Assembly (NCBI GenBank): GCA_002793515.1
Contig: PFEU01000008.1
Location: 73,952 to 134,626 of the forward strand
DNA length: 60,675 nucleotides
Direction: 5' to 3'
Origin: Candidatus Uhrbacteria bacterium CG10_big_fil_rev_8_21_14_0_10_48_16
GTDB lineage: Bacteria > Patescibacteriota > Patescibacteriia > UBA9934 > GWF2-40-263
A program made the position numbers and the translations under genes. How positions within the stretch are numbered: position 1 is the first letter of the stretch; each line of letters opens with the position of its first letter. The notes beneath the pieces are model-generated. The model worked only from the letters and a program-made list of their open reading frames with translations, was not told the origin of the DNA and did not search any database. This document shows, one piece after another, positions 1 to 60,675 of this stretch.

Positions 1-1762
1 TTTTCTTAATTTGTGCTGGAGTTCCTTCGGCGACAATCTGACCTCCATACTCTCCCGCGCCTGGTCCGACATCAAACACGTAATCTGCTGCCTCAATCAT
101 CGCTTCATCATGCTCGACCACAATAACCGAGTTTCCAAAATCTTTGAGCGCGCGGATCGTCTCAATCAAATGATCATTGTCGCGTGGATGAAGTCCAATC
201 GAAGGTTCGTCGAGAATATAAATGACTCCTGAAAGCTGACTCCCCAGTTGCGTGGCAAGTCGAACACGCTGAGACTCACCACCTGAGAGCGTCATAGCGC
301 TTCGATCAAGCGTAAGGTATCCCAACCCCACCTGCATCAACTGTTTAATGCGAATCCGCACCTCCTTTGCCACGCGGTCGACCACAAGACGCTCGTCACT
401 CGTAAGGCCATTTGTGAGCAGATCTTTTTTATTTGTCAGGGTATCAAAATGTGCCTGAACATCCTCGATAGGCATGTTCACCAAATCGGCAATAGATTTA
501 TCCGCAATCGTGATCGCGAGCACCGCAGGCTGAAGACGTTTTCCAGAACACCCAGGGCACGTCATGCGACGCATGTATCCTTCGAGCTCACTGCGAACAT
601 ATTCGGAATCTGTTTCCCGATATTTTTGTTCAAGTTGCATCAAAATTCCTGGAAACGTAATTCTCTCTCCTTTATAGGTATATTCATCCTCCCCTGTCCC
701 ATTTAACAAAAGATCAAGTTTTGGTTTTGGAAGTTTTCCAATAGGGATACTCATGGAGATACGGTGCTTCTTTGCCACGATCTTCAAAATATCCATGTAG
801 CTCGTCTGATTCCCCGCAATCCTTGTCCAAGGACGAACCGCCCCTTCTGCAAACGTAAGACGTCGATTTGGAATCACAAGCTCTGACTCGAGAACCAACT
901 TTTCTCCAAGGCCCATACAATCTCGACACGCCCCAAATGGAGAGTTAAACGAAAACAGTCTCGGCTCTGGCTTTGGAAGATTGATGCCACATGCCGCACA
1001 CATATAACTTTGAGAGAGCGACAATTCATCCCCTGTGTCATCATTCAATAACGTCACAAACCCATTTCCGTACTCAAGCGCTTTGGTCACCTGTTGAGTC
1101 ACCTGTTCGGTTGAATACGATTGCTCTGAAGTAAATGCAAAGATCACCACATCAATATCATGTGCCTTCTTCTTATCTTTGCGCATGATGAGCGCCTCCT
1201 TCGTATCCATGAGAAGACCATCAAAACGAATCTGCGTGAACCCGGCATTTAATGCCGTTTGAAGAACTTGTTTATGCTCTCCCTTTAACTGATGAACAAC
1301 TGGAGCGAGTAAAAGAATCTCCTTTGTTCCCATGAGTGTTTCAACATGAGACACAATCTGCGGGAGAGTTTGTTCACTGACTCCGGCTCCACACTCCGGA
1401 CAATGCGGGCGACCCGCTCGAGCAAACAGCACGCGGAGGAAATCATAAATCTCCGTCACCGTTCCCACGGTTGAGCGTGGGTTGTGTGACGAAGATTTTT
1501 GATCAATCGCAATGGTTGGAGAAAGACCGAGAATCTCATCTACATCAGGCTTATCCTGAAGTTCGAGAAACTGTCGTGCATATGAAGACAAAGACTCCAT
1601 ATACCGACGTTGCCCTTCGGCATAAATCGTGTCGAAGGCAAGAGAAGATTTTCCTGATCCTGAAAGACCCGTAATAACGACAAGTTGATTCTTTGGAATA
1701 TCAACATTGATATTCTTAAGGTTATGCGCGCGAGCCCCCCGGACGGAAATCTTGTTGGACAT
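1..1762 (-). CDS. uvrA: Excinuclease ABC subunit A, 5' part; runs off the left edge of the window
   Basis: Absent from the ORF track (no stop in window). Manual translation from ATG 1762: MSNKISVRGARAHNLKNINVDIP...GLSGSGKSSLAFDTIYAEGQRRY...GLSPTIAIDQK...HNPRSTVGTVTEIYD...CPECG...FSFNSPFGACRDCMGLG...TLSGGESQRVRLATQLGSQLSGVIYILDEPSIGLHPRD; frame open to position 1. Confidence 0.97.
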   Translation of the reverse strand, partial: MSNKISVRGARAHNLKNINVDIPKNQLVVITGLSGSGKSSLAFDTIYAEGQRRYMESLSSYARQFLELQDKPDVDEILGLSPTIAIDQKSSSHNPRSTVGTVTEIYDFLRVLFARAGRPHCPECGAGVSEQTLPQIVSHVETLMGTKEILLLAPVVHQLKGEHKQVLQTALNAGFTQIRFDGLLMDTKEALIMRKDKKKAHDIDVVIFAFTSEQSYSTEQVTQQVTKALEYGNGFVTLLNDDTGDELSLSQSYMCAACGINLPKPEPRLFSFNSPFGACRDCMGLGEKLVLESELVIPNRRLTFAEGAVRPWTRIAGNQTSYMDILKIVAKKHRISMSIPIGKLPKPKLDLLLNGTGEDEYTYKGERITFPGILMQLEQKYRETDSEYVRSELEGYMRRMTCPGCSGKRLQPAVLAITIADKSIADLVNMPIEDVQAHFDTLTNKKDLLTNGLTSDERLVVDRVAKEVRIRIKQLMQVGLGYLTLDRSAMTLSGGESQRVRLATQLGSQLSGVIYILDEPSIGLHPRDNDHLIETIRALKDFGNSVIVVEHDEAMIEAADYVFDVGPGAGEYGGQIVAEGTPAQIKK

Positions 1763-1860
1763 AGTTTAAAAAGAGGAGAAATAAGAAGCGTCTGCAAGGC
1801 TACCACAAAAATAAACACCAGGCAAGAGTCCCGCCTGGTGTTTGATCTACAAAAAAGAAC

Positions 1861-3366
1861 TTAGTCGAAGATTGTATAGAACCAAGATGTTGTATCTGGT
1901 GCCGTATTACAATTGTAATCCGCGGTGGTAAGAGCCGATGCAACAGAATCGGTAATAGCCCCAAAACTGAATGACCCGAGATAACACGCTTTTTCTGCCT
2001 CCGTACGATTCCACGCACACATATCATTGAGTGTTCCACCTCCACCGCAAAACGATCCTAATGTCAGGTCTCCAAGATTATCGTACAGGACTTTTCCTGC
2101 TCCAGAATCTGTTCCTGGAAGACCGGAATTTTTTCCAAGATCAATATTCTCAAGAGTTGTGTTTCCACTCGAAGAAAAGACTGGAAGCGTCTCATAGTCT
2201 TCACATGTTTTAACCTGTGAACAATTGACGACAACACGCGCACACGCAGCCGTTCCCGTTGGATCTCCTCCTCCATCAGGATCTCGTGTAAGAAAACAGG
2301 CTTCATATTTTTGCACAACCGTCTCCTCCCATTGAATCGTCTTTCCTGCATTTGGACCAACCGTTGGTGTGAAACTTGCCGTCTTCGGTGAAATATCCGT
2401 TTCATACCGAGGCAAACTATTAAATGCCGAACAGATGGAAGCCGTTGGAGGAAGGACCGTATTATCAGACGTTAATTCCTCACAAGCCATACACGTCGGC
2501 GTCTCTCCCGGAATACACATCTCTCTGTCATTCGCACAAAACGCAAAGTTACAAACAACTCCATCTACGGTTGCATTTCCTTCTGGATCTTTTGTCACGG
2601 TTCCCACCGTTCCACATGCCTTGGGACCAGAATACTCAATGGCATATCCCTCTTTGATCAAGTCATCGCAAGAAGCATTATCAACAAGACTCACGGTTTT
2701 AATCATGGGAAAATCCGGAACGGACATCTTCAAAAGCTGTGGATTCACGGTAAATAGAATGAGGTAGGTTGAGAGAAGCAACACCAGCCCCATGACGGCA
2801 TTTTTAATCGTCGTCTTTGCCTTCCCGACCTGTTCAGAGCTCAACCCTCCCAATGACCAACGAATTCCAGCAACCATTAACATCACGATTGCGATCGTGG
2901 TAGCAGCTCCTAACATCCACTGATAGGCTTTCGCAACATACTCCCCTAAGTCCCCCGCCACAGTCAGTCCGCCTATAGATGTTGAGAGCGTAAGTTTCGC
3001 AGCCTTCGATGGATCAGGAAAACAATAGTGATACCCATTCGGACACTCAGGAGGCTGATACCCATCGAGAACCCCATTATGTTCTGCACACTGATCTGCC
3101 GTGAAACAATTCAAACTTCGGGATGGATGTTGATTCGCCGTACAAGCAAAAGCCGCAATATTTTGACCGCTCGCCTTACACGCAGTATCACATGCCGTAC
3201 GTTCAATTTTGGTGGTTGCGTCTGGATACTGTTTCGCTCCCGTGGGACTTGTGCAATAACACGAACAACTATCTGTTGCCGCTTGCACAGATGGAACGGC
3301 TCCAAAAACCCCGATGATCATCAAGGTCATCAACATGGCACCAAAAAATCGCTGAGTCTTTCTCAT
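1861..3366 (-). CDS. Cys-rich secreted/membrane protein with CPR-type pilin-like (TrbC/VirB2-like) hairpin domain
   Basis: Signal peptide; two hydrophobic helices (MLGAATTIAIVMLMVAGIRW...AKTTIKNAVMGLVLLLSTYLILFTVNPQLL) typical of CPR pilin-like proteins; many Cys in the flanking domains. Confidence 0.65.
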   Translation of the reverse strand: MRKTQRFFGAMLMTLMIIGVFGAVPSVQAATDSCSCYCTSPTGAKQYPDATTKIERTACDTACKASGQNIAAFACTANQHPSRSLNCFTADQCAEHNGVLDGYQPPECPNGYHYCFPDPSKAAKLTLSTSIGGLTVAGDLGEYVAKAYQWMLGAATTIAIVMLMVAGIRWSLGGLSSEQVGKAKTTIKNAVMGLVLLLSTYLILFTVNPQLLKMSVPDFPMIKTVSLVDNASCDDLIKEGYAIEYSGPKACGTVGTVTKDPEGNATVDGVVCNFAFCANDREMCIPGETPTCMACEELTSDNTVLPPTASICSAFNSLPRYETDISPKTASFTPTVGPNAGKTIQWEETVVQKYEACFLTRDPDGGGDPTGTAACARVVVNCSQVKTCEDYETLPVFSSSGNTTLENIDLGKNSGLPGTDSGAGKVLYDNLGDLTLGSFCGGGGTLNDMCAWNRTEAEKACYLGSFSFGAITDSVASALTTADYNCNTAPDTTSWFYTIFD

Positions 3367-3368
3367 AC

Positions 3369-4103
3369 TTATTCTTCGCGATTCAAAATCGACTGAATAA
3401 CCGCTTCTAAAATATCCGCAGGAATGGCTCCGGCAATACGGTTTCCATTAATAAAAAATGTTGGTGTTCCTCGCACCCCGGCTTCGACCCCCGCGAGATA
3501 ATCTTCTGTGACTTCATCCGCATACCGACCAGATTGTACGCACGACTCAAACTGAGCCACGTTCATATTTAGACTTTCGGCAAACTCCATAAATGCTTCT
3601 TCGCTCAGCGCATTCTGATTTTGATACAGCTTGTCGTGAAACTCCCAAAACTTTCCTTGATCATCTGCACACTCCCCTGCCTCAGCGGCCTTTTGCGCAA
3701 TCGGGTGAAGTTCTGTCAGAGGAAAATCTCGATAAATAAACTGCACCGTATCTGGATACTGCACCGCAAGCTCACGGATGATAAAACTCGACTCTCGTGA
3801 AAACGGACATCCAAAATCTGCAAACTCCACAATCGTCACAGGAGCCGACGGATTTCCTAATCGAGGATCATCCGTCGTGACGAGATCAAACGTCCCATCT
3901 TTCACCGGTCGACTTGCTAGGCTCGTAATCGTAGAAAAACTCCCTCCAAAACTCAATGCGCTTGAATCCACCTCACCTGTCCGAATCAAATTTGCGAAAT
4001 ACAGAACGCGGTAGACGAATATTCCTAAAAGGGAAAGCACAATAATAGTCACAATCGTAGCAACCCAACTCCGCTTTCGATGAATATGTTCGTCAGCCTC
4101 CAT
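3369..4103 (-). CDS. Membrane-anchored DsbA/thioredoxin-family protein, CxxS variant
   Basis: N-terminal TM helix; LGNPSAPVTIVEFADFGCPFS, FIYRDFPL, cis-Pro loop GVRGTPTFFING. Confidence 0.85.
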   Translation of the reverse strand: MEADEHIHRKRSWVATIVTIIVLSLLGIFVYRVLYFANLIRTGEVDSSALSFGGSFSTITSLASRPVKDGTFDLVTTDDPRLGNPSAPVTIVEFADFGCPFSRESSFIIRELAVQYPDTVQFIYRDFPLTELHPIAQKAAEAGECADDQGKFWEFHDKLYQNQNALSEEAFMEFAESLNMNVAQFESCVQSGRYADEVTEDYLAGVEAGVRGTPTFFINGNRIAGAIPADILEAVIQSILNREE

Positions 4104-4157
4104 AGTATCTTCTTTAAAAAAAGTATATCATGAATCATGTTGCCTCTATAGAGACCG

Positions 4158-4186
4158 TTGACGAGATACGAGGAATCTGATAGTCT
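4158..4186 (+). promoter_or_regulatory. Sigma70-type promoter for secG
   Basis: TTGACG-N17-TAGTCT. Confidence 0.55.
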
Positions 4187-4207
4187 TTGCACGAAATCAA
4201 TTCTCCT

Positions 4208-4429
4208 ATGAACTTGGAATCTGTACTAAATATCGCTCAAATCGTCCTTGCTATTCTTCTTGTCGCTTCCATTTTGCTTCAAGCTCAAGGAACAGGACTC
4301 GGAGCGGCTTTTGGAGGAGGCGGTAATGTCTACCGAACAAAACGTGGAGCTGAGAAGAAAATCTTTCAGCTCACCATTATCCTATCTATCCTATTTTTTG
4401 GCGTCGCTCTGGTTAACGCTCTGATCTAG
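4208..4429 (+). CDS. secG: Preprotein translocase subunit SecG
   Basis: ILLQAQGTGLGAAFGGGGNVYRTKRGAEKKIFQLTIIL with two TM helices; ATG 4208 preferred over the track start. Confidence 0.92.
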   Translation: MNLESVLNIAQIVLAILLVASILLQAQGTGLGAAFGGGGNVYRTKRGAEKKIFQLTIILSILFFGVALVNALI

Positions 4430-4455
4430 CAAAAAAAGAGACTCTTCTCTATCTT

Positions 4456-6291
4456 GTGCTTGATATCCGTACATTCTTCAAACGTTTTCGAAAAGACTCA
4501 AGGTCTTCCGCTCGCGACCTGACTATGCGCCAGGTTCTTTCCGTTCGAAAGACGGGAGGAATCCCTTCTTGGAAACAATGGAAGCAACTTCCAAGCGTCC
4601 TTACCCGTTCAGAAAAAAACATCCTGATCGGAGCCACAGGAATTATTGTGCTTTCTCTTCTCATCGCAGGTGTGAGTTACGTGACCACACATCAAATTGT
4701 CATTCCAGCGGTTGGAGGAGAGTACACAGAAGGACTTGTGGGAGAACCTCAGTTTATCAATCCGCTCTATGCCGTCAGTAGTGATGTAGACCAGGATCTC
4801 GTAAGTCTGATCTACTCTGGACTTGTCCGATGGGATCAAGAAGAAGGATTTATTCCAGATCTCGCAGAATCGATTGAAGTAAATGACGAGGGAACAATCT
4901 ACACATTGAAAATTCGTGACAACGCGAAGTTCCACAATGGAGAAGATGTGCTTGCACGCGATGTGGTCTTTACGATCAATGCCATTCAGAACCCTTCTTA
5001 CCGAAGTCCCCTTGCCGATCATTTCTACAACGTGACGGCCGTTCAAGAAGATGACAAAACGGTTTCTTTTATCTTAGAAGAAGCGTTCGCTCCGTTCATA
5101 CAGCACCTGACCGTCGGAATCCTTCCATCAAGTCTCTGGGCAGAGATTCTGCCACAAAATGCTCCTTTGGCCGCGTTCAATTTACAACCCGTTGGTTCAG
5201 GTCCTTACACATTCGCAGAATTTACAAAGGATAAGAAAGGATCCATTCGAAGCTATAGCATCAAACGCAATAGCAACTATTATTTCGAGGCTCCATACAT
5301 TGAAGATATCCATTTCAAATTCTATCCTGACATCTTCGCACTTCACGAAGCACTCCAAAACAAAAACATCGAAGGGGTCAGTGTGGTCGGATTTGATCAA
5401 CGTGAAAAAATACTCACAAATAGAAATGTCGAATTGCTTGAACCATTCCTTCCAAGAGAGACCGTCCTATACTTCAATCAAGACTTGAGCCCTGCCCTGA
5501 AAGACGATTCTGTACGCCAGGCCATTGTTTCAGCGATTGATAAAGGGGCGATCGTAAGCGATGTCTATCAAGAGACAGCACGTGTGATTCATAGCCCCAT
5601 ACTCGAAGGCATGATCGGATACGATGAACTCCGAGTGGACATCTACGATCCAACTCAATCCGAAACACTTCTCGAGGAAGCGGGGTATGCCAAACAAGAA
5701 GGAACCGAAATCCGTCTCTTGAAAAAGAGTCTACGCACCGAAGAAACGAGCGATGAAGAAGGAACGGAAACTCCCCAGACACTTCGCTTTACCCTCACGA
5801 CCGTTGACCGAACAGACCTGCGTTTGGTTGCTGAACAGATTGCAGAAGACCTCCATGCGGTTGGCATCGATGTGACTGTGAACCTCGTCCCTTCTGAGCG
5901 GATTGGAATTGACATCATTGATCCTCGAAACTTCGAGCTTCTGTTGGCTCCCATCATGCTCGAAGCAGATCCAGATCCCTACCTGTTCTGGCACTCTTCC
6001 CAAACAAAAACATCTGGGTTAAACCTCGTCGGATATAGTAATGCGGATGTCGATACCCTTTTAGAAGAGGCTCGTATAGAACGTGATCCTGAAATCCGAT
6101 CGCAAAAATATCAAGAGTTCCAAGAACTTCTTGCCACAGATGCTCCAGCGGTCTATCTCTATCAATCGACCTACGGATACGGACTCGATACAAAAATTCA
6201 GCATCCTGCACTCAACTCGATTCTTATTCCCTCCGATCGATTCGTCGATATCACCCAGTGGTATATCAAAACCAAAAAGGCTCTCCAGTAA
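4456..6291 (+). CDS. Peptide/nickel ABC transporter substrate-binding protein (family 5) with N-terminal TM anchor; no permease genes adjacent
   Basis: GGEYTEGLVGEPQFINPL, IYSGLV, PDLAES, KFHNGEDV, PVGSGPY motifs. Confidence 0.88.
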   Translation: MLDIRTFFKRFRKDSRSSARDLTMRQVLSVRKTGGIPSWKQWKQLPSVLTRSEKNILIGATGIIVLSLLIAGVSYVTTHQIVIPAVGGEYTEGLVGEPQFINPLYAVSSDVDQDLVSLIYSGLVRWDQEEGFIPDLAESIEVNDEGTIYTLKIRDNAKFHNGEDVLARDVVFTINAIQNPSYRSPLADHFYNVTAVQEDDKTVSFILEEAFAPFIQHLTVGILPSSLWAEILPQNAPLAAFNLQPVGSGPYTFAEFTKDKKGSIRSYSIKRNSNYYFEAPYIEDIHFKFYPDIFALHEALQNKNIEGVSVVGFDQREKILTNRNVELLEPFLPRETVLYFNQDLSPALKDDSVRQAIVSAIDKGAIVSDVYQETARVIHSPILEGMIGYDELRVDIYDPTQSETLLEEAGYAKQEGTEIRLLKKSLRTEETSDEEGTETPQTLRFTLTTVDRTDLRLVAEQIAEDLHAVGIDVTVNLVPSERIGIDIIDPRNFELLLAPIMLEADPDPYLFWHSSQTKTSGLNLVGYSNADVDTLLEEARIERDPEIRSQKYQEFQELLATDAPAVYLYQSTYGYGLDTKIQHPALNSILIPSDRFVDITQWYIKTKKALQ

Positions 6292-6346
6292 ATGGGAAGT
6301 CCTTCAAACGAGCCTATGACTCGCTCCTTTGAAGAACTTCCCCCAT

Positions 6347-6432
6347 GCGGATGTGGTGGAACGGTAGACACGCAGGCCTCAGAAGCCTGTGGGAGCAATC
6401 TCGTGAGGGTTCAAGTCCCTCCATCCGCACCA
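6347..6432 (+). tRNA. tRNA-Leu(CAG), CCA encoded
   Basis: Acceptor GCGGATG/CATCCGC, anticodon arm CAGGC-CTCAGAA-GCCTG, long variable arm, T-loop GGTTCAAGTCC, 3' ACCA. Confidence 0.97.
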
Positions 6433-6450
6433 CCATGTGATTTTTTACCG

Positions 6451-6481
6451 AGCAGATGAGATCATCTCTCTCATCTGCTTT
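6451..6481 (+). terminator. Hairpin downstream of tRNA-Leu, likely terminator
   Basis: 11-bp stem AGCAGATGAGA/TCTCATCTGCT with a short T tail. Confidence 0.5.
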
Positions 6482-6570
6482 CAAAAGATCACCCACCATG
6501 CTTGAGGAGAAAAGCCTGTCCTTTCACAACTGAACTTTTATTATTACTACAACAAACTATTGTTTTATTT

Positions 6571-8382
6571 ATGGTTACACAAAATTCACCACGCAAACCC
6601 GCACCAGCAGGTGCCGGAAAGCCCAAACACCGCGGTCGTGTCTTTCGATCAAATAAGCCACAAACGGCTCGAAGAAATATCCCGACCCAACAGGTCCGCT
6701 CAAAAATACTCCATGCACCAAACGGCGACAAACTTCGCATCATGGTCCTTGGAGGATGTGAAGAAGTTGGACGCAACTGTACGCTCATCGAATATAAAAA
6801 CGACATCGTGATTGTCGACATGGGTCTCCAGTTTCCAGAAGAAGGAATGCCGGGAGTGGACTACATCATTCCAAACATGACCTACCTCAAAGGAAAAGAA
6901 AAAAACATTCGAGGAGTCATTATTACCCACGGTCACTATGACCACATTGGAGCCATCCCTCATACCGTTCCGAACATCGGAAATCCACCGATCTATGCGC
7001 TCCCCATGTCTGCAGCCATCATCAAGCGTCGCCAGGAAGACTTCCATACACGCCCACTGAACCTCAAGGTCACCAAAGCGAGCGACAAACTCAAACTGGG
7101 TTCCATGACGGTTTCCTTCTTCCACATCAATCACAGCATTCCAGACGCCGTCGGGATCGTGATCGATACCCCTGTCGGGCGTGTCTGTCATACGGGAGAC
7201 TGGAAGTTTGATTTTCATCCATCTGGGACGGAACACGCAGACTTTCAGCATATCGCCGCGCTTGGAAAAGAAGGGGTCCTCGTACTGATGGGAGACTCAA
7301 CCAACGCCAACCACGAAGGTCACCAGGTCTCTGAAAAAGTCATTGGAGCAGAACTGACCACGATCATCGAGAAGGCTCCTGGTCGCGTGATCGTCGGAAC
7401 ATTCGCTTCGCTCCTCGCTCGCGTTAAACAAATTATCGAAGCATCAGAAAAACTTGGAAAGAAAGTTGCCATCGATGGATACTCCATGAAAACAAACGTG
7501 GAGATTGCCAAAGCCATGGGCTTCATTAAATGCAATCAATCAACCTTGATCAAACCGGAACAAATGGACTCCTATCCGGATAATAAGGTCGTCCTTATTT
7601 GTACGGGAGCGCAAGGAGAAAAGAATGCTGCCCTCAATCGTATTGCCAACGGTGAACATCGAAGTGTCAACGTCGGAGAAGGCGACACCATCATTTTCTC
7701 CTCATCCGTAATCCCTGGAAACGAAGGATCTGTCCAACGTCTGATGGACTCGCTCTACCGCAAGGGCGCAAACGTCATCAACTATAAGATGATGGACGTG
7801 CACGCGGGAGGACATGCCAAAAAAGAGGACATCAAGCTCATGCTCGCCCTCTTCAAGCCAACGTACTATGTTCCGATCGAAGGAAACCACTTCTTGCTCC
7901 GAGAGAATGCGAGCGTGGCCTATTCCATGGGATGGGACAAAGACCATGTATTCGTCGTTGATAACGGTCAAGTAATGGAATACTGGAAAGATGGAGGACG
8001 ACTCACAAAAGAGAAAGTGCCAACCGATTATGTCTTTGTGGACGGGCTCGGTGTGGGAGATGTGTCTCAAGTCGTTCTCCGTGACCGTGTCGTGCTCGCC
8101 GAAGACGGAATGGTCATTGTCATTGTGCAAGTCGAAAAGAAAACCGGAAAACTTGTCGGGTATCCTGATATTGTCAGCCGAGGGTTCATTTATATGAAGG
8201 ACCATCAAGAGCTGATCAAAGAGACCCGTGACCAAGTTAAGAAGGCCGTCATCGACAACGATCCAAAGTCCGCAGCAGATCCAAAGTACATTCGTGATCG
8301 CATTCGTGATCACATTGGAAAGTTCCTCTTCCAAAAAACAGAACGTCGACCAATGATCCTTCCGGTCATTATCGAAGTCTAG
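6571..8382 (+). CDS. rnj: Ribonuclease J
   Basis: LGGCEEVGRNC, ITHGHYDHIGA, HTGDWKFD, CTGAQGE, VHAGGHA, RRPMILPVIIEV; start at ATG 6571 is a judgement call. Confidence 0.95.
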   Translation: MVTQNSPRKPAPAGAGKPKHRGRVFRSNKPQTARRNIPTQQVRSKILHAPNGDKLRIMVLGGCEEVGRNCTLIEYKNDIVIVDMGLQFPEEGMPGVDYIIPNMTYLKGKEKNIRGVIITHGHYDHIGAIPHTVPNIGNPPIYALPMSAAIIKRRQEDFHTRPLNLKVTKASDKLKLGSMTVSFFHINHSIPDAVGIVIDTPVGRVCHTGDWKFDFHPSGTEHADFQHIAALGKEGVLVLMGDSTNANHEGHQVSEKVIGAELTTIIEKAPGRVIVGTFASLLARVKQIIEASEKLGKKVAIDGYSMKTNVEIAKAMGFIKCNQSTLIKPEQMDSYPDNKVVLICTGAQGEKNAALNRIANGEHRSVNVGEGDTIIFSSSVIPGNEGSVQRLMDSLYRKGANVINYKMMDVHAGGHAKKEDIKLMLALFKPTYYVPIEGNHFLLRENASVAYSMGWDKDHVFVVDNGQVMEYWKDGGRLTKEKVPTDYVFVDGLGVGDVSQVVLRDRVVLAEDGMVIVIVQVEKKTGKLVGYPDIVSRGFIYMKDHQELIKETRDQVKKAVIDNDPKSAADPKYIRDRIRDHIGKFLFQKTERRPMILPVIIEV

Positions 8383-8390
8383 GGAAACAT

Positions 8391-8420
8391 CCACCCCATC
8401 ATGGGGTGGTTTTCTTTTTT
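8391..8420 (+). terminator. Intrinsic terminator after rnj
   Basis: CCACCCCAT/ATGGGGTGG stem followed by TTTTCTTTTTT. Confidence 0.75.
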
Positions 8421-8447
8421 AGGCACGATTGCTATGATGACGAACGT

Positions 8448-9434
8448 ATGAACCGTATCCTTACTGCCCTTCAACCTTCAGGAATTCTCCATATCGGAAA
8501 CCTCTTTGGCGCCATTGAACCCATGGTAGGCCTTCAATCTGATGAGAATGAGAACCTGCTTTTCGCCGTGGATTATCACGCCATCACCGTTCCACAGAAG
8601 CCCGCAGAACTCCGTCGAAATATTCTGTTCGCGACAGCCACCTATCTTGCGGTAGGCATCGATCCGACAAAAACGATTCTCTTTCAACAGTCTCGTGTAA
8701 GCGAGCACACAGAACTCGCATGGATTTTGAACTGCATCGCTCACATGGGTGAGCTCGAACGCATGACGCAATTCAAAGACAAGAGTCAGGGGAATGATCT
8801 GTCTGTCTCCGTTGGACTCTTCGACTACCCTGTTCTTATGGCCTCGGACATCTTGCTGTACGACACAAACGTGGTTCCTGTTGGGGCAGATCAAAAACAA
8901 CATGTAGAACTCGCACGTGATCTCGCAGAGCGTTTCAACAACCGTTTTGGAGAAACCTTTGTCGTCCCAACTCCACAGATCAGAAAAGAAGGAGCGCGTA
9001 TCATGGGGCTCGATGACCCAGAAAAGAAAATGTCGAAGTCTGCCACAAGCGAGAAAAACTATATTTCGATCATGGATGATGAAGCGACCGTTCTCAAAAA
9101 GATTAAGTCCGCCGTCACAGATTCACAGTCTACGATTATGTATGACGAAAAACGCAAGGGCCTTGCGAACCTCCTAACCATCTACTCTCTGGTGACGAAC
9201 ACGCACGTCAATCAAATCGCAAGCGAGTACGAAGGAAAAGGCTACGGCGATTTCAAAGTTGGTCTAGCCGAAGCGATCAGTGACTACCTCACTCCCCTTC
9301 AAGAAAAAATCAAAGGATATCTCGCAAACGAGGACGAACTCATCAACATCCTCGACCAAGGAGCCCAGCGCGCAAAAGCGATCGCCAGCAAAAAAATGGA
9401 AGTCGTACGACAAAAGATTGGTGTTCAACTCTAA
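8448..9434 (+). CDS. trpS: Tryptophan--tRNA ligase
   Basis: LQPSGILHIGN (HIGH), YPVLMASDIL, VPVGADQKQH, KMSKS. Confidence 0.97.
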   Translation: MNRILTALQPSGILHIGNLFGAIEPMVGLQSDENENLLFAVDYHAITVPQKPAELRRNILFATATYLAVGIDPTKTILFQQSRVSEHTELAWILNCIAHMGELERMTQFKDKSQGNDLSVSVGLFDYPVLMASDILLYDTNVVPVGADQKQHVELARDLAERFNNRFGETFVVPTPQIRKEGARIMGLDDPEKKMSKSATSEKNYISIMDDEATVLKKIKSAVTDSQSTIMYDEKRKGLANLLTIYSLVTNTHVNQIASEYEGKGYGDFKVGLAEAISDYLTPLQEKIKGYLANEDELINILDQGAQRAKAIASKKMEVVRQKIGVQL

Positions 9435-9441
9435 ACCTTAC

Positions 9442-9466
9442 AAAAACAGGCAAAAAGCCTGTTTTT
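9442..9466 (+). terminator. Intrinsic terminator after trpS
   Basis: AAAAACAGGC/GCCTGTTTTT inverted repeat. Confidence 0.7.
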
Positions 9467-9568
9467 AGGTTGACAAACTCAACTTTCTCTGGCAAAGTCG
9501 CCGGTCATAGTCACCCTGGCTATGCCCCGAGAAATCGGTTCGTTCTTCCCCAAAGAAAGGAGAGTGGC

Positions 9569-10915
9569 ATGCGACATGTCCTCGACTGCATCGGTCTCGA
9601 TGGCGAGACCACTCAGGTTCGCCGAGAAGACCTGTTCCCTCGCGTGAACCGCATCGCCAAGCTGATCGAGGTCCTCAAGACCCAGGTCGTCGGCCGCGAC
9701 ACGCTCATCGACCGCATCCTCTTCGCCCTGTGCACCCGCGAGCACGTCCTCACCTGGGGACCGCCTGGAACGGGCAAGAGTCTGATCATGCGCAAGATCG
9801 TCCGTGCGAGCCGGGGCATGCGATCCTTCTCCATCGGCCTGAGCGCCGAGACGACGGAGAGCAAGCTCTTCGGCGATCCTGACGGCGCGCACTTCCGCGA
9901 AACGGGCGAGATCCGCCACCTGGTGGAGGGCTCCATCCTGGACGCCCACCTCGTGCGCCTGGGCGAGTGCCTCAACGGCGGCTCCCAGCTCCTGGAATCA
10001 CTCAACGACGTTCTGGAGGAGCGCGAGTTCCATCGCGGGAAGCAGATCGTGCGTGCGCCGCTCATGACCACCCTCGCCGACACCAACGTCGACCCGATGG
10101 AAGCCGTGGGAGCGAACCGGGATCTGGAGCCCTTCATCGACCGCTTCGTCTTCCTGATGCCCGTCGGCTACGTGGAGGGAACCGAACAGCGCCTGCGTAT
10201 GTTGCGCAAGTACAAGTCCCGCGCCGTGCATGCACCCCTGCCCGAACTGACCCTGGAAGACCTCGTCACGGTCTCAGGTGTCATCATCAAATCGGACCTG
10301 GCCGAGGACACCGTCATCGAGCAGGCGTACGAAGAGTTGGTGCGTGTCTTCTGCGACGCCACCGGCGAGACCATCGGTGACCGCACCTGGTTGCGCATGT
10401 CCCAGCTCATCGAGCTCAGCGCACTCTTGAACGGTCGCACCCACGCCACGTTGGACGACCTCCGCCTCACCGGTGCTGGCCTCATCCGCCGGCCTGGCGA
10501 GGAAGAAGCGTTCGAAAACGCCCTGGCCCAAGTGGTCGATGGCAAGTGGAAGCGCGCCGAGCACCAGGAGCGCATCCAGGCAGAAGAAGAGATCCTCGCG
10601 CGCATTGAGGCTTCGCTCCCGAGCGAAGATGAGATCGCCGAACGTTCCGTCAACGCGTTCCCGCAACTCCTGCGCCGTCTCAAAGCGGCCACGTCCCGGC
10701 TCAACCAGCTCACCATGAGCTCGCAGACCAACCGCGATCGGCTCCAGATGCTGCTCGCCGACATCGAGGTGCGTCAGACCATGCTCTTCGGAGTGGTCCA
10801 GAAGGCCACGGACCCGGAGGACCTGGCCGAGGCGGACGAACTGATCGCTGCCGGCACCTCGCCCGACGATCCCACCGAGCCCAAGAGCGGTGAGGATCCC
10901 GACGAGGCATCCTGA
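9569..10915 (+). CDS. MoxR/RavA-like AAA+ ATPase with C-terminal helical extension; GC-rich
   Basis: Walker A WGPPGTGKS, LFGDP, Arg-finger region PFIDRF; Walker B position reads VRLGEC; SD AAAGGAG upstream of ATG 9569. Confidence 0.85.
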   Translation: MRHVLDCIGLDGETTQVRREDLFPRVNRIAKLIEVLKTQVVGRDTLIDRILFALCTREHVLTWGPPGTGKSLIMRKIVRASRGMRSFSIGLSAETTESKLFGDPDGAHFRETGEIRHLVEGSILDAHLVRLGECLNGGSQLLESLNDVLEEREFHRGKQIVRAPLMTTLADTNVDPMEAVGANRDLEPFIDRFVFLMPVGYVEGTEQRLRMLRKYKSRAVHAPLPELTLEDLVTVSGVIIKSDLAEDTVIEQAYEELVRVFCDATGETIGDRTWLRMSQLIELSALLNGRTHATLDDLRLTGAGLIRRPGEEEAFENALAQVVDGKWKRAEHQERIQAEEEILARIEASLPSEDEIAERSVNAFPQLLRRLKAATSRLNQLTMSSQTNRDRLQMLLADIEVRQTMLFGVVQKATDPEDLAEADELIAAGTSPDDPTEPKSGEDPDEAS

Positions 10916-12147
10916 TGGATCCCATCACTCTCGCTATCATCGCGACACTCGCAACGAGCGGAACGATCGGGACCGCAGCCGGAGCCGTCGCCCTCTACCG
11001 GGCGATTGAACGTGCTGGTTTCCCCAAGACGACACCGTCGGGTAAGCCCATCATGTACGAGCGTCTCACTCCCGAGGAGATCGCCATCCAGATGGCTCGC
11101 CGCGTGGTCATCACCCACACGCTCATCACCATCGGACACGATCGCACCGGCCAGAAGGCTGTAGGCGAACGTATCATCGGCCACCGCAAGGTGGGCGAAC
11201 GCAAGGTGGGCGAGAAGGTCGTTGGTTACAATGTCGTCAGCCACCGCAAGGTGGGTGAACGACAGATCGGTGAGGAACAAGTCGGCGTACGGACAACCGG
11301 TCACCGATGGAAGGAATCACCAATCCCCGCTGACCGTGTGCGCCTTCGCGCCATCCGTGGACTCGAAGAGTTCCACCGTCGCCTTCCGGCCGAGCTCCTG
11401 CTTCCACCAGACATGCAGGAACTCCGCATCCTGACGGGTGAGGCGCAAGTCCTCGCCTTCGAGCGTCGCCTGCCAATCATCGAACCCATCATGGTTCCGA
11501 TCATGGAGGATGTGACCGAGCCTGTCACCGAACCGGTGGTGGAACCCGTTATGGAAGACGTGATGGAAGCTGTCACGGAAACCATCTGGGAACCCGTCTA
11601 CGAACCAGTGACACGCAAGAAGACACACGGCGTCTACATGTTGATCGACTACTCCCAATCCGCGCGGGTCGGCTTGATCGGCTCCATAGGCCGATACTCC
11701 AGACCTGGCCACCCCTGGCGTGGGAAACTCAGCGACCAAGCGGCGGTCGAAACACTCAAACGCTGCCAGCAGGAGGGGATCCCCTTCTACTGCCGTGCAT
11801 TCCACAACGAAGCCCTGAAGCTCTTCACTTGGAGGCCTGGCGACCCTCCGGGGAACGTCATGGACTATCTCAACGGATGCAGACACGGCGGCACAAACAT
11901 TGCCGTAGCCATCGAGACAGCCATCGGCGACCTCACTGGAGAGGGACTCGACTCCGCTGACCTCATGTTGCACACTGACGGAGAAGACAACCTCGACGAA
12001 TCACTCCGTCGACGACTCGACCAAGCCAACGTGCGTCTGCACGTCCAGCTCTATGGTGTAGAGAACGAGACGCTTCGGCGACTCGCCCACACCTGGAGCC
12101 TGTGCCCCACCAATCGCTACCTCTCGCAGGTAGTCACGAACTCCTGA
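10915..12147 (+). CDS. ViaA/CoxE-like von Willebrand A domain protein with N-terminal hydrophobic helix and internal repeats
   Basis: MIDAS motifs IDYSQS, GGTNIAVAI, HTDGED; ViaA-like RRLPAELLL motif; start overlaps the ATPase stop. Confidence 0.8.
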   Translation: MDPITLAIIATLATSGTIGTAAGAVALYRAIERAGFPKTTPSGKPIMYERLTPEEIAIQMARRVVITHTLITIGHDRTGQKAVGERIIGHRKVGERKVGEKVVGYNVVSHRKVGERQIGEEQVGVRTTGHRWKESPIPADRVRLRAIRGLEEFHRRLPAELLLPPDMQELRILTGEAQVLAFERRLPIIEPIMVPIMEDVTEPVTEPVVEPVMEDVMEAVTETIWEPVYEPVTRKKTHGVYMLIDYSQSARVGLIGSIGRYSRPGHPWRGKLSDQAAVETLKRCQQEGIPFYCRAFHNEALKLFTWRPGDPPGNVMDYLNGCRHGGTNIAVAIETAIGDLTGEGLDSADLMLHTDGEDNLDESLRRRLDQANVRLHVQLYGVENETLRRLAHTWSLCPTNRYLSQVVTNS

Positions 12148-12179
12148 ATGCACAAATAGGAGAACCCACCTCCTACCTC

Positions 12180-12252
12180 CCCACCACACACGCTGGTGGG
12201 ATTTTTATTTTCATCAAAAAGAAAAGCACCCGGACTCCGTGGAGTTGGGTGC
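12180..12252. terminator. Back-to-back terminators between convergent accessory operons
   Basis: CCCACCA/TGGTGGG plus T tract (+ strand); GCACCC...GGGTGC preceded by an A tract (- strand). Confidence 0.7.
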
Positions 12253-12262
12253 GCGTGTGTGA

Positions 12263-13447
12263 TCACTCGTAGTGTCTGCTTCGACTTGACGTCCACTCTT
12301 CGTGACGATTGTTGATGATCCAGAAGCTCAGGCCGAGGTTGATCAAAAGCGTCAGGAAGTAGGAGAGGACGACCGCCCAGCCGGGTGGCTCCACCGTAAG
12401 GTAAGAGAAGTCAGCGAAGGGCTTACGAACGAAGCGCTTGCGCACTTCTGGGACCATGTAGTCCACGAGATCAACGAGGTCGAGCGTCCCCTGGTTCAGG
12501 GCGTACTCACGGACATCGATCTTGAGACGATCCTGTTCGGTCCACGAGATGACGTGGGTCCAGGTAACCTTGCCAGATCGGTCGGTGCCAAGGGCGAGGA
12601 TGAACTCGTTCTTGTTCCCACCCTTCCAGTAGCTCTCCTGAGCAAGTCCAGTCTCGAGGGTTGATTCGGGTCCGAAGACCAGTACGAACATCTTGACTTG
12701 CTTGTTCCTTCCAATCTTGGCGTTCCAGAACCGTAGGAGCGTATCCGCTTCCCTCGTTTCTGACCCACCATTCCCCAGGATGGCTGGTTGATCCCAGCTT
12801 CCGATCCCTGGGTACTCATAGAGACCCCAGACCTTCGGATTCACCTCTTCGAAGTTGAAGACGGAAGTGGAGGCCTGAACGCGGTTCTCGTAGGTGTGTC
12901 TTGTTGTGACCTCGACGAAGCTCGCGTCGTCCTTCGTGTTCCACGTAGCGACGTACTTGTCACCGTCGATAGAGTGGTAATCACGGTGCATGTCCACGAA
13001 GACACGACTATGCCACTTGCTGACAAGACCTTCGAACTGGCCTGAGCTGATGGACTGCGATTCTCCGTTGGAGTCGTGGAGAACCCAACGTGGTGGATGG
13101 TCGTCTACATCGTAGAGATGCTCCGTGCCGCAGGCGACACGTTCGGTGCAGGAGTAGGTGCTCCCATCTGAGTTGGTACAGGTAGACGGTTGGTCACAGT
13201 ACTTCGTGTGCGTACAAGGAACCTCCTCGTCCCAGCGCTCGAAGTACTCGGCATGCGTTGCCCATCCGCCCCAGAACTCGGTATCCGCCGTCTGCACCAT
13301 CTCGGTCCCATACTTGAACCCAGCGATGCACACGATCGAAACCGCGAACGGAACGATGAACTCCCAGGCGACCGTCTTGTGACGGAACCAGGCATACAGA
13401 ACGATTGCCACAACGATCGGGATCGCCATGGCTCCCCAGATGATCAT
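12263..13447 (-). CDS. Hypothetical membrane protein (2 N-terminal TM, Cys-rich insert, alpha/beta TPM-like region, C-terminal TM); GC-rich
   Basis: 394-aa ORF with SD AGGAG and GC-rich codons; TPM-like call is by eye only. Confidence 0.75.
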   Translation of the reverse strand: MIIWGAMAIPIVVAIVLYAWFRHKTVAWEFIVPFAVSIVCIAGFKYGTEMVQTADTEFWGGWATHAEYFERWDEEVPCTHTKYCDQPSTCTNSDGSTYSCTERVACGTEHLYDVDDHPPRWVLHDSNGESQSISSGQFEGLVSKWHSRVFVDMHRDYHSIDGDKYVATWNTKDDASFVEVTTRHTYENRVQASTSVFNFEEVNPKVWGLYEYPGIGSWDQPAILGNGGSETREADTLLRFWNAKIGRNKQVKMFVLVFGPESTLETGLAQESYWKGGNKNEFILALGTDRSGKVTWTHVISWTEQDRLKIDVREYALNQGTLDLVDLVDYMVPEVRKRFVRKPFADFSYLTVEPPGWAVVLSYFLTLLINLGLSFWIINNRHEEWTSSRSRHYE

Positions 13448-13482
13448 GACGATCTCCTACTGTGGTGGGGGGGGTAGAAGTT

Positions 13483-14034
13483 CTAGTTCTTGCCGTTGCT
13501 GAACAGGTCAACGTCGTTCTCCTGACCGGACGAGAAGGCCTCGTCGGTCTTCGCACTCGTCACGAGCTGGATCTTGATCTCGGGTCGACCGCCGACGAAG
13601 ATGGAGCTGGGAAGCGTCTCGCGGAGGTTGTCGTGCTGTGCCTTGATGTCGATCAGCTTCTTCTGCTCACGCGCGAACTTGGTCCGCTCAGCTTCGATGG
13701 AGCGCATCAGGTCCTGGTAGAGCGCAGTGTCGAACTCCGGATTGTGTTCGGTGATCCAGCTCATGAGGGCACCACCGCGGTCATTGCCGTAGCGACCCTC
13801 CATCAGCTCGGGGTAGATCTCCTTGAAGTCCTTCGCGTACTGGCTGCTGACGCCGGCCTTCTGCTGGATGATCTTCCAGGTGGCATCGAACACCACCTCC
13901 AAGTTCTCTTGCTGAGCCTCGGCCAGATTGCGCGTACGCACCTCAGCATTAGTGTAGTTGACGTACATCCCGATCGTCATCATGGCGATGACAGCCAGGC
14001 TCAGGAGGCCGACGAGAAGTCCCTTGTTCTGCAT
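13483..14034 (-). CDS. LemA-like single-TM helical protein; GC-rich
   Basis: N-terminal TM then amphipathic helices ending TLPSSIFVG, reminiscent of the LemA C-terminal FP-x-N-IVA segment. Confidence 0.65.
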   Translation of the reverse strand: MQNKGLLVGLLSLAVIAMMTIGMYVNYTNAEVRTRNLAEAQQENLEVVFDATWKIIQQKAGVSSQYAKDFKEIYPELMEGRYGNDRGGALMSWITEHNPEFDTALYQDLMRSIEAERTKFAREQKKLIDIKAQHDNLRETLPSSIFVGGRPEIKIQLVTSAKTDEAFSSGQENDVDLFSNGKN

Positions 14035-14107
14035 GATCTCACTTCCTTCTGTTTCTCACACATCCGACATCCATGCGCGGTCATCGCGACACAGATACGG
14101 ATGCCAG

Positions 14108-14136
14108 ATAGTAACGAAACATCACTCGCCTGTCAA
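14108..14136 (-). promoter_or_regulatory. Sigma70 promoter for the LemA-like operon
   Basis: Minus strand TTGACA-N17-TACTAT. Confidence 0.7.
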
Positions 14137-14180
14137 CCAAAAACCTCCCTTTAAAGATAAAAGTCCCTTTCTTTTTTCCA

Positions 14181-14209
14181 TTGACAAAAACAGGGAAAAG
14201 TCGTATTCT
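14181..14209 (+). promoter_or_regulatory. Sigma70 promoter for rnpB
   Basis: TTGACA-N17-TATTCT, 6 nt before the RNA 5' end. Confidence 0.75.
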
Positions 14210-14215
14210 TCTGTT

Positions 14216-14650
14216 GTCTCAGGATGGTCGGATGGCTACGTGCGCTTTGCGTGCGAGGAAAGTCCGAACACCCGTTTTATCGCAAGATAAGACGATAAAG
14301 AGAGTCGCTAACGGCGACCAAGGATACGTTTGAGGGTTCGCGGAATTGGAGAAATTCATTCCATGACTCCTGATTCAAACTTTAGGGAAAGTGCCACAGA
14401 GACAATACTAGCCTCGTGCAAACGGGGTGAAAGGTGAAAAGTGATGCTGAGGTTACTCGATCAGTCGGTTGAGTCAGCCACACATCTCGCTCCATGGCGA
14501 CATGGATGCGTGGTAAACCCTCTCTGGTGAAAGAGCAAATTTGGTAGCTCGATGGAGCCCTTCAGCAATGTTGGGACTAGATAGATTGCCATCTCCCTTT
14601 GCGAGTTCGTAGAGGTAGACAAAATTCGGCTTACAGACCAGCCCTGGGAC
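14216..14650 (+). ncRNA. rnpB: RNase P RNA
   Basis: GAGGAAAGTCC, AGTGCCACAGA, GGTAAACCC and ACAAAATTCGGCTTA conserved blocks; P1 helix GTCTCAGG/CCTGGGAC. Confidence 0.96.
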
Positions 14651-14653
14651 ACC

Positions 14654-14682
14654 AAAAATTCTCGCATAACGCGAGAATTTTT
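14654..14682 (+). terminator. rnpB terminator
   Basis: AAAAATTCTCGC/GCGAGAATTTTT. Confidence 0.75.
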
Positions 14683-14687
14683 GTTAC

Positions 14688-14812
14688 CATAACGAATACC
14701 GTCAGCACATTTTCGGCTTATGGGGCCCCACCACCTCATCATCGTACGCCTGAGTACGACTCTTTCGGTGGTACCCCATGCACCAAAACTGCACTCGACG
14801 GTATTCGTTATG
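14688..14812. other. 125-nt long imperfect hairpin closed by a perfect 16-bp inverted repeat, function unknown
   Basis: CATAACGAATACCGTC (14688-14703) / GACGGTATTCGTTATG (14797-14812); inner helices ATGGGG/CCCCAT, ACCACC/GGTGGT, TCGTAC/GTACGA. Confidence 0.7.
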
Positions 14813-14823
14813 AACTTCCCACT

Positions 14824-16236
14824 ATGAAACGCTCAGAACTCACCTTTACGCTCGCGCTTGTTCCCTTTGATTTCCTTGCTCTGTTAGCGGCAGCGATCAC
14901 GGCGTTCTTTGCTCGATTCCATTCGGTATTCACGGCGATTCGTCCGGTCATCTTCGATCTAAACCTTCAAAGCTACCTGAAAGTCGTGGCCCCGATGGTC
15001 CTGGTCTTCTTGTTGGTCTTTGCGCTCTCTGGTCTGTACGGTGTCACGAGACGGTCCATCGCCAATGAATTTTCTCGCATCATTCTTGCGTGTTCGTCAT
15101 CCATGGCACTCGTGTTTGCCATTTCGTTTTTCTCTCTCACCCTATTCGAATCACGCTTCATCGCAATCGCCGCATGGGGACTCTCCATTTTTTTTGTGAC
15201 CGCAGAACGTCTTGTTGTCCGTGGTCTCCAACGAAGCTTGTTACACTTTGGAATCGGAACTCACCGTGTCGTCATCATCGGGAAGACCTCGGCTTCCGAG
15301 GCCCTCGCAAAAGAATTTACCCAAAAGAAACGTCTTGGTTTTCGTATCGTAAGCCACCACAAATCATTTACCAAAGCCCTTGCAAAAGAGCTACGGGAGC
15401 TCAAACGAGCTGATAAAATTGACGAAATTATTCTTGCGGATCCAGAGGCTTCACGCCAAGAGACGCTTGAAATCATCGCTTTCACCGAACAAGAACATTT
15501 AGGCTTTCGCTATTCAGCCGACCTCTTCACCGCAGCAGTCGGTCGGTCGATCATTCATACCTACGCAGGTATTCCTGTGATCGAAGTGCGTAAAACCCCT
15601 CTGGATGGATGGGGAGCGATTTACAAACGACTCTTCGATGTGATGGGGGCACTCATTCTCATCGTCCTCGCTTCTCCGATCATGCTTCTGACCGCCATCG
15701 CGATTAAACTCGATTCACGCGGTCCCGTATTTTTTGCCAAGCTTGATGACGGGAGTGTCTCAAGACGTGTTGGGCAAGGAGGAAAACCTTTCACCTACTT
15801 CAAGTTCCGTTCCATGCGACCAGGGACACATGCGCTCCGCTACCATGAACTCGCAGAAGCAGATACCCGCAAAGGAAGTCCTCTGGTGAAAATTAAAGAC
15901 GATCCTCGCATCACACGCGTTGGAAAATTTATTCGAGCCTTCTCCATCGACGAGCTTCCTGAATTCTTCCTTGTCCTCAGGGGCCACATGTCCCTCGTTG
16001 GACCACGCCCTCACCTTCCAGAAGAAGTCGATGACTACAAACCCGAACAACGCAAAGTTCTCACCATTAAACCGGGAATCACCGGTATGGCGCAAATATC
16101 CGGACGCGCCGATCTCGACTTCGATGATGAAGTACGGCTCGATACCTACTACATCGAACATTGGAGTCCGTGGCTAGATTTCTACATCCTCCTAAAAACC
16201 CCGCTCGTCGTCCTTTTCGGCAGAGGAGCTTCCTGA
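14824..16236 (+). CDS. Undecaprenyl-phosphate sugar phosphotransferase (WcaJ/WbaP family, initiating glycosyltransferase)
   Basis: N-terminal TM helices; KRLFDV, FKFRSM, DPRITRVGKFIRAFSIDELP, SLVGPRP, KPGITGMAQISGR; the track start at 14599 overlaps rnpB and is rejected. Confidence 0.93.
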   Translation: MKRSELTFTLALVPFDFLALLAAAITAFFARFHSVFTAIRPVIFDLNLQSYLKVVAPMVLVFLLVFALSGLYGVTRRSIANEFSRIILACSSSMALVFAISFFSLTLFESRFIAIAAWGLSIFFVTAERLVVRGLQRSLLHFGIGTHRVVIIGKTSASEALAKEFTQKKRLGFRIVSHHKSFTKALAKELRELKRADKIDEIILADPEASRQETLEIIAFTEQEHLGFRYSADLFTAAVGRSIIHTYAGIPVIEVRKTPLDGWGAIYKRLFDVMGALILIVLASPIMLLTAIAIKLDSRGPVFFAKLDDGSVSRRVGQGGKPFTYFKFRSMRPGTHALRYHELAEADTRKGSPLVKIKDDPRITRVGKFIRAFSIDELPEFFLVLRGHMSLVGPRPHLPEEVDDYKPEQRKVLTIKPGITGMAQISGRADLDFDDEVRLDTYYIEHWSPWLDFYILLKTPLVVLFGRGAS

Positions 16237-16312
16237 AAATAAAAGCATCCCTATCGGATGCTTTTATTCTTACTTTGCCCAAAATGCAAGGAATTGCTAG
16301 GATGCTTGGGCT

Positions 16313-17416
16313 ATGAAACTCGCGCTCGTCCATGACTATTTGATCCAGGACGGAGGGGCTGAAAAAGTTGTAGATGTCATGCATGGTCTTTGGCCAGAAG
16401 CTCCCCTCTACACACTCCTCTTTGATCCAAAATCTCTCCCGACCTTCAAAGGTCGGGATATTCGTACTTCCTTTATCGAGAAGCTTCCCTTGGGTCGACG
16501 GAAATACCAGTGGTACCTTCCCTTAATGCCAACCGCCACAGAACATTACAACCTCTCTGAATACGATGTTGTCCTTTCCTCGACCAGCGCCTTTGCCAAA
16601 GGAATTCTCACGCGTGAAGATGCTCTCCATATCTGTTACTGCCATACCCCAACACGCTACCTTTGGAGTGACACCCACAGCTATATCGAAGAACTTCGTG
16701 TCCCAGGAATCGTAAAAAAAATGCTTCCACCGCTCCTCTCCTATCTGCGCATGTGGGACCGACAGTCCGCCGATCGCGTTGATCTCTTTATTGCAAACTC
16801 AGAAACTGTTCGTCGGCGCATTCAGAAATACTACCGACGAGACGCCGTCGTTATTCATCCTCCAGTAGACACCGATCGTTTTTCCATTTCCAAAGAACCG
16901 AAAACCTATTTTCTCACTGGTGGGCGTCTTGTCGCCTATAAGCGTTACGATCTTGTCATTGAAGCAGCAAACCGCACAGGCCTTCCCCTCAAAATTTTTG
17001 GATCTGGTCCCGTTGAAAAAGACCTCCAAAAAATGGCTCGACCCAATGTCGAATTCCTTGGACGTGTGAGCGACGAAGAACAAGCACGACTCTACGCCGG
17101 CGCACGCGCATTTATTCATCCGCAAGAAGAGGACTTTGGGATTACTCCTGTTGAATCCATGGCCTCAGGTCGTCCCGTCATCGCTTGGCGAAAAGGAGGT
17201 GCCACAGAAACCGTCCAAGAAGGAGTCTCTGGGCAATTTTTTGATGAACAAAGTTGGGAAGAGCTCGCCGACTTCATGATTCGTTTTGATGATCGCCAGT
17301 GGGATCCATCGGCGATCAAATCCTATGCAGAAACATTTTCTCGTAAACGCTTTGAATCAAAACTCACTGAATTAATCGAGCAAACCTGGAAGCAACACAA
17401 CCAACAATCCCTATGA
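16313..17416 (+). CDS. Glycosyltransferase family 4
   Basis: MKLALVHDYLIQDGGAEKV, YCHTPTRYLW, EDFGITPVESMASGRPVIA. Confidence 0.92.
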   Translation: MKLALVHDYLIQDGGAEKVVDVMHGLWPEAPLYTLLFDPKSLPTFKGRDIRTSFIEKLPLGRRKYQWYLPLMPTATEHYNLSEYDVVLSSTSAFAKGILTREDALHICYCHTPTRYLWSDTHSYIEELRVPGIVKKMLPPLLSYLRMWDRQSADRVDLFIANSETVRRRIQKYYRRDAVVIHPPVDTDRFSISKEPKTYFLTGGRLVAYKRYDLVIEAANRTGLPLKIFGSGPVEKDLQKMARPNVEFLGRVSDEEQARLYAGARAFIHPQEEDFGITPVESMASGRPVIAWRKGGATETVQEGVSGQFFDEQSWEELADFMIRFDDRQWDPSAIKSYAETFSRKRFESKLTELIEQTWKQHNQQSL

Positions 17417-18549
17417 GAATCTTGGTTGATATTCGGCATCTTTCCTCATCACATCCCGCAGGCGTGGGGGGATATACGACATCTCTCCTCCAGGCACTTT
17501 TTCGTATTGATACAGAAAATGAATACGTCCTCCTCTCAACTGGAAGTCAGTCACCAACCCTTCCTCCTGGTCCATTTACCCATCTCCACATTCCGGTTCC
17601 CAACAAACTCCTGAATCTCCGTACCCTGCTTTTGCGTCATCCAACCATGAACTGGCGCGTGCGTGAACCGGTAGATCTCATTTTCCTGCCAAACCTCAAC
17701 ATCACCACCCTTCCAACCGACATTCCCACCGTTCTCACGGTTCATGATCTGAGTTGGACGTTGTATCCTCAGTTCTATTCCAAAAAAATGCAGTTGTGGC
17801 ACAAAGCGACCCGGGCTCAAGAGCTCATCGAACAAAGCCGTTCAATCATCACCCCATCACAATCCACAAAGCACGATCTTGAACGAATCTTTTCCACCAT
17901 TCCAAACAAAACACATGTAATTCCACATGGACTCACCCCAAACTTTGATGCAAAAATGCTTGCCTCTGACCATGGCGTTCGCTCTCGCCTCAAACTTCCA
18001 AAACGGTTTGTGTTGTTTGTGGGAACCATCGAACCACGGAAGAACATTCTGGCTCTGATCGAAGGAATGAAAGACTATCGAGAGCGCACGCATGACGACC
18101 TGCATCTTGTGATTGTTGGATCCTGGGGCTGGCGGTCGCATGGCGTGCGACGTCGACTGTGGAAGCGAGATGTAAGCGCTTGGATTCACCAAAAAGGGTA
18201 CGTGGACGTAAAAGACCTTCCTGCCCTCTATCGATCGGCTCAAGCAACCGTATTCCCCTCAATCTATGAAGGTTTTGGACTCCCCATTCTTGAGTCGATG
18301 GCATGCGGAACACCCGTCATCACCTCTCACACATCGTCGATGCCAGAGGTTGGAGGGAATGCCTCAATCTACATCGACCCCTACAACAGTCGAGACATCT
18401 CTGAGGCTTTACGAGGCCTTCTGAACTCCTCAAGTCTTCAAAAGCGCTTACGTGATTATGGAATTGATCGCGCAAAGACGTTTTCCTGGGAAAAAACAGC
18501 AAGAGAGACACTAAATGTCTTCAAGAACTCAGCAAACACTTCTTCGTAA
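17413..18549 (+). CDS. Glycosyltransferase family 4 (mannosyltransferase-like)
   Basis: FVGTIEPRKN, FPSIYEGFGLPILESMACGTPV. Confidence 0.92.
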   Translation: MRILVDIRHLSSSHPAGVGGYTTSLLQALFRIDTENEYVLLSTGSQSPTLPPGPFTHLHIPVPNKLLNLRTLLLRHPTMNWRVREPVDLIFLPNLNITTLPTDIPTVLTVHDLSWTLYPQFYSKKMQLWHKATRAQELIEQSRSIITPSQSTKHDLERIFSTIPNKTHVIPHGLTPNFDAKMLASDHGVRSRLKLPKRFVLFVGTIEPRKNILALIEGMKDYRERTHDDLHLVIVGSWGWRSHGVRRRLWKRDVSAWIHQKGYVDVKDLPALYRSAQATVFPSIYEGFGLPILESMACGTPVITSHTSSMPEVGGNASIYIDPYNSRDISEALRGLLNSSSLQKRLRDYGIDRAKTFSWEKTARETLNVFKNSANTSS

Positions 18550-18613
18550 AATGACAGAGACTTCGTGTGGATATCCTGGGAACAAAACCAGGATTTTTTG
18601 CTATAATTAGGGC

Positions 18614-19726
18614 ATGAGAATCGGTATCGACACCAGAATGTTGGGTCCAACAGTGGGGGGTGGCGGTCTTGGAAGGTATGTTGAAGAGCTTTCTCATGAA
18701 CTCTTACAACTCGACCACAAGAACCGCTATGTTTTGTTCCTGAAAAAAGAGAACTTTGAGTCGATTCAGGGGGATTGTGAGAAGCGTCTTGCGGACGTGC
18801 ACTGGTACACCGCAAAAGAGCAACTAGTTCTCCCGAAACTGATTGACCAAGAGGGTCTAGACCTCATTCACTTCCCTCACTGGAATGTTCCTCTCCGATT
18901 GCGAACACCATTTGTCGTCACAATCCATGACCTCATTCTTCTCGAAGAGCCACGATCAGCAAAAGCAACGACCCGACACCCGCTTATCTACGCCCTAAAA
19001 TACCAGGCCTACCGATTCGTCCTTCGATCAGCCCTGAAACGATCACGTGCCATCATCGCCGTCTCTGAATACACCAAGTCTGCCATTTTGAACCATTTCC
19101 CCTGGGTCCCATCAGAAAAAATTCATGTCGTCTACGAAGGAATCACAAACCTATCCTCGCTCCAACCCTCAAACACATCTCCGAAAAACGCTCCCTACTT
19201 TCTCTATGTGGGAAACGCCTATCCGCATAAGAATCTCGAAAGTCTCCTGCACGCCTTCTCGTTCTTTCATAAGATTCATCCAGAGGTTCAACTCATTCTC
19301 GCGGGGCGCGACGACCTTTTCTATCAGCGTCTCAAAAAAGAACTTTCCGAGATCGATGTTCACCCAGAGGCTGTTACATTCGTCTTGAACCCAACGGATC
19401 AAGAGCTCGCTGACCTTTACCGAAATGCGACCCTCTACCTCTTCCCTTCTCGCTCAGAAGGCTTTGGCCTTCCTCCTCTTGAAGCGATGAGCTTCGGCGT
19501 TCCCGTCGCGGCTGCACGAAGAACATCTCTTCCTGAAATCCTAGGTGAGGCCGCTCTCTACTTCGATCCAGACGACATTGAAGACATGGTTGCAACCATG
19601 GAACAGGCCCTGACAGACAAACCTCTTCGTGAACACCTGACCCAAAAAGGACACGAACAGATCAAACGCTACTCATGGAAAACCATGGCTGATAAAATAC
19701 TCGAGATCTACGCATCCTGTGCCTAA
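18614..19726 (+). CDS. Glycosyltransferase family 4 (mannosyltransferase-like)
   Basis: YVGNAYPHKNL, FPSRSEGFGLPPLEAMSFGVPV. Confidence 0.92.
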   Translation: MRIGIDTRMLGPTVGGGGLGRYVEELSHELLQLDHKNRYVLFLKKENFESIQGDCEKRLADVHWYTAKEQLVLPKLIDQEGLDLIHFPHWNVPLRLRTPFVVTIHDLILLEEPRSAKATTRHPLIYALKYQAYRFVLRSALKRSRAIIAVSEYTKSAILNHFPWVPSEKIHVVYEGITNLSSLQPSNTSPKNAPYFLYVGNAYPHKNLESLLHAFSFFHKIHPEVQLILAGRDDLFYQRLKKELSEIDVHPEAVTFVLNPTDQELADLYRNATLYLFPSRSEGFGLPPLEAMSFGVPVAAARRTSLPEILGEAALYFDPDDIEDMVATMEQALTDKPLREHLTQKGHEQIKRYSWKTMADKILEIYASCA

Positions 19727-22457
19727 AAAAATCGCCAAAACGAAAACAAAAAAAACCCGCTCACCGAGCCGGGCTCGTTCAACGGTTTCAGAGGTCGTTA
19801 CAAGTAAAACAGAAGACACACAACTCAAACGAGCGCTTTCCCGCCGTCGGGCTCGCCGGACATCAACGGAACTTATTGATCATGCCGTTCCAGAAACCTT
19901 CCTCTTCCAAGGAATCCTTGGAAAGTACACCACAACCAGTAAACCATTTATCGAGTACGGAGATCACGAACTTTCTCCATTCATCCTTTCTTTGAAGCAT
20001 GGGGTTCCCTCCCCAGAGGAAGTCCTTAATGAGCGCTCTCTCCCATCGCTATCCGTAAATTTTCTTCTCCATCACCAAACCGAAGAAGCCCACAGAGCCC
20101 TTTCTCCGAACCTGACAAATGACCTCATCCTCAGTCCCCAAGAACTTGCCTCTCAAATGACCGAAGGAATGCTTCCTCATAGTCACAAGCATGCGATCAT
20201 TCTTCCGTTCACCTCACACCGAGAAACCCCGCCTTTAGAAACCATTGCCGTTCCTCAGATACATCACGCACTCAAGTACGAAACAACGGCATTTGAATCA
20301 TTTGCCTCAGAAGCATTTACTCCCCATGCCGTTCCTGAGGATATTTTTGCCTACTTCGACTTTCCAGAAACAGAGCACGCAGAAGAAGCAGAGATCGTAA
20401 GCCTCGAAGACCTCGAAGGCGAACCGGAAGAAGAACTTCCATACACCGCTCCAAAACCTTCCTTCACCTGGAAACTTCCAGCCCTAGACTTTGGGTGGCA
20501 ACGAGCCATTGCGTCATTCGTCGCTCTCTCATTTGTGTTTGTGCTTCCCTTGCACGCCATGAACGTCGTCCAAGATCTCCGTGGAGCAAAAGGAGAACTG
20601 GAACGCTCTGGAGAAGAAGCCGTTTCATTCTTGTCTGCAGGGGCCCAAGCCGCACTCGCTCGCGATGTTGGGCAAGCTGGTACAGATTTCCGCAACGCAA
20701 GTGATCGATTTCAAAATGCCAAAAACACTCTCGACCAACTTGGAGCCGGAGCGGACCTCTTACTCAGCGTCCTCCCTACCACGCAGGACACCTACAGCTC
20801 AGGACAGGCTCTCGTGGAAGCAGGACGGGCACTTTCCATTGCAGGAAGTCGACTAAGCGCAGGGTACACCGCCATTGAATCTGAAATCTCTCCAACACCC
20901 ATATCGCGACTCAATATTCTAGAGGCCTATCTCACCTCTGCCGTTCCTCACCTGCAAACAGCATCGGAAGCTCTTTCAAAGGTGCATATGGAAAGCGTTC
21001 CAGAAGACTATCGTGGAACTCTTCTTGCCACACAAACGAGTCTCCCCGCCCTCATCGAAACGATTGAAGAATTTCAAACATTTTACGCGCTCGCAAAAGA
21101 ACTCTTAGGAGCAAATGGCACAAAGCGCTACCTCATCATCTTCCAGAACAACACAGAAATCCGACCAACGGGTGGATTTATCGGAAGTTTCGCAGAAGTA
21201 AAAGTCCACAATGGAATCATTGAAAACTTAAACGTCCCAGGAGGGGGTTCGTACGATCTTCAAGGAAGTCTGAAGGAAAATTTGATCGCACCTGGTCCTC
21301 TCCAAATTCTCTCTGCCCGATGGGAATTCCAAGACGGAAACTGGTTCCCTGACTTCCCAACCTCTGCGCGTCAGCTCATGCAGTTCTATCAAGATGCTGG
21401 AGGCGGAGATGTAGATGGAGTCTTAGCCGTGAACGCCACCTTTGTTTCAGACCTCATCGGACTCCTGGGTCCCATCGAAATGGAAGAATACGGCCGAACG
21501 ATCAATGCAGAGAATTTCCTCTTTGAGGCCCAAAGAATTGTCGAGTATGAGTACGACAAGGAGGAGAATACCCCAAAGGCATTCATCGGAGACCTTGCTC
21601 CAAAACTCGTTGAGCGAACCATCGAAAAAACCTCAAGCGACTTCCTCGCAGTCGTTGACTACTTGAACAACGGACTCTCTCAAAAGGACCTCCAACTGTA
21701 TCTTGATGATGAGACGCTTCAACGTGAAGTGATTGCGCAGGGATGGGGAGGAGAAATGAAACAAACCGATGGAGACTATCTCATGGTCGTTGATACAAAC
21801 CTTGGTGGAGGGAAAACGGATGGCGTCATTCAAGAGAACGTTGATCTCCAAGTTGATATCGATGAAGATGGAACCATCACAAATACGCTCACAATTTCGC
21901 GAACACACTTTGGGATCCAAGGGCTCCTTTTCACGGGCGTAAATAATGTAGATTATCTTCGTGTCTACGTCCCGAAAGGAAGCACCCTTTTGGAAGCGAG
22001 TGGATTTAGCATGCCGGACCGATCGCTCTTTAACATCCCTGACGAGGAATGGGCCATTGATGATGACCTTGCCTATGGACTTCTCACACAAGAAATCGAT
22101 CCGTTAAGTGGAACGGTTATTGGGGAAGAACTTGGAAAGGCGGTGTTTGGAAACTGGATCCAAACCAAACCCGGCACAACATCCATCGCGACATTCCGAT
22201 ACACGCTTCCATTCAAAATGGAAACACTTCAAGAGCCTTCTGGTCTTCTCTCAAGTCTCAAAGCGTTTGCCGGATTCCCAAACACCGCTGAGTATACCCT
22301 CACGCTTCAAAAACAATCTGGGGTTCTTGATCGAACAACCCGTGTACGCGTTGATACTCCAAACCGACTCAATACGCTTTGGTCGTCGCATGATGGCGAA
22401 ATCGAATTTACAAACCGTACAGATGATCTGTTTGCTATTCTCTTTGAATCTCTATGA
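19719..22457 (+). CDS. DUF4012-type membrane-anchored protein with long N-terminal low-complexity region
   Basis: RYLIIFQNNTEIRPTGGFIGS, DGNWFPDFPTSA, VDGVLAVN, YLMVVDTNLGGGKTD, DYLRVYVPKGS. Confidence 0.85.
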   Translation: MPKKIAKTKTKKTRSPSRARSTVSEVVTSKTEDTQLKRALSRRRARRTSTELIDHAVPETFLFQGILGKYTTTSKPFIEYGDHELSPFILSLKHGVPSPEEVLNERSLPSLSVNFLLHHQTEEAHRALSPNLTNDLILSPQELASQMTEGMLPHSHKHAIILPFTSHRETPPLETIAVPQIHHALKYETTAFESFASEAFTPHAVPEDIFAYFDFPETEHAEEAEIVSLEDLEGEPEEELPYTAPKPSFTWKLPALDFGWQRAIASFVALSFVFVLPLHAMNVVQDLRGAKGELERSGEEAVSFLSAGAQAALARDVGQAGTDFRNASDRFQNAKNTLDQLGAGADLLLSVLPTTQDTYSSGQALVEAGRALSIAGSRLSAGYTAIESEISPTPISRLNILEAYLTSAVPHLQTASEALSKVHMESVPEDYRGTLLATQTSLPALIETIEEFQTFYALAKELLGANGTKRYLIIFQNNTEIRPTGGFIGSFAEVKVHNGIIENLNVPGGGSYDLQGSLKENLIAPGPLQILSARWEFQDGNWFPDFPTSARQLMQFYQDAGGGDVDGVLAVNATFVSDLIGLLGPIEMEEYGRTINAENFLFEAQRIVEYEYDKEENTPKAFIGDLAPKLVERTIEKTSSDFLAVVDYLNNGLSQKDLQLYLDDETLQREVIAQGWGGEMKQTDGDYLMVVDTNLGGGKTDGVIQENVDLQVDIDEDGTITNTLTISRTHFGIQGLLFTGVNNVDYLRVYVPKGSTLLEASGFSMPDRSLFNIPDEEWAIDDDLAYGLLTQEIDPLSGTVIGEELGKAVFGNWIQTKPGTTSIATFRYTLPFKMETLQEPSGLLSSLKAFAGFPNTAEYTLTLQKQSGVLDRTTRVRVDTPNRLNTLWSSHDGEIEFTNRTDDLFAILFESL

Positions 22458-24280
22458 GCTCTTCCCGTAAACCACAGAAACGACGCTCCTCCCGAGAAAT
22501 TCGAAAACAACTTCGATCTATTTACGAAGGAATCGACGGAAAGGTCCCTGACCTCACCAAACTAGATCGAAGAGATCGTTCAAAGCTCACACGAGTTCTT
22601 TTAACAGTCGTTGGTCTCTTAGCGGTTCTTTCTGCAGTTGCCTGGGTTGGCTTCTTTCTCTTCACCCAAGGATTATTCCAAGGGAATGAAACCATGAACA
22701 TTGAGATCGAAGGACCAGAGGAAGCAAAATCTGGAGAAGAGGTTTCTTACACCTTGCGATATGAAAATGTCGGGGATGTCCCTGTCGCATCTCTCGTCGC
22801 CAAACTCAATATCCCTTCTACCTTCCATGTCTATTCAACGGTTCCTGAACCTGACGAAAGTCTCGAATGGACGATTGGAAGTTTAAGTGCCGGTTCAGAC
22901 GGAGCGATTACGATCACGGGGGTCTTCTTAGCGGATGTACCCTCTTCACAAAGACTCCAGACATTATTTACGTATAAGCCAGCGAACTTCAGTTCTGACT
23001 TTCAAGAGATCGTCACCCAAACCGTCGAGATCGAAGACTCTGTTGTTGCGCTCTCATTCGTAGGCCCCGAAAAAGCCCTTGCCGGAGATACCTCTGAATA
23101 TGTCATCAACATTCAGAACTCTGGTACCGACCCCGTCTACAACGTGCGTGTGACCTCCTCCTTTCCTGAAGACTTCACCCTCGCCAATGCAGAACCTGCC
23201 CTGGAGGAAGGAGAAACCTATTGGTTCGTTGATTCCCTTGAGCCAGGTGAGCTCAAAGCGATTTCCATAAACGGATCCTTCACCTCCACAGCCTCAGGAG
23301 AACAAAATCTTTCAGTCGCCGTCAGCTTTGTTGAAAATGACGAGGTCTACACGCAACGCACGGAAGAACTCATGACAGATGTCTTAGGGGGATCTCTTTC
23401 CTTCTCGGTCATTGTGAATGGCTCCAATCAGAGCCAAACCGCCAACCTTGGTGAGACACTCCGTCTAAGTCTGGACTACGCCAACAATAGTAAGGAGACC
23501 GCACAGGACATGAGCTTCACCCTCTCCCTCTTCAGCGATCGTGGAACTATTCCGGTCGACTGGAGTCGAGCAAATGTAGGAGGAGGAACTCGAGTCGGGA
23601 ATGAGATCAGTTGGGAAAATCTGAAAGCCCTCGATCCAGAAAGTTCTGCGGTCATTGATCTCAGCCTTCCGTTGTACAGCTCGCTGGATGAAGGCGAGGC
23701 TGATCAATTTGCCATCGAGACCGTTCTGACGCTCAATAAAGTTGGGACCGTCACCTCGACCCGCACACTAGAGGTCACCCCCATCGTCATCACCCTGAAC
23801 TCCGACACATCCGTGAGCGCTCAGGCAAGATACTATGCGGAAAACGGCTCCTCGATCGGATCAGGACCAATCCCTCCACAGGTTGGTGAAACAACGACGT
23901 ACCGCACATATTGGAACCTTTCAAACTCCCTCCACACCCTCGAAAACGTCAAAATGTCCGCCACGCTTCCGCAAGATGTCACATGGCTTGAAAACACCGA
24001 TACGGACATTGGTACCATAAGCTACAACCCGACCACGCGACAGATCACTTGGTCTGTGCCCAAGCTTCTTGCAGAACTTAATCATGCGGGCGCCTGGTTC
24101 GAAATCGCGATCAATCCTGATTCTGGTGATGTCGGACACTTCGTAAAACTCACCAGCGCAACCAGCTTTGAAGGGCGCGACGCATCTACGGGTGACAACC
24201 TCAACCAATCGCTCACGGAACTCACCACGGAACTCCCAGAGGACGAATACGCGACCGGACAAGGAGTTGTTATCGAATGA
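22454..24280 (+). CDS. Hypothetical single-TM protein with tandem Ig-like (DUF11-like) beta domains
   Basis: TM helix then repeated beta segments such as VSYTLRYEN.G, EYVINIQNSG, TYRTYWNLSN. Confidence 0.7.
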   Translation: MSSSRKPQKRRSSREIRKQLRSIYEGIDGKVPDLTKLDRRDRSKLTRVLLTVVGLLAVLSAVAWVGFFLFTQGLFQGNETMNIEIEGPEEAKSGEEVSYTLRYENVGDVPVASLVAKLNIPSTFHVYSTVPEPDESLEWTIGSLSAGSDGAITITGVFLADVPSSQRLQTLFTYKPANFSSDFQEIVTQTVEIEDSVVALSFVGPEKALAGDTSEYVINIQNSGTDPVYNVRVTSSFPEDFTLANAEPALEEGETYWFVDSLEPGELKAISINGSFTSTASGEQNLSVAVSFVENDEVYTQRTEELMTDVLGGSLSFSVIVNGSNQSQTANLGETLRLSLDYANNSKETAQDMSFTLSLFSDRGTIPVDWSRANVGGGTRVGNEISWENLKALDPESSAVIDLSLPLYSSLDEGEADQFAIETVLTLNKVGTVTSTRTLEVTPIVITLNSDTSVSAQARYYAENGSSIGSGPIPPQVGETTTYRTYWNLSNSLHTLENVKMSATLPQDVTWLENTDTDIGTISYNPTTRQITWSVPKLLAELNHAGAWFEIAINPDSGDVGHFVKLTSATSFEGRDASTGDNLNQSLTELTTELPEDEYATGQGVVIE

Positions 24281-24281
24281 T

Positions 24282-24318
24282 AAAAAGAAACGAGACCTTT
24301 ATCAGGTCTCGTTTTTTT
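24282..24318. terminator. Bidirectional terminator
   Basis: AAACGAGACCT/AGGTCTCGTTT flanked by A and T tracts, between convergent genes. Confidence 0.75.
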
Positions 24319-24330
24319 GTTTCCACACGC

Positions 24331-24999
24331 TTACCACGGCAAAAGTTCTCCCATGTGCCAGAATCCTCCGGTCTCGGGGGGATCAATGGCCGTTTGATAA
24401 ATTCCATCCGCTGCCTGTTCTGGAGTCAGTGTTGCCTCCTCCCCTCCCATGTCCGTCTGCACCCATCCGGGATGCACGGAAGATACGGTCACTCCCTGCT
24501 CCTTTAACTCAAGCGCAAGCGTGCGCGTATACATATTCAAGGCGGCTTTCGAAATTTTATACGCAGGGTAATGCCCCATAAAATGCGAGACTTTTCCAAC
24601 CAGCCCAAGAGACCCTGCCGTTGAAGAGATGTTCACGATATGCGCCCCTTCATGCAAGAGAGGCAAGATACGTTGTGTGAAATCAATCGTCCCTATGAGA
24701 TTGACTTCAAGTGTCTTACGAAGTTTTTCAGCGACCACAGAAGTTTCTTCTTCATCCGCAAGAATCCCAGCATTGTTAATCACGATATCGATCTTTTTTC
24801 CAAACGCAGAAATCTCCTGAATACAAGACACGATCGATTCTGGTCGCGAAAGATCTAGTGCCACACCATGCATTCTCTCATGTGTGTGCGGACAGGCTCC
24901 ATAACAAGTGGCAATCACCTCGTGGCCTTCTGCAAGAAACTTCTGACAAAGGGCATATCCAATCCCCTTATCGGTACCGGTAATAACGATGGTTTTCAT
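24331..24999 (-). CDS. SDR-family NAD(P)-dependent oxidoreductase (C-factor-like)
   Basis: ITGTDKGIG, INNAG, NISS, YKISK, HPGWVQTDMGG. Confidence 0.92.
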   Translation of the reverse strand: MKTIVITGTDKGIGYALCQKFLAEGHEVIATCYGACPHTHERMHGVALDLSRPESIVSCIQEISAFGKKIDIVINNAGILADEEETSVVAEKLRKTLEVNLIGTIDFTQRILPLLHEGAHIVNISSTAGSLGLVGKVSHFMGHYPAYKISKAALNMYTRTLALELKEQGVTVSSVHPGWVQTDMGGEEATLTPEQAADGIYQTAIDPPETGGFWHMGELLPW

Positions 25000-25925
25000 A
25001 AACTTCTTCTTACGCGACGAGCAAGTTGATAGACATAATAAGATACACGCTTAAGAACTTTATCATGTGTGCCTAAGGTTCCAACCTCCTCTCCTCCAAA
25101 CCCCCGTTTAAATCGCGAAATCCCTGCCCAAGGATGATCAGGCGGAGCTCCTTGCGGAGCCACACCCCACCAATCATAGTGAGACAGACCTTTTTCTTTC
25201 GCTTGACGCATCAACTCCCAATGTAAGAGATAGGGTCCCATCAAATTTCGATCTTCATTTGAGGATGCCCCATGGAGATACGTACGTGTGTCACCGAAAT
25301 CGATCATGATAGTAGCGGCAATGACTTTTCCGCCGTGGGAAGCCGTTGCAAGAAACGCTTGGCACGCTCCTTCTTGGAAAAATGCAATCATTTTTTGGTA
25401 ATAGGGTTTTGCATGCAATCGAAACTGCCCCCGTGAAGACGTTTGTTCAAAGAGCCTCCACACCTGATCGAAATCTCGTGCGCATAGATCAATCTCCACG
25501 CCATGCTTTTTTGCAACCCGAATATTGTATCGCGTCTTTTGATGCATGTTGGCAAGAAGCACATCTTCCTCTGCAGAGAGGTGTGAAATGAACGTATGAG
25601 CAGGATTCACATCGATAGACTTCTGCGTCTGTTGAATCAATATCTTATCCTCCGGCTCAATGCGCAAAAACACCTGTTGCCCATGTCCTTCTAGGCTATT
25701 TTTCCCAATAGGCCCTTTCGGACAAAAGGCGTACGTTCCAAACATCGGAAGTTTTCGATCCAGCCACTGGGCTACGCCAACGACTTCACCAGCCTCGTTG
25801 ATCTCTTCACGTCGCACCGACTCTCCAACAGCTTTTTGAAACTCTCCCCACTCCCACGATTGCAAAAAACGACCAGATGCTGGTCCATGTTGCAAAACAA
25901 ATTGATTCCAAGAAGTCTGATGCAT
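24996..25925 (-). CDS. FemAB/FemX-family peptidoglycan bridge aminoacyltransferase
   Basis: FLQSWEWGEFQK, HQKTRYNIRVAKK, YLHGASS, YDWWG, GISRFKRGFGG. Confidence 0.9.
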   Translation of the reverse strand: MHQTSWNQFVLQHGPASGRFLQSWEWGEFQKAVGESVRREEINEAGEVVGVAQWLDRKLPMFGTYAFCPKGPIGKNSLEGHGQQVFLRIEPEDKILIQQTQKSIDVNPAHTFISHLSAEEDVLLANMHQKTRYNIRVAKKHGVEIDLCARDFDQVWRLFEQTSSRGQFRLHAKPYYQKMIAFFQEGACQAFLATASHGGKVIAATIMIDFGDTRTYLHGASSNEDRNLMGPYLLHWELMRQAKEKGLSHYDWWGVAPQGAPPDHPWAGISRFKRGFGGEEVGTLGTHDKVLKRVSYYVYQLARRVRRSL

Positions 25926-25927
25926 AC

Positions 25928-26473
25928 CTAACGACTAAGTCGTTTTAATGCGGCACGAATTCGATCATCCGTTCCTTCCGCTTCAAGCCCAGACAGCGCC
26001 ATCTCTGCATCACGGCGTGAATACCCAAGTCCAACAAGCGCTTCAATCGCATCTAGATCTAATGCAGAGATATCTGGCTCGTCCGCAAGCGCGCCTTTGA
26101 GTTCGAGAATGATTTTCTGAGCCGTCTTCTTTCCGATCCCTGGAACACTTGTGAGAAAGGTTAAATCCCCAACCATGATCTTCGCCTTCACCTGTTCAAT
26201 CGCCTCAGCATAGACAATTTTCTGCCCGCTCTTTGGACCTACCCCTGAAACGCCCACGAGTTTCCAAAATAACTCCAGCTGAGCGATGGACGTAAAACCA
26301 AATAACTCACGTCCATCATCTCGAATCGCCTCGTGAAGATACAATGTTCCTTGATCTGGAACCTCATAGACCATCTTCTCTGGAAGCGTAATTTTATAGC
26401 CTAATCCTTGATTTTCAACGATCACATATCCTGTTCCGCGATACACCATTGTTCCCTGAATAGAGATGAGCAT
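25928..26473 (-). CDS. ruvA: Holliday junction branch migration protein RuvA
   Basis: ENQGLGY, ELFGF, VSGVGPK, VPGIGKKTAQKIILELK, IEALVGLGY. Confidence 0.95.
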   Translation of the reverse strand: MLISIQGTMVYRGTGYVIVENQGLGYKITLPEKMVYEVPDQGTLYLHEAIRDDGRELFGFTSIAQLELFWKLVGVSGVGPKSGQKIVYAEAIEQVKAKIMVGDLTFLTSVPGIGKKTAQKIILELKGALADEPDISALDLDAIEALVGLGYSRRDAEMALSGLEAEGTDDRIRAALKRLSR

Positions 26474-26475
26474 AG

Positions 26476-27693
26476 CTATTCCCCTGTTTCAAACATCTTT
26501 TTATAAAACGCTTCCGCACGATTCTGAATCTCCACGGAAATCTCCTTTCCAAATTTCGGCATTTCCCCCTGACCTAACACAGCCGACTGAATCCGTCTAA
26601 GCATACGTCCAAACTCTGGACCTGGATCCATGCGCAGGACGTCCATCAATGAAACTCCATCAAGACCGACATCACGAAATATCCGATTCTGCCTCTTCTT
26701 CTCCTGAGCAAGACGCATGGCTTCTTTTTCTACACGCACGTGTGGAGCATAATCATGCTCACTTTGAAAAAAGTTTATGAGTGCGCTTGTCTCATGCCAG
26801 TAGCCATGAGGGCCCAACCGTTTTGACCCCACGACTTGATCGAGCAATAAACACGCTTGAGCTAAATCGACAAAATCGTCTGCATCATACCCTCTCTTTG
26901 AGGCTAGATGTACGTAGCGACGAATCCGTTTTGGGCGCACCTGAGTGAAATCTCTATTGATTTCCATGTGATGCGAAATGAGGTCCTCGAGCAGATCACG
27001 ATCACGCCCAGGGAGCCTATGAGCCATGCAATAACGACTCAATAAATCTTCAAAGACTGGCGCATGAATTTTTCGAGCATGTTGCGGATAATGAACCTGA
27101 ATTCCGTACACAAAATAAAACTGCGCTTGCGTCTCTTTCGGAGATCCTCGAAACTCTCTCACGGAAAATTGCTCATAGAGTGCCAAATACTCTCCGAGCT
27201 TGGCCAATCGTTCATGAGCCATTTCATCAAAATGATGCGATCGAGGCGTATGGAATCCTAATGCTTCACCTTTAGAGCCAGGCTCTGCGGAAAACGTAAT
27301 GGATGGCCATTTCGCCACGTCATGACACAAAATAAACACTTGAAAGAATGCGATGTTCTCTTTGATGAGATCCTCTAGCTCTTGAATTTCCCCTTCATAC
27401 CCTTTCAGGCGCCGAAATTCTTCGATATCAATAAGATGAATTTTCTCCTCGGCAAGAGCAAATAAAAACATCAGCATGATTCGCAGATGATCTCGTAAAA
27501 ACGGACCTTCTGCGTGATAACGAACATCCTGCGGAGTTCGCAAGCTCTGCGCAATAAGGGGTTCTTGTGCCGTAGCCGCTTGAAGAAGCGCCTCCGCATG
27601 GCGAGACAAATGCGCATCGACCTCAATCTGCTCGATTAACGGATCAAGAAAGATACTCTCTGCTTGTTGATGCGTAGACTCAAATCGCCACAT
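26476..27693 (-). CDS. Putative HD-domain phosphohydrolase with CCA/poly(A)-polymerase-like C-terminal tail
   Basis: YHAEG...DH, LCHDVAK, ISHHM; C-terminus GLDGVSLMDVLRMDPGPEFGRML. Confidence 0.6.
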   Translation of the reverse strand: MWRFESTHQQAESIFLDPLIEQIEVDAHLSRHAEALLQAATAQEPLIAQSLRTPQDVRYHAEGPFLRDHLRIMLMFLFALAEEKIHLIDIEEFRRLKGYEGEIQELEDLIKENIAFFQVFILCHDVAKWPSITFSAEPGSKGEALGFHTPRSHHFDEMAHERLAKLGEYLALYEQFSVREFRGSPKETQAQFYFVYGIQVHYPQHARKIHAPVFEDLLSRYCMAHRLPGRDRDLLEDLISHHMEINRDFTQVRPKRIRRYVHLASKRGYDADDFVDLAQACLLLDQVVGSKRLGPHGYWHETSALINFFQSEHDYAPHVRVEKEAMRLAQEKKRQNRIFRDVGLDGVSLMDVLRMDPGPEFGRMLRRIQSAVLGQGEMPKFGKEISVEIQNRAEAFYKKMFETGE

Positions 27694-27705
27694 AGTCGTT
27701 TCATT

Positions 27706-28305
27706 TTACGCTATCGAGCCATCAATCCCAAGGAATCTCTGGATAATCTCATCGGCCGTCTCCGTCACCGTTTTGATCGATTGAGAACCATCAATAATTC
27801 CGTGAGCATAGGCCTTGAATGGGACAACGGTTTTTCGTTGAGCGGGAAGAGCTACAAGACGATGATATTCAACATCATAATCTGGTTGACGTTCTAAACG
27901 ACGAACAAGAGCCGTCTCTTCATCAATATCAAGCCAGAGTCGCAGATCAAAAAGATTCCGGATTCCCGTGTCTGCAAACAATTGCATCCCTTCAACAAAC
28001 AACACTGGGGTTGGTTTAAACAAAAGTCGTCCTGTGCGATCACAAAGACGACGATTATAGACAGGGATAAATACATCATTCCCTTCACGCAACTCACAAA
28101 GCGCCTCATAGACCTCGTCCAGGTACAGACTCTCAGGAAGATCCCAGTGTGGGCGACCGTTGGTAAGCGTGGGGCAGTCTTTTGCCGTTTTATAATACGC
28201 ATCGAATCGAAAACGTTTCACGCCCCCTTGGGCCTCAAGATGCTCAGCAAGGGTTGATTTTCCCGCCCCAGAAATTCCAGCTAATCCAATAAGAAGTGGT
28301 CGCAT
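27706..28305 (-). CDS. Uridine kinase-like P-loop kinase
   Basis: LIGLAGISGAGKST, DAYYK, HWDLPES, FVEGMQLF, FDLRLWLD; ATG 28305. Confidence 0.8.
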   Translation of the reverse strand: MRPLLIGLAGISGAGKSTLAEHLEAQGGVKRFRFDAYYKTAKDCPTLTNGRPHWDLPESLYLDEVYEALCELREGNDVFIPVYNRRLCDRTGRLLFKPTPVLFVEGMQLFADTGIRNLFDLRLWLDIDEETALVRRLERQPDYDVEYHRLVALPAQRKTVVPFKAYAHGIIDGSQSIKTVTETADEIIQRFLGIDGSIA

Positions 28306-28375
28306 AACGTTGACTAGTTTAACGTGTGAAAGAACTTGGGGCAAGAAAAAACCGGATAGCCACATCTATCCGGTT

Positions 28376-28699
28376 TTACTTTTTTCCTAACACGGCATAT
28401 GTCACCCCTCCCACGGCATGAACCGCTTGTGCGTCACGTGAGTAGTCAACGAGTGGATGTGTTTTAAGAATTCGATGAACTGTTTCTCGAAGTGCTCCTG
28501 ACCCACGGCCATGAATAATTTTGATAACTTCCTCCCCTGCCATAAATGCGTCATCAATAAATTTCTCGACCATTTGCCTAGCATCAAATGCATCCATTCC
28601 ATGCAAATCTACGGATAGTGGATCCCCAAGCTCTGCTCCAAAAATAAGCGTCTCTGCTTCAGCAATTCTTTGCTCTTCTGGAGAAGTTGGTTTATCCAT
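28376..28699 (-). CDS. Smr/MutS2 C-terminal domain protein
   Basis: VDLHG, IIHGRGSGALR, GGVTYAVL; ATG 28699. Confidence 0.9.
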   Translation of the reverse strand: MDKPTSPEEQRIAEAETLIFGAELGDPLSVDLHGMDAFDARQMVEKFIDDAFMAGEEVIKIIHGRGSGALRETVHRILKTHPLVDYSRDAQAVHAVGGVTYAVLGKK

Positions 28700-28706
28700 A
28701 AATATC

Positions 28707-29672
28707 TTACACCTCATCATTCTCATCATGAATCTCACGACCAATGATTTCTTCAAGCACATCCTCAAGCGAAACAATACCGACAAAACTTCCTCCCTTT
28801 TCTGTCACAAGCGCCATGTGTGCACGACGAACAATCATGAGATTGAGTACTTCATCAAGTTTTCGAGTAGGAGTCACGCGCACCATCTTGTCTGTTCGCA
28901 TCAAATCTTCTATGCGTCTAGATCCTTCTAACCCAAGAAGATCCTTTGCAAAAAGAAGCCCTACAATATTATCTGTGTCCTCTGAGTAGACAGGGATTCG
29001 CGTGTATCCCTCTTCTCGAATCTTAAAGAGGAGACGGTCTCCGAGCGTATCCCCAATCGCTAAAGAGAACACCTCCTCATAAGGAGTCATCACTTCTTTC
29101 GCGGTCTTTTCTGAAAATCGTAACGCTCCTAAAATAATCCGTTCTTCATCTTCATCCACAACAGAACGTGGATCATCCTCATGCATGGCGATAATGTGTT
29201 CCAACTCTCGTTTAGACCAAATCGTCTTTAATTCTTCACCTAATGTTTTATCAAGAACCCACGCAATTGGTTTTGCTACAGGATACAAAACAATCATCGT
29301 AATCTCGACAATCCATGCCGTACGAGAACCAATAGACAACGCATAACGAGCACACGTGGCTTGAGGAATAATTTCACCAAACACCACAATCAATCCGGTT
29401 GCCACAATACCTGCAATAACCCCACTCGCAATATCTCCTAAAATAATTGAAATGGCTGAATTCACAGCGACATTTCCTAAAAGAAGTGAAACGAGAAGGA
29501 GATTCCCTCGTTTTCGAACACGCAGGACGCGTGAAGCTTGCTTGTTTCCAAGCTCAGTCTTCCGTTCAAGATCTGTCCGGTTAAGACTGTAGAGACCTAG
29601 GTTTAGACCAGAAAAAATGGCGGAAAAGGCGATCAACAAAATGATCGCCAATCCTATCAGTGGATCAATCAT
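28707..29672 (-). CDS. CNNM/CorB (DUF21 + CBS pair) membrane protein
   Basis: SAIFSGLNLG, LLGNVAVN, IVVFGEIIPQ, VMTP, GYTRIPVY, HMALV, GIVSLEDVLEEIIGREIHDE. Confidence 0.92.
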   Translation of the reverse strand: MIDPLIGLAIILLIAFSAIFSGLNLGLYSLNRTDLERKTELGNKQASRVLRVRKRGNLLLVSLLLGNVAVNSAISIILGDIASGVIAGIVATGLIVVFGEIIPQATCARYALSIGSRTAWIVEITMIVLYPVAKPIAWVLDKTLGEELKTIWSKRELEHIIAMHEDDPRSVVDEDEERIILGALRFSEKTAKEVMTPYEEVFSLAIGDTLGDRLLFKIREEGYTRIPVYSEDTDNIVGLLFAKDLLGLEGSRRIEDLMRTDKMVRVTPTRKLDEVLNLMIVRRAHMALVTEKGGSFVGIVSLEDVLEEIIGREIHDENDEV

Positions 29673-29716
29673 AGATATAGAAAACGAGGAGCATCATAGC
29701 AGAACCACCCTAAAAG

Positions 29717-30583
29717 TCAAACCACCTTGCGGTACACCGTTTCAATCGCCTGTTTTACTTCCCGTAACGTCACCTGCTTCTTCCCTTTTTCATTCTTGTG
29801 ACCCCAATTACGGTCCAAGCCAAACGTAAATCCTCCAAAGCGCTCAAATAACTGAATGGCATACGGAGATTCTTGAACATAAATGAGGCCTCGACCGTGT
29901 TCAACAATAATCATGGGGGTAGGTTTCCCAATTTCCTGGACGACAATCCGAGACAAACGAGGACGTAACTGAATATCAGCTCGTGTGCTAATAACGAAAA
30001 ATTCACGCCATTTCTTTTTTCGATCCCACGCCGATTTGGCAAGTTGTTCTTTACGAGCCTCTGTCTTTGGATTGTGCAAATGGGCAACGAGAGAATCGTG
30101 AAATGCCATCACGTCTTGAATTTCTTCCTTTGAATATCCCTCGTCTTGAAGCGCCCACACATATCCTCGATCTTGAATTCCAATCCCTCGAACAAGTTTT
30201 GGCTTATATCCCCATGTTGTTAGTTGCGCATCGGTCACCTTAAACATCTTAAGAAATTGCTCAAGCGAACTTGGAAGAAGTTTCCCATGCTCATCATGTG
30301 CCCGCGAAAGCCCCGTGTAGTGATGATGGTCAATCACATCGAGTTTCACCCCCATCTTTCTCAATTTCTTTTCTGCTTTGAGTCCAGGCATCTCAACCAC
30401 AATCACACGGGAATACCCCCCATCTTTCACATCCTTCACATAATCATGCCCTTTATCCAAAGAAGATCCATGAAACTGTTTGGACTCAATAATAGGAAGT
30501 CCGAGCTTCTGTGCAATCTGCTGAATCATCACAGCCTCTGCATCGTTTGGGGGAATGATTAAAACCGTTTTCTTATATGCCAT
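29717..30583 (-). CDS. DHH-superfamily phosphoesterase, NrN-like
   Basis: Motif string ND-A-E...VVE...IDHH...SSLEQ...QDRGY...GYSKEEI. Confidence 0.65.
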   Translation of the reverse strand: MAYKKTVLIIPPNDAEAVMIQQIAQKLGLPIIESKQFHGSSLDKGHDYVKDVKDGGYSRVIVVEMPGLKAEKKLRKMGVKLDVIDHHHYTGLSRAHDEHGKLLPSSLEQFLKMFKVTDAQLTTWGYKPKLVRGIGIQDRGYVWALQDEGYSKEEIQDVMAFHDSLVAHLHNPKTEARKEQLAKSAWDRKKKWREFFVISTRADIQLRPRLSRIVVQEIGKPTPMIIVEHGRGLIYVQESPYAIQLFERFGGFTFGLDRNWGHKNEKGKKQVTLREVKQAIETVYRKVV

Positions 30584-30723
30584 ACAACGGCATTATAGCA
30601 AGAATACACACGAATGGTCGTTCTCGGTTCCTGTCCACTCAAACTGGACAGGGGTTTTGTGGAGAAGAGACTTTAGAAATTTCATCAAACCGATACACTT
30701 AATGAAGAACCTACCAGGAGACA

Positions 30724-30858
30724 GTGCCCAGGAACTGCTATGAATGGATAAAACTGGATGGTGCCAAGGTACGACGAGTCAGAAAAAAGGAGACAACATC
30801 CTTTTCTTACGAGGAACTCTCCTCGAACCGGTCCCCGGAGGATCCCATGGGTGGCTAA
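30724..30858 (+). CDS. Small protein, 44 aa (MPRNCYEWIKLDGAKVRRVRKKETTSFSYEELSSNRSPEDPMGG)
   Basis: GTG start 3 nt after AGGAG; own terminator at 30886-30914; below the ORF-track cutoff. Confidence 0.5.
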   Translation: MPRNCYEWIKLDGAKVRRVRKKETTSFSYEELSSNRSPEDPMGG

Positions 30859-30885
30859 CCCAACGCCGACTCTTTCCGAGTCCCT

Positions 30886-30914
30886 ACCGATCTACGCAGA
30901 TCGGTTTTCTTTTT
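30886..30914 (+). terminator. Intrinsic terminator after the 44-aa ORF
   Basis: ACCGATCT-ACGC-AGATCGGT followed by TTTCTTTTT. Confidence 0.7.
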
Positions 30915-31043
30915 ACACAAAAACGGCTATCAAGGATTGCCGTTTTTGCCTCTCGTGCTCTTCCTGAATACACGAGCAAATCTTGAACTCAGGAAGAGTA
31001 CCCCAGTGCGTGAGCGTGTTCTGAAGTCTCTTCCCCTTTGCAC

Positions 31044-31280
31044 TTATTGGTGCGTGAGAGGGAAGATGTCTCTCTGAAGCCAAACGGCCTCATCGAGAAA
31101 CTGCTGAATCAGCGAGTCCCCGTTCTTGCGAACGCGGGCCCATTCGATCAGCTGTGCGAGCGTACCGGCACGCACCTTCTTCTCATCGTCCTGCAAGGTG
31201 ACCTGCGGGTCAGCGAGAGTGAGGTACGAATCACTTCCCTCTGGGAAGCACCGGACGACGAGGTAACTCGGATGCGCCAT
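31044..31280 (-). CDS. Small hypothetical protein, 78 aa
   Basis: AAGGAG five nt before ATG; GC-rich third positions. Confidence 0.6.
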   Translation of the reverse strand: MAHPSYLVVRCFPEGSDSYLTLADPQVTLQDDEKKVRAGTLAQLIEWARVRKNGDSLIQQFLDEAVWLQRDIFPLTHQ

Positions 31281-31559
31281 GGATTCTCCTTGAGGTTGAA
31301 TTCCACTCTCTTGCGACCGACCGCGACAAGCTCATCGATCGAAAGGGAGTGGAGCAGGACCTCGGCGACGTTGATTCGCGTTGGTCCCGCAGGAGAAAGG
31401 GAATGGATGCCTGTTACCTCATCCTTCACACAACGAACCCCACAGCAGTGGTCTTCGTTGGATGCTCTTACTAAACTTCCATCACTCGAGGCGATGAAAT
31501 AGTTAGTGTACCGACGTCCCCACGCCGGAGTTTTGAGCAACAGCGTCTTGCAACGATGT

Positions 31560-32338
31560 CATTCACCACCTATCAGTGATGCTCACTACAGGAACACGAT
31601 CAGATCGTGTTAGGCGCGACCAGAAGAGGTCGCCTCACAGGATGGCAGACCATGGGGGTCTGCTTGGACAGTCACCTCCTGAATGAAATCTGCTGACCGA
31701 CCAAAGGGTGTCCAGCCCTAAAGTCGGAAGGAAGGCCATTCACGATCCGTAGATCGATCTGGCGACAGACTTGTCTTGCGTAAGAACACGGTCTGTCAGC
31801 GTTCCGAGACTCTTTAACGAGCCCACCTTCGGATGAGGTCCCCTTGCATAGGGGCTGTCGATAACTCCACGTCCGCCGACGCAGAACGACACAACACTCA
31901 AGTCTGGGTCTGCCTCCCATATTTGTGACTCAACGAACGAGCCACCTCTGTACTGGGTGAACGGGGGGTGTCTTGTCCCGCTCTTCCAACCATCACTATG
32001 CGTCGTTGCCAGCAACACATAGTTTGGCCCCAGGGATTTGACCCCTCTGAAGACACGGCTGGGGTTCCGTATCTCAGATGGAATCAAATCTCTGGGGCAA
32101 TAGGCCCCCAGACTCATTTCTCTCTTACTTGTCGGAAGCGAAGCGTCCGACCTGGTTACAGATAATTCGCTTCAAGTCCTTTGACTTGGGAATTACTGCC
32201 AGAGTGCCGTGAAAAGACGGATAACGCGATATATTGCGATTTTTTCTACGATATTCAGGGGCGTCTTTTAAACAAACAGTCCAGAATGAGAGTTATTTGA
32301 ATGTGATGTACTTGTTTGTTGTCTCTGACATGAGTCAA
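31560..32338 (-). ncRNA. Candidate large structured RNA or very long structured leader; boundaries approximate
   Basis: Downstream of a consensus promoter; at least 10 hairpins in 31593-32151; G-U pairs and a cUACGg loop fit the minus strand. Confidence 0.5.
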
Positions 32339-32344
32339 CCCAAT

Positions 32345-32373
32345 AAGCTATCATGGATAGAAAATACTGTCAA
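32345..32373 (-). promoter_or_regulatory. Sigma70 promoter, leftward
   Basis: Minus strand TTGACA-N17-TAGCTT with TG extension. Confidence 0.65.
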
Positions 32374-32491
32374 GGGTTTCTGGATCGATATTTAGTATTT
32401 AGCTAAATATAGCTAAAAATAATGTTCAAAGTGAGCGAACATATAAAAGCCTAGAGAAATACTGTTGGCTCATATATCTGTCTATTAATCC

Positions 32492-32520
32492 TTGACATTG
32501 AGACGAAAAGCTGTTATAGT
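32492..32520 (+). promoter_or_regulatory. Sigma70 promoter, rightward
   Basis: TTGACA-N17-TATAGT with TG extension. Confidence 0.75.
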
Positions 32521-32526
32521 CTGTTG

Positions 32527-33035
32527 TTCTGTAAATCTGACGACGTGGGTGCACAAGTGCCCAACCGTCCGCCAGACAGACAGGGAGCGGACCATGAACG
32601 GATGATGTAAAAGTCGAAAGACAAGATCGAAACGACCTGAAATACGGTCGACATCGCCAGTTCATGGCCACAAGTTTTTAGTCACCCCCAACCCAAACCA
32701 GGAGAAATCAATTCCATAACCCAACAGAAGTCCTCTTCAAACGCCAATCCACCCTGGATTCGGCCCAGATCAGGACTCTTCACGTTCGACGCCCGAACAA
32801 CGAAAGGAGTTCAAGCGTCAACATGGTCTCCCTGAGACCATCGTACGAGACAAGGATGCGTACGGACGTGTAAATCTGTTGGGAGGTGGTACATGGGTGG
32901 CTAGCCCGCGCGCGTTGATCCCGGGTTCCGGATGAGCATCTCGCTTGTCCGGACCCGGGGGAGCCGCCTACCCTTCTCTACAGAACACACGACCTTACGC
33001 GAGCCGACTCCACGAAATGGGTCGGTCTTGTCTTT
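32527..33035 (+). ncRNA. Candidate ~500-nt structured non-coding RNA; boundaries approximate
   Basis: Promoter at the 5' end, terminator-like hairpin 33004-33035, multibranch helices, GAAA tetraloop, no ORF of 60 aa or more. Confidence 0.55.
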
Positions 33036-33169
33036 ATAAAAGAGAAAAACACATCGTCAGGAACCGCTAAACGAGATGAGATGCGCCGTCCTGGAAAGAA
33101 AAAATTGCCTCATCGTACCAATACGTACGTTGAGGCAATTTTTTCTTGAAGGACAAGCAGATCACTCGT

Positions 33170-33925
33170 TTAGCGGTTCCTGTAGGGATCGACACGACAG
33201 ACGGCCCATGAGGCATTAAACAAAACACGTGCCATCTCCGCGAATGTTTTACTTTCAATAATCACGGTCACCATCTTTCCAACGAACTCCACAAACGCCA
33301 CGCGATTCTCATAAATCCAGATCTCTCCACTAAACTCTCCAAACTCTGGAAGGAGCCGACAGTACTCTGCATTCTTTCGCGGGTTTCGAAGTTCTCCTCG
33401 ATGAAGCATTTTGATCTTTACCCGAGAATCATCTAGCGCTTTACGCGCATCGAGTAACATATTCTCATCCATCCCCTCATACACCACATCAATGTTTGCG
33501 AGTTCTAATAACTCTTTCGGATGCACGGAAACCAGATCGGTAAACAACGCATAAATCGCTTCACGCCCCTCAAAAAATCGCACCGTAGGACGTTCCCCTC
33601 CTGACATCATCTTCATCTCAACGAGAGACCGAGAAAACGTATCAATCCGTTCCTCAAGATCATGCACGCGACTTTTAAAATACGCGACTGCTCGCTCAGG
33701 ATCTTCCGCACTAAAAAATTTCTTCTTCCCTCGCTCAAACGTGGACATAAGTCCTCGGTCCTGAAGACCCGCAATCACATCGTACGTTGCCGTTCGAGAG
33801 AGTTTGGCGTGCTTGGCAATTTCTTGCACGGACGTCGGACCAAGTTTTAAGGAGGCGAGATACACACGAGTCTCTGTGGGAGAAAGTCCAAGCTCGGTAA
33901 GGAGCTTCATGAAATCCATGGCCAT
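33170..33925 (-). CDS. TrmB-family transcriptional regulator
   Basis: LGLSPTETRVYLASLKLG...IAKHAKLSRTATYDVIAGLQDRGL HTH; C-terminal EIWIYENRVAF...IIESK sensor-like domain. Confidence 0.88.
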   Translation of the reverse strand: MAMDFMKLLTELGLSPTETRVYLASLKLGPTSVQEIAKHAKLSRTATYDVIAGLQDRGLMSTFERGKKKFFSAEDPERAVAYFKSRVHDLEERIDTFSRSLVEMKMMSGGERPTVRFFEGREAIYALFTDLVSVHPKELLELANIDVVYEGMDENMLLDARKALDDSRVKIKMLHRGELRNPRKNAEYCRLLPEFGEFSGEIWIYENRVAFVEFVGKMVTVIIESKTFAEMARVLFNASWAVCRVDPYRNR

Positions 33926-34068
33926 ACAAAATACATTTCTACGTTGAGCACTTTTAAATACTGTTTGTAAAGTAAGTGTTAACAGTATAGCAAGGAAAAC
34001 TCACAGAACAAAAGAGCCATGAAGATCAGAGCGATCAACATGACTCATTTTGCGTGTAAACACGTTAT

Positions 34069-36924
34069 CTAGAACCCAATGGTAATCTCTAATTCATTTG
34101 CTTTAAACACGTTCTGTGTCGCAGGAACATCTCCGTCTGTACGGAGGGAAACAGCAAGTGTCCCTTGAAGAAGGACTGTCTCGTGCTCACGTACGGCCTG
34201 CAAAATATCCTCTGACCCACCGACATACAGATCAATGCGATCCTCGAGAGTCAACCCTTCTTTCTTTCGCAAGTCGTTCACACGACGAATAATCTCACGT
34301 ACGGTTCCTTCACGAACAAGTTCTGGGGTAAGCACGAGATCTAATTCTACGGCGTAATCCCCCTTCTTCACTTCTATCGATTTCACATTAACTTCATCCA
34401 TCACCAATGCCTGATACGCAGAAGCAAATTCTCCAGACGGAACCGTAACGGTCATTCCTCCGAGAGCCTGTCGCACATTGATTCCAGCGTCTGATCGGCG
34501 TTCAAGCGCTTTTGAAACAACCGATCGAGTACGTCCCATTTCTTCAAGGACGTTCGCATCAATAAGCCCCTCATCTGCGATCGGCCACTCCTCAAGATGG
34601 ACCGACTCCAATGTCCCACCAACCTGCTTGTAAAGCGTCTCGGCAAAAAACGGAGCAAATGGTGCCAAAAGTTTTGAGAGGGTAATGAGCGTGCTCTGCA
34701 ATGTCGCAAGCGCAGCTAATCGATCTCCTTCGTCCTCCCCCTTCATACGATCACGAGAGCGTCGGACATACCATGTCGAGAGATCATCAATAAATGCACT
34801 GAGTTCTCGAACCGTCTCTGTAACGACATACTTCTCCAAGCGTTCTGTCGTATCTTTCACAAGACGATGTAAACGCGCGGAGATCCATCGATCAAGAACG
34901 TGCGTTGGGCTCACGGTTTCTGGAACTCCTTCATCAGCAAACATCTCATAGAACGTCGCCACGTTCATCAAAATCGTAAAGTTCTTTCGAACCATGTCGT
35001 TCAAGGTTTTCTCATCAAAACGCTTAGCCTCTCCGGGTTGGTTAATCGTGTACATGTACCAACGCACCGCATCAGCCCCATAGGTGTCGATCATCTCCAT
35101 AGGCTTCACGATGTTCCCCAACGATTTACTCATTTTCTTTCCCTCTGCGTCCAGAACATGCCCCAAACAAATAACGTTCTTGTACGGTCGCTCTCGATCA
35201 AGAAGGGTTGAGACCGCTAATAGGGTATAGAACCATCCACGTGTCTGATCAATAGCCTCAGAAATGTAATCCGCTGGATACGCTTCTCCTGAATCAACAA
35301 GTTCCTTGTTCTCAAACGGATAGTGCCACTGCGCATACGGCATACACCCTGAATCAAACCAAACATCACATACGTCCAGGACGCGGGTGAATTCTTTTCC
35401 CTCTTTCACCAAAATAATCTCATCCACAAACGGACGATGCGGATCAAATGTATCCCCCACAAGCGAAGGATCCTTCGCCAGACTCTTCAACTCTTCAAAT
35501 GAACCGATACAGATGCGATCTCCATCTTCGCTCTCCCAAAGTGGAAGCGGAGTTCCCCAATACCGTTCACGAGAGAACGCCCAATCTTTTACTTCACGGA
35601 GCCATTCTCCAAACCGACCGTCACGAATATGCTCAGGCTCCCAGTGGATATTCGCGTTTTGTGCCAGAAGTTCATCACGCAATTCACTCATGCGGATGTA
35701 CCAGGAATCTTTTGCGTAATAGATCACCTTCGTCTTGCAACGCCAACAATGTGGGTAGGAGTGTTCGTATTTTGCCTTTGTAAACAAGCGTCCACGATGG
35801 GCAAGATCCTTGATCACATCCACTGCCACCTGTTCATCGGCCACAAATCGTCCCTCAAAAAAACCTGTTCCTTTTACAAACGTTCCATCGAGATTTACCA
35901 GATGATGCTTTGGCAAACCTACTTCATTTCCGAGCTGGAAGTCATCGGCCCCGTACATTACAGCCGTATGAACAATTCCCGTTCCGTCTTGCGTGGTCAC
36001 AAAGTCCGCCGGATGCACACGAAACGCCGTATTCTCAAGCTTCTCCTTTTGCTCTCCCTCGACGAGCTCCCCCATAAACGGGTAGAGCGGTTCGTACATC
36101 TTTCCAACAAGCGATGCCCCCTTCAATTCCTCCACAATCTCACCGCCTTCGGGCAACACGCTTCCAATCAAATCTTTTGCGAGCCATAAAAACTCCTCCC
36201 CCACCTTCACTTTGGCATAGGTAATCGCATTCCCAACAGCAAGCGCAACGTTTCCCGGAAGCGTCCATGGGGTCGTGGTCCATGCAAGCAAATACTCATT
36301 CTCTGCTCCAACGATTTTGAACTTTGCGGTCACGCTCAAATCTTTTACATCCTTATATCCTTGAGACAATTCGTGACTTGAAAGGGATGTTCCGCAACGT
36401 GGACAATGCGGAGTCACGCGATAATCTTTATACAGCAATCCTCGCTCCCAAATCTGCTTCACCACCCACCAGAGCGATTCAACGTACTCCGGCTTATACG
36501 TAATATATGCCTCATCAAAATCAACCCAGAATCCAAGACGTTCGGTGAACTCTTCCCAATCCTTCTTATACGCCCAAACCGATTCTTTACACATGGCATT
36601 AAACTTGGCGATGCCATACTCCTCAATCTGAGCCTTCCCGGTAAACCCAAGTTGCTTTTCTACCTCAAGCTCAACAGGAAGCCCATGGGTATCCCACCCA
36701 GCCTTTCGCACCACTTTATATCCCTGCATGGTTTTGAATCGAGGAATACAATCTTTGAATGCTCGACTTTCTGCATGATGAATTCCTGGTTTCCCATTTG
36801 CCGTTGGTGGACCTTCATAAAAGACAAAAGAGCCCTTTGGGGCCGGCTTCTCGATTGTTTTCTTAAAAATATTGTTCTCTTTCCAAAATGCGAGAACCTC
36901 GTTTTCTTTTTCAGGGAAATTCAT
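34069..36924 (-). CDS. ileS: Isoleucine--tRNA ligase (type 2)
   Basis: EGPPTANGKPGIHH, GWDTHGLPVE, AWTTTPWTLPGN, DWAFSRERYWGTPLP, DQTRGWFY, KMSKS. Confidence 0.97.
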   Translation of the reverse strand: MNFPEKENEVLAFWKENNIFKKTIEKPAPKGSFVFYEGPPTANGKPGIHHAESRAFKDCIPRFKTMQGYKVVRKAGWDTHGLPVELEVEKQLGFTGKAQIEEYGIAKFNAMCKESVWAYKKDWEEFTERLGFWVDFDEAYITYKPEYVESLWWVVKQIWERGLLYKDYRVTPHCPRCGTSLSSHELSQGYKDVKDLSVTAKFKIVGAENEYLLAWTTTPWTLPGNVALAVGNAITYAKVKVGEEFLWLAKDLIGSVLPEGGEIVEELKGASLVGKMYEPLYPFMGELVEGEQKEKLENTAFRVHPADFVTTQDGTGIVHTAVMYGADDFQLGNEVGLPKHHLVNLDGTFVKGTGFFEGRFVADEQVAVDVIKDLAHRGRLFTKAKYEHSYPHCWRCKTKVIYYAKDSWYIRMSELRDELLAQNANIHWEPEHIRDGRFGEWLREVKDWAFSRERYWGTPLPLWESEDGDRICIGSFEELKSLAKDPSLVGDTFDPHRPFVDEIILVKEGKEFTRVLDVCDVWFDSGCMPYAQWHYPFENKELVDSGEAYPADYISEAIDQTRGWFYTLLAVSTLLDRERPYKNVICLGHVLDAEGKKMSKSLGNIVKPMEMIDTYGADAVRWYMYTINQPGEAKRFDEKTLNDMVRKNFTILMNVATFYEMFADEGVPETVSPTHVLDRWISARLHRLVKDTTERLEKYVVTETVRELSAFIDDLSTWYVRRSRDRMKGEDEGDRLAALATLQSTLITLSKLLAPFAPFFAETLYKQVGGTLESVHLEEWPIADEGLIDANVLEEMGRTRSVVSKALERRSDAGINVRQALGGMTVTVPSGEFASAYQALVMDEVNVKSIEVKKGDYAVELDLVLTPELVREGTVREIIRRVNDLRKKEGLTLEDRIDLYVGGSEDILQAVREHETVLLQGTLAVSLRTDGDVPATQNVFKANELEITIGF

Positions 36925-36985
36925 ACCATAGGAGTATGCCAAGCCTTGAGAGAAAAATCAAAGATTATGGTAATATTCGTTCACT

Positions 36986-37453
36986 ATGAAGAAATCAACG
37001 ATCTATATAGGGGCTGACCATGCAGGATGGAAACTCAAAGAGATTTTGGAGGAGTATCTTAAAAAGAAAGAATTCAACGTCATAGACATGGGGAACCAAA
37101 ATCTGGTCGATGGCGATGATTATCCGGACTTTGGGTATGCCGTTGCAAAACGAGTCGTGACAGACGAAGGATCACACGGCATTGTCATTTGCGGAAACGC
37201 GCAAGGAATTTGCATCGTCGCAAATAAAGTTCGAGGCGCACGAGCCGCCACCGGATTCAACACAGACGTCGCAAAAAGCGCGCGCGAAGACGATAATTCA
37301 AACGTTTTGTGTCTACCTGGTCGTCACATCAACACCAAAGAAGCAAAAGCAATCGTCGATATGTGGCTCACAACAGAATTTAGCGGAGAAGATCGCCATG
37401 TCCGACGACTCAAAAGAGTTCAAGACATCGAAAATCAAGAATTTGGATTATGA
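36986..37453 (+). CDS. rpiB: Ribose-5-phosphate isomerase B
   Basis: IGADHAG, DYPD, ICGNAQGICIVANK, AREDDNSNVL, RHVRR. Confidence 0.93.
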   Translation: MKKSTIYIGADHAGWKLKEILEEYLKKKEFNVIDMGNQNLVDGDDYPDFGYAVAKRVVTDEGSHGIVICGNAQGICIVANKVRGARAATGFNTDVAKSAREDDNSNVLCLPGRHINTKEAKAIVDMWLTTEFSGEDRHVRRLKRVQDIENQEFGL

Positions 37454-38124
37454 TCGAAATTGTTCCGGCCTTTTTGGTCAAAAGTGAAAAAGAGTTTGAA
37501 CGGAATCTGCGTTTGGTTGAGAACGACTGTCGGTTAATCCAAGTGGATGTCCTTGATGGAAGCCTATTTCCAAATACCTGTTGGTACGACGCAGAACGCA
37601 TCGGTGCGCTTAAGACGAACGTCGAAATGGAACTACACCTGATGGTCGAGAACCCGATTCCCATCATCGAAGCGTGGAAAAAGTATGTTCCCACCTTCAC
37701 GCGTGCCATTGTGCACACAGAAATGCATCGACCGTCTGGAGTCATAACAGGATATATCAAAGATGAACTTAAACTCGAAACTGGGATTGCCCTAAATCCA
37801 GAATCCCCTCTTTCAGAAGTCGAAGAAGTGCTCCATTCCGTCAACCAACTGACGATCATGAGTGTTCACCCAGGTTACCAAGGGCAAACCTTCGGAGACC
37901 CAAAGCATGTCGGGGATGCCCATTTCATCTTTGAAAAAATTCGTTCCTCACGCGCCCACCAACCCGATCTCCTGATCGAAGTCGACGGGGGCATTACCCA
38001 GGATCTCATAGAACCAATCGTCCGTGCTGGTGCCAATCGTCTCTGCATCGGTTCTGCCATCTTCAAAACAGACGACCCAACTGCGACACTCAAATCACTC
38101 AACACTCTAATCGCCTCATTATGA
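37450..38124 (+). CDS. rpe: Ribulose-phosphate 3-epimerase
   Basis: QVDVLDG, ELHLMV, MSVHPGYQGQ, EVDGGI, IGSAIF. Confidence 0.93.
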   Translation: MIEIVPAFLVKSEKEFERNLRLVENDCRLIQVDVLDGSLFPNTCWYDAERIGALKTNVEMELHLMVENPIPIIEAWKKYVPTFTRAIVHTEMHRPSGVITGYIKDELKLETGIALNPESPLSEVEEVLHSVNQLTIMSVHPGYQGQTFGDPKHVGDAHFIFEKIRSSRAHQPDLLIEVDGGITQDLIEPIVRAGANRLCIGSAIFKTDDPTATLKSLNTLIASL

Positions 38125-38915
38125 CCCGACCATTCTTGCCTCTGCTGGCCCTTCTCCTCTTTGTTATTCCATTCTCCCCTGCGCACGCAGAAACGCTTAC
38201 TTCTGAAGATACTCTTCAGTCAGGAGACCTTATTCGCGGAGAATCCTTTGCATCCGTCTATTACCTTGGAGAAGATGGATTTCGATACGTCTTCCCAAAT
38301 GAACAAACGTACTTCACTTGGTACACAGATTATTCAGAAGTTCGCATCATTTCTGATGAAGCTCTCTCTCACATCCAGATTGGCGGGAATATCACCTACA
38401 AGCCTGGAGTAAAAATGGTGAAATTTCCTTCTGACCCAACCGTATATGCCGTCTCAGCTGGAGGAACGCTCAATCCAATTGTTTCTGAAGATATCGCTCG
38501 TGAACTCTATGGAGCCAACTGGAACGAATATATCGATGATCTTTCAGAAAGCCTCCTAAACACCTACACCATTGGCACACCCATTGAGCTCGCCTCACAA
38601 TTCGACCCAACCACAGAGCAAGCACAGTCTTACTCCATCAATTCAGACAAACAACTCAACGCCTACACCTTGATCGAGATTACAGACGAGGGTTATGACA
38701 GCGCAACGATTACCCTTCAATCTGGCAACACCGTTCGCTGGCTCAACACCTCCTCTGAAACAAAAACAGCCACAGAATGGGACCGTGTCTGGGGATCCGG
38801 AACACTCAACCCATCAGAACATTACACCCGCATGTTCACACTCCCGGGAGTATGGCATTACTACGCGATGGGAGCAGATCGCAATATATTTGAAGGAGCA
38901 ATCATTGTTCAATAG
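38121..38915 (+). CDS. Secreted protein: CPR-type repeat domain plus cupredoxin-like domain lacking copper ligands
   Basis: Signal peptide; paralogous to 38994-39809; C-terminal G.L.P.E.Y...F..PG.W.Y beta pattern without His/Cys/His/Met. Confidence 0.75.
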   Translation: MTRPFLPLLALLLFVIPFSPAHAETLTSEDTLQSGDLIRGESFASVYYLGEDGFRYVFPNEQTYFTWYTDYSEVRIISDEALSHIQIGGNITYKPGVKMVKFPSDPTVYAVSAGGTLNPIVSEDIARELYGANWNEYIDDLSESLLNTYTIGTPIELASQFDPTTEQAQSYSINSDKQLNAYTLIEITDEGYDSATITLQSGNTVRWLNTSSETKTATEWDRVWGSGTLNPSEHYTRMFTLPGVWHYYAMGADRNIFEGAIIVQ

Positions 38916-38993
38916 CTGGGGAAAAATGGACTTCAGATCGAGTCTGCCCTGTGGTATACTTCTCTCGTTCACCTTTAACAACTGCAAAATCGT

Positions 38994-39809
38994 ATGACAA
39001 AAACATCTACTCTTTTGTCAGCAATCGGACTCGCGACAGCGATTGGGCTTACGCTCACGCTTGCAAGCATCGTCCCTTCTGCTGGCGCCCAAAGCCTTGT
39101 AGATCTTGAAGATATTGAGGCGGGAGACCTTATCCGAGGAGAATCTTACAGCGCCGTCTATTACTATGGGCTCGACGGATTTCGCTACGTCTTTCCAAAC
39201 GACAAAACCTACTTTACTTGGTACGAGAACTTCGACGACGTAAAGTGGATTTCAGACAGTAACCTCTCTGATATTCAGATCGGAGGAAACGTCACCTACA
39301 AACCAGGATCAAGAATGATCAAGATCAATTCTGACCCAACGGTTTACGTCGTTGCTGCAGGAGGAGAAATTCTCGGAATTCCTTCAGAAGCGATCGCCTC
39401 AGAGCTCTATGGAGCATCTTGGAACACAGAGATTGATGACGTTCCAGATGGATTCTTCTCAAACTACACCATGGGATCAGAACTCGAATTTGCTTCACAG
39501 TACAGTGCGTCATCTGAGTCTGCGAGTGCCTACTCAATCGATTCAGATAAGGGATTGCAAACATACATTACGATCAGCGTGACGGATGGAGCGTATGACC
39601 CAAGTGAGCAAACACTCGAAGCAGGACGTGCCATTCGTTTCGTGAATGACGGTTCAACCAAGCACACCGCGAGTGCAGATGATGGTTCATGGGGAACAGG
39701 AACGATGAATCCTGGAGAAACCTTCTCACGGTACTTTGATGAGGAAGGAGAATATAACTTCCACTGTGCGTATCACTCAGACATGACAGGAACACTCATT
39801 GTTGAATAG
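38994..39809 (+). CDS. Secreted protein: CPR-type repeat domain plus plastocyanin-like cupredoxin domain
   Basis: KHTAS...FHCAYHSDM type-1 copper ligands H, C, H, M. Confidence 0.82.
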   Translation: MTKTSTLLSAIGLATAIGLTLTLASIVPSAGAQSLVDLEDIEAGDLIRGESYSAVYYYGLDGFRYVFPNDKTYFTWYENFDDVKWISDSNLSDIQIGGNVTYKPGSRMIKINSDPTVYVVAAGGEILGIPSEAIASELYGASWNTEIDDVPDGFFSNYTMGSELEFASQYSASSESASAYSIDSDKGLQTYITISVTDGAYDPSEQTLEAGRAIRFVNDGSTKHTASADDGSWGTGTMNPGETFSRYFDEEGEYNFHCAYHSDMTGTLIVE

Positions 39810-39862
39810 AAGCAAAACCGGAGCGTGTGCTCCGGTTTTTTGTTTGCTACAATAGATACACT

Positions 39863-40762
39863 ATGACAAATCTCACTCTGGGTCCTAAAGTTCGTCTTCC
39901 TTTGCATCTCCACGACAAGAAACTAAGGACGCTTGAAAAAAAGGCTTTCGAAATTCGAGAGGATCTTATCGACATGCTTGTCGAGGCTGGATCAGGACAT
40001 TCGGCGGGGCCACTCGGGATGGCCGATATCTTTACGGCTCTCTATTTCCACATCCTTGTTCAAAACCCAAAAAAGCCAGATTGGAAAGATCGCGATCGTC
40101 TCATCCTTTCAAACGGTCATATCTGCCCTATTCGATACGTGGCCATGGCTCATGCCGGATACTTCCCAAAAAAGGAACTCATGACGCTCAGAAAATTCGG
40201 ATCCCGTCTCCAAGGACATCCTGAACGCGAATTTCTCCCGAGTCTTGAAACCACCTCCGGTCCATTAGGAGAAGGGGTTGCCCAGGCTGTCGGAATGGCG
40301 TACGCGGGACTCATGGACCAAAGCCCTTGGCGCGTGTATTGCATCATGGGAGACGGAGAACTGGATGAAGGAATTGTTTGGGAGGCTCTCCAGTTTGCGG
40401 GAAACCATAAGCTCTACAATCTCACATTCATTCTTGATCGAAATAATATCCAAATCGATGGAGCAACAGAGACGATTTCTCCCCTTGAACCCCTCGCAGA
40501 TAAGTTCGAAGCATTTAACCTGAACGTGATCCGATGTGCCGGAAACAGCATTCGAGACTTTGTCACCGCCGTTGAACACGCACACGGTGTCAGTGAAAAA
40601 ACCACAGTAATCATCGCAGATACCATTCCAGGGTATGGGATCGACTTCATGGAGTATAACTTCGCATGGCACGGCATCCCTCCCGCAAAAGGAGTCCAAG
40701 CAAATGATGCCATTAATCAATTACGCACCCTCGCTGGGCGCATACGTAGCGAACACGAATAA
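39863..40762 (+). CDS. tkt: Transketolase, N-terminal (TPP-binding) subunit
   Basis: GSGHSAG, DRLILSNGH, LQGHP, SGPLGEG, GDGELDEG, DRNNIQIDG. Confidence 0.93.
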   Translation: MTNLTLGPKVRLPLHLHDKKLRTLEKKAFEIREDLIDMLVEAGSGHSAGPLGMADIFTALYFHILVQNPKKPDWKDRDRLILSNGHICPIRYVAMAHAGYFPKKELMTLRKFGSRLQGHPEREFLPSLETTSGPLGEGVAQAVGMAYAGLMDQSPWRVYCIMGDGELDEGIVWEALQFAGNHKLYNLTFILDRNNIQIDGATETISPLEPLADKFEAFNLNVIRCAGNSIRDFVTAVEHAHGVSEKTTVIIADTIPGYGIDFMEYNFAWHGIPPAKGVQANDAINQLRTLAGRIRSEHE

Positions 40763-40763
40763 T

Positions 40764-41690
40764 ATGAAACTCGCATCAACTCTCACATGGATCACCAGAG
40801 GCTTTGCGCTCATTGGACTCATCGCCATCGTTGGCTATGTCAGTCAAAACCTCTTTTACTCGTACACCACCTCAACAAGCACCTCCTCATTCGGGGGCTA
40901 CCCAGAGATGGCGGTCATGGAACTACAAATGAATGAGGACGAAGTGAGTATCCGCTCATCCGCACCGAACACCCTTCTTTACGATGAAGCGATCGCTGCC
41001 GAAGTTGACCAAAAAATTATCAAAACAGGAACCCTTGATCTTGTCATCGATCAGGCTGAGGAAAGCATCTTGTCCATCACGACCCTCACGGAAGGACAAG
41101 GAGGGTATGTGCAAAGTAGCTCTCTTCGGGAACACGAAGATGGAACAAAGTCTGGGTACATCATCGTTCGCGTCCCAGCCGACACCTTTGAAAGCTCCCT
41201 CGAAGAACTCAAAGCGATGGCTCTTGTGGTCGAGCGCGAGACTACCAGTGCAGAAGACGTAACAGAAAATTACATTGACCTCTCTGCCCGCCTCAAAAAT
41301 GCCCAAGTCCAAGAAGCCCGATATGTCGAAATTCTCGATATTGCGACAACGGTTGAAGAAATTCTCCAAATCGAGCAGGCACTTGGGAACATCCGTGGCT
41401 ACATTGAATCTCTCACAGGACAACTCCAGTACCTTGATAGCCTCACCGGATTCTCTACCATCACCATCAATCTCTCTGAAGAACCTGTCCTTACGATCGG
41501 AGGAAAAGAATTCCGTCCTGGTACAACCGTCAAAGAAGCCGCTCAAGCGGTTGTCGCGATTGCACAATGGTTGGTCATAGCAATCATCTGGATCGTCATC
41601 ATTGGTATCGGTATCGGTATTCCTCTGTCTCTTCTTGGGTGGCTTGGCTGGAAATTGGTTAGAAGCATTCGTCAACGTATGAACCGTTAG
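40764..41690 (+). CDS. DUF4349-type membrane protein
   Basis: IIKTGTLDL, GGYVQSS, IVRVPA, EDVTENYIDL, LDSLTGFSTITI, C-terminal TM. Confidence 0.82.
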   Translation: MKLASTLTWITRGFALIGLIAIVGYVSQNLFYSYTTSTSTSSFGGYPEMAVMELQMNEDEVSIRSSAPNTLLYDEAIAAEVDQKIIKTGTLDLVIDQAEESILSITTLTEGQGGYVQSSSLREHEDGTKSGYIIVRVPADTFESSLEELKAMALVVERETTSAEDVTENYIDLSARLKNAQVQEARYVEILDIATTVEEILQIEQALGNIRGYIESLTGQLQYLDSLTGFSTITINLSEEPVLTIGGKEFRPGTTVKEAAQAVVAIAQWLVIAIIWIVIIGIGIGIPLSLLGWLGWKLVRSIRQRMNR

Positions 41691-41693
41691 CCT

Positions 41694-42866
41694 ATGGCAA
41701 AGATCACCAAAAAAACGGGAATCAACCGCGAAGCGTGGCTTGTCCGACATCTATTTGATGAAAAAAAGCTCAAACAGATCCCTACCCGCAATGGCTATGG
41801 AGATGGTCTTGTTGAAGCGGGAAAAAAGAATAAGAACGTGGTTGTGCTCTGTTGCGACCTCACAGAATCAACCCGGTCTGACGAATTTAAAAAAGCCTTT
41901 CCAGACCGCTTTATCCAATTAGGTGTGACCGAACAAGCCATGGCATCCATGGCAGCTGGGCTCTCACTCGTTGGAAAAGTTCCGTTTATTTCAAGCTATG
42001 CGGCATTCTCTCCAGGCCGTAACTGGGAACAAGTTAAAACGAACATTGCCATACAGCGATCCAACGTAAAAATTGCCGGTGCACATGCGGGACTCTCTGT
42101 TGGCCCCGACGGAGCGACACATCAAATGCTTGAAGACATCGCCATTATGCGAGCCGTTCCTCACATGACGGTTGTTGCTCCTTGCGACTATGAAGAAACC
42201 CGAAAAGCCACACTTGCAGGAGCCGTCTTCAAAGGACCTTTCTACTTCCGATTTGCCCGCGCTTCCTCCCCGGCTTTCACGACAGCAAAAACCCCATTCA
42301 AAATCGGTCGAGCAGAACTCTACCGCCATGGCGATGATCTCACCATGATTGCATCCGGTCCCCTCGTCTACGAAGCGCTCCTCGCTGCTGAACGGTTAAG
42401 CCAAGATCATGGCATTGAAGCCCGTGTTATTAATTGCCACACCATCAAACCTCTCGACGAAAAAATGATCGTGAAATGTGCAAAAGAAACAGGAGCAATC
42501 GTAACCATCGAAGAAGCTCAGGTTACTGGCGGACTTGCGGGAGCCGTCTGTGAGACGCTGGCACTCACCGTTCCCGTCCCGGTTGAACGCATTGGAGCCC
42601 AAGATCGTTTTGGAGAAAGTGGCGAACCGCGCGAAGTTCAAGATGGACTAGGCGTTACCGCTCCATTCATCGCTCTCGCCGCTGACCGCGTCTTGCAACG
42701 CAAACTTGGAAATAGGGTTCCTCCCATTCCCGCCCATATTCTCTCTGCACAAAACGACCTCGCCCTTATTCAAAAAGAAGTTCTCGCAGAGTCTCTCGCA
42801 CGAGCCCCGAAAAAATGGGGAGGAACAAAACCAAATAACACGCTTAAGTCCAGAAAGAACTCGTGA
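41694..42866 (+). CDS. tkt: Transketolase, C-terminal subunit
   Basis: PTRNGYG, DLTEST, GVTEQ, GPDGATHQ, PFYFRFAR, TIKPLD. Confidence 0.93.
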   Translation: MAKITKKTGINREAWLVRHLFDEKKLKQIPTRNGYGDGLVEAGKKNKNVVVLCCDLTESTRSDEFKKAFPDRFIQLGVTEQAMASMAAGLSLVGKVPFISSYAAFSPGRNWEQVKTNIAIQRSNVKIAGAHAGLSVGPDGATHQMLEDIAIMRAVPHMTVVAPCDYEETRKATLAGAVFKGPFYFRFARASSPAFTTAKTPFKIGRAELYRHGDDLTMIASGPLVYEALLAAERLSQDHGIEARVINCHTIKPLDEKMIVKCAKETGAIVTIEEAQVTGGLAGAVCETLALTVPVPVERIGAQDRFGESGEPREVQDGLGVTAPFIALAADRVLQRKLGNRVPPIPAHILSAQNDLALIQKEVLAESLARAPKKWGGTKPNNTLKSRKNS

Positions 42867-42867
42867 T

Positions 42868-43323
42868 ATGTCCGATTGTATCTTCTGTAAAATCGTTGCG
42901 GGTGAACTCCCGTGCCACAATGTATGGGAAGATGAACAGCATCTTGCGTTCCTCTCAATCTTTCCAAACACACCTGGGGTTACGGTCGTTATTCCAAAGC
43001 AACATCACGCAAGTTACTTCTTTGCTCTTCCCCAAGACGTACAGCAGAATCTCATGCACGCGACGGGGATCGTTGCCAAAAAAATCGACTCTGCTTTTCC
43101 GGACGTTGGTCGTACAGGCCTCGTATTTGAAGGGTTTGGTGTCGATCATGTCCATGCAAAACTCTTCCCTCTTCACGGCACAGCGCGCGAGGAGTGGAAA
43201 CAACACATCTCAAAGATCAACACGTACTTTGATCAGTATCTAGGCTATATTTCCTCACACGACTCAGATCGAGCAGATGATGAAGTCCTGGCCGAAATCG
43301 CAAAAAAAATCCAGAACCAATAA
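42868..43323 (+). CDS. HIT-family nucleotide hydrolase
   Basis: CIFCKIVAGELP, PGVTVVIPKQH, VDHVHAKLFP. Confidence 0.9.
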   Translation: MSDCIFCKIVAGELPCHNVWEDEQHLAFLSIFPNTPGVTVVIPKQHHASYFFALPQDVQQNLMHATGIVAKKIDSAFPDVGRTGLVFEGFGVDHVHAKLFPLHGTAREEWKQHISKINTYFDQYLGYISSHDSDRADDEVLAEIAKKIQNQ

Positions 43324-43361
43324 AGAGCCTTACACGCTCTTTTTTGTTATACTAGTCTGGT

Positions 43362-44333
43362 ATGTATGACATTATTACCGTAGGAGACATAAAACTCGAT
43401 ACCTTTGTTGTTCTCGATGACAACAATGGCCAAATTGAACTCAAAATGCCTGAGGCAAAGCTTTGCATGGACTACGGAGCGAAGATTGGGATAAAAATCG
43501 TCGATTCACAAATGGCAGGCTCAGCTCCAAACGTCGCCGTTGGACTTGCTCGCATGAAGCAAAAAACTGCCGTTCTCTCTTATATGGGAGTAGATACCAC
43601 TCGCACACTTGCGATGGAGGTATTTAAAAATGAAGGGGTTGGAACGGAATTTATTCAAACACTTCCCGATCACCAAAGTTCCTACTCTGTCGTCTTAAAC
43701 TATAAAAGTGAAAAAACGATCCTTACCGGACACATCGAGCATGAATACAAACTCCCCGATGCCTTTCCTAACCCAAAATGGCTTTTCGTATCAGAAATGG
43801 GATATGGCTATGAACAGCTTTACAAAGACATCGTTGAATACTCGAAAAAAGATGGAGTAAAAATCGCCATGAATCCAGGAAGTATTCAAATTCATGAGCT
43901 TAAACAAGAACTCTACGATCTCATTGGCGTTTGCTATGTCCTCTTTGTAAACAGAGAGGAAGCTCAAATTATCACCAAGCTCGATACACCTGAAATCCAT
44001 AAACTTTCAGGAGCGCTCTATGAAATGGGACCAAAACATGTGGTGATTACCGATGGGAAAAATGGAGCCTACGAATTTGGGGGGCATGAGCTTCGTTTCT
44101 GTCCTATTTTTCCAGGTAAGCCCTTAGAAGCCACGGGGGCAGGAGACTCTTTTGCCACCGGGTATCTTGGAGCCCTCATGCATGGAGAAGCGTGTAGTGA
44201 AGGTCTTCGTTGGGGAGCCGTAAATGCCGCTTCCGTCGTCGCATTTGTCGGGCCTCAAAAAGGACTTCTTACGGTAGAAGAAATCAAAAAACGTCTCATG
44301 GCGCATCCTGAATACACCATCGAAAATCTCTAA
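43362..44333 (+). CDS. PfkB-family carbohydrate kinase
   Basis: GSAPNVAVGLAR, LFVNREE, ITDGKNGA, ATGAGDSF. Confidence 0.92.
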   Translation: MYDIITVGDIKLDTFVVLDDNNGQIELKMPEAKLCMDYGAKIGIKIVDSQMAGSAPNVAVGLARMKQKTAVLSYMGVDTTRTLAMEVFKNEGVGTEFIQTLPDHQSSYSVVLNYKSEKTILTGHIEHEYKLPDAFPNPKWLFVSEMGYGYEQLYKDIVEYSKKDGVKIAMNPGSIQIHELKQELYDLIGVCYVLFVNREEAQIITKLDTPEIHKLSGALYEMGPKHVVITDGKNGAYEFGGHELRFCPIFPGKPLEATGAGDSFATGYLGALMHGEACSEGLRWGAVNAASVVAFVGPQKGLLTVEEIKKRLMAHPEYTIENL

Positions 44334-44342
44334 TCGGCATCT

Positions 44343-45266
44343 ATGCTTACAACACTTACCTCAGTTCTCAAACACGCCGAGAAGCATCGATATGCAGTTG
44401 GAGCGTTTAACATAAACAACCTTGAAACCCTGCAAGCCATCATGGATGCAGCCGAGGCAGAGCACTCACCGGTCATTTTATCGACAAGCGAAGGAGCCAT
44501 TGACTATGCCGGCATGGATGAACTTGCTGCCCTTGCGCATATCGCTGCAAAGAAGACGAAACTTCCCGTTGTCTTTCATCTCGATCATGGGAAGAATTAT
44601 GATCTCGTCGTAAAAGCAATCAAAAGCGGGTGGTACACGAGTGTGATGTACGACGGCTCTTCCCTGCCGTTGAAAGAAAACATCCGTCGCACGAAAAAAA
44701 TCGTCGAGATGGCACACAAGAAAAAAATCAGTGTCGAAGCAGAACTGGGAGCAATCGCCGGCATCGAGGACTTTATTTCCGTCGAGGAGCGCGACGCGCA
44801 CCTCACCGATCCGGAGCAGGCTCGCGAGTTCGTCGCCTCAACCGGATGTGATGCTCTCGCCGTGGCTGTAGGCACCAAGCATGGCGCTTACAAATTCAAA
44901 GGCGAATCCAAACTCGACTACGGACGACTGAAACGCATCGCCGAGGCCGTCGATGTCCCCCTCGTCCTCCACGGCGCCTCAGGCATCCCGGCCAACATCA
45001 AACGTATCTGCACGCAATACGGCTGTGAAATATCAGCGGCCAAGGGTGTAAGCGACGCGGCCGTCAAAAAGGCAGTAACACTTGGCGTGCGCAAAGTGAA
45101 CGTGGATACAGATTTGCGCCTCGCCTTCGATGCTGGTATTCGTAAATTCCTGAAAGAACGTCCCGAAGTCATCGACCCGCGTGAGATTCTTAAACCTGCC
45201 AAAGAGTTGATGACGAAGGTAGTGAGGCACAAGATGAAAACACTGGGAAGTAGCGGAAAAGGCTAA
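44343..45266 (+). CDS. fba: Class II fructose-bisphosphate aldolase
   Basis: AVGAFNINN, HLDHG, SVMYDGS, EAELG, GTKHG, LVLHGASG, KVNVDTD. Confidence 0.95.
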   Translation: MLTTLTSVLKHAEKHRYAVGAFNINNLETLQAIMDAAEAEHSPVILSTSEGAIDYAGMDELAALAHIAAKKTKLPVVFHLDHGKNYDLVVKAIKSGWYTSVMYDGSSLPLKENIRRTKKIVEMAHKKKISVEAELGAIAGIEDFISVEERDAHLTDPEQAREFVASTGCDALAVAVGTKHGAYKFKGESKLDYGRLKRIAEAVDVPLVLHGASGIPANIKRICTQYGCEISAAKGVSDAAVKKAVTLGVRKVNVDTDLRLAFDAGIRKFLKERPEVIDPREILKPAKELMTKVVRHKMKTLGSSGKG

Positions 45267-45310
45267 AAAAGAAAAATCCACCGGCCGAGAGGCTGGTGGT
45301 TTCGTTTCCG

Positions 45311-46669
45311 CTACAGCGGGTAGCGAATGATGTACATCGTCCCGTTCACGAAGTGCCAGGAGAGGATCCCTTCCTCCGTGTAGACGAGGCGCTCGAACGG
45401 GGTGTAGAGCGGGTACGTGGCGAGCGGACCCACGTACCGGACGTCGTTGGTCTCGACGAGCCACTCCTCAAGATCCTCAACACGCACGACGCGGATGGAC
45501 TCGCTCCCGCACTCGCTGATCTCAAAGACCAGGTGATCGCCCCAGCGACGAAGGCTCCGGATCTCATCTGCCTGAAAGGCGTGGAGCAATCCCGGAACAC
45601 TGTCCCAATTCTCGTGGATGACCAGCAGGGCGTGGGAACCGTCATACTTGATCACACGAACGACCAGACCACTGGGAATCTCGACGATCTCGCTGAACTC
45701 CCTCACACCAAGAAGCGAAATCAGCATGTTGGTGTTGACGTCGTGCAATACCCACCCCAAATCCACACAACCATCCTGGATCAGGATCCGACCACTAGGG
45801 AGGCAGTAGATCTTACCGGATTGGTCGTCGTAGTCGAGCGACTTCTTGCTCCGGGTGCTTTCGAGAAACGCTCCGCTCCTTTCCTGGCCCATCGTCCGCA
45901 ACTGATTCCAGCCCACGAAGCTGAACTCGTCGTTGCGGAGCATGACCGAATCCACGATGATCTCATCGTACCAGTCACTGTCCCAGTGATGATCGCCGTT
46001 CAAGTCGACCAGACTCACCGACTTCTGCCCCTCACGAATCCGCAGAGTGGCAATACGGTCGCCGAACGTTCCGAGGATCTTGATCTGATTGCCGTCAGCT
46101 AGACTCTTGCTAGGCATCTTGTGACCATCAACATGCACTTTTCGCTTCCACTGAGCCTTCTGCCCATTTTCTCGTGGAGAAACCACGAAGCAAGACGGCT
46201 GGTTGTCGTCAGCGAAATAGCAGTGGATCGCCGACACGCCTTTGTCGGGCACATCGAACTTCCAATCGTCCCAGAACACGCGCGTGATCCCACCCTTGGG
46301 CGTCACTGTGAAGGCGACCTTCTCACTCTCTTCTGGGTAGTGGAGGTGATCGACGTAGAAGTTTGAAGCCGTACCGTCCACCACGTAGGTGGTCCATCGA
46401 CGATCGACGACCGTGAACTCAACGAGTTCCTTGTCACCATCAGGCTCGATGCCCAGCACCGCGATCTTGCCCTCGGGCGAGATGGCGACCTGCGCGACCT
46501 GCGCCCAGGGCGTCTCGGTCATGAGGGCGACGTAGGGCGGGAGGGGCGGGAGCTTGCCCAGGAGCGTGAGGCGAGAGGCCTCAGCGCGCTCGGTAGGCGT
46601 GCCGTTGTGGCGAGCGTCGAGCACGGCGTGGCCAAGCTCGGTGAAGACATCCGTCTTCTTACGGGACAT
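45311..46669 (-). CDS. Hypothetical protein, probable beta-propeller; GC-rich insertion
   Basis: SD AAGGAG, promoter TTGACT-N17-TAAAAT; beta-rich repeats such as VAISPEGKIAV. Confidence 0.75.
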   Translation of the reverse strand: MSRKKTDVFTELGHAVLDARHNGTPTERAEASRLTLLGKLPPLPPYVALMTETPWAQVAQVAISPEGKIAVLGIEPDGDKELVEFTVVDRRWTTYVVDGTASNFYVDHLHYPEESEKVAFTVTPKGGITRVFWDDWKFDVPDKGVSAIHCYFADDNQPSCFVVSPRENGQKAQWKRKVHVDGHKMPSKSLADGNQIKILGTFGDRIATLRIREGQKSVSLVDLNGDHHWDSDWYDEIIVDSVMLRNDEFSFVGWNQLRTMGQERSGAFLESTRSKKSLDYDDQSGKIYCLPSGRILIQDGCVDLGWVLHDVNTNMLISLLGVREFSEIVEIPSGLVVRVIKYDGSHALLVIHENWDSVPGLLHAFQADEIRSLRRWGDHLVFEISECGSESIRVVRVEDLEEWLVETNDVRYVGPLATYPLYTPFERLVYTEEGILSWHFVNGTMYIIRYPL

Positions 46670-46833
46670 GGTTCTCTCCTTGATCTTGGACAGAAGGGTG
46701 AGATAGACCCCCAAGTTTCCCCGGGCAGTCACAGAGCCTTCCTCTAAGATCATTGGGTGTCGCGGAATGCGACGGTATTATTTAGCCTTTTTTGGTAGAA
46801 AAGTCAAGGATTGAATGGTACAATGTGATCAAT

Positions 46834-47805
46834 ATGTACGACATTATTACCATTGGATCAGCGACACGAGACGTTTTCCTTATCTCTGATAAGTTCATGG
46901 CGATTCCATCGAAAAAATTTCCTTCGGGAATGGGAGAATGTGTCGCTCTTGGATCGAAAATTGAAATTCACGACATGGTCCTCACCACAGGAGGAGGAGC
47001 CACAAATGCCGGAGCGACGTTTGGATCTCTTAAGTTTCGAACCGCAACGATCACACGCATTGGAGACGACTCCATCGGAAAAGATGTCATTGAAGATCTT
47101 TCTCGATTTGGAGTCAGTACCCATCTTGTACGCATGGTAAAAGGAGGAGAAACAGCTTACTCAACCCTTCTCACCATGAAAGACGGTGAACGCACAGCCC
47201 TTGTCTATCGTGGAACGAGTTCAACATTCACAAGACGAGACATTCCAACAGAGGCACTCAAATCTACAAAGTGGATTTACCTCACCTCACTGGGAGGAGA
47301 CCTCACCCTAGCAAAATCCATTATCACAACCGCTCACAAAGCAGGGGTTCATGTCATGTGGAATCCTGGATCAACAGAATTATCGGAAGGTATTCAGGCC
47401 TTTTCAAAAATTCTTCCGATGATCGATGTTCTCAACATCAATCTGGAGGAAGCTCAACTCCTCACAACAAAGAAAAAACTTTCGGATATCTATTCAGTCC
47501 TTCATAGCGATCACATGATTTGTGTGATCACGGACGGAACTCGGGGTGCCACGGCCTATCGTGATGGCTGGATGGCTCATGCGGACACCACAGGAGTAAA
47601 GTCTATCTCTCGAACAGGAGCAGGAGATGCATTCGGATCGGGATTTCTCGCAGGCCTCATAAAAACAGAAGACATCACGGAGGCACTCCGAATCGGAACA
47701 CTCAATGCAGAGTCCGTTATTCTCAAGCACGGGGCAAAAAACGGACTTCTCACCAAGTGGCCATCCGCCTTCAAAAAACGACAAATAAAAGTCTCGATTC
47801 TATGA
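46834..47805 (+). CDS. PfkB-family carbohydrate kinase (second paralog)
   Basis: TGGGATNAG, INLEEA, ITDGTRGA, RTGAGDAFGSG. Confidence 0.92.
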   Translation: MYDIITIGSATRDVFLISDKFMAIPSKKFPSGMGECVALGSKIEIHDMVLTTGGGATNAGATFGSLKFRTATITRIGDDSIGKDVIEDLSRFGVSTHLVRMVKGGETAYSTLLTMKDGERTALVYRGTSSTFTRRDIPTEALKSTKWIYLTSLGGDLTLAKSIITTAHKAGVHVMWNPGSTELSEGIQAFSKILPMIDVLNINLEEAQLLTTKKKLSDIYSVLHSDHMICVITDGTRGATAYRDGWMAHADTTGVKSISRTGAGDAFGSGFLAGLIKTEDITEALRIGTLNAESVILKHGAKNGLLTKWPSAFKKRQIKVSIL

Positions 47806-48791
47806 CATACAATGTCTTTATCACGCGAGATATTCCTGATGAAGGAATAAAACTCTTGAAACGTGACAAGCGTTTTGCGTTGGAGATCTATAAAAAAGAC
47901 ACTCCTATTCCACGCAAAGAACTCCTTAAACGGGTTAAGAGGAAAAATATTATCCTCTCGATTCTCACAGAAAAGATCGACAAAGAAGTTATGGAGTCGG
48001 CAGGACCTGGACTGAAGATGATCGCCAACTACGCCGTGGGATTCGATAACATCGATCTCAAAGAAGCAAAAAAACGGGGGATCATTGTCACGAATGCTTC
48101 ACACCCCTGTGTAGCTGAATCGGTCGCAGAACATACGATCGCTCTCATGTTCGCACTCGCTCATAGAATTGTCGAAAGCGACGCATTCACCCGCGCAGGA
48201 AAATACAAAGCATGGGGACCAAAGCTTCTTCTGGGAACAGATCTTTTTGGAAAGACTATTGGCATCGTGGGAACGGGACGTATTGGATCAGGGGTTGTGC
48301 GTCGCTTACATGATGGATTTGATATGAAGGTCATCTATTCTGACCTCAAACGCAATCCCCTCCTTGAAAGCCAAACAGGAGCAACCTATCGATCCCTCAA
48401 TCAACTCCTTCAAGAAGCAGACATCGTCTCACTCCACGTCCCCCTTCTTCCTTCAACAAAAGGACTGATTGGGGCGAAGGAACTCAAGCTCATGAAAAAG
48501 ACCGCGTTCCTCATAAATACCGCCCGTGGTCCGGTGGTACAGGAAAAGCCCCTCACCCGCGCGCTCATGAAGGGTCAGATTGCGGGAGCAGGACTCGACG
48601 TCTATCAATGTGAACCACTCATCGACTGCGACCCAACGGATAATCTGGATCTGAGAAAACTCAAAAACGTGATTCTCACTCCGCATACAGCCTCTGCCAC
48701 ACAAGAAACCCGACAAGCCATGAGTCGAGTTACCGCAGAAAATATTCTTGCCTTCATAGACGGAAAGACGCCTCCGAACTGTGTCGCATAA
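47802..48791 (+). CDS. D-2-hydroxyacid (D-glycerate/glyoxylate) dehydrogenase
   Basis: YAVGFDNID, GIVGTGRIG, SLHVPL, INTARG, GLDV, LTPHTAS. Confidence 0.93.
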   Translation: MTYNVFITRDIPDEGIKLLKRDKRFALEIYKKDTPIPRKELLKRVKRKNIILSILTEKIDKEVMESAGPGLKMIANYAVGFDNIDLKEAKKRGIIVTNASHPCVAESVAEHTIALMFALAHRIVESDAFTRAGKYKAWGPKLLLGTDLFGKTIGIVGTGRIGSGVVRRLHDGFDMKVIYSDLKRNPLLESQTGATYRSLNQLLQEADIVSLHVPLLPSTKGLIGAKELKLMKKTAFLINTARGPVVQEKPLTRALMKGQIAGAGLDVYQCEPLIDCDPTDNLDLRKLKNVILTPHTASATQETRQAMSRVTAENILAFIDGKTPPNCVA

Positions 48792-48798
48792 GGCATAC

Positions 48799-48826
48799 AA
48801 AAAACAGGGTCGTAACCCTGTTTTTT
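48799..48826. terminator. Bidirectional terminator
   Basis: AAAAAACAGGGT/ACCCTGTTTTTT between convergent genes. Confidence 0.75.
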
Positions 48827-48848
48827 GTATGATAAAAGGCGACGAAAG

Positions 48849-50219
48849 CTAGTTCGTCGCCTGAGCGGTCGCCACGTCGTGACGACGAGCGTAGTCGGCC
48901 TGTACGGCCTTATGAGCCTCGTAGATGGTGGGCCAGGTGTTCTTCTCGACTTGCGCACGAAACGCCGGGTCGAAGAGGACTCCATGGATCCACTCGTACT
49001 TCACGAGGTAGAGCCTCGTCTCGGTCGGAAGGGTCTTGCAGGACTCGTCCCGCCAAGAGTCGCCACACGCGGTGATCGCGCGCTTGACCGTCGCGATGTT
49101 GGCGTTGTAGCCAGCCGCGAAGACCAGCTGACGCTCCCAGGTATTGGCGAGGTAGAACTCCCGCTGGGAGTCCTCCCTGAACGTCCACCACTCGGCGTCC
49201 GTGTGCGCGATCATGGTCTTGATCGCGTTGTGGTGATCGACGCGACCCCACACGTCGTCCTTGGGAAGGTCGGCGCGGGGGTACTGCTCGCGGATCGCCT
49301 TGTAGGGCGTGCCCACGATCTGGCCGATGCCACGCGCGTCCGCCCAGCTCTTGGTGTAGGAGAAGCTCTTCCACCGGTTGAGCCCGAGCGTGACGAGGGC
49401 GCGATCGAGCATCTGCAAACGCTCGAGGTCCGCACCCTTCGCAAACCAGGTGTCCGACCACATCTGCTCGGTGAGGATGAGCGTAATGATGTGGTCGGGA
49501 GTGCCGAAGTCCGTGACGAGACGTCCCTCGATGAATTGACTGCGCACATCCTTGGCGCGCATTTCGTAGTACGCCGCGAGAACCGCGTCCCGCAAGTACA
49601 TCAGCCCTGCCTCTCGGAAGGCCGGTGTATCCAGACGCGTCGAGTAGGGCACGTAGACCGCGCCGTCGACGCCATCTGGTCCGTCACCGTGCACAGCGGT
49701 GCGCACCGCAACGGCCGTCCAACCCGGGGGCGAGGAGATGATGAACGGCGGGTTGACCCCACCGTCACACGCTCCGTCGCGCTCGCAGGTGACGCTGAAC
49801 CCGGAGGGGCTCGTGGACTCACCCCCGTAGACGTCGACGACCTGGAGCTTGCCTGTCTCGTTGACGGCAGCAACCAGGTAGTCACCGATACACCGCTTCC
49901 AGCCGAGCTGGAGCGCGTGGCTGGGGACGCACTGAGCCTGGTTCAGGCGCTTGCTCGTGAGGAGCTCCTTCCCCTCGGCGACCGCATCGACCAGGTTCTT
50001 GGGGACATCCAGGAGGCGTGCGCTCCCGGGAGGAACGTAGGCCACGTAGCCATCGACCTCGATCTGACGAGGCGGGGGCGGGAGCGGAATGCTCGGGATG
50101 GAGTGAGAAACCACGGGCTCCTCATCCAACCCCATCAGCTTGTGAACCACCTTCTGCCCCAGCATCACGATCGCGAGGATCGCCAGTACGAGGAGAAGAG
50201 GCTTGAAGTAACGACGCAT
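48849..50219 (-). CDS. Membrane-anchored protein with a C-terminal divergent lytic transglycosylase (SLT-like) domain; GC-rich
   Basis: LILTEQ (catalytic Glu position), DARGIGQI, AAGYNA, LPTETRLYLVK. Confidence 0.7.
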   Translation of the reverse strand: MRRYFKPLLLVLAILAIVMLGQKVVHKLMGLDEEPVVSHSIPSIPLPPPPRQIEVDGYVAYVPPGSARLLDVPKNLVDAVAEGKELLTSKRLNQAQCVPSHALQLGWKRCIGDYLVAAVNETGKLQVVDVYGGESTSPSGFSVTCERDGACDGGVNPPFIISSPPGWTAVAVRTAVHGDGPDGVDGAVYVPYSTRLDTPAFREAGLMYLRDAVLAAYYEMRAKDVRSQFIEGRLVTDFGTPDHIITLILTEQMWSDTWFAKGADLERLQMLDRALVTLGLNRWKSFSYTKSWADARGIGQIVGTPYKAIREQYPRADLPKDDVWGRVDHHNAIKTMIAHTDAEWWTFREDSQREFYLANTWERQLVFAAGYNANIATVKRAITACGDSWRDESCKTLPTETRLYLVKYEWIHGVLFDPAFRAQVEKNTWPTIYEAHKAVQADYARRHDVATAQATN

Positions 50220-50345
50220 GAGGAACCCTCCATGTCTTTAGGCACCATGCCTGCAGAACGAACAGAAATTACATGAAACAGGGGTTTTTGTCAATGGTTT
50301 AGAGACGAATACGTTCTGTTTTCCCCATAAAAGCCCCTTGTCGCA

Positions 50346-50374
50346 TTGACGATAACTGGTTCAATTGATATTAT
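50346..50374 (+). promoter_or_regulatory. Sigma70 promoter for the tRNA-Ala locus
   Basis: TTGACG-N17-TATTAT. Confidence 0.7.
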
Positions 50375-50398
50375 TTCGCCGTTACAAAAAACTATCGT

Positions 50399-50426
50399 TT
50401 ATGATGGGCCTGTAGCTCAGCTGGTT
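50399..50426 (+). repeat. Duplicated leader and 5' fragment of tRNA-Ala
   Basis: 28-bp exact direct repeat of 50459-50486. Confidence 0.95.
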
Positions 50427-50428
50427 TG

Positions 50429-50570
50429 CCCCGTATTACAACAAAATAAAATGACGTCTTATGATGGGCCTGTAGCTCAGCTGGTTAGAGCACCTGCTTT
50501 GCAAGCAGGGGGTCAAGGGTTCGAATCCCTTCAGGTCCACCACGAGACGTTTTTTTGTTGTAATACGGGG
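50429..50570. repeat. Inverted repeat pair enclosing tRNA-Ala
   Basis: CCCCGTATTACAACAAAA (50429-50446) / TTTTGTTGTAATACGGGG (50553-50570), plus ACGTCT/AGACGT. Confidence 0.92.
50466..50542 (+). tRNA. tRNA-Ala(TGC), CCA encoded
   Basis: Acceptor GGGCCTG/CAGGTCC with G3-U70, D arm GCTC/GAGC, anticodon arm CCTGC-TTTGCAA-GCAGG, T arm AAGGG-TTCGAAT-CCCTT. Confidence 0.98.
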
Positions 50571-50614
50571 TTGCAAGCAGGGGGTCAAGGGTTCGAATCC
50601 CTTCAGGTCCACCA
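50571..50614 (+). repeat. Duplicated 3' half of tRNA-Ala (anticodon loop to CCA)
   Basis: 44-bp exact direct repeat of 50499-50542. Confidence 0.95.
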
Positions 50615-50641
50615 TAAACGGTGGTTTTTTGATAGAATAGA

Positions 50642-51949
50642 ATGACTATGAAACGATTCTGCCTCATCCTCCTCTCGCTCACGCTTCTTGTCCCTTCCAC
50701 ATCCGTTTTTGCCTATCATCAAGAATCCATTTCTCTTCAGTCTCTGGATGGGACCATCGTCACACCTCTTACGAGAGTGAACGATGTTTCTGGAGCAAGT
50801 TTTGTTGTGGCAGACCTCGGGAACGACGGGACCGAAGAGTTTATTGTGGGAAATGGAATGGGACTAGAGCCTCGTGTCCGAGTTCTCAGAAAGGATGGCA
50901 GTGAAATCGGAAGTTTCCTTGCCTATGACGCAAGTCTTGGAGTAGGAATCAATGTGATTGCCTGCGATCTTACAGGAGATGGGTACAATGAAATCGTTGT
51001 CGCGCCTCAACGCGGGGGCGGGCCACACATCCGTGTCTTTAATCGCTATGGAGAAGCGATTGATGCTGGTGGATTTTTTGCCTATGCAGAATCGATGCGC
51101 GAAGGAGTAAATCTTGCGTGTGGAGACCTTACAGATGATGCACGTGCAGAACTGGTCACCCTTCCCGCAGCCGGTGGTGGACCACATGTCCGAGTATGGA
51201 ATTGGAATACAGACGAAGAACTAACAGAAAATTTTTTCGCCTATCACATGAGTGATCGGTCTGGTCTTGTAGGTTCCATCGAGAATAAAAAACTTTTTCT
51301 TTCACAACAACACACGTCATCACCAACGATCAAAGAATTTGTTATCCACAGTTCTGTCACAATGACCGATGAAGAAACTATTTCGATTGACGGACTCGGT
51401 GTGCAATCTCTCATCCTCTTCCAGGGAGAAATTTTGCTCACCACAAGTTCAAGTGACACGCTCTACAACGTTTCAAAAGATGCGACCCAACAACTCACCC
51501 TCCCCCACGCAACGCTTGCAACAGACGATGAGATGATCTGGATCACCTCTGGCCGAAAACTCTACGCTCCCGAAACAGAACCCAAACGCATTACGATCGA
51601 CCTCTCGGAACAGCGTCTATACGCCTACGAACATGGAATTCTTCGAAATGCATTTCTCATTTCAAGTGGCCTAAATAACGCGACTCCCTTAGGAAATCAC
51701 ACGGTTTTGGCAAAAATTCCTCTCGTGCATTATGCCTGGAACTATGGAACGGGTGATTCACGCAACTACGATCTCGGATGGATTCCTTACAATCTTCGTT
51801 TCTACCCACACATCTACATGCACTATGCTCCGTGGCATAATAACTTCGGTCACAAGATGTCCCACGGATGTGTGAATGTCGGGCTCACAAATATTCAATG
51901 GCTGTACGATTGGGCAGAAGAAGAAATTCCCGTGAGCGTCCAGGAATGA
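50642..51949 (+). CDS. Secreted FG-GAP/VCBS-repeat protein with C-terminal L,D-transpeptidase (YkuD) domain
   Basis: Repeats ADLGNDG / CDLTGDG / GDLTDDA with GGGPHIRVF; IDLSEQRLYAY, KMSHGCVN; start may be 50648. Confidence 0.9.
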   Translation: MTMKRFCLILLSLTLLVPSTSVFAYHQESISLQSLDGTIVTPLTRVNDVSGASFVVADLGNDGTEEFIVGNGMGLEPRVRVLRKDGSEIGSFLAYDASLGVGINVIACDLTGDGYNEIVVAPQRGGGPHIRVFNRYGEAIDAGGFFAYAESMREGVNLACGDLTDDARAELVTLPAAGGGPHVRVWNWNTDEELTENFFAYHMSDRSGLVGSIENKKLFLSQQHTSSPTIKEFVIHSSVTMTDEETISIDGLGVQSLILFQGEILLTTSSSDTLYNVSKDATQQLTLPHATLATDDEMIWITSGRKLYAPETEPKRITIDLSEQRLYAYEHGILRNAFLISSGLNNATPLGNHTVLAKIPLVHYAWNYGTGDSRNYDLGWIPYNLRFYPHIYMHYAPWHNNFGHKMSHGCVNVGLTNIQWLYDWAEEEIPVSVQE

Positions 51950-52050
51950 TTTCGTGAGACTGATACAACAGGAAAACTTTTTTTGACAGAAAAAAATGAT
52001 GACAACATAAAAACGTTTTTCCAAAAACGTTTTTATGTTTCCCTATTCTC

Positions 52051-52079
52051 TTGTTTAGAAAAATAAATTCTTCTACAAT
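52051..52079 (+). promoter_or_regulatory. Promoter for the histone H1-like gene, giving a ~185-nt leader
   Basis: TTGTTT-N17-TACAAT. Confidence 0.55.
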
Positions 52080-52269
52080 AGATATATCGGTGATGAAGCG
52101 CGTCCTTTATCAACGATCAAAATCTGCACGCGCATTGTGTGAAGTGCAGAGCTCGATCGAGCAATACTTATTCACTAAGACATCCTCAGGAGGAACCGGA
52201 TTGCACAGCAATCAAAACGTGTTCTGACTTGGATCCGTTCTACGGATTCAGAGGAGAAGAATCGGAACT

Positions 52270-52509
52270 ATGCCAGCAAAGAAAAAGGCAGCTCCAAAGC
52301 GAAAGCCAGCGGCTAAGAAGCCAGCTAAGCGAAAGGCAGCTCCAAAAAAAGCAGCTAAGCGAAAGGCAGCTCCAAAACGTAAAGTAGCAGCTAAGAAGCC
52401 AGCAAAGCGAAAGGCAGCTCCAAAAAAAGCAGCTAAGCGAAAGGCAGCTCCAAAACGTAAAGTAGCAGCTAAGAAGCCAGCAAAGCGAAAGGCAGCAAAG
52501 CGAAAGTAA
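52270..52509 (+). CDS. Histone H1/Hc2-like Lys-Ala-Pro-rich basic protein, 79 aa
   Basis: Only M, P, A, K, R, V residues; SD-like GAGGAG upstream; terminator downstream. Confidence 0.8.
   Translation: MPAKKKAAPKRKPAAKKPAKRKAAPKKAAKRKAAPKRKVAAKKPAKRKAAPKKAAKRKAAPKRKVAAKKPAKRKAAKRK
52312..52496 (+). repeat. 78-bp tandem repeat (about 2.4 copies) inside the H1-like gene
   Basis: Unit AKKPAKRKAAPKKAAKRKAAPKRKVA starting at 52312, 52390 and 52468. Confidence 0.9.
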
Positions 52510-52519
52510 GATTCGCACC

Positions 52520-52557
52520 AAAAAACACTCTCCAAGACGCGTTCGGAGAGTGTTTTT
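52520..52557. terminator. Bidirectional terminator
   Basis: AAAAACACTCTCC/GGAGAGTGTTTTT. Confidence 0.75.
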
Positions 52558-52566
52558 AATTACCCG

Positions 52567-53790
52567 CTATATTCCCAGTGTTTTTACGGATCCAAAAATC
52601 CCATCATACCCTTCATGGATCATCACATTCCCTGTTCTCATCTGTTCAATCGCCTGTGCGAGTTTCGGATAGGTTGAAGCCTGCCGAATCTCCATGAGAG
52701 GGGTATCAAGCAATAACGTAAATTCGTCTGCAAGGGTATTTGTGAGGTGAAAATACTCAGACTCGACCTTTTTTGATTGCACGGATTTCACACCAACAAC
52801 TTCTGCAATGATTTCAGCCAGTGGCACAATCGACTTGTATGGGATCTTCGCCTCCAGAATCTCCGTGACTTCCCGATCCGCAAGCTCATCAATACGATGT
52901 CGCACTCCCAACGTCAATCGTTTCTCACACGTTGGACAACGCCCATGTAACCGTCTTGATTCACTTGGATCACAGGAAAATTTACACTCACCACACCCAT
53001 CGAGAAAATACTTCCCTTCTTCTGGATAAAACTCGATTGTATACTTCAGCCTCCTTGCATCTTTCTCACGTAGCACACGTACAAACGCATCGTATGTTGG
53101 AGGCTTTTCGAACTCAAACACGGTTGCTTCACGCCCAAGATTTCGAGGAGAATGCGCGTCTGAATTTGAAATGAGCACGACGTTATCAAGCGAAGACACA
53201 CGCCAATTCATCACAGGGTCAGACGAAAGCCCCGTCTCAATTGCATAGATGTACTTACTCATCTCTTCACCAAAGCATTCCTCAATGGAATCAAAACCTG
53301 ATTTACTTCCAAAAATTGCATACCAAGGGGTCCATGCATGCGACGGAATCACGATGATCTTCTCATCGATCTCTTTGAGAAGTTTATACAAATCTTCTGA
53401 ATCAATCCCGAGAATAGGACGACCATCCGCTTGCAGGTTAAACCCCCGATGCTTCAATGCCTTAATCACCTTCTCACACGTCTCAATCGACGGAGAAAAA
53501 ATGAGATTATGAACACGTCGCGACTTCCCTCCTTTTGAATAAATCTGACTCACCTCCTGAACGAGCATGAACTCACGCTTCCCCCCACGTTTCAACTGAT
53601 AAATTCCTTGTCGTTTTTCTTCAAGATGCTCTTTGATATGCGCAAACCATGCTGGATGCGTCCAATCTCCTGTCGCAACCACATCGATTCCTTTTCGCGC
53701 ACACCACTCATCAATCACAGGCAACTCAAGAGCACTCGAGCACGCCCGAGAATACTTTGAGTGAATGTGCCAATCAACGATGTAGCGCAT
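52567..53790 (-). CDS. Endonuclease Q-family (PHP domain) protein
   Basis: DWHIHSKYSRA, TGDWTHP, PSHAWTPW, ETGLSSDP, SNSDAHS, EEGKY, CPTC...LTLGV. Confidence 0.88.
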   Translation of the reverse strand: MRYIVDWHIHSKYSRACSSALELPVIDEWCARKGIDVVATGDWTHPAWFAHIKEHLEEKRQGIYQLKRGGKREFMLVQEVSQIYSKGGKSRRVHNLIFSPSIETCEKVIKALKHRGFNLQADGRPILGIDSEDLYKLLKEIDEKIIVIPSHAWTPWYAIFGSKSGFDSIEECFGEEMSKYIYAIETGLSSDPVMNWRVSSLDNVVLISNSDAHSPRNLGREATVFEFEKPPTYDAFVRVLREKDARRLKYTIEFYPEEGKYFLDGCGECKFSCDPSESRRLHGRCPTCEKRLTLGVRHRIDELADREVTEILEAKIPYKSIVPLAEIIAEVVGVKSVQSKKVESEYFHLTNTLADEFTLLLDTPLMEIRQASTYPKLAQAIEQMRTGNVMIHEGYDGIFGSVKTLGI

Positions 53791-53810
53791 ATATGGTAAT
53801 ATTTGAGCCT

Positions 53811-54140
53811 ATGGAACTATCTGAATATCAAAAAAAGGCCCTAACAACGGCATTATACCCTAACATGGGAAGTAATCCGTACTACCCAGCCTTAGGCCTC
53901 GGCGGAGAAGTTGGAGAGGTTCTAAACAAGGTCAAAAAGATCATGCGCGATCATGATGGCCAGGTCACTGATGAGTACCGAGAGATTCTCAAAAAAGAAC
54001 TCGGGGATGTCATGTGGTACCTCGCCAGCATGGCTCATGAGCTCGGTCTTGATTTAAACGAAATCGCCAAAGCCAATCTTGAGAAACTCGCCTCACGGAA
54101 AGAACGAGGAGTACTTGGAGGTGATGGGGATGATCGTTAA
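53811..54140 (+). CDS. MazG-like NTP pyrophosphohydrolase
   Basis: LGLGGEVGEV, ELGDVMWY, NLEKLASRKERG; ATG 53811. Confidence 0.9.
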   Translation: MELSEYQKKALTTALYPNMGSNPYYPALGLGGEVGEVLNKVKKIMRDHDGQVTDEYREILKKELGDVMWYLASMAHELGLDLNEIAKANLEKLASRKERGVLGGDGDDR

Positions 54141-54163
54141 ACATTTTCAACAGTGCCAACCCT

Positions 54164-54460
54164 ATGCTGTTCAAATTTTTTAAACAAATTTTTCTTCCAA
54201 CTGAAGAGGTACTTGCAAAAACCACTGTTAGTTTAGCTTCATGGGACCAAATTAATCTCACAGGAAGGAACAAACAAAGAGTTAAAGTATTTCTCGAAAA
54301 TAAGTACGGGGGGAAAAATCTTGCCACCAAGATGCCAAGTCTAAAATTTGGGGTGGTTGAATTTTTACCTGACAACCCAGTGATCACAGTGCATGAAAAT
54401 GAAGAAAAGTGCGTAGTGGCCTTACACATCATCGATGGAACTATCCAAGAGATGCAATAG
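54164..54460 (+). CDS. Hypothetical protein, AT-rich
   Basis: 98-aa ORF in an operon-like position; no recognised motif. Confidence 0.5.
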   Translation: MLFKFFKQIFLPTEEVLAKTTVSLASWDQINLTGRNKQRVKVFLENKYGGKNLATKMPSLKFGVVEFLPDNPVITVHENEEKCVVALHIIDGTIQEMQ

Positions 54461-54465
54461 CAAAT

Positions 54466-55386
54466 ATGCTCGCCAAAATACTCGAAACCCCATTTGGGAT
54501 CAGTAAAGCCGATTGGAAGCTTCGATTCAATGATAAGGATTGGTTCCCTGATCATCCAACCCAAAACGCATCTGGATTTACTGACCAGGTCAACGAAAAA
54601 GATGTTCATGTTGTTGGTTATTTTGTGCCTGACGAATATGAAGATCGATTGACCCGAATAGTTATCTCCTTTGAAGGACTCGAAATGGATATTCAAAGAA
54701 AGTTTCTCTATCAACACTATTTGAAAACCCTTTCTGCAGAGTATGACAAACATACAGTAAAAGAAATGGTTGGTAGGATTGATGAACTTTGCATCTCAGA
54801 AATGACCATTTGGTTCAATGAACAGTCTGTTATCAGCCTCTGTCTCGTTCTTCATGAAAACAACGAATCAAACCCTGGTGTGTACCTTGCAATCGGTAGT
54901 AAGACGCAAGATCCTGTCTCAAAAACACTTCTCCACCTAGAACCCAAACAAGAAGACGATAAAAAAGCTATTGATCTTGTATTTTCATCAAAGAGATCGG
55001 CTCCGGCACGCTTCAGCCAAAATCATAGTCGCACACAGTCGTTTTGCATCGACTTCAACCAGCTCAAAAAGGAAGCAGACGAAATCATGGCAGCTCAGGC
55101 TTGGGGAGCAATCGGATACTATCTCACTGAAAAAACACCACTTGAACAGAACCAATTTTTGGCCGTATTGAAAATTGGAGAAGATATCATGATTGGAGCC
55201 TTCATAGCAACAAAGATAAACGAGGAAAAAACCAGTCTATTAAAACAAAAAATTATCCAAAAAAATACAAATCTTTTTTCAGACGATATCCCGAATCTTG
55301 GAAGAATCCTTGATGCAGATGAGGTGCAAAGATATCTCAGTCACTGCCAAGAATTCGGCATTGATACAGCAAGAAACAATCGTTAG
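54466..55386 (+). CDS. Hypothetical protein, AT-rich
   Basis: Long ORF; ATG 54466 five nt after the previous stop; no recognised motif. Confidence 0.7.
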   Translation: MLAKILETPFGISKADWKLRFNDKDWFPDHPTQNASGFTDQVNEKDVHVVGYFVPDEYEDRLTRIVISFEGLEMDIQRKFLYQHYLKTLSAEYDKHTVKEMVGRIDELCISEMTIWFNEQSVISLCLVLHENNESNPGVYLAIGSKTQDPVSKTLLHLEPKQEDDKKAIDLVFSSKRSAPARFSQNHSRTQSFCIDFNQLKKEADEIMAAQAWGAIGYYLTEKTPLEQNQFLAVLKIGEDIMIGAFIATKINEEKTSLLKQKIIQKNTNLFSDDIPNLGRILDADEVQRYLSHCQEFGIDTARNNR

Positions 55387-55484
55387 ACCCACCAAAAAAA
55401 CATCGTGGTTGATAGAGCGTCACTAGGTCCCGGATGACGATCTGTGTTAGCACGAGTAATGAATGGCTCCATAACACGAGCGGG

Positions 55485-56423
55485 CTAGCCACTCGTTTTT
55501 ATCTTTTCCATCGCCGCATCAACAAACTGTTTATGCCAGGTTCTCATCTCTTGCTCCCTTTTATCGTTTCCATCCGCCCACTTGCGAATTTTAAAAGCAG
55601 CGCGTAGGGAAGCCATGAGGTCCCAGTATGGAAGTCCTCGATAGTCGAGGGTGGGATTTTGTGATTGATACTCTTGGGTGAATGCATCGACCATCTCAGG
55701 GCCCAACACCCACAGAAGTTCCATGCGTGCGTTTCCAACATCCTCAAGCGGCTCTCCAACGGCTGAATCGACCCAATCGATCACGGTTGGTCGGTCGCCG
55801 TTCCACATCACGTTTCCTGGCCAATAATCGCCATGGAGTAACACAGAGTCATTTCTGTATTGAAACGGCCAGTCTTGCTTAAGCACGTTACGAATCTCAC
55901 TCTCCCTGATCGAATCATCCATCTCCTTTTCACGAACAATAGACTCTCGATAGAGGTCGTCCGTGATTTGCGGAAGAAACGAAACATCATGCTTCGTTTT
56001 ATCAATCTGGTGAATCTTAGAAAGAATTCTTGCAAGATGCTTCACAAATACAAACGAATCTTCTGGTTGAAAGATCGTCTGCCCCTCAACCCAACCTACA
56101 ACCATGAATGGATCTGGCAGAGTTTTGAGCGATGTATCTAGAAAAACAGCCAGAGGCACTTGGATTCCCGAAGCTGTTAGCGTTTCTAACAAACGAAACT
56201 CTGTTGACACGACGTTTGGCAACAGCTTGAGTACTTCGAGCTTAGGGATACGCAAGGCAAAATCCATTTGTCCCTCTGATGAATGACATGAGAGGCGAAA
56301 AACGTGAGAAGAATACCCTCCCGTGAGTGGTATAGCTACTGGACTGGAATAGGATGGATCAATCGATGTGACAATTTTCTCTAACTGCTCAGTGGTTATT
56401 TCGTACATAAATCTTAGATCCAT
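55485..56423 (-). CDS. Aminoglycoside phosphotransferase/choline kinase-like phosphotransferase
   Basis: LTGGYSS, FALRIP, LLHGDYWPGNVMW, VIDW. Confidence 0.88.
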   Translation of the reverse strand: MDLRFMYEITTEQLEKIVTSIDPSYSSPVAIPLTGGYSSHVFRLSCHSSEGQMDFALRIPKLEVLKLLPNVVSTEFRLLETLTASGIQVPLAVFLDTSLKTLPDPFMVVGWVEGQTIFQPEDSFVFVKHLARILSKIHQIDKTKHDVSFLPQITDDLYRESIVREKEMDDSIRESEIRNVLKQDWPFQYRNDSVLLHGDYWPGNVMWNGDRPTVIDWVDSAVGEPLEDVGNARMELLWVLGPEMVDAFTQEYQSQNPTLDYRGLPYWDLMASLRAAFKIRKWADGNDKREQEMRTWHKQFVDAAMEKIKTSG

Positions 56424-56962
56424 CCCAAAATCGCATCGTGGTCAACGGCGGAGAGATCCGTGGTGTCCACAATTTTTGTTTTTCCGTCTAATGGGAGTGG
56501 GATGAATGTTTTGTTGAAAAAGCGCTCGTCGAATTCTTCCATTACCGAATCAAGATCATCGTTATGTCCCGGATGGCGCGCCGTTTTAGAACGCTTGATA
56601 AATCGCTCTCGTAAGACCGTCGGGTCAGCAGTTAACCAAATCTGTTTCAATTCCGCTCCATGCGTTTGTGCAAGCTCCTGAATCCAATCTGCGTCATCAA
56701 GCCAAAGAAATGTCGCATCTGCCACAACAGACTCTCCCCGATCCAGATGCATCCCAATGAGATCTCGAAAAACGGGAAAACTTAGTCGTCCAATCTCTTT
56801 AGACCACTCTCGATCTCGATACCCTCCTAAATCAAACATCGCCTCTTTGATCTCATCAAGGGCGATGCGCTGATATCCGGTTGCATCGGCAATGTGCTTG
56901 GATATAGTCGATTTTCCTGTTGCCAACGAACCTCCGACAATGATCAGCTTAGGTCGATTCAT
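56414..56962 (-). CDS. P-loop kinase (AAA_33-like)
   Basis: IVGGSLATGKST, DEIKE, VVADATF, RERFIKR. Confidence 0.82.
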   Translation of the reverse strand: MNRPKLIIVGGSLATGKSTISKHIADATGYQRIALDEIKEAMFDLGGYRDREWSKEIGRLSFPVFRDLIGMHLDRGESVVADATFLWLDDADWIQELAQTHGAELKQIWLTADPTVLRERFIKRSKTARHPGHNDDLDSVMEEFDERFFNKTFIPLPLDGKTKIVDTTDLSAVDHDAILGWI

Positions 56963-57707
56963 AACGCTTAGCCAGAAGTGCTTCGGCAATGTCTCGCTCG
57001 TCTTGGGTATTAATACCAATGACCTCCTCTGGCGCAACTTCTATGGAGGATAGTGTTTGTCCTTGTTCAACCGCCAGAGCAATCAAGTCCGTAAGGTAAT
57101 ACTCTTGTTGAGCGTTCTCATTCTTTAGAAAGGTGATATTTTTCCAAAGCCAATTTGCATCAAAACAGTACAAGCAGGGATTCACTTCTGTAATTTTCTT
57201 ATCTTCTTCTGTCGCGTCTTTATATTGAACATCGCGCACAATATGACCATCTTCTCCGCGCACGATTCTGCTCCAGTATAAAAATGCTTTTCGCCATCCT
57301 TCAAAATCTTGTAGGTGTGTTGTCATCATCGTAACGACGTTTCCTCTATCTTGATGTCGCTGAGTTAATTTCAACAATGACTCAGATGTGATAAAGGGAT
57401 GATCTCCATACAACACCATGACGGCATCCGCTGAGCCCACCGCCTCCTGCGTGACCGCAACCGCATGCCCCGTTCCTAACTGCTTCTCTTGGACCACATA
57501 GTGGCAACTCCCTCCAAACGTCTCACACAATGGCACACGCTCAGGACCAATCACAACAATAGGATCTGGATCCAGTCCCGTTGCCTGAATGGATTCGTAT
57601 AAGTACTGCAAAATTGGCTTCCCTCCAATCGGAGTAAGTGCCTTTGGGAGATCTTGCTTCATGCGCGAACCCTTGCCGGCCGCGAGAATGATAAATCGAA
57701 AAGTCAT
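56949..57707 (-). CDS. Nucleotidyltransferase, GlmU N-terminal domain only
   Basis: ILAAGKGSRM..DLPKAL, QEKQLGTGHAV, VLYGDHP, EVNPCLY, NENAQQEYYLTDLI; no hexapeptide acetyltransferase domain. Confidence 0.9.
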   Translation of the reverse strand: MTFRFIILAAGKGSRMKQDLPKALTPIGGKPILQYLYESIQATGLDPDPIVVIGPERVPLCETFGGSCHYVVQEKQLGTGHAVAVTQEAVGSADAVMVLYGDHPFITSESLLKLTQRHQDRGNVVTMMTTHLQDFEGWRKAFLYWSRIVRGEDGHIVRDVQYKDATEEDKKITEVNPCLYCFDANWLWKNITFLKNENAQQEYYLTDLIALAVEQGQTLSSIEVAPEEVIGINTQDERDIAEALLAKRYEST

Positions 57708-57787
57708 ATTGCGTCCCGTATGATAACAGTGGGAGCGGAATTTACAATATTGACAGACTCACATTCAAATGATCTGAAAAACCTCAT

Positions 57788-57898
57788 TTAAAGAAACAAG
57801 ACAGTCGCAATGATCCCCGTAAGAACCCCAAATGTATAAATAAAAACAGCTTTGAACAGCTTACAAAGGAAGCAATCTCCCTTTTTTTGTGTCTCCAT
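57788..57898 (-). CDS. Small peptide, 36 aa (METQKKGDCFLCKLFKAVFIYTFGVLTGIIATVLFL), CxxC plus hydrophobic helix
   Basis: Manual translation; ATG 10 nt after the nitroreductase stop; below the ORF-track cutoff. Confidence 0.5.
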   Translation of the reverse strand: METQKKGDCFLCKLFKAVFIYTFGVLTGIIATVLFL

Positions 57899-57908
57899 AC
57901 AACAAGCA

Positions 57909-58583
57909 TTAAAATCTCATCGCCGTAAAATTATCCATTCGAATACCCTTCTTTTTTGCAGTTTCCCACGTAGTTACTAAACGTTTTTCGATTTTCCTTG
58001 GTTTAGGTGAATAAGCTGGATATCCTATGGCAATTGATCCAACCATCTCCGCTTTTGTGTTCAGTGCCTTTTGAACAGCTTCTCGAGCGGGATAGGAATC
58101 AGCCATATAGACTGCTCCTAATCCAAACGACTTGGCTGCAAGTAATATATTCTGGACAGCAGCACCGATTCCAATAATTTCGCCCATATAGGTATACAGA
58201 CTTCTTCCACCGCGAGGATTTTTTAACACCTCATCTTTTCCACCAGATAACGGTCCCCTATTAAACACAATAATGTAAGCAAAAGCTGATCGAATCGTTG
58301 TTACGGACTCTGCAGTCGAATCGAATGCTCCTTCTGCCATCTTTCCTGTTCGAGCATCTGTTGGTCCTCTAACCAGTCTTGATTTCGCATTTTCCTCTAT
58401 CCAAGCAGCAATTTGATTCTTTGTTTTCCCTTTTGTTACAACAAAAAACCAAGGGTTACTATTTTTTGATGAGGGAGCCTGAAGACCACATTCGAGAATA
58501 GTTTTTAACACATTTGCAGGGATACGTTTCTTCGTAAACTCCCTAATACTCCGACGTTGTTGTATAGCTTGGATGATATCCAT
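57909..58583 (-). CDS. Nitroreductase-family flavoprotein; AT-rich
   Basis: IQQRRSIREF, APSSKNSNPWFF, GAAVQNILLAAKSFGLG, IAIGYP. Confidence 0.9.
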   Translation of the reverse strand: MDIIQAIQQRRSIREFTKKRIPANVLKTILECGLQAPSSKNSNPWFFVVTKGKTKNQIAAWIEENAKSRLVRGPTDARTGKMAEGAFDSTAESVTTIRSAFAYIIVFNRGPLSGGKDEVLKNPRGGRSLYTYMGEIIGIGAAVQNILLAAKSFGLGAVYMADSYPAREAVQKALNTKAEMVGSIAIGYPAYSPKPRKIEKRLVTTWETAKKKGIRMDNFTAMRF

Positions 58584-58586
58584 ACA

Positions 58587-59954
58587 CTACCCATTTTGTT
58601 GAGATCTATTAGCAGCTTGTTTTAGTCGCTGTCGTGATTTCTCCTGCTTAGCCAGATCAAGAAACCCTGTGCCAAGATACTTTTTTCCAACAACTTCAAG
58701 TCCCGTAGCAATTCGTGCTTGCAAAGTATATTTTGGTGTCTGTTGCATCATTTTAGACCACTTCCTTTTCTCTAAACCACTCGCTTGATCAAACAAATCA
58801 ATAATTTCCTGCCATTGTTCCTCAGTATTTGAGAACTTCATGATCAATTCTTTAAGTTTTTTCTCTTCTTTGCTTTTTACATCCACAACTCCAGCCTCAT
58901 CTGTAGCCACAGAAAATCCAAAAAAATGAGTTTTTGAACAAATTTCAGGACCTAATTTTTTCATAATTTCAGCGACCGACCAAATAGACGGCAACCGATA
59001 CATGCCTTGTTCAGCAAGTTCACCAACGAGTGTTGCATCTCTCACATTCATCGTCATAACAATCATTGTGTCACACAAACCATTATCCCATGCAAAACGA
59101 ACTGTCTTTTCCGCATCTTCAACTGATTCTCTCTCTGTTAAAAATGGGGGCTTAAATAATGTATGTGCAGTCGCTTTTATTCCGTATTGATGAAGTAAAT
59201 CTACCCGTTCTTTATAGGGAACGGCAACACGTTTTGCCATGGCCCCTTCTAAAATTAGCGGATCAGAACTTTCAATCCCATAACCCACATCAATCCTAAG
59301 ATCCTTTCCGATTTCGATTCCTTCATTTTCAAAAAACTGCTTCAAATCATCTAAAACCTCTGGGGTGACGTGCTTTAAACGGGATTCCGTCGTCCACTCA
59401 ACTCCTTCAGGAAATTGTTTTGATTTAACCATTTCAGCAATTCTCCGATAAACATCAAGACGAGTCTCTTTAGGAATTTCTCTTTCATCAAACATTGACC
59501 CGATAGCTGTCAGATTCACCAGTGCCCAATCCCTTCCTGCATTCTCTTTTAAAATAAGTTCGAAGGCACTCGATATTTGACCCGGAAGAGATTCCATAAC
59601 TTCCATTCGCTTCGCACCACTTGTACCATAATCACAAAATGAACAATCACCACGATGCGCATCCATGCAACCAACCGTAGAGACGGAAATAAGAGAGTTT
59701 TCACGTCCAGGTTGTCCTAACACTGGCAGCGAAAAAGACACAAAATCTGTTCCTGAAATAATAGCCCTTCTTTCTTTTCGAATCTTTTTCATCACCCGGT
59801 TCCAAATAGGGTGAGCCACTTCTAAGACATCCTCTCTTGCCACATCCTTAAGTTCACTAGGGACATTAAAATTATGATCAGGATCATTTAACATTTCAGC
59901 TACATACTCTCGATCTGGTTGGGGTCCTGGTTTATCAATTCCCATATAATTCAC
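58587..59954 (-). CDS. Radical SAM protein resembling the archaeosine-synthesis RaSEA (TIGR01210-like) family; AT-rich
   Basis: STVGCMDAHRGDCSFCDY (CX7CX2C), GSMFDEREIP, ESRL, VGYGIES, LFKPPFLTERESVED; start may be ATG 59945. Confidence 0.8.
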   Translation of the reverse strand: MNYMGIDKPGPQPDREYVAEMLNDPDHNFNVPSELKDVAREDVLEVAHPIWNRVMKKIRKERRAIISGTDFVSFSLPVLGQPGRENSLISVSTVGCMDAHRGDCSFCDYGTSGAKRMEVMESLPGQISSAFELILKENAGRDWALVNLTAIGSMFDEREIPKETRLDVYRRIAEMVKSKQFPEGVEWTTESRLKHVTPEVLDDLKQFFENEGIEIGKDLRIDVGYGIESSDPLILEGAMAKRVAVPYKERVDLLHQYGIKATAHTLFKPPFLTERESVEDAEKTVRFAWDNGLCDTMIVMTMNVRDATLVGELAEQGMYRLPSIWSVAEIMKKLGPEICSKTHFFGFSVATDEAGVVDVKSKEEKKLKELIMKFSNTEEQWQEIIDLFDQASGLEKRKWSKMMQQTPKYTLQARIATGLEVVGKKYLGTGFLDLAKQEKSRQRLKQAANRSQQNG

Positions 59955-60021
59955 TTAAAAAAATAATCTGCTTAAAGAAGTATATCAAATATAAAACCTG
60001 TGTAACAAAAAAGAACCCTTT

Positions 60022-60133
60022 GTCCTGGCGCCCACCTACTCTCGCGCAATCGCACTACCATCGGCCCAAGGAAGCTTAACGGCCGTGTTCGGGATGGGAA
60101 CGGGTGTGGCCTTCCTGGAAGTGGCACCAAGAC
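60022..60133 (-). rRNA. rrf: 5S rRNA
   Basis: CACACCCGTTCCCATCCCGAACACGG..GTTAAG, GCCGATGGTAGT, GAGAGTAGG; enclosed by AAGAACCCTTTGTC/GACAAAGGGTTCTT. Confidence 0.97.
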
Positions 60134-60348
60134 AAAGGGTTCTTTAATTTTACTAAATAAGGGTAGCGGCAAGAATCAATTACTCGTTCACGTATTTCAC
60201 GTGATGAAAGTTTGATTCGGTTTTCAAAATGGAATGAGATGCGCCGCTCTGGAGCCATGAAAGATTTTGAGACGACCAAATGGTCGTTGAAAAATTTTCA
60301 TGGCGAAGAGCAAGCAGATCGTCCATTTTGGAAATCGAATGCATGAGT

Positions 60349-60675
<327 letters not shown>

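Follow-up and report, generated by a model that had tools for sequence, protein, structure and literature searches.

How force is transmitted from a MoxR ATPase to its VWA partner has only just begun to be resolved. Cryo-EM work of 2026 on NorQD proposes a pore finger that is twisted by the ring; in PdNorD the finger comprises residues 403-448 (PDB 9qhd/9qhe), and the C-terminal tail of NorD binds NorQ's post-sensor-1 loop (PMC9976466, PMC13036017). A ViaA fragment is sufficient for RavA binding (PMC9489729), and it spans the N-terminal part of the ViaA region matched by the protein described here. MoxR and vWA proteins also form the centre of the 'ternary' conflict systems (Kaur, Burroughs, Iyer, Aravind 2020; PMC7159879). 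In the window, a stretch of 60,675 nucleotides of Candidatus Uhrbacteria DNA, we characterized a ViaA/NorD-type VWA partner of MoxR that carries two short-period repeat tracts. The original prediction recognized no described family for this architecture; the ribbon proposed below lies at the published NorD 'finger' site and is most likely a threefold-stretched version of the finger that MoxR partners use to engage the ATPase.

The VWA gene (10915..12147, + strand) encodes a 410-aa, membrane-anchored protein with five close homologues. It is translationally coupled to a bpMoxR-type AAA+ gene (9569..10915, + strand), the stop codon of the latter overlapping the start codon of the former in the sequence ATGA. 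The ATPase matches the Pfam models bpMoxR (E 7.5e-29) and AAA_5 (E 2.8e-12) and, under that model's cutoff, NCBIfam RavA (E 5.6e-19). Because homologues begin at an equivalent Met, the gene likely starts at the ATG at 9569 rather than at TTG 9470, the start in the ORF list. A bpMoxR gene is found directly upstream in 9 of 9 loci with a long enough contig (L001-L008, L013-15); in L009 the contig end truncates the gene upstream of the VWA gene. The adjacent, co-oriented MoxR gene and the ViaA homology upstream of the VWA domain together identify the protein as a MoxR partner, and it may bind and regulate the MoxR hexamer.

The gene pair lies within a GC-rich island, and the chromosome around it is Parcubacteria/Uhrbacteria-like. 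Two further island genes, both on the - strand, are possibly associated with it. The first (12263..13447) encodes a 394-aa protein with hydrophobic segments at both ends that matches phrog_2087 (E 1.7e-47) and has no match in Pfam or NCBIfam; a similar-sized protein occupies the same position in L001 and L002 and is absent there in L009. The second (13483..14034) encodes a 183-aa protein with an N-terminal hydrophobic helix, has a 182-aa counterpart in L001 and matches phrog_1383 (E 3.6e-43), which carries the PHROGs name 'virion structural protein'. The PHROGs matches raised a phage origin as a candidate, for which blastn and tblastn searches of 50,697 phage records returned nothing. The window also encodes RNase J, Trp/Tyr-tRNA synthetase, a DsbA-like protein, an SBP_bac_5 protein and a glycosyltransferase cluster, and its gene order is syntenic with a Parcubacteria MAG. 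We rejected a phage origin because of these cellular genes, the Parcubacteria synteny and the lack of matches to phage records; the window is CPR chromosome.

The VWA protein begins with a hydrophobic helix predicted to anchor it in the membrane (aa 3-28, 10921..10998; AlphaFold2 helices 3-14 and 21-34). In relatives the helix is followed by an R/K cluster and, since basic residues come after the membrane segment, the remainder of the protein should be cytoplasmic by the positive-inside rule. At the other end is a VWA domain (aa 238-410, 11626..12144) with an intact MIDAS site formed by D245-x-S247-x-S249 (nt 11647-11661), T327 and D355, residues that are the sole invariant columns in 57 aligned relatives. 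The target alone falls under the Pfam cutoff (VWA_CoxE, E 0.07), while 32-36 of the 57 relatives match Pfam VWA, VWA_2 or VWA_CoxE at E<0.01. The family profile matches solved VWA domains with E values of 1e-11 to 1e-6, as well as NorD, and Foldseek returned probabilities of 1.0 for many VWA structures, the best match of the target model being NorD 9qhe_G (E 4.4e-7). The domain ends in a conserved C-terminal tail, WSLxP...SQVV.

Between the anchor and the VWA domain lie strand A (aa 66-135, 11110..11319), a module of 42 residues (aa 136-177, 11320..11445) and strand B (aa 178-237, 11446..11625), which passes through a two-residue turn into the first VWA strand, β-1. Both strands are assigned from periodicity, the AlphaFold2 model and the corresponding strands of a short relative, P0007. 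The module comprises a PIPAD turn, a short strand (141-146) and three short helices that contain the RRLPAELLL segment (11377-11403). The ViaA-like motif predicted at this position was confirmed by comparing the family profile with E. coli ViaA (96% probability, E 3.9e-9), RRLPAELLL falling on ViaA LRLLPPELA; the hhalign match extends over 206 columns, family positions 119-331 against ViaA 219-454. Residues E134, P138, R145, E152 and R171 in this region are nearly invariant family-wide.

Tract 1 (aa 71-130, nt 11125-11304) consists of 12 pentapeptides of the form x-x-V/I-G-x; position 4 is Gly in 11 of 12 units and Ser in the remaining one, unit 8. Tract 2 (aa 187-234, nt 11473-11616), separated from it by 56 residues, consists of 12 tetrapeptides P/D-V/I-x-E. 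Both agree exactly with the units first delineated, although the nucleotide span then given, 11125-11610, is correct at its start and ends 6 nt before the end of the last unit. The periodicity was evaluated with 100,000 shuffles (p ≤ 1e-5). A single phase of 5 holds all 11 Gly residues of tract 1, which 0 of 100,000 shuffles reached; in tract 2 a single phase of 4 holds 8 of 8 Pro and also 10 of 12 Asp/Glu, each reached by 1 of 100,000. The repeats are degenerate at the DNA level, where Tandem Repeats Finder detected only a 15-mer in 1.9 copies and a 12-mer in 2.8. Tract 1 contains 12 K/R, 7 D/E and 4 His, and tract 2 contains 1 K/R and 12 D/E, a net charge of -11. As tract 1 is mixed in charge, the opposite charge originally ascribed to the tracts holds for the net value only. 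Read from the sequence, tract 2 is apolar on one face, with P alternating with M/T/V/W/Y.

Homology searches identified 467 relatives of the VWA protein at E<1e-3, and the best 150 of 467 or more were retrieved for comparison. The five close homologues (49-94% identity) all keep the periodicity and the tract lengths. Indels among them are absent from tract 2 and amount to just 1-3 residues in tract 1, confined to its centre (residue 96/97), with gaps in 3 of the 73 columns of A and in none of the 60 columns of B. Mean identity is 0.52 and 0.56 in the tracts versus 0.56 in the VWA domain, and the inter-tract module is the best-conserved region (mean identity 0.69, zero indels). Position 4 of tract 1 is Gly across homologues, Asp being the commonest substitute, followed by Arg, His, Ser, Asn and others. 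Because the tracts are conserved about like the VWA domain and have almost no indels they are unlike a disordered linker; poor conservation, frequent indels and low predicted order, the marks of such a linker, were not found in them apart from low pLDDT at the tract centres. Five further proteins (P0049, P0055, P0063, P0083 and P0130) are eukaryotic and of low complexity, with one repeat type each, and were discarded as spurious.

About 50 distant relatives carry only ~3+3 units, and relative to these strand B contains an exact 36-residue insertion. Measured between fixed anchors, the (A,B) lengths fall into four classes, (30,32) in 40 proteins, (25,28) in 11, (19,24) in 2 and (70,68) in 6, with no discordant member within the classes. 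Between clades the lengths of A and B change by -5/-4, -11/-8 and +40/+36 residues, and the neighbour-joining tree of the VWA domain places these changes in at least three separate events. The two strands therefore move together in steps of ~5 and ~4 residues, the copy-number co-variation that the original prediction had put forward as a check. Exceptions are P0078 (24,20) and P0105 (about 30-35, 53), and in a class without tetrapeptide units the A-region, 24-36 residues long, is retained and looks helical. Among 1.84 billion representative proteins no form with 4-11 units was found, as judged from the best 150 of 467 or more relatives, and a metagenome scan added 51 loci, nearly all of the unit-less class and none with more than 3 units. 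The idea that the tracts are 'length-tunable', in the sense of actively varying, was not borne out, as each of the six known members has 12/12 units and the repeats, at the DNA level, are degenerate and old.

The structure of the 3-unit relative P0007 was predicted by AlphaFold2 from a 73-sequence alignment with a pLDDT of 95-98 in the tract region. In this model a continuous strand at 85-105 spans RVVVG-HKTVG-RRVVG, and a second at 148-169 spans PVTE-PIIE-PIFR before a 2-residue turn into β-1. The conserved PAD/LLPSE (ViaA-like) module lies between these two strands of 21-22 residues, and the model contains no third strand long enough to partner either of them. Foldseek aligned NorD to the P0007 model along the entire NorD chain. 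The model of the 12-unit protein has the same order of elements, and only A and B are longer. Strand A is predicted at 70-94 and 105-135, with pLDDT <50 at 95-103, strand B at 178-207 and 216-235, with pLDDT <50 at 209-214, and β-1 at 238-245; pLDDT reaches 82-95 across two thirds of the tract length and falls to 48-64 in the middles. By AlphaFold2, A lengthens from 21 to 66 residues (+45 = 9x5) and B from 22 to 58 (+36 = 9x4). By sequence anchors A gained 40 residues and B 36, rather than 45 and 36, and the surplus of A over B, at 4-9 residues, thus leaves the originally proposed Gly bulge in every unit unestablished.

Mean-field direct-coupling analysis was performed on 68-72 sequences, with an effective number of only ~70; a second word-indexed search for this analysis returned 3 proteins. 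Five or six A-B pairs rank in the top 50, K91-E164 at rank 3, and all except one lie at i+j = 255-258. In the A x B block only antidiagonals 254-259, with a dip at 257, make up a sustained band of positive values, so that both strands fall on a single antiparallel diagonal, as the proposal of paired tracts anticipated. Three other pairs, P128-G182, T144-L176 and D111-L174, hint at contact between the 'tip' module and the VWA domain. The unit patterns also read as complementary when antiparallel, with R/K opposite E and V opposite V on one face, and cross-tract 5:4 registers score 0.24-0.27 compared with 0.14 for the best tract-1 hairpin. A permutation test on MI (p 5e-4) was set aside as phylogeny-confounded because the parallel-register control was also significant (4.5e-3). 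Per-unit conservation of tract 1 correlates with that of reversed tract 2 (r 0.74, permutation p 0.004); we rejected this as a discriminator, as the U-shaped profile fits either topology and tract 1 is itself mirror-symmetric about unit 6 (r 0.71 at i+j=197).

The reading we prefer, and to which we give about an even chance, is that the two tracts are the up-strand (A) and the down-strand (B) of one antiparallel β-ribbon. Self-pairing of tract 2 is disfavoured by its net charge of -11, and the recurrence of Pro at every fourth position fits a strand with hydrogen bonds along one edge only. Of the antiparallel two-stranded ribbon originally envisaged, the partnering of the tracts is upheld by the strands, the coupling and the lengths; its continuity is not, the 12-unit strands breaking at their centres with pLDDT <50. 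Judging from the models, A would pair with B in the 12-unit form as well. At the near end of the ribbon strand B would run straight into β-1, leading to the MIDAS metal site, and the start of A would be tied to the same place and, via a 35-residue linker, to the membrane helix. The far end would bear the conserved PAD/LLPSE module, a layout presumably shared with the ~50 distant ~3+3-unit relatives. The position of the ribbon would correspond to that of the 'finger' by which NorD-type VWA proteins engage the MoxR hexamer pore and the H2 inserts. In the Uhrbacteria/Parcubacteria clade each strand would have grown from ~22 to ~58-66 residues, from ~7 nm to ~19 nm if straight, through nine more 5-residue units on A and nine more 4-residue units on B, and bulges at the Gly/Asp positions may absorb the extra residues of A. 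With the MoxR ring docked on the tip module and/or around it, the ribbon could act as a stiff shaft or spacer that couples movements of the co-encoded ring to the substrate-binding MIDAS face near the membrane.

Some observations count against the ribbon. A free two-stranded ribbon of ~19 nm is physically unusual. The partner MoxR has an H2 insert of unchanged length, and no compensating change was found in its H2 insert, pore loop and pre-sensor-1 regions. The tract-centre breaks, the central indels and the mirror symmetry of tract 1 also fit a fold-back, and DSSP strand lengths fit a meander equally well (25:25, 31:30, 20:20).

Among the alternatives the one that fares best, and that we consider possible if rather doubtful, has each 12-unit tract folding at its centre, with turns at ~aa 95-104 and 208-215. 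The tracts would then form either two long hairpins, lying next to or facing each other, or a meander of four strands (A1-A2-B1-B2). Such an arm would measure ~8-10 nm and leave the PAD/LLPSE module beside the VWA domain. The low-confidence breaks of the AlphaFold2 model fall at the exact centres of both strands, the arm lengths fit (25:25, 20:20, 31:30), tract 1 has its indels only at residue 96/97 and its conservation is mirror-symmetric as noted above. In the short family some coupling pairs hint at contact of the module with β-1 and the MIDAS loop, and if it touches the VWA domain then both ends of the ancestral ribbon are fixed and the insertion must loop out. The NorD finger is itself a contiguous hairpin-like excursion. 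Folding back would, however, break the ancestral pairing between the beginning of A and the end of B, and it provides no reason for equal unit numbers or for the concerted -5/-4 and -11/-8 changes. Pairing tract 2 with itself would bring 12 acidic residues together with a single basic one, a meander would make an internal strand of the Pro-richest arm (187-207), and the best tract-1 hairpin register scores below the cross-tract registers. Because the P0007 strands are continuous and the indels covary, we demoted the reading of the 12-unit model as two self-hairpins.

We think it unlikely that the ribbon takes the form of a free-standing, ~19 nm two-stranded shaft or track running through or alongside an unchanged MoxR ring, its 5:4 match maintained as in a vernier by a regular Gly/Asp bulge. 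If it did, the clades with 0, 1, 2, 3 and 12 unit pairs would constitute a natural length series of the MoxR 'finger'.

It is very unlikely, in our judgement, that the inserted units are not stably folded and behave as PEVK- or elastin-type springs or polyproline-like rods, merely setting the distance between the membrane, the VWA domain and the MoxR-binding module. In composition (P, E, V, K/R, G) they resemble titin PEVK and elastomers built of Gly pentapeptides, pLDDT drops to 48-64 in the middle of both tracts, and similar single-type repeats stand alone in unrelated eukaryotic proteins. Unexpanded relatives have a long Pro-rich/charged linker after the membrane helix that is missing in the 12-unit clade, so total spacer length may be what matters. 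Against such spacers, tract 2 has zero indels and tract 1 only 1-3 residues of them in homologues down to 49% identity, both tracts are conserved like the VWA domain and keep their phase-specific residues, two thirds of their length is predicted at pLDDT 82-95, and the homologous short segments are confidently strands in P0007. Least credible of all is pairing of strands between protomers, for example in a barrel or sheet that several VWA proteins build around a single MoxR hexamer. In its favour, a two-stranded ribbon of 19 nm is unusual on its own, MoxR rings are hexameric, one face of tract 2 is apolar and a dimer has been reported for E. coli ViaA (PMC9489729), but a single AlphaFold2 chain satisfies all strands of the short relative at pLDDT 95-98 and NorQD is a 6:1 complex.

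Across the family the length of the element at the finger position varies ~sixfold, whereas the pore elements of the ATPase are constant; these natural variants therefore allow a direct test between a fixed-length pore plug and a shaft or spacer. A ribbon of matched 5- and 4-residue repeats that gains and loses units in concert would be unusual and would offer a simple rod-length rule for design. The locus also provides a membrane-associated MoxR system of candidate-phyla bacteria, located on a compositionally foreign island beside conserved membrane proteins.

Comparison with described systems places the locus as follows. It shares the MoxR-vWA core with the ternary systems, some of whose vWA components have N-terminal membrane segments (PMC7159879), and its ATPase matches bpMoxR, a model from the β-propeller subtype. 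Neither the third gene of those systems (β-propeller, VMAP, iSTAND or FtsH) nor an effector domain fused to the vWA protein was found in the gene neighbourhood within the window or in fifteen related loci, which were fetched with called genes (L001-L009, L013-15) or scanned. With PADLOC the VWA protein had no match and MoxR only a marginal one (mad8, E 0.0028), and membership of a defence system was rejected on this result.

The pentapeptide-repeat family PF00805 shares only the five-residue period. Its A(D/N)LXX units form a β-helix, whereas tract 1 has the consensus x-x-V-G-x, only 12 units and a predicted long strand rather than a four-sided helix, and no Pfam match to PF00805 was obtained at E≤0.1. 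TonB is likewise membrane-anchored and has acidic and basic short-period tracts, (Glu-Pro)n followed by (Lys-Pro)n, thought to be a fixed-distance spacer. The TonB tracts are polyproline-like dipeptide repeats lying next to each other; those described here have periods of 5 and 4, are separated by 56 residues, are predicted to be β-strands and change length in concert.

ViaA shares the PAD-like turn, the LLPxEL motif, the strand before β-1 and the VWA domain, and its gene also follows its MoxR gene with stop and start overlapping. The inter-tract module aligns to ViaA 219-306, and the 36-residue tract-2 insertion sits between ViaA residues 306 and 307. ViaA lacks the Gly-pentapeptide strand, the repeats and the membrane helix, binds lipids via a C-terminal Arg-rich helix, and has no counterpart of its first ~218 residues in our protein.

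NorD, like the protein described here, is a MoxR-co-encoded VWA partner with an intact MIDAS and a conserved C-terminal tail. In NorD the finger is a single contiguous excursion of ~46 residues that has a loop at its tip, whereas here a folded module of 42 residues lies between strands of 58-66 residues each. In place of the membrane helix NorD has a disordered linker and a large soluble domain at its N-terminus, and our ATPase is of the bpMoxR type, not NorQ. NorD β-1 aligns from ~448 in the family profile alignment, and strand B (178-235) forms a β-structured protrusion immediately N-terminal of β-1. Both proteins thus carry a β-structured protrusion before β-1 that is joined through this strand to the MIDAS.

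The C-terminal 170 residues of the 410-residue protein encoded at 10915-12147 (+) form a VWA domain whose MIDAS site is intact; D245, S247, S249, T327 and D355 are the sole invariant columns among 57 relatives. The family profile matches solved VWA domains and NorD. It also matches E. coli ViaA (96% probability, E 3.9e-9), so the segment between the two repeat tracts of this protein is ViaA-like, in agreement with the original prediction. RRLPAELLL aligns onto ViaA LRLLPPELA, and the bulk of tract 2 forms a 36-residue insertion between ViaA residues 306 and 307, just ahead of strand β1. Basic residues follow an N-terminal hydrophobic helix, an arrangement that predicts a membrane-anchored protein with its bulk in the cytoplasm. 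The C-terminal tail (window 12094-12144; WSLxP...SQV) is largely invariant in six close homologues, the invariant residues being W394, S395, L396, P398, S404, Q405 and V406.

Tract 1 (residues 71-130, nt 11125-11304) consists of 12 pentapeptides in which all 11 Gly share one phase of five, with Ser replacing Gly in unit 8. Tract 2 (residues 187-234, nt 11473-11616) consists of 12 tetrapeptides; 8 of 8 Pro and 10 of 12 acidic residues each occupy one phase of four. Shuffling the tracts 100,000 times never reached the Gly phasing, and reached the Pro and acidic phasing once each, confirming the 12 x 5 and 12 x 4 repeats as first described. The opposite charge proposed for the tracts holds only in net terms: tract 2 is acidic (12 D/E, 1 K/R), tract 1 mixed (12 K/R, 7 D/E, 4 His). 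At the DNA level Tandem Repeats Finder detected no more than 1.9 copies of a 15-mer and 2.8 of a 12-mer, indicating that the repeats are old. Similar short repeats are present in some phage proteins, as phrog_15846 matches tract 2 (window 11473-11628, E 1.4e-6) and phrog_14105 matches tract 1 (window 11116-11304, E 3.7e-3).

Only five close homologues were found among 5.8 billion clustered proteins, and a complete HMMER search of 1.84 billion representatives returned 467 relatives. Typical relatives have 330-370 residues and about three units of each kind. A membrane helix is followed by a Pro-rich or charged linker, H-x-x-F...R-V-x-V-G-x-x-K-T-G-E-R-x-I-G...E-E-x-P-Y-P-A-D, a helical LLPSE module, G-E-A-L-V...P-V-M-E-D-I-x-E-P-V-Y-E and the VWA domain. 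Long tracts occurred in two clusters only of the 1.84 billion representatives, the next match falling to E 1e-42. In a genome scan the long form turned up in MAGs of Candidatus Uhrbacteria and Parcubacteria, one each, and none of 51 additional metagenome loci exceeded three units. Each of the six long forms carries 12+12 units; among them tract 2 is without indels and tract 1 has indels of 1-3 residues. The tracts are thus "length-tunable", as had been proposed, across clades (0, 1, 2, 3 and 12 unit pairs), but show no ongoing variation. One relative, P0004 (346 aa; NCBI protein for L012 6001-7230, JABMNZ010000002.1), is truncated N-terminally; the complete ORF, of 409 codons, does encode the membrane helix.

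The explanation with the best support, to which we assign about an even chance, is the one first proposed: the two tracts pair as strands of a single ribbon, on either side of the ViaA-like motif. With AlphaFold2 we modelled the target from a 57-sequence alignment (mean pLDDT 84.5) and P0007, a three-unit relative, from 73 sequences (mean pLDDT 92; 95-98 in the strand A-to-B region). In P0007, strand A (residues 85-105), the counterpart of the strand that carries tract 1, is continuous across three Gly units, and strand B (148-169), the counterpart of the one with tract 2, is continuous across three tetrapeptide units; each is the other's sole long-enough partner. Between them lie the turn PYPAD (106-110), a short strand (111-116) and three helices (120-144), and a two-residue turn links strand B to β1 (172-179). 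Element order is identical in the target, with strand A at 70-94 and 105-135, the turn PIPAD at 136-140, the short strand at 141-146, the three helices at 150-174, strand B at 178-207 and 216-235, and a two-residue turn before β1 (238-245). Lengths differ in the two strands only: from P0007 to the target model strand A grows from 21 to 66 residues (+45 = 9x5) and strand B from 22 to 58 (+36 = 9x4). By sequence anchors the gain of strand A is 40 residues, not 45, giving a surplus over B of 4-9 residues. One bulge per pentapeptide unit is plausible, since Gly and Asp dominate position 4 in the units of homologues, where Arg, His, Ser and Asn also occur.

Covariation of tract lengths, the test proposed with the original prediction, was examined in 143 relatives aligned to the family HMM, counting residues between fixed anchors. 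Relative to the reference class of 40 members with (A,B) lengths of (30,32), the classes (25,28; 11 members), (19,24; 2 members) and (70,68; 6 members) differ by -5/-4, -11/-8 and +40/+36, and none of these four classes contains a discordant member. A neighbour-joining tree of the VWA domain places the 28 and 24 classes in one clade, with 24 nested inside, and the long form in a separate clade, implying at least three concordant length events. The rule has exceptions. A large class without a tetrapeptide unit (B = 20) retains 24-36 residues upstream of PAD, helical-looking and free of Gly units; P0078 (24,20) falls inside the 28 clade; and in P0105 B gains 21 residues with A about unchanged. 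P0105 (L005 6001-7428, GCA_043767845.1), a 475-residue relative without a membrane helix, has its extra strand B residues in a different, Pro/Val/Glu/Lys-rich sequence and may represent an independent elongation outside the 5:4 rule.

Of the 50 strongest pairs in direct coupling analysis (68-72 sequences), five or six join A to B; K91-E164 ranks third among all pairs. With one exception these A-B pairs have i+j = 255-258. Within the A x B block, positive coupling is sustained only along antidiagonals 254-259, with a dip at 257. With an effective sequence number of only ~70 this result is suggestive; a mutual information (MI) permutation test of A-B pairing was confounded by phylogeny. Read antiparallel with one residue per pentapeptide skipped, the tracts place R/K opposite E and V opposite V on one face, and Pro at every fourth residue of tract 2 fits a strand bonded on one side.

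The main rival, which we regard as rather unlikely, is a fold-back arm, in which the ribbon doubles back on itself or the tracts form two hairpins. In the target, pLDDT drops from 82-95 towards the two ends of each tract to below 50 at 95-103 and 209-214, the exact tract centres. Such central breaks are compatible with folding back, and so are two features of tract 1, its indels at residue 96/97 and a conservation profile with mirror symmetry. There are also coupling pairs hinting that the PAD/LLPSE module, the conserved ViaA-like part between the strands, touches β1 and the MIDAS loop, which, if real, favours this arrangement. Yet a hairpin of tract 2 only would bear a net charge of -11, and the best tract-1 hairpin register scores 0.14 versus 0.24-0.27 for the cross-tract registers, which lie ~2 SD over the mean of all registers. 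DSSP strand lengths are compatible with both ribbon and fold-back. Disordered linkers are argued against by the tracts being conserved as well as the VWA domain and nearly indel-free.

The window derives from a bacterial chromosome of the candidate phyla (Parcubacteria/Uhrbacteria-like). Genes for RNase J, a class I Trp/Tyr-tRNA synthetase, a DsbA-like protein, a T4SS-pilin-like protein and a glycosyltransferase cluster lie on it, and it is syntenic with a Parcubacteria MAG. A phage origin was rejected, as the window had no match by DNA or protein among 50,697 phage records. A 501-residue protein at 1861-3366 (-) has a T4SS_pilin domain (E 1.8e-7) and lies beside a DsbA-like thioredoxin. A MoxR-class AAA+ gene (Pfam bpMoxR, E 7.5e-29) directly precedes the VWA gene, as in all related loci whose contig extends far enough. 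Its start is likely ATG 9569 rather than the listed TTG 9470, because homologues begin at that ATG (window 9470-9571). Translational coupling is suggested by the overlap of the MoxR stop with the VWA-gene start as ATGA (10912-10917) and by a GAGG 7 nt upstream. The MoxR Walker B (9953-9967) reads VRLGE, with Gly at the expected Asp position, as in 6 of 8 aligned partner MoxRs; that of L005 has D-E, and that of L004 seems misaligned there. A PF08010 (Phage_30_3) gene lies near the bpMoxR-VWA pair in two unrelated loci (L007 3003-3716; L013/L014/L015 2760-3260).

Both genes lie in a GC-rich island (9400-14200, 56-65% GC; MoxR 64.7%, VWA gene 60.3%) together with two minus-strand membrane-protein genes (56.3% and 58.5%); the flanking genes have 47.7% and 50.1%. 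The same GC step is found in the syntenic Parcubacteria MAG (L001 6000-13000). The membrane proteins, at 12263-13447 (-) and 13483-14034 (-), match phrog_2087 (E 1.7e-47) and phrog_1383 (E 3.6e-43, labelled 'virion structural protein'), respectively, and nothing in Pfam or NCBIfam. In L001 they sit next to the long-form VWA gene; L002 retains this arrangement in part, and L009 does not have it. Antisense ORFs of 176-218 codons within the GC-rich genes (10774-11304, 11317-11973 and 10168-10764, all minus-strand) are probably artefacts of composition.

Foldseek returned NorD of the NorQD complex as the top match for the target model, and its alignment of NorD with the short-form model spans the entire chain, but with a large rmsd. 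Immediately ahead of NorD β1 is a 46-residue β 'finger' (residues 403-448), which enters the NorQ pore and makes contact with the H2 inserts; remodelling requires it. Profile alignment puts NorD β1 at ~residue 448, so strand B of the target occupies the finger position. The N-terminal fragment 1-319 of ViaA is sufficient for RavA binding, and the PAD/LLPSE module aligns within it. On these two comparisons, the ribbon would be an elaborated finger, docking the MoxR ring through the module at its tip. Between the aligned partner ATPases of long and short forms, neither the H2 insert nor the pore regions contain an indel, and for this reason the extra ~12 nm of ribbon would project past the ring or serve as a spacer. 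The C-terminal tail is conserved in the target and its homologues, and NorD binds the NorQ post-sensor-1 loop through its C-terminus. Published bpMoxR ternary conflict systems have a third component and effector domains, and neither was found around the target genes or in fifteen related loci. PADLOC did not match the VWA protein, and its match to MoxR was marginal (mad8, E 0.0028). The original prediction assigned the architecture to no described family. The protein is instead of a known kind: it is one of the ViaA/NorD-type MoxR partners with a finger, though an unusual one, built from repeats and greatly elongated.

What the first reader, a model, noticed from the sequence alone, without database searches (positions are those of the whole stretch)
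28707..30583. NrN-like DHH phosphoesterase next to a CNNM/CBS Mg2+-transport gene, with no CRISPR locus
Seen: motif order DxE...E...IDHH...S-S-LEQ...D-x-x-Y...G-x-S-x-EEI, co-oriented and 44 bp upstream of a DUF21+CBS gene. Known: NrN degrades the SAM-AMP second messenger in type III-B CRISPR systems whose effector is a CorA Mg2+ channel, and CBS pairs bind adenosyl ligands. The NrN match is from my recollection of that family. Inference: a CRISPR-independent adenosyl-nucleotide module gating a different Mg2+ transporter, or a CPR enzyme that destroys a host immune signal. Caveat: the CNNM gene seems to have its own TGn-10 element.
Basis: partly seen in the sequence, partly recalled or inferred. 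Interest (0 to 1): 0.65.

Follow-up and report, generated by a model that had tools for sequence, protein, structure and literature searches.

The report
Core NrN-type phosphodiesterase without CRISPR
The 288-residue protein is a relative of NrN, the CRISPR enzyme that destroys the alarm molecule SAM-AMP, but here it is a conserved core gene of one order of ultra-small (Uhrbacteria-type) bacteria that have no Cas10, and its steady partner is an unknown HD-motif protein, not the neighbouring Mg2+-transporter gene.

Summary
It lies 44 nt upstream of a co-oriented CNNM/DUF21+CBS gene (28707-29672).

The NrN resemblance survives the tests.
- The AlphaFold model (pLDDT 95.8) has NrN-SAM-AMP (PDB 9LQA) as its best PDB match, ahead of NrnA, RecJ and PAP phosphatase.
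- The X family aligns with NrN-like proteins at hhalign E 9e-43. Those proteins match B. fragilis NrN at E 1.7e-24.
- The catalytic residues are invariant in both families: D14, E16, D85-H86-H87 and D138, equal to NrN D19, E21, D85-H86-H87 and D119.

The proposed X-CNNM module is not supported.
- In 162 genomes of the order, X is in 147 and CNNM in only 25.
- The two genes are adjacent only in the window's own family. CNNM also occurs without X.
- No Cas10 was found in any of the 162 genomes. The own genome has no CRISPR array and no CRISPR-type CorA.

X forms a monophyletic clade confined to this order. It is as conserved as IleRS and RuvA. It sits in an ileS-X-[inserts]-HD405-ruvA backbone, and the unknown 405-aa HD-motif protein co-occurs with it.

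My best reading is a domesticated NrN-type phosphodiesterase with a CRISPR-independent housekeeping role. Its substrate is unknown.

The parts
29717..30583 (-). Gene X: 288-aa NrN-type DHH phosphodiesterase. Catalytic residues D14, E16, E64, E71, D85-H86-H87 and D138.
   Evidence: ORF. No Pfam, NCBIfam or PDB sequence hit. PADLOC DHH_CorA E 3e-4. hhalign to NrN-like proteins E 9e-43. AF2 pLDDT 95.8. Foldseek top hits are NrN. Residue equivalences.
30592..30600 (-). Extended -10 element TGCTATAAT ending 8 nt before the X start codon. Probably gives a leaderless or near-leaderless mRNA.
   Evidence: Sequence. A TGnTAnnnT or GTTATAAT-type element sits at the same distance in most of 33 orthologous loci.
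29673..29716 (-). 44-nt X-CNNM spacer holding most of a promoter-like site (-35 TTGACT at 29720-29715, which overlaps the X stop codon; TG-n-TATGAT at 29701-29693).
   Evidence: Present only in the window and in L003. Other CNNM-bearing loci have abutting genes.
28707..29672 (-). CNNM/CorB-type DUF21 + CBS-pair membrane protein (321 aa). No CorC_HlyC C-terminal domain was detected. A lineage-specific insert downstream of X.
   Evidence: Pfam CNNM E 5e-40 and CBS E 6e-13. NCBIfam GldE, CorC and PaeA partial matches below cut-off. Present in 25 of 162 genomes of the order.
28376..28696 (-). Small Smr-domain protein (about 106 aa, counted from the ATG that matches the orthologues' length). Optional member of the block.
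   Evidence: Pfam Smr E 4e-21. NCBIfam MutS2 C-terminus and SmrA/SmrB. Orthologues are 97-108 aa.
27706..28365 (-). Uridine-kinase-like (PRK/Udk family) nucleoside kinase. Optional member of the block.
   Evidence: Pfam PRK E 2e-17. NCBIfam uridine kinase E 3e-23, below cut-off. It is the first recognised gene after X in 14 loci.
26476..27693 (-). HD405: 405-aa all-alpha protein of unknown family with invariant H60, H69, H124-D125, H205, H242 and D285. The conserved partner of X.
   Evidence: Alignment A4. Downstream of X in 36 of 36 evaluable loci, and also next to a 33%-identical X relative. Co-distribution: 143 genomes with both, 11 with neither, 4 with X only, 4 with HD405 only. No significant fold or family match.
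25928..26473 (-). ruvA, the downstream anchor of the conserved backbone.
30584..33169 (.). 2.6-kb spacer between trmB and X with no credible ORF. Variable in length among relatives.
   Evidence: DNA conservation with the nearest relative only, and with no preferred reading frame. No Rfam match.
33170..33925 (-). TrmB-family regulator gene, upstream of the variable spacer.
   Evidence: Pfam TrmB in orthologues. tblastn.
34069..36942 (-). ileS (IleRS), the upstream anchor of the backbone. It lies directly next to X in several relatives.

Best explanation
Gene X encodes a catalytically intact, cytoplasmic, metal-dependent phosphodiesterase of the NrN branch of the DHH superfamily. It has become a vertically inherited core gene of one Patescibacteria order (Uhrbacteria type) that has no type III CRISPR. 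By analogy with NrN, which cuts the 3'-5' phosphodiester of SAM-AMP to release 5'-AMP, X most likely cuts a 3'-5' phosphodiester in a small adenylate-containing compound or a very short RNA end. It probably does this in a housekeeping nucleotide or RNA-end turnover pathway, together with the co-inherited HD-motif protein HD405. The CNNM gene, and likewise the Smr and uridine-kinase-like genes, are lineage-specific insertions between X and HD405 in a tightly packed ileS-X-...-HD405-ruvA backbone. They are not obligate partners of X. Shown here: family membership, fold, conserved catalytic residues, phyletic pattern, synteny, and absence of Cas10. Inferred: enzyme activity, type of substrate, and cooperation with HD405.
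For: Family and fold:
- PADLOC DHH_CorA E 3e-4. Distant phmmer hits are NrN-CorA fusions, whose CorA part matches PADLOC CorA at E 1e-54 to 1e-92.
- hhalign of X family against NrN-like proteins: probability 100, E 9.4e-43 over 233 columns.
- The NrN-like profile matches B. fragilis NrN (9LQ9) at E 1.7e-24 over its full length.
- AF2 model pLDDT 95.8, pTM 0.91.
- Foldseek ranks 1-4 are NrN (E 9e-12, TM 0.75 by target). PAP phosphatase, RecJ and NrnA score TM 0.56 or less.

Catalytic residues: all are shared and invariant. X D85-H86-H87 equals the NrN D85-H86-H87 whose mutation abolishes activity (PMC10600005).

Core-gene status:
- X is in 147 of 162 genomes and 48 of 55 genera of the order.
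- In the class sample, 9 of 301 genomes match, and 8 of those 9 belong to the order.
- The X clade is monophyletic, SH-aLRT 100.
- Paired mean identity is 64.6% for X, 66.5% for IleRS and 62.0% for RuvA.
- The same ileS-X-HD405-ruvA synteny holds even at 33-42% identity.

Independence from CRISPR: Cmr2 matches 0 of 162 genomes. Csm1 gives only sub-threshold HD-domain matches (27 bits or less against a cut-off of 170). The own genome has no array.

Independence from CNNM.

Not simply the housekeeping nanoRNase: the genome also encodes RecJ, an NrnA-like protein with DHH and GGGH motifs, and a family II pyrophosphatase.

Partner: HD405 co-occurs with X and lies downstream of it.
Against: No biochemical data exist for any member of the X clade. 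The direct profile match of the X family to B. fragilis NrN is weak (E 0.41), so sequence membership rests on a transitive link plus the fold. The C-terminal domain carries many X-specific invariant motifs. A tryptophan that is 93% conserved in NrN-like proteins (W43 in B. fragilis NrN) is histidine in X. An insert of about 15 residues (113-130) is unique to X. The substrate may therefore differ considerably from SAM-AMP. HD405 has no recognisable fold or family, so the idea of a two-enzyme pathway rests on co-occurrence and synteny alone. Most joint absences come from one family, f5, which is a single evolutionary event. Where CNNM is present next to X, the two genes often abut, so a local functional link in that family cannot be excluded.
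Confidence: 0.6

Rival explanations
1. The first reader's module: X controls the level of an adenosyl-nucleotide ligand (SAM-AMP-like) that is sensed by the CBS pair of the adjacent CNNM Mg2+ transporter. This would be a CRISPR-independent analogue of NrN-CorA.
For: X is a true NrN homologue, and NrN is obligately linked or fused to a Mg2+-channel-family effector. X and CNNM are adjacent and co-oriented in the 12 genomes of the window's family in which both genes lie on listed coordinates. In most CNNM-bearing loci the genes abut, with gaps of -4 to +10 nt. CBS pairs bind adenosyl ligands (general knowledge).
Against: CNNM is in only 25 of 162 genomes against 147 for X. It is not adjacent to X in families f3 and f7 (G006, G007, G008, G118, G156, G158, G161) or in G019 of the window's own family. 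It occurs without X in family f5 and in G160. Only 12 of the 38 loci with a recognised downstream gene have CNNM as the next gene. In the window itself CNNM has its own promoter-like element. Tight packing is general in this block: X-HD405 gaps of 9-25 nt, HD405-ruvA 2 nt. No synthase for such a ligand was found: no Cas10 and no DAC domain.
Confidence: 0.07
2. Counter-defence enzyme: X destroys SAM-AMP, or a related immune second messenger, made by a host cell or during phage conflict. It would act like an anti-CRISPR ring nuclease.
For: NrN-family membership. Patescibacteria are thought to be episymbionts. Other NrN-like genes in Patescibacteria were reported by earlier, unchecked notes of this scan in variable cassettes. 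One NrN-like relative, P0182, sits among methyltransferase, DUF87 and radical-SAM genes typical of mobile or defence islands.
Against: X is vertically inherited at a fixed backbone position and conserved like IleRS. Defence and counter-defence genes are usually patchy and fast-evolving. X has no signal peptide: the N-terminus is strand 1 of the fold, followed directly by the catalytic N-D-x-E. There is no relative in 50,697 phage records, and only generic DHH folds appear in BFVD.
Confidence: 0.08
3. A general nanoRNase or RNA-end exonuclease: X trims short oligoribonucleotides or RNA/tRNA 3' ends. It would work with HD405 as an RNA-end repair or processing pair, and its resemblance to NrN would reflect common descent only.
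For: DHH enzymes of this size are typically nanoRNases or pAp phosphatases. The next-best structural matches are PAP phosphatase, RecJ and NrnA. X-specific invariant basic motifs (QLRPRLSR, KTEARK, RRKKW) suit a polyanionic substrate. HD405 shows weak similarity to the tRNA-binding part of class II CCA-type enzymes: Pfam tRNA_NucTran2_2 in 7 of 19 members with best E 9e-4, and Foldseek best hit 3WFO at E 0.1. The gene sits directly after ileS in several relatives.
Against: The genome already has an NrnA-like enzyme and RecJ. B. fragilis NrN does not cut pApA or cOA (PMC10600005). The HD405 similarities are not significant.
Confidence: 0.2

Closest known systems
NrN of the Bacteroides fragilis type III-B (Cmr)/CorA CRISPR system (SAM-AMP phosphodiesterase; PDB 9LQ9, 9LQA, 9LQB, 9LQC; Chi et al. 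2023, PMC10600005)
   Same: Same two-domain small DHH fold; it is the best PDB match, with TM 0.75 normalised by target. Similar size (288 aa against 260). Identical catalytic constellation, down to the D85-H86-H87 numbering and the E21 and D119 equivalents. Shared family motifs N-D-x-E, S-S/A-L-E-Q, (N/Q)-D-(R/K)-x-Y and the C-terminal G-G...W-G.
   Different: No Cas10, CRISPR array or CRISPR-type CorA in the genome or the order. X is a vertically inherited core gene rather than a CRISPR accessory gene. Only about 16% identity in the structural alignment, and a direct profile E of 0.41. W43 of NrN is H38 in X. X has a 15-residue insert and a strongly conserved, X-specific C-terminal domain. 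The substrate is untested.
NrN-CorA fusion proteins and stand-alone 'DHH_CorA' proteins (PADLOC PDLC01149 and PDLC01071)
   Same: They are the nearest sequence relatives outside the X clade: phmmer E 1e-8 to 1e-23, and hhalign E 9e-43 over the full length. They have the same motif set.
   Different: They are fused or adjacent to CRISPR-type CorA or sit in mobile-looking contexts. The X clade is a separate monophyletic branch, SH-aLRT 100, with a housekeeping context.
NrnA / PggH / GdpP-type DHH-DHHA1 nanoRNases and pApA or pGpG phosphodiesterases
   Same: DHH catalytic domain plus a small C-terminal substrate-binding domain. Hydrolysis of a 3'-5' phosphodiester in very short substrates.
   Different: No Pfam DHH or DHHA1 match for X. 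Lower structural similarity, TM 0.56 or less. The genome has its own NrnA-like protein with the GGGH motif.
CorB/CNNM (DUF21-CBS) Mg2+ transporters, for the downstream gene
   Same: DUF21 transmembrane domain plus a CBS pair.
   Different: Short form with no detected CorC_HlyC domain. Sporadic in the order, 25 of 162 genomes.

Membership tests
NrN family (CorA-associated DHH phosphodiesterases) | NrN-type catalytic residues (D19, E21, D85-H86-H87, D119 in B. fragilis NrN) | tested here: met
   X has D14, E16, D85-H86-H87 and D138. They are invariant or nearly so in the X clade and in 46 NrN-like sequences, and they align to the B. fragilis residues.
NrN family (CorA-associated DHH phosphodiesterases) | Full-length sequence-profile homology to characterised NrN | tested here: met
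   The link is transitive. X family to NrN-like set A3: probability 100, E 9e-43. A3 to 9LQ9: E 1.7e-24. PADLOC DHH_CorA E 3e-4. The direct X profile to 9LQ9 is only E 0.41.
NrN family (CorA-associated DHH phosphodiesterases) | NrN fold is the closest solved structure | tested here: met
   Foldseek ranks 1-4 are 9LQA, 9LQB, 9LQC and 9LQ9, at E 9e-12 to 2e-10 and TM by target 0.63-0.75. The next hits are generic DHH proteins.
NrN family (CorA-associated DHH phosphodiesterases) | Genomic association with a CRISPR-type CorA effector and a Cas10 (type III) locus | tested here: not met
   No Cmr2 or Csm1 match in the own genome or in 162 genomes of the order. No array. Only an ordinary CorA, on another contig.
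NrN family (CorA-associated DHH phosphodiesterases) | Specific hydrolysis of SAM-AMP to SAM + AMP, with no activity on pApA or cOA | not testable with these tools
   Needs an enzyme assay. The substitution W43 to H38 and the X-specific insert and C-terminal motifs leave the specificity open.
NrnA-type DHH/DHHA1 nanoRNase | Pfam DHH + DHHA1 domains with the GGGH motif | tested here: not met
   No Pfam or NCBIfam hit for X. The NrnA-like protein of the genome is a different gene, L046.
CNNM/CorB Mg2+ transporter (downstream gene) | DUF21 transmembrane domain followed by a CBS pair | tested here: met
   Pfam CNNM E 5e-40 (residues 9-167) and CBS E 6e-13 in two stretches.
   X is in 147 of 162 genomes and CNNM in 25 of 162. 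They are adjacent only within family f1, separate in f3 and f7, and CNNM occurs without X in f5. CNNM is the next gene in 12 of 38 loci.

The most novel reading that the evidence does not exclude
X and HD405 form a conserved two-enzyme pathway that handles an endogenous SAM-AMP-like adenosyl-nucleotide conjugate, as metabolite or signal, in Uhrbacteria-type bacteria that have no Cas10. In that case SAM-AMP-type chemistry would exist outside CRISPR immunity, and CRISPR NrN would be an offshoot of, or a donor to, a housekeeping enzyme family.
Probability: 0.15. Interest if true: 0.8.

Novelty: new variant of a known kind. Interest (0 to 1): 0.5.

Why it matters
NrN is known only as a specialised accessory enzyme of CorA-type type III CRISPR systems. 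Why immunity needs it is still unexplained (PMC10600005, PMC12255297).

This is a well-supported NrN clade that is a near-universal, slowly evolving core gene in a bacterial order with no Cas10. That shows the fold has a CRISPR-independent job. It gives a simple experimental handle: one soluble 288-aa protein to assay against SAM-AMP and dinucleotides. The assay would show whether SAM-AMP-like compounds occur outside CRISPR signalling, or what the ancestral substrate of NrN was.

The work also identifies a second order-specific unknown protein, HD405, as the partner of X. Finally, it corrects a tempting but wrong guilt-by-association link to a Mg2+ transporter.

Tried and rejected
- c-di-AMP or pApA turnover pair (HD + DHH). 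Rejected as unsupported: the genome has no DAC domain, and an NrnA-like enzyme already exists.
- Rosetta-stone fusion between HD405 and NrN-like domains. An HMM of HD405 found nothing in the 273 collected proteins, fusion proteins included. The C-terminal fusions carry CorA, a second NrN-like domain or other unknown N-terminal parts.
- Phage origin or anti-CRISPR. tblastn against 50,697 phage records found no match. BFVD gave only generic DHH folds with TM of about 0.5 or less.
- Identity of HD405. Profile against PDB, Pfam on 19 members, Foldseek against PDB, PADLOC and NCBIfam all gave nothing significant. A search of 5.8 billion proteins returned only Uhrbacteria or Patescibacteria 'hypothetical proteins'.
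- A large structured RNA in the 2.6-kb trmB-X spacer. There is no Rfam hit. DNA conservation reaches only the nearest relative, plus short scattered patches. I did not pursue it further.
- The search for related loci with the broad alignment A2 failed because it has no conserved stretch. I repeated it with A1.
- The direct profile of the X family against PDB gave only E 0.41 to NrN, so a bridging alignment was needed.
Full report
**Observation.** On the minus strand, ORF 29717-30583 (288 aa, here called X) is followed after 44 nt by ORF 28707-29672 (321 aa). Most are invariant among 27 orthologues. The downstream protein matches Pfam CNNM/DUF21 (E 5e-40) plus two CBS stretches. X gave no hit in Pfam, NCBIfam or a PDB sequence search.

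**What X is.**
- A search of 5.8 billion proteins found about 280 close homologues at 58-82% identity. All are 'hypothetical proteins' of Candidatus Uhrbacteria or Patescibacteria with no Pfam domain.
- An exhaustive phmmer search of 1.8 billion cluster representatives found 167 hits. About 45 are full-length clusters at 26-64% identity. Beyond them come 250-350-aa proteins and 500-1000-aa fusion proteins that share X's N-terminal 160 residues.
- The long proteins are NrN-CorA fusions. Their other half matches the PADLOC CRISPR-type CorA models at E 1e-54 to 1e-92, and their X-like half matches PADLOC 'DHH_CorA'. X itself hits DHH_CorA at E 3e-4.
- A profile-profile comparison of the X family (A1) with 20 stand-alone NrN-like proteins (A3) gives probability 100, E 9.4e-43 over 233 columns. 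The A3 profile matches B. fragilis NrN (PDB 9LQ9) at E 1.7e-24 over its full length. The direct X-family profile gives only E 0.41 against it.
- An AlphaFold2 model built on a 48-sequence alignment has mean pLDDT 95.8 and pTM 0.91.
- Its four best Foldseek matches in the PDB are the NrN structures 9LQA (with SAM-AMP), 9LQB, 9LQC and 9LQ9. They score E 9e-12 to 2e-10 and TM by target up to 0.75. PAP phosphatase 8A8K, RecJ and NrnA 3W5W follow at TM 0.56 or less.
- In a joint alignment, X D14, E16, D85-H86-H87 and D138 align with NrN D19, E21, D85-H86-H87 and D119. They are invariant in both groups. D85A/H86A/H87A inactivates NrN (PMC10600005). E21A and D119A are the substitutions carried by the ligand-bound NrN entries 9LQA-9LQC.
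- X-specific features are H38 in place of a tryptophan that is 93% conserved in NrN-like proteins (W43 in B. fragilis), an insert at about residues 113-130, and a strongly conserved C-terminal domain with basic motifs.

**Place in the family.** I built a maximum-likelihood tree of 104 sequences: the X clade, NrN-like stand-alone proteins, N- and C-terminal fusions, and B. fragilis NrN. The 38 X-type representatives form one clade with SH-aLRT 100. It lies inside the NrN-like radiation, and the NrN-CorA fusions sit nearer the B. fragilis sequence used as root. The tree used the quick search, and the root lies on a long branch. The monophyly of X is therefore the robust part.

**Genomic context.** I compared 44 related loci (L001-L044), all from Uhrbacteria-type MAGs. 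They show one conserved, co-oriented backbone: ileS-(trmB)-X-[CNNM]-[Smr]-[uridine-kinase-like]-HD405-ruvA-femAB.
- Among the 38 loci with a recognised downstream gene, the first gene after X is the kinase in 14, CNNM in 12, HD405 in 7, Smr in 4 and a weak trmB match in 1.
- HD405 (window 26476-27693) is downstream of X in all 36 loci with enough sequence.
- X relatives of 33-42% identity still follow ileS. In L051, the 33%-identical X relative is followed by an HD405 homologue after 25 nt and then by ruvA.

**Phyletic pattern.**
- In 162 genomes of the order, X is present in 147. That is 118 of 129 high-quality genomes and 48 of 55 genera.
- CNNM is present in only 25.
- Comparing coordinates, X and CNNM are adjacent in 12 genomes, all in the window's family f1: G000, G016, G017, G022, G023, G024, G038, G051, G056, G058, G059 and G064. 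They lie on different contigs or far apart in G006, G007, G008, G019, G118, G156, G158 and G161. CNNM occurs without X in G088, G090, G091 and G160. In G031 CNNM also has no X match, but it lies at a contig start, so that case is ambiguous.
- HD405 is present in 147 genomes. Both genes are present in 143, both absent in 11 (all nine genomes of family f5, plus G025 and G160), and each is present alone in 4.
- In a sample of 301 genomes of the class, 9 have X, and 8 of those belong to the order.
- X is as conserved as IleRS and RuvA. Paired mean identities over 13 loci are 64.6%, 66.5% and 62.0%.

**CRISPR and other signalling.**
- The own genome (987 kb, 96% complete) has no match to the Cmr2 or Csm1 models at E up to 1.
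- It has no CRISPR-like array in my k-mer scan, and only an ordinary 338-aa CorA on another contig.
- Across the order, Cmr2 matches 0 of 162 genomes. Csm1 gives only matches of 27 bits or less to its N-terminal HD region, against a cut-off of 170 bits.
- There is no DAC (c-di-AMP cyclase) domain.
- The genome does encode RecJ (581 aa), an NrnA-like DHH/GGGH protein (325 aa) and a family II pyrophosphatase-like protein (306 aa). X is therefore not the organism's only DHH nanoRNase candidate.

**Expression signals.**
- A TGCTATAAT extended -10 element ends 8 nt before the X start codon. A similar element sits at the same distance in most of 33 orthologous loci. This suggests X has its own promoter and a leaderless transcript.
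- The X-CNNM promoter-like site exists only in the window and in L003.
- In most other CNNM-bearing loci the two genes abut. When CNNM is present it is packed like the rest of the block.

**Interpretation.**
- The evidence supports family membership by sequence, fold and catalytic residues. It does not support the contextual criterion of CorA and Cas10.
- X works 'like' an NrN in the sense of an intact NrN-type active site.
- Its role cannot be resetting a Cas10 signal, and it does not depend on CNNM.
- The most economical reading is that an NrN-type enzyme was fixed at the base of this order together with HD405. It now serves a housekeeping hydrolysis of a small 3'-5'-linked adenylate compound or a short RNA end.
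- The substrate is inferred, not shown. The X-specific pocket changes warn against assuming it is SAM-AMP.

**Rivals.** The CNNM module, a counter-defence enzyme and a general nanoRNase or RNA-end processing role are weighed in their own sections. HD405 remains unidentified. It is all-alpha, and the model has pLDDT 90.7. Invariant residues include H60, H69, H124-D125, H205, H242 and D285. Its only similarities are insignificant ones to the tRNA-binding part of CCA-type enzymes.

**Earlier notes of this scan.** They report NrN-like genes in other Patescibacteria, mostly in variable cassettes next to TrmB regulators. I read them after my own reading had formed. Here a TrmB gene and a variable 2.6-kb non-coding spacer do lie upstream of X, which agrees with those notes in part. 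In contrast to those cases, X itself is a fixed core gene.

**Novelty.** I found no paper in the held library that describes NrN relatives in Patescibacteria or outside CRISPR loci. I file X as a new variant of a known kind: a distinct clade of the NrN family with a different genomic role.

Noticed in passing
window 26476-27693 (-): HD405 is a 405-aa all-alpha protein with invariant H...HD-type residues and no detectable family or fold match. It is restricted to the same order as X, co-occurs with X (143 genomes with both, 11 with neither, of 162) and always lies downstream of X.
   Followed up: partly
window 30584-33169: The 2.6-kb stretch between trmB and X has no credible ORF. It shows 81% DNA identity over 655 nt (31082-31728) and 71% over about 670 nt (31765-32431) to the nearest relative only, with tblastx scores similar in several frames of both strands, which indicates non-coding sequence. 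Short 28-120-nt patches recur in other genomes and contigs. There is no Rfam match. The trmB-X distance varies from 0.2 to 4.8 kb among relatives.
   Followed up: partly
window 30592-30600 (-) and orthologous loci: A conserved extended -10 element ends 8-9 nt before the X start codon, with no Shine-Dalgarno sequence, in most of 33 loci. The mRNA is probably leaderless.
   Followed up: partly
genomes G024, G033, G065, G067, G070, G072: A second, more divergent copy of X lies about 15-27 kb from the first on the same contig in several genomes of three genera.
   Followed up: no
L050:3083-3907: A stand-alone NrN-like protein (P0182) sits among an N6/N4 methyltransferase, a DUF87 ATPase, and PHP and radical-SAM genes, with no CorA or cas gene within 7 kb. 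NrN-like genes therefore also occur in mobile- or defence-island-like contexts without CRISPR.
   Followed up: no
P0180 (817 aa), P0195 (749 aa), P0173 (646 aa): NrN-like domains also occur as tandem duplications (P0180 has two DHH_CorA stretches). They are also fused behind a weak calcineurin-like phosphoesterase match (P0195) or behind unknown N-terminal domains (P0173).
   Followed up: no
window 14220-14650 (+), 60023-60131 (-), 60347-60675 (-): RNase P RNA (class A), 5S rRNA and the 3' end of 23S rRNA lie in the window, as do tRNA-Leu (6347-6432) and tRNA-Ala (50466-50542).
   Followed up: no
window 10000-14000 and 48000-50000: G+C rises to 0.57-0.62 against a background of about 0.47. These may be islands.
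   Followed up: no

Follow-up and report, generated by a model that had tools for sequence, protein, structure and literature searches.

A large, heavily folded non-coding RNA of about 1,055 nt, which matches no described RNA family, is encoded on the minus strand of the genome of Candidatus Uhrbacteria bacterium CG10_big_fil_rev_8_21_14_0_10_48_16, although no transcript has yet been observed. The window, i.e. the whole stretch of DNA that was analysed, comprises 60,675 nucleotides (GenBank assembly GCA_002793515.1, contig PFEU01000008.1, positions 73,952 to 134,626), and within it the RNA extends from an inferred start at about 32338 to 31281. It belongs to a previously undescribed RNA family found so far only in Uhrbacteria-type bacteria of the Candidate Phyla Radiation (CPR), with relatives at the same locus and in the same orientation in four other genomes, designated here L001 (the closest homologue), L006, L007 and L008. 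The initial annotation had proposed for 31560-32338 an undescribed large structured RNA or a giant leader on the minus strand with no protein inside, and this interpretation is supported. The interval, however, covers only the 5' three quarters of the RNA, which continues about 280 nt further in the 3' direction. The sequence is identical in more than 10 independent assemblies, so it is not an assembly artefact.

The 779-nt interval has a minimum free energy of -306.3 kcal/mol and z = -6.0 against shuffles on the minus strand, in comparison to -274.4 kcal/mol and z = -3.5 on the plus strand, and the two-species consensus fold gives -338 and -271 kcal/mol, respectively. The 3' 320 nt of the RNA have a z of -3.3. 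In the consensus fold with L001, 285 pairs are found, of which 27 changed on both sides and none is broken. The fast-evolving core (31762-32200, minus strand) comprises 16 helices with about 70% identity to L001; all of its 120 pairs are kept (100% of cells paired) and 21 changed on both sides, against 0-4 when partners are slid, and 0/500 shuffles reach this. Nearly all of the helices listed in the initial annotation reappear in the minimum free energy or consensus structures. Several covary with L001: 31593-31611 (A-U to G-C), the cUACGg hairpin at 31743-31756 (2 compensatory pairs), 31840-31854 (3 compensatory pairs), 31995-32023 (3 compensatory pairs) and the long hairpin at 32035-32090. 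The helices 31645-31663, 31697-31727 and 31764-31797 are present but invariant, whereas 31616-31633 is weakened by a mismatch in L001. The hairpin 32131-32151 is real but specific to this genome, a clean insertion relative to L001, where a 32-nt gap removes it together with a few flanking bases. The helix 32091-32112 can form only in the window and L001, and it competes with the base of the long hairpin (32098-32090 with 32035-32027), which is the pairing that covaries across five genomes.

The interval does not code for protein. In L001 the ATG of the internal 125-aa open reading frame (ORF) is ATC and there are stops in all frames. The first of the small downstream ORFs that the initial annotation had placed behind the RNA (31540-31283) is part of the RNA and not a gene: its substitutions fall 9/6/8 by codon position (6 synonymous against 13 non-synonymous), its start codon is lost in L001, a further locus (L025) carries indels of 1 and 5 nt, no gene caller ever called it, and no protein in a database of 5.8 billion sequences matches this frame. 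No Pfam hit was obtained for any internal ORF, and there was no blastn hit in 50,697 phage records. Of four pattern scans of IMG/VR three found nothing, and one found a single chance match inside a coding region with no hairpin. It could be argued that the region is merely a decayed gene or mobile-element remnant with incidental hairpins, since it is accessory, being absent from the close relatives L002 and L004, and richer in G+C (0.53-0.58) than the surrounding genes (about 0.45). Nevertheless, pairs are maintained by compensatory change at 70% identity, the promoter is conserved in five genomes, part of an apical loop is invariant, and no protein, Pfam, phage or other similarity was found in any frame, so this explanation is highly unlikely.

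No Rfam 15 family matches the RNA. At the gathering score the whole window gave only rRNA, RNase P RNA and tRNAs, all elsewhere, and at E<=10 only chance microRNA-type hairpin hits appeared over 31000-33200; six related loci also gave nothing. Group II introns were not indicated, as neither Intron_gpII nor group-II-D1D4 hits appeared even at E<=10 and there is no reverse-transcriptase ORF. No described large RNA of CPR bacteria was found in the literature. A scan of metagenomes, in which only two patterns were used, returned only an identical copy (L024).

The family always sits between a TrmB-like regulator gene and a conserved 288-aa gene, for which no Pfam, NCBIfam, PHROG or PDB sequence match was found. 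It is always driven by the same promoter, one of a divergent pair flanking a palindromic operator-like site. In the window this promoter (32345-32373, minus strand) consists of a -35 TTGACA at 32373-32368, a 17-nt spacer and an extended -10 TGATAGCTT with the hexamer TAGCTT at 32350-32345, and the same TTGACA-N17-TAG(C/T)(C/T)T promoter is conserved in L001, L006, L007 and L008. The palindrome TTTAGCTAAA (32398-32407) lies between the two divergent promoters and is a candidate operator; related palindromes are located at the same place in L001 (TTTAGCTAAA), L007 and L008 (GCTAAATTTAGC) and L006 (a near match). Between the two divergent RNAs only 11-13-nt chance-level matches were found.

The family is modular. 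In L007 it is a roughly 260-nt form that appears to stand alone and ends in a terminator-like hairpin, while elsewhere it is 1-4 kb long, with lineage-specific hairpins and tandem duplications of the 3' domain. Only five genomes carry the RNA and only two are alignable end to end; the architecture is best supported for the core hairpin, the X-Y module described below and the core shared by the window and L001. The core long hairpin (32027-32098, minus strand) is the only element alignable in all five genomes; of its 27 pairs 13 show compensatory changes, and its base helix changes from GCCCCAG/CUGGGGC to UUCAAAA/UUUUGG in L007. Its 8-nt apical loop, AACCCCAG at 32066-32059, follows the pattern [A/U][A/C]CCCCAG across the genomes, in which CCCCAG is invariant. 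The 3' domain (31283-31728, minus strand) is highly conserved (about 93% identity to L001) and is duplicated in tandem in L006 (2 copies) and L008 (about 4 copies). Its most often repeated motif is an AAACU-CCGGCGU-GGGG-ACGUCGG hairpin with a G-rich loop (31511-31533, minus strand), present in one copy in the window and L001, two in L006 and at least six in L008, with covarying stems. For the terminal hairpins X (31390-31354) and Y (31353-31302), seven aligned copies gave 25 pairs, 13 with compensatory changes, with 93.7% of cells paired, and 0/500 shuffles reach this.

The RNA runs without a terminator into ORF2 (31280-31044, minus strand), a real 78-aa gene of unknown function and the only real gene among the small downstream ORFs. 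It has a strong Shine-Dalgarno sequence, and about 7 of 10 changes in its conserved core are synonymous by hand count on the alignment. Only 6 family members are known; the one long contig, carrying the member P0005, shows the same gene order with a 1,259-nt gap where the RNA should be, and the others are short contigs giving only the 3' 110-270 nt. The AlphaFold2 model of ORF2 (pLDDT 88) has three strands and two helices and no significant PDB match, the best being MbtH-like proteins at E about 1.5, and no Pfam, NCBIfam or PHROG hit was obtained. The Shine-Dalgarno sequence AAGGAG (31286-31291, minus strand) is predicted, in consensus and centroid folds, to pair with CUCCU upstream of hairpin X, so that X and Y sit in a three-way junction; this pairing is invariant between the window and L001, the two genomes that have it.

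These observations raise the possibility of a purely cis-acting leader (a riboswitch, attenuator or thermometer type) gating whatever gene follows, originally the 288-aa gene and here ORF2. The X-Y module abuts a strong Shine-Dalgarno sequence in the window, L001, L025 and L006, this sequence is predicted to be sequestered, no terminator lies before ORF2, and in L007 a terminator-like hairpin lies upstream of the 288-aa gene. However, the downstream genes are unrelated to one another (ORF2, a Csx20-like gene plus a DIP1984-family gene, and Rsr), X-Y copies in L008 are followed by no gene, the 288-aa gene has its own promoter 8-10 nt before its start codon in the window, L002 and L007, no ligand-pocket-like invariant junction was identified, and the size is 5-10 times that of known riboswitches. 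A purely cis-acting leader is unlikely, and homologues with other downstream genes, and one with no adjoining gene, show that the RNA is more than a leader for ORF2.

ORF2 is followed by a 3' element (30958-31006, minus strand) consisting of CUGGGGUAC (31006-30998) and an 11-bp hairpin (30998-30958), and then by an intrinsic terminator-like hairpin (30917-30947, minus strand; ACGGC...GCCGU with an 11-nt loop) followed by UUUUUGUGU, the likely end of the transcription unit at about 30920. The same 3' element follows accessory genes in L001, L006, L008 (3 copies) and two further loci, L027 and L028; in the larger forms of the RNA each accessory gene or gene pair, on the same strand, ends with it. 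Its hairpin covaries and has an invariant G-U pair, which makes it an RNA-level feature on the sense strand. The element is present in all four genomes that have both the RNA and accessory genes and absent from the five loci that have no accessory genes of this kind. CTGGGGTA is otherwise rare, with 2 matches in 60 kb where 0.6 are expected. CUGGGGUA(C) complements the apical loop of the core hairpin, CUGGGGUAC doing so over 9 nt in L006 and L008 and over 7 nt in the window and L001.

On this basis it is tentatively inferred that the RNA is regulatory and works through its C-rich loop as a seed, pairing with the CUGGGGUAC element at the 3' end of its own transcript or with such elements on separate transcripts, which would control 3'-end formation, stability or translation of the accessory-gene mRNAs. 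In this genome the RNA would additionally hold the Shine-Dalgarno sequence of ORF2 in the three-way junction. The pairing rests on complementarity alone, because the element is invariant and does not covary with the loop, and duplex energies of the 3' region against the whole RNA are no better than for shuffled targets. Moreover, L007 has the hairpin with the loop UCCCCCAG but no complementary element within 9 kb (a matching tag would read CUGGGGGA), so the loop must have some function without it, and L008 has one loop but four candidate partners (three 3' elements and one internal copy). Regulatory RNAs such as RsaE/RoxS and RNAIII appear to use C-rich apical loops as seeds, and 5'-3' fold-back pairing probably occurs in mRNAs such as hok (fbi element), icaR and hbs. 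The present RNA similarly has an invariant C-rich sequence in a loop on a covarying stem, a G-rich single-stranded complement next to a 3' hairpin or terminator, and the Shine-Dalgarno sequence of a small gene predicted to be buried in structure, but it is an order of magnitude larger than such small RNAs. A hok-like type I toxin-antitoxin mRNA is not indicated, as ORF2 is predicted to be a soluble protein and not a hydrophobic toxin, and the divergent RNA neither overlaps it nor has extended complementarity to it.

Alternatively, the complementary 9-mers, GTACCCCAG in the hairpin and CTGGGGTAC after each cassette, could be the same DNA site in inverted orientation, serving a site-specific recombinase as in a fim-switch or a shufflon/integron-like system. 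The locus is a hotspot with different cargo in every genome, the cassettes share a common 3' boundary element, and FimB/FimE probably use 9-bp inverted repeats. Nonetheless this is very unlikely: no recombinase gene was noticed in any of the islands, among part of their ORFs and without a dedicated search, all assemblies, including several that span the site, show one orientation, and the adjoining hairpin has G-U pairs that exist only in the sense RNA. As seems to be the case in integron cassette arrays, one conserved promoter-proximal platform is followed by variable, promoter-less genes, each ending in a shared hairpin-forming element; however, no integrase was noticed among these ORFs, again without a dedicated search, the 3' elements are not attC-like and have no GTTRRRY core or R/L box signature, and the platform site is in inverted, not direct, orientation.

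A further possibility is a stand-alone “ornate” RNA acting as a scaffold, assembly or protein partner in the way of OLE, ROOL or GOLLD RNAs, or as a giant Y-RNA-like partner of Ro60/Rsr, the downstream genes being merely co-transcribed partners or cargo and the conserved loop a tertiary, kissing or protein contact. The size and number of helices, the L007 form, which appears to stand alone from promoter to terminator with no gene attached, and the far better conservation of the 3' domain than of ORF2 (93% nucleotide against 52% amino-acid identity) speak in its favour. In L008, about 3.9 kb of RNA with four tandem 3' domains and no ORF2 homologue (about 11620-15340) lies directly upstream of, and on the same strand as, a Ro60/Rsr gene (15615-17180). 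On the other hand, no Rsr gene was detectable by similarity in the 60-kb window or in the parts of L001, L006 and L007 that were searched. The Rsr-binding motif GNCGAAN0-1G (PMC4201824) is absent from the window and L001 RNAs and occurs at about chance frequency, not at homologous positions, in L006 (2) and L008 (3). No YrlA, Y RNA or tRNA-like match and no ARAGORN hit was found in the region, and the RNA is 5-30 times larger than bacterial Y RNAs (YrlA, YrlB, Yrn1/2). This alternative is considered doubtful. Like OLE, GOLLD, ROOL, HEARO and raiA, the RNA is hundreds to more than 1,000 nt long with many covarying helices, peripheral hairpins that come and go between species, a narrow phylogenetic range and a location in an accessory region, but it is fused to downstream protein genes, shows tandem duplication of a whole domain and has a matching 3' element. 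GOLLD, ROOL and OLE form homo-oligomers (PMC12286853).

A more far-reaching, and unlikely though not excluded, idea is a new kind of expression platform for exchangeable accessory genes, in which a large modular RNA recognises through its C-rich loop the CUGGGGUAC tag at the 3' end of every cassette and thereby processes, stabilises, circularises or gates those mRNAs, or, in the most extreme version, is a guide-bearing ribozyme that cleaves or joins RNA at the tag. The adjoining divergent RNA with two three-codon mini-ORFs and the occasional Ro60 gene would then belong to one RNA-centred accessory system of CPR bacteria.

Structured bacterial RNAs of this size with solid covariation support are rare, and each one found so far (RNase P, group I/II introns, OLE, GOLLD, ROOL, HEARO/omega RNA) has turned out to be mechanistically unusual. 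The roughly 1-Mb genomes of CPR bacteria have little room for decoration, yet this RNA occupies 1-4 kb of a variable island. It combines three features not described together before: a loop with an invariant CCCCAG core on a covarying stem, tandem duplication of an entire structured domain between species, and a sequence tag complementary to that loop at the end of each neighbouring accessory gene. If the pairing is not real, the RNA is still a new candidate for structural study, and if it is real, it gives a directly testable rule for how an RNA organises the expression of swapped-in genes.

Folding of window positions 31560-32338 on both strands gave, on the minus strand, an MFE of -306.3 kcal/mol against -249.8 +/- 9.4 for dinucleotide shuffles (z = -6.0), while on the plus strand the MFE was -274.4 kcal/mol (z = -3.5). 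The G+C content rises to 0.53-0.58 over 30850-32200, against about 0.45 in the surrounding genes. The promoter named in the initial annotation is on the minus strand and comprises TTGACA at 32373-32368, a 17-nt spacer and TGATAGCTT with the -10 hexamer at 32350-32345, which places the start near 32338. The helices listed in that annotation are nearly all recovered in the MFE and consensus folds. The sequence is identical over 30500-33200 in five long contigs and identical or nearly so in the shorter contigs that overlap it, all of them coming from independent JGI, ENA and Logan assemblies, and it is therefore not an assembly artefact.

The region is not coding. No internal ORF has a Pfam hit. 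In the closest homologue, a Candidatus Uhrbacteria MAG (L001) whose flanking TrmB protein is 89% identical, the 125-aa ORF (32117-31740) has ATC in place of ATG and stops in all three frames. The frame taken in the initial annotation as the first downstream ORF (31540-31283) stays open in L001, however, its TTG start is lost and its 23 substitutions fall 9/6/8 over the codon positions, with 6 synonymous and 13 non-synonymous codons. A third relative (L025) has 1-nt and 5-nt indels in this frame, and no protein resembling it exists among 5.8 billion predicted proteins. This stretch also folds better than shuffles (z = -3.3) and was therefore assigned to the RNA. The JGI annotation of contig L015 lists a 169-aa product over the large RNA, longer than the 125-aa frame allows under code 11, and a "gene" 728 nt long with a 10-residue product at 4132-4859 (window about 32422-33149, plus strand), exactly over a divergent RNA. 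These odd gene calls may stem from another code or a non-protein feature.

In contrast, the next ORF (ORF2, 31280-31044, minus strand, 78 aa) is real. It has an AAGGAG Shine-Dalgarno sequence 5 nt upstream, and changes in its conserved core (VRxGTLAQLIEWARxRKNG) are mostly synonymous, about 7 of 10 by hand count on the alignment. It has five homologues of 70-79 aa, and the family has only six members among about 15 billion proteins. The predicted fold of three strands and two helices is confident but has no significant PDB neighbour, and the N-terminal 40 residues resemble a unit found 10 times in a 2,399-aa protein (P0003).

The window and L001 align over the whole RNA. The promoter and the first 70 nt are nearly identical, the middle is about 70% identical with hairpin-sized indels, and the last 450 nt are about 93% identical. 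Consensus folding with RNAalifold on the minus strand gives 285 pairs, of which 27 have changes on both sides and none is broken (-338 kcal/mol), whereas the plus strand gives -271 kcal/mol. For the fast-evolving core (31762-32200), all 240 cells of 120 pairs are standard pairs, and 21 pairs changed on both sides, against 0-4 when partners are slid by 1-3 columns; 0 of 500 shuffles reach this. One 11-bp helix (31995-32023) alone carries three compensatory changes and two G-U/G-C changes.

The RNA matches no known family. Rfam 15 at gathering thresholds finds only 23S and 5S rRNA, RNase P RNA and two tRNAs, all elsewhere in the window. The RNase P RNA (class A; 14220-14650, plus strand) is 431 nt long against a 367-position model, at 146.6 bits, and therefore carries insertions. 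With permissive filters at E<=10, the region 31000-33200 gives only chance hairpin matches to microRNA models. The homologous loci gave nothing either, and no similarity to phage genomes or IMG/VR contigs was found.

Thirteen loci encoding relatives of the adjacent TrmB-like regulator were fetched, and the interval between that gene and a conserved 288-aa gene was found to vary greatly in length. It measures 388 nt in locus L002, 1.1 kb in L007 (a minimal form of the RNA), 1.6 kb in L004 (a RelE-type toxin-antitoxin pair at 11419-11926, judged by eye from the ORF translations), 2.6 kb in the window (the RNA and ORF2), 2.9 kb in L001 (the RNA and an ORF2 homologue), 4.8 kb in L006 (the RNA and other accessory genes) and 9.9 kb in L008 (the RNA, Rsr and other genes). 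The interval is an accessory-gene hotspot, and fragments similar to the genes next to ORF2 homologues in L025 and in a further locus, L027, recur inside the L008 island. The 288-aa gene (29717-30583, minus strand) has no Pfam, NCBIfam, PHROG or PDB sequence match. It starts 8-10 nt after an extended -10 promoter (TGCTATAAT) with no Shine-Dalgarno sequence, and since the same holds in L002 and L007 it is nearly leaderless. Just downstream of the TrmB-like gene, a long inverted repeat (33058-33182) has a similar copy between the 5S and 23S rRNA genes (60228-60328; nhmmer E 1e-14), and may be a dispersed hairpin element or a shared terminator or processing stem.

A profile of the window/L001 alignment finds diverged homologues in L006 and L008, at the same position and in the same orientation, and a fifth was found in L007 by inspection. 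All five genomes share the promoter TTGACA-N17-TAG(C/T)(C/T)T, a divergent second promoter and, between the two, a palindrome (TTTAGCTAAA in the window, at 32398-32407, and in L001, GCTAAATTTAGC in L007 and L008, a near match in L006) that looks like an operator, possibly for the adjacent TrmB-family regulator (33170-33925). A second ORF-free transcript (32492-33035, plus strand), divergent from the first, starts at a near-consensus promoter (TTGACA-17-TATAGT with TG, 32492-32520) and ends at a conserved terminator (33003-33026), with no Rfam match. It carries two three-codon mini-ORFs behind GGAGG-type Shine-Dalgarno sequences, AUG-AAC-GGA-UGA (MNG*) at 32594-32605 and AUG-GGU-GGC-UAG (MGG*) at 32893-32904. 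An MGG* or MTG* mini-ORF recurs in L001, L002, L006, L007 and L008, and an MNG* one in L001 and L002, which includes genomes that lack the large RNA.

The one element alignable in all five genomes is a long hairpin at window 32098-32027. Its stem covaries, 13 of 27 pairs having compensatory changes, and its base changes from GCCCCAG/CUGGGGC to UUCAAAA/UUUUGG in L007; its 8-nt apical loop [A/U][A/C]CCCCAG keeps CCCCAG invariant. The forms differ in size. In L007 the RNA is about 260 nt and ends in a terminator-like hairpin before the 288-aa gene, which has its own promoter. In L006 it is about 1.6 kb with its 3' domain duplicated, and in L008 it is about 3.9 kb with about four diverged tandem copies of that domain. 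Each copy contains an AAACUCCGG...CCGG hairpin with a G-rich loop and ends in a pair of hairpins, here called X and Y. Seven aligned X-Y copies show compensatory change in 13 of 25 pairs, and 0 of 500 shuffles reach this.

In the window, L001 and L025 the Y hairpin is followed within 10-15 nt by the Shine-Dalgarno sequence of an ORF2-family gene, and in L006 by that of a different gene. In the folds for the window and L001, that Shine-Dalgarno sequence pairs with a CUCCU just upstream of X. The genes differ by locus: the 78-aa family in the window, L001 and L025 (L027 and another locus, L028, carry the same family, but their upstream RNA could not be aligned or is missing), a weakly Csx20-like 118-aa protein plus a DIP1984-family protein in L006 (13329-14508) and, after a possible weak terminator, a Ro60/Rsr protein in L008 (15615-17180). 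A pure cis-acting leader is harder to reconcile with these unrelated downstream genes and with the gene-less copies. The main rival explanation is a stand-alone scaffold or Y-RNA-like partner, favoured by the L007 form and the Ro60 neighbour in L008. The RNA lacks the tRNA-like module and a conserved Rsr-binding motif of Y RNAs (PMC4201824).

After these genes comes a shared 3' element, the sequence CUGGGGUAC followed directly by a hairpin. It occurs at window 31006-30958, L001 13122, L006 14838, L008 17678/18226/19134, L027 717 and L028 454. In six of these eight copies the hairpin stem can be aligned; it covaries and carries a G-U pair in all six, so it acts as RNA on the sense strand. In L006 the hairpin doubles as a terminator, while in the window a separate terminator follows at 30947-30917. 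CUGGGGUA(C) is the exact complement of the apical loop, over 9 nt in L006 and L008 and over 7 nt in the window and L001. The 8-mer is otherwise rare, with 2 matches in the 60-kb window against 0.6 expected. The element is present in all four genomes that have both the RNA and accessory genes, and is absent from L002, L004, L007, L009 and L010, the last two being further loci examined. A reading of these sequences as DNA recombination sites has against it the RNA-type G-U pairs, the lack of orientation variants, and the fact that no recombinase gene was noticed in the islands, although none was specifically searched for.

By kind, the closest things are the large ornate RNAs (OLE, GOLLD, ROOL), bacterial Y RNAs, small RNAs with C-rich seed loops, mRNAs with 5'-3' fold-back pairing and, at the level of organisation only, integron platforms. 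Membership in each was tested where possible and was not supported, and the RNA is regarded as a new family with no described relative. The finding rests on five genomes, of which two are alignable end to end. It can be said that this is a real, conserved, strand-specific, non-coding structure of about 1,055 nt, belonging to a modular, lineage-restricted family with a conserved promoter, a core hairpin with an invariant CCCCAG in its loop and a matching 3' tag on neighbouring accessory genes. The function is unproven. There are no expression data, loop and tag do not covary, duplex energy over longer stretches is no better than for shuffles, and L007 has the loop but no tag. It is inferred that the loop acts as a seed that pairs with the tag, in cis or in trans, and that locally the RNA also masks the ORF2 ribosome-binding site. 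Such pairing would control the 3' ends, stability or translation of the accessory mRNAs.

Follow-up and report, generated by a model that had tools for sequence, protein, structure and literature searches.

The 60,675-nt stretch of Candidatus Uhrbacteria DNA analyzed here (the window) contains, between the gene for a TrmB-family regulator and p288, which encodes a DHH phosphoesterase, a 2.6-kb gap that is G+C-rich and poor in ORFs, and the question is what this gap encodes. A sequence-only reading had proposed that positions 32527-33035 form a rightward unit of about 500 nt without a protein, running from promoter to terminator and yielding an undescribed structured RNA. Our follow-up points to an uncatalogued structured RNA gene that would engage ribosomes through three-codon reading frames and act as a translation-coupled riboregulator, a reading to which we assign a probability of about 0.5. 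At the level of sequence, the RNA family is kept in Candidatus Uhrbacteria from groundwater and in related Patescibacteria.

A transcription unit beside trmB

The following elements delimit the unit and its upstream region:

32402-32413, no strand: palindrome GCTAAATATAGC between the divergent promoters, a candidate operator
32422-32442, no strand: second inverted repeat, ATGTTC-N9-GAACAT, 5' of the unit's promoter, recognized from the sequence
32492-32520, plus strand: sigma-70-type promoter, TTGACA-17-(TG)TATAGT
32526-32531, plus strand: conserved 5'-proximal GTTCTG, with a predicted transcription start at about 32527
33003-33036, plus strand: intrinsic terminator, a terminator-like hairpin (33003-33026) followed by a T-tract

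The promoter matches the consensus at 11 of 12 positions and carries the upstream TG in addition, and 19 of 39 loci have a TTGACA-N-TGnTAnnnT promoter of the same orientation at a distance of 370-780 nt from the TrmB stop codon. GGTTCTG follows the -10 box at a distance of 6-8 nt in the window and in eight related loci, and the terminator stem sequence CCGACyCC...GGGTCGG is conserved in eight. With -35 and -10 boxes 17 nt apart, a G+C-rich hairpin and a U-tract, all kept in relatives, the sequence has the elements of a stand-alone transcription unit, and 32527-33036 of the plus strand is predicted to be transcribed independently.

As the sequence-only reading had described, the unit has trmB as its neighbor and is divergent from a leftward transcript. 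Contigs of Uhrbacteria and Patescibacteria keep the gene order IleRS-TrmB-[RNA]-p288, and relatives retain a promoter-to-terminator RNA in the same gap, always convergent with the 3' end of the TrmB-family regulator gene. Downstream of the unit lies just the convergent trmB (33170-33925) with its inverted repeats, an arrangement shared by the relatives, and no regulated protein-coding gene follows in cis in the window or in the relatives. In about 20 loci, GCTAAATTTAGC or a variant with 1-2 mismatches occurs 450-860 nt past the TrmB stop codon, always followed by CCTTGACA of the leftward promoter, and repeats analogous to that at 32422-32442 occupy the same place in four (TGTCCAC..GTGGACA, TGTACAC..GTGAACA). 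The palindrome GCTAAATATAGC is possibly an operator for TrmB.

The gap has a G+C content of 0.50-0.58, compared to approximately 0.45 in its flanks. It is 100% identical in all 10 contigs, which are independent assemblies of near-identical strains, so that an assembly artefact can be dismissed; the same identity leaves no microvariation to use. A phage origin was rejected after a pattern scan of viral contigs gave three chance matches, and a functional link with the neighbor p288 was likewise discarded, its DHH/DHHA1 phosphoesterase fold having no obvious tie to peptides or ribosomes.

The plus strand has no conserved ORF of at least 30 aa, and when the gap was compared with 55 related loci by six-frame tblastn, nothing was returned inside 32527-33035; a hidden or decayed protein gene was rejected on this basis. 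The decayed small gene that the sequence-only reading had allowed for is disfavored, also by the conserved elements and compensatory changes in relatives. More broadly, a small gene, or an orphaned leader or attenuator, could have left a remnant without present function at a variable site prone to insertions: depending on the locus, 391 bp to about 9.9 kb separate TrmB from p288, this space can be occupied by unrelated insertions, and the middle of the RNA evolves very fast. Against this, promoter, 5' motif and terminator, together with the mini-ORFs and the kink-turn described below, are maintained at a TrmB identity of only 52-89%, the minimal gap of 391 bp (locus L002) still holds the unit, and compensatory changes in the RNA indicate purifying selection, which leaves the remnant explanation highly improbable.

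Three-codon frames behind Shine-Dalgarno sites

The most conserved features of the RNA are two three-codon frames, each led by a Shine-Dalgarno (SD) site, which the sequence-only reading overlooked. Its claim of an RNA without a conserved protein holds, but the unit is not simply non-coding; similarly, the two AGGAG motifs that it named do lack a well-spaced ATG, whereas GGGAG (SD1) and GGGAGGTGG (SD2) have one. The same pair of frames recurs in a shorter paralogous unit (unit A) within the gap:

32583-32587, plus strand: SD1, GGGAG, 6 nt before the ATG at 32594
32594-32605, plus strand: mini-ORF 1, ATG AAC GGA TGA (Met-Asn-Gly-stop)
32881-32889, plus strand: SD2, GGGAGGTGG, 3 nt before the ATG at 32893, with 6 nt between its GGAGG core and the ATG
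32893-32904, plus strand: mini-ORF 2, ATG GGT GGC TAG (Met-Gly-Gly-stop), 5' strand of a predicted helix with the tail of the RNA
about 30690-30914, plus strand: paralogous short unit A
30740-30751, plus strand: frame 1 of unit A, SD and ATGAATGGATAA
30847-30858, plus strand: frame 2 of unit A, SD and ATGGGTGGCTAA
30886-30905, plus strand: terminator of unit A

An SD sequence precedes only 4 of 46 real genes in the window, so that the SD sites of the mini-ORFs stand out; those of the two three-codon frames are the strongest ribosome-binding sites of the 60-kb window. Four SD-led M-x-G-stop frames occur in the window; each reads on the plus strand and falls within the 2.6-kb gap, and the number expected for both strands of the entire window is 0.5. 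Among sites with SD and ATG, 58 of 81 open a 3-4-codon frame within 1 kb past the TrmB stop codon, versus 53 of 759 elsewhere, and at least 36 of 46 loci have at least one such SD-led frame, with at least two in 18. An SD followed by ATG-AAY-GGN-stop is also present in eleven related loci and in others, SD2 is identical in L001, and unit A is found in five related loci.

The frames are also conserved in how they vary. Between SD core and ATG, 28 of 34 in-region mini-ORFs have 4-6 nt, the peak of the distribution, while the spacer sequence itself varies; the ATG is invariant, and the next in-frame stop always comes within 3-5 codons, even after 3-nt insertions. The four-codon variants MGGA, MGGT, MGGF, MGGL and MGGN retain frame and stop. 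All three stop codons are used among 13 aligned modules and TGG never is; variation is concentrated at wobble positions and in stop codon identity, and there is next to no information in the flanks at a distance of 12-20 nt. From these patterns we infer translation of the mini-ORFs; this assumes an active anti-SD, as the 16S 3' end lies outside the window and the genome hardly uses SD sequences. Translation might be rare, because the predicted folds place SD, AUG and codons in base pairs, and the codon conservation could be partly structural, because a G:C helix includes the invariant G residues of the Gly codons.

The concentration of changes at wobble positions and in the stop codon would also suit tripeptides, fMet-Asn-Gly and fMet-Gly-Gly, that are themselves the functional products (signals or modification precursors), with the RNA as their structured mRNA. 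Each genome keeps both MNG and MGG in two paralogous units, and mccA, which encodes a heptapeptide, is a precedent for an ultra-short gene. Between lineages, however, the peptide drifts (MTG, MHG, MAG, MFG and MGT, besides the four-codon variants), codon 2 covaries at its wobble base with an RNA partner, and no modifying enzyme or exporter is encoded at the locus, where the neighbors are the TrmB regulator and the DHH phosphoesterase. We consider a peptide product a long shot. Two further mechanisms were rejected as well: neither for translational bypass from the Gly-stop, in the style of T4 gene 60 with a hairpin and GGGGGAG after the stop, nor for termination-reinitiation is there a conserved downstream frame.

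Predicted fold and kink-turn

The plus strand folds at -206 kcal/mol, far better than dinucleotide shuffles (-155 ± 7.7; z = -6.7, 0 of 100 shuffles as good), which bears out the structured RNA proposed by the sequence-only reading; the minus strand reaches z = -4.85. Every stem that this reading had listed was recovered where it had been placed, including the long stem at 32920-32959. The elements discussed below are:

32567-32592, plus strand: hairpin GTCCGC (32567-32572)/GCGGAC (32587-32592), with SD1 in its loop and 3' arm
32592-32667, plus strand: multibranch domain of the minimum-free-energy fold, closed by CCATGAAC (32592-32599) and GTTCATGG (32660-32667)
32604-32608 with 32651-32655, plus strand: stem GATGT/ACATC in the multibranch domain
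32613-32622, plus strand: hairpin GTC-GAAA-GAC in the multibranch domain
32633-32637 with 32646-32650, plus strand: stem CGACC/GGTCG in the multibranch domain
32910-32922, plus strand: putative bulged strand of the kink-turn, with C-stem GCGC, loop GUU, G32917-A32918, U32919 (3b) and CCC
32920-32959, plus strand: long hairpin, the non-canonical arm of the kink-turn and helix 4 of model R1
32957-32964, plus strand: putative non-bulged strand of the kink-turn, with GGG, G32960 (3n), G32961 (2n), A32962 (1n) and GC
32962-32984, plus strand: C-rich tail pairing with mini-ORF 2 and SD2, according to folds, consensus structure and pair counts

The two halves of the RNA differ in what supports them. 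The 5' multibranch domain is present and thermodynamically favored, but no alignment was possible even with genomes at a TrmB identity of 88-89%, so that its support is thermodynamic. RNAalifold on a MAFFT alignment gave no consensus for the 5' half, and the hairpin GTCCGC/GCGGAC, present in the window and in five relatives, had a covariation count not significantly different from shuffles. The closing helix of the multibranch domain includes the start codon of mini-ORF 1, and in the predicted folds of relatives mini-ORF 1 pairs with sequence 30-70 nt downstream, in differing registers.

For the 3' module, a covariance model (R1) found 10 orthologous modules, in which, on an alignment fitted to that model, 85.5% of cells are paired versus 75% in shuffles, with 0 of 500 shuffles as high. 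Both partners have changed in eleven pairs, and shifting the partner columns lowers pairing to 60% or less. The first MAFFT alignment of the module (A3) misaligned the hairpin (5 pairs), and the covariance-model alignment (A5) was used instead. Helix 4 has changes on both sides at 8 of 13 pairs and 86.5% of cells paired, with an invariant CCC/GGG at the base of the hairpin, so the long 3' stem of the sequence-only reading is backed by compensatory changes. R1 also has a weak match in unit A at 30834-30901. As evidence against an RNA, the sequence-only reading had named relatives with an intact ORF or a lack of covariation; the outcome on both counts favors an RNA.

In A5, columns 21-27 with mini-ORF 2 pair with columns 126-137; codon 2 changes at its wobble base together with the pairing partner (UA in five modules, CG in four, AU in one), and the G residues are fixed. 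In the window, GC(32912-13)-GUU-G32917 A32918 stands opposite G32961 A32962-GC(32963-64), and the non-bulged strand GGGGGAGCC is presumably nearly the Kt-7 sequence. At the sequence level, the kink-turn pattern of C-stem, 3-nt bulge and G.A-A.G pairs fits 9 of 10 orthologues; L018 deviates by an A at 2n and the absence of the bulge. The C-stem covaries (GCGU/GCGC, GGC/GCC, GAGC/GCUC, GUGC/GCAC), and 3b.3n is U.G in five orthologues, C.C in five and never C.G. Types with either 3n = G or 3b = C, not both, are reported to permit k-turn folding in metal ions alone (PMC4382518). The Watson-Crick C-stem, 3-nt bulge and tandem G.A/A.G pairs are shared with ribosomal Kt-7 and riboswitch k-turns (PMC4316175, PMC4382518); a k-turn is a building block rather than a family, and the likeness is one of sequence.

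Such a fold could be the whole purpose of the RNA. It would then be a purely structural non-coding RNA, for instance a scaffold or sponge for a kink-turn-binding protein, in which GGAGG, AUG and URR serve as G-rich pairing or recognition segments and are never translated. In favor of such a role are the pairing of the SD and mini-ORF segments in the predicted folds, the covariation in the helix that joins mini-ORF 2 to the tail and the rarity of SD sequences at real genes of this genome; the invariant CCC/GGG also shows that non-coding parts can be invariant too. Left unexplained are the SD-ATG spacing of 4-6 nt across variable spacers, the invariant ATG, the in-frame stop within 3-5 codons after 3-nt insertions and the use of three stop codons but never TGG; a purely structural role appears unlikely to us.

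For the translation-coupled riboregulator that we prefer, each mini-ORF would form the 5' strand of a helix closing a folded domain. With mini-ORF 2 this would be the kink-turn hairpin domain, whose C-rich tail would sequester SD, start codon and Gly codons, and since these are sequestered in the closed fold, ribosome binding or translation and the closed fold would be mutually exclusive. On this view, RNA folding is probably linked to ribosome binding, and only a 3-codon frame would be controlled by the closing helix. Mini-ORF 2 ends 98 nt before the terminator; in three other loci (L010, L031, L037), 4-12 nt separate the stop codon and the terminator stem. In thermodynamic modeling of the window and seven other complex modules, forcing the ribosome footprint to be unpaired left the terminator unchanged and revealed no antiterminator, so that regulated termination is unsupported and ribosome-controlled antitermination was rejected.

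Comparison with known RNAs and possible roles

A search of the whole window with Rfam 15 (4227 models) at the gathering threshold gave just rRNA, RNase P and tRNAs, all elsewhere, a permissive search of 30400-33300 gave chance matches only, outside the unit, and nine related loci gave no match in the gap. Neither riboswitch aptamers nor other Rfam families match. tmRNA combines a tRNA-like domain with a tag-peptide frame that lacks SD and AUG, both of which the frames here have; ARAGORN found none at 30000-34000 of the window or in seven loci, the Rfam tmRNA models were also silent, and a tmRNA or tRNA-like element was thereby ruled out. A full-text literature search found no account of this RNA or of SD-led three-codon frames combined with a kink-turn.

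In the vmlR leader of Bacillus subtilis, an antibiotic-responsive attenuator, ribosome occupancy of a tiny frame, uORF(MIN), is proposed to remodel RNA structure (PMC9226507). The RNA described here resembles this leader: a stem-loop contains a Met-X-X tripeptide frame with an SD, and an intrinsic terminator comes after it, so that a short ORF and ribosome-binding site stand 5' of a terminator. In contrast to attenuators of the vmlR type, which are 5' leaders of a protein gene, no ORF follows and the terminator faces the 3' end of trmB; modeling gave no antiterminator, and the two mini-ORFs per RNA, two RNAs per locus, preference for Gly codons and kink-turn domain set it further apart.

Lambda bar minigenes exert their effect through ribosome occupancy or peptidyl-tRNA, with Pth involved, and not through the peptide. 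The bar-type layout of strong SD, start codon, at most 3 sense codons and stop is found here too, as it is in the two-codon minigene of axe-txe (PMC8708949) and the LEE1 leader (PMC3262186), where minigenes of 2-3 codons are reported to act via ribosome occupancy. The RNA could accordingly be a regulated minigene that traps ribosomes or peptidyl-tRNA: upon firing of a TrmB-controlled promoter, ribosomes would be retained or fMet-X-Gly-tRNA(Gly) would drop off, and translation and growth would slow. Such a trap fits the strong SDs, the 3-codon frames with Gly as last residue (two in each RNA, four at each locus) and a promoter region that looks regulated, with two palindromes. It would need neither a conserved kink-turn domain nor SD sequestration, and the residue at position 2 differs between lineages (N, G, T, H, A, F); we regard it as improbable. 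Known minigenes lie inside mRNAs or phage transcripts and have no conserved covarying fold, whereas the mini-ORFs described here are closing strands in a stand-alone RNA gene. Own promoter and terminator, structure and an RBS with an ORF are shared with the dual-function sRNAs SgrS/SgrT, RNAIII/hld and SR1/SR1P (a class reviewed in PMC12310071); the known examples encode peptides of tens of residues, unlike the three-codon frames here, each of which is paired in the RNA's own helices.

Returning to a translation-coupled riboregulator, we infer its switching logic and output as follows. The conformation of the RNA would report, or be set by, how available initiating ribosomes or Gly-tRNA are, or a ligand or protein stabilizing the kink-turn domain, and would then govern RNA stability, activity in trans or read-through antisense to trmB. 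More specifically and more tentatively, these RNAs may constitute a new class of stand-alone Patescibacteria minigene riboregulators, in which fMet-X-Gly frames in the closing helices of kink-turn domains, on which ribosomes would initiate, elongate and terminate, sense free ribosomes, charged tRNA(Gly) or a ligand gating ribosome access and pass the signal on in trans or by antisense read-through into the TrmB gene; we consider this possible rather than probable.

Organisms of the Candidate Phyla Radiation cannot be grown alone, and to our knowledge very little is known about their regulatory RNAs. Here, a conserved and delimited RNA family is provided, with a covariation-supported 3' fold, a putative kink-turn, a candidate regulator with candidate operators and two three-codon frames. 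If translated, these mini-ORFs would belong with the shortest of all known conserved reading frames, and we know of no earlier case of such short frames within the architecture of a stand-alone structured RNA; they would represent a new way to couple RNA folding to the state of the translation machinery and would show that a lineage in which initiation is mostly SD-less or leaderless retains the anti-SD for particular uses. If untranslated, the RNA would still be an uncatalogued kink-turn-containing class and a candidate for Rfam.

In the existing annotation, a JGI gene call with a 10-residue product extends over 32422-33149.

A structured, predicted transcription unit beside trmB

The gap at 30584-33169 is the sole long stretch without a long ORF in the 60-kb window, and its G+C content of 0.50-0.58, compared with about 0.45 in the flanks, is raised, a classic mark of structured RNA inside a low-GC genome. 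Since the 2587-bp gap is 100% identical across 10 independently assembled contigs, its sequence is not an assembly artefact. Within it, unit B, the RNA unit studied here (about 32527-33036, plus strand), adjoins a TrmB-family regulator gene (33170-33925, minus strand), and a search with this neighbour led to Candidatus Uhrbacteria and Patescibacteria contigs, across which the gene order IleRS-TrmB-gap-p288 is kept, with a gap as short as 391 bp and as long as about 9.9 kb.

Consensus scans identified a promoter (TTGACA-17-TATAGT with TG upstream, 32492-32520) matching at 11 of 12 positions, and a terminator-like hairpin (33003-33026) with a T-rich tail behind it. Folding of the plus strand gives -206 kcal/mol, where dinucleotide shuffles reach -155 ± 7.7 (z = -6.7), and the minus strand is stable too, less so than the plus strand (z = -4.85). 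All elements listed in the sequence-only reading, which had proposed a structured non-coding RNA of about 500 nt, were confirmed by a sequence check and, together with the scans and fold z-scores, show that its description was correct and that structure lies above the chance level.

Structural elements of unit B seen in the sequence
32567-32572 / 32587-32592, plus strand: hairpin GTCCGC/GCGGAC
32592-32599 / 32660-32667, plus strand: closing helix CCATGAAC / GTTCATGG of a multibranch domain enclosing three inner stems
32920-32959, plus strand: long stem

Among the related TrmB loci (L numbers), L001, with a TrmB 89% identical, also carries the promoter-to-terminator unit, and its fold beats shuffles (z = -4.3); only the ends align, the middle having diverged past recognition. 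Decay of the unit into a remnant is a very unlikely reading. The terminator stem is kept in sequence (CCGACyCC...GGGTCGG) over many loci, which is unusual for a terminator. In 19 of 39 loci there is a TTGACA-N-TGnTAnnnT promoter that lies 370-780 nt off the TrmB 3' end and points towards it, in most cases with GGTTCTG downstream. When the window's gap was compared with 55 loci by six-frame tblastn, no conserved peptide came up in 32527-33035, so that the RNA reading is not contradicted by an intact ORF in relatives. Unit B has no match to an Rfam family, ARAGORN and Rfam rule out a tmRNA, and a full-text literature search found no description of such an RNA. In L057, L061 and L062, a JGI 'gene' spans the entire unit (corresponding to window 32422-33149, plus strand) with a product of just 10 (or 19) residues.

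Three-codon frames behind strong Shine-Dalgarno sequences

When the orthologous regions were read side by side, the best-conserved elements proved to be strong Shine-Dalgarno (SD) sequences, each leading into a frame made of ATG, two further codons and a stop.

Mini-ORFs of unit B
32594-32605, plus strand: mini-ORF 1 with its SD, GGGAGcggaccATGAACGGATGA, Met-Asn-Gly
32893-32904, plus strand: mini-ORF 2 with its SD (SD2), GGGAGGTGgtacATGGGTGGCTAG, Met-Gly-Gly

Four SD-led three-codon frames lie within 2.6 kb, where chance would give about 0.5 in the entire window, both strands counted. Across 47 TrmB loci, 58 of 81 SD+ATG sites in the 1 kb past the TrmB stop (antisense strand) open 3- or 4-codon frames, and outside that 1 kb 53 of 759 do; one such frame is present in at least 36 of 46 loci, and 18 loci carry more than one. 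When ATG-NNN-GGN-stop sites in the region were collected without requiring an SD, an SD core was found at most 11 nt away in 33 of 34, with a spacing maximum at 4-6 nt (28 of 34). All three stop codons occur, frame and stop survive three-nucleotide insertions, and the flanks 12-20 nt out on both sides hold nearly no information. Sites at which translation really starts and stops would be expected to look like this; a purely structural motif would hardly produce the pattern, and a purely structural RNA is the less probable alternative. Tripeptides as functional products are an unlikely alternative: MNG and MGG recur in close relatives, and their replacement by MTG, MHG, MAG, MFG, MGT and MGGA/T/F/L/N in distant ones speaks against it.

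Only 4 of 46 ordinary genes in the window, their starts crudely set as the longest ORF, have even a 4-mer SD, and the mini-ORFs are therefore predicted to hold the strongest ribosome-binding sites of the window. Several ordinary genes, among them p288 and those that begin at 18614 and 43362, have a -10 or TATAAT-like box 7-10 nt upstream of the ATG, a hint that initiation is leaderless or SD-independent. The initial view of a non-coding unit without protein holds as far as a conserved peptide is concerned and had overlooked the two SD-led frames; the RNA is real and structured, and not simply non-coding.

A covarying 3' module with a kink-turn

For the 5' half, with the multibranch domain (32592-32667) in it, no alignment is possible even to genomes with TrmB 88-89% identical, and RNAalifold gave no consensus structure there, which leaves this domain without comparative support. 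The GTCCGC/GCGGAC hairpin recurs in six sequences, a count no different from shuffles, and is likewise dropped as a supported element. In predicted folds, mini-ORF 1 pairs 30-70 nt downstream in each relative and closes a local domain, a recurring design principle.

A covariance model of the 3' module (SD2 through the C-rich tail), built from five sequences, found ten full-length orthologous modules and weak matches to unit A, a short paralogous unit. Standard pairs fill 85.5% of alignment cells versus 75% in shuffles (0 of 500 as high), in an alignment of 10-13 related sequences that was fitted to the model and hence favours its structure; eleven pairs have changes on both sides, and shifting the partner columns lowers pairing to 60% or less. 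Covariation support is limited to this module, where the long stem stands as real, with compensatory change at 8 of 13 pairs. It rests on a consensus kink-turn, which at the sequence level fits 9 of 10 orthologues.

Kink-turn of unit B (plus strand)
Strand one: C-stem, 3-nt bulge GUU 32914-32916, G32917-A32918, U32919, CCC
Strand two: GGG, G32960, G32961-A32962, GC

The C-stem covaries (GCGU/GCGC, GGC/GCC, GAGC/GCUC, GUGC/GCAC), and position 3b.3n is U.G or C.C, never C.G; both are sequence types reported to allow protein-free folding of k-turns in metal ions (PMC4382518). In predicted folds and the consensus structure, mini-ORF 2 pairs through its Gly-Gly codons with the tail at 32962-32972, and SD2 pairs farther along that tail. 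Only the codon-2 wobble base covaries with its partner (UA 5, CG 4, AU 1), the G residues being invariant, so this segment seems to be under a double constraint of pairing and codon identity.

Proposed working and the surrounding locus

Unit B is a conserved stand-alone unit without protein, carrying two SD-led three-codon frames per RNA; the closing helix of its kink-turn domain sequesters SD2 together with the codons and the start region, and its terminator faces trmB. Judged from sequence, it is a real and conserved RNA that has not been catalogued so far, predicted to represent the mini-ORF riboregulator idea in a new form, a stand-alone RNA with a kink-turn. Lambda bar is a comparable minigene, and a bar-like trap of ribosomes or peptidyl-tRNA, for which the strong SD sequences and tiny frames speak, is an unlikely alternative, since a trap would have no need of the conserved kink-turn domain or of SD sequestration. 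The nearest known relatives in kind include k-turn-containing RNAs and dual-function small RNAs. Attenuators have two defining features that unit B misses, a downstream gene and an antiterminator. The SD-plus-tiny-frame logic of unit B is shared with two other close counterparts, the vmlR leader with its three-codon uORF(MIN) (PMC9226507) and two-codon minigenes (PMC8708949, PMC3262186).

In the riboregulator reading, the most likely one, closed fold and ribosome binding would be mutually exclusive, so that the RNA would switch between a folded and a ribosome-engaged state. Possible triggers would be the supply of ribosomes ready to initiate or of charged tRNA(Gly), or else a factor binding the kink-turn domain, and possible outputs the stability of the RNA itself, an activity in trans or antisense read-through into trmB. 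As to an attenuator version of this reading, 4-12 nt separate the stop codon from the terminator stem in distant, simpler modules, so that a ribosome terminating there would run into the stem. When the ribosome footprint was held single-stranded in a folding model, the terminator stayed intact in the window and in seven other complex modules, and regulated termination is thus not supported by this model for the window.

Neighbouring elements
30690-30914, plus strand: unit A, mini-ORF RNA divergent from p288, with an MNG/MGG pair on the same strand as unit B
30740-30751, plus strand: first mini-ORF of unit A, AGGA-N6-ATGAATGGATAA, MNG
30847-30858, plus strand: second mini-ORF of unit A, GGAGG-N5-ATGGGTGGCTAA, MGG
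30886-30905, plus strand: terminator of unit A
about 30950-32340, minus strand: leftward transcript region, G+C 0.52-0.58, conserved promoter CTTGACAG...TGATAGCT at about 32345-32376
32402-32413: palindrome GCTAAATATAGC between divergent promoters; about 20 loci have it as GCTAAATTTAGC or a close variant
32422-32442: inverted repeat ATGTTC-N9-GAACAT between unit B and the divergent leftward transcript
33058-33182: nested inverted repeats, 18-nt arms 33058-33075 / 33165-33182, 23-nt arms 33096-33118 / 33125-33147

Unit A has orthologues in L001, L015, L018, L024 and L007. Both palindromes are plausible candidate operators for the adjacent TrmB-family regulator. The nested repeats reach over the trmB stop and the codons just before it, are kept in L001, L003 and L021, and are probably a bidirectional terminator. 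The leftward region is 70-81% identical to L001, its 5' 360 nt 70% identical to L018/L019, and every reading frame is broken; the region could be either a long leader or a large non-coding RNA. Its final 78-aa ORF (31044-31280) has a good SD, 52% identity in L001 and no known family. In a distant clade, the leftward transcript also has an SD-led ATGGCCGGNTAG/TGA (Met-Ala-Gly) mini-ORF (L008 18196-18217, L026 5731-5753, L027 10131-10155 and L031 3298-3322, plus strand of the loci), so either arm of the locus can carry such frames.

Across the gap, p288 (29717-30583, minus strand) finds no match by sequence in Pfam, NCBIfam or PDB. Its family has about 280 members, every one annotated as a hypothetical protein of Patescibacteria. 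The predicted fold of p288 is that of a DHH/DHHA1 phosphoesterase (pLDDT 88), with NrN SAM-AMP nuclease, PAP phosphatase and NrnA as best structural matches; neither fold nor matches revealed a link to the RNA. In L004, the TrmB-p288 gap (10751-12392) holds two small ORFs that on reading resemble a RelE/ParE-type toxin-antitoxin pair, and another small ORF, so the gap doubles as an insertion hotspot.
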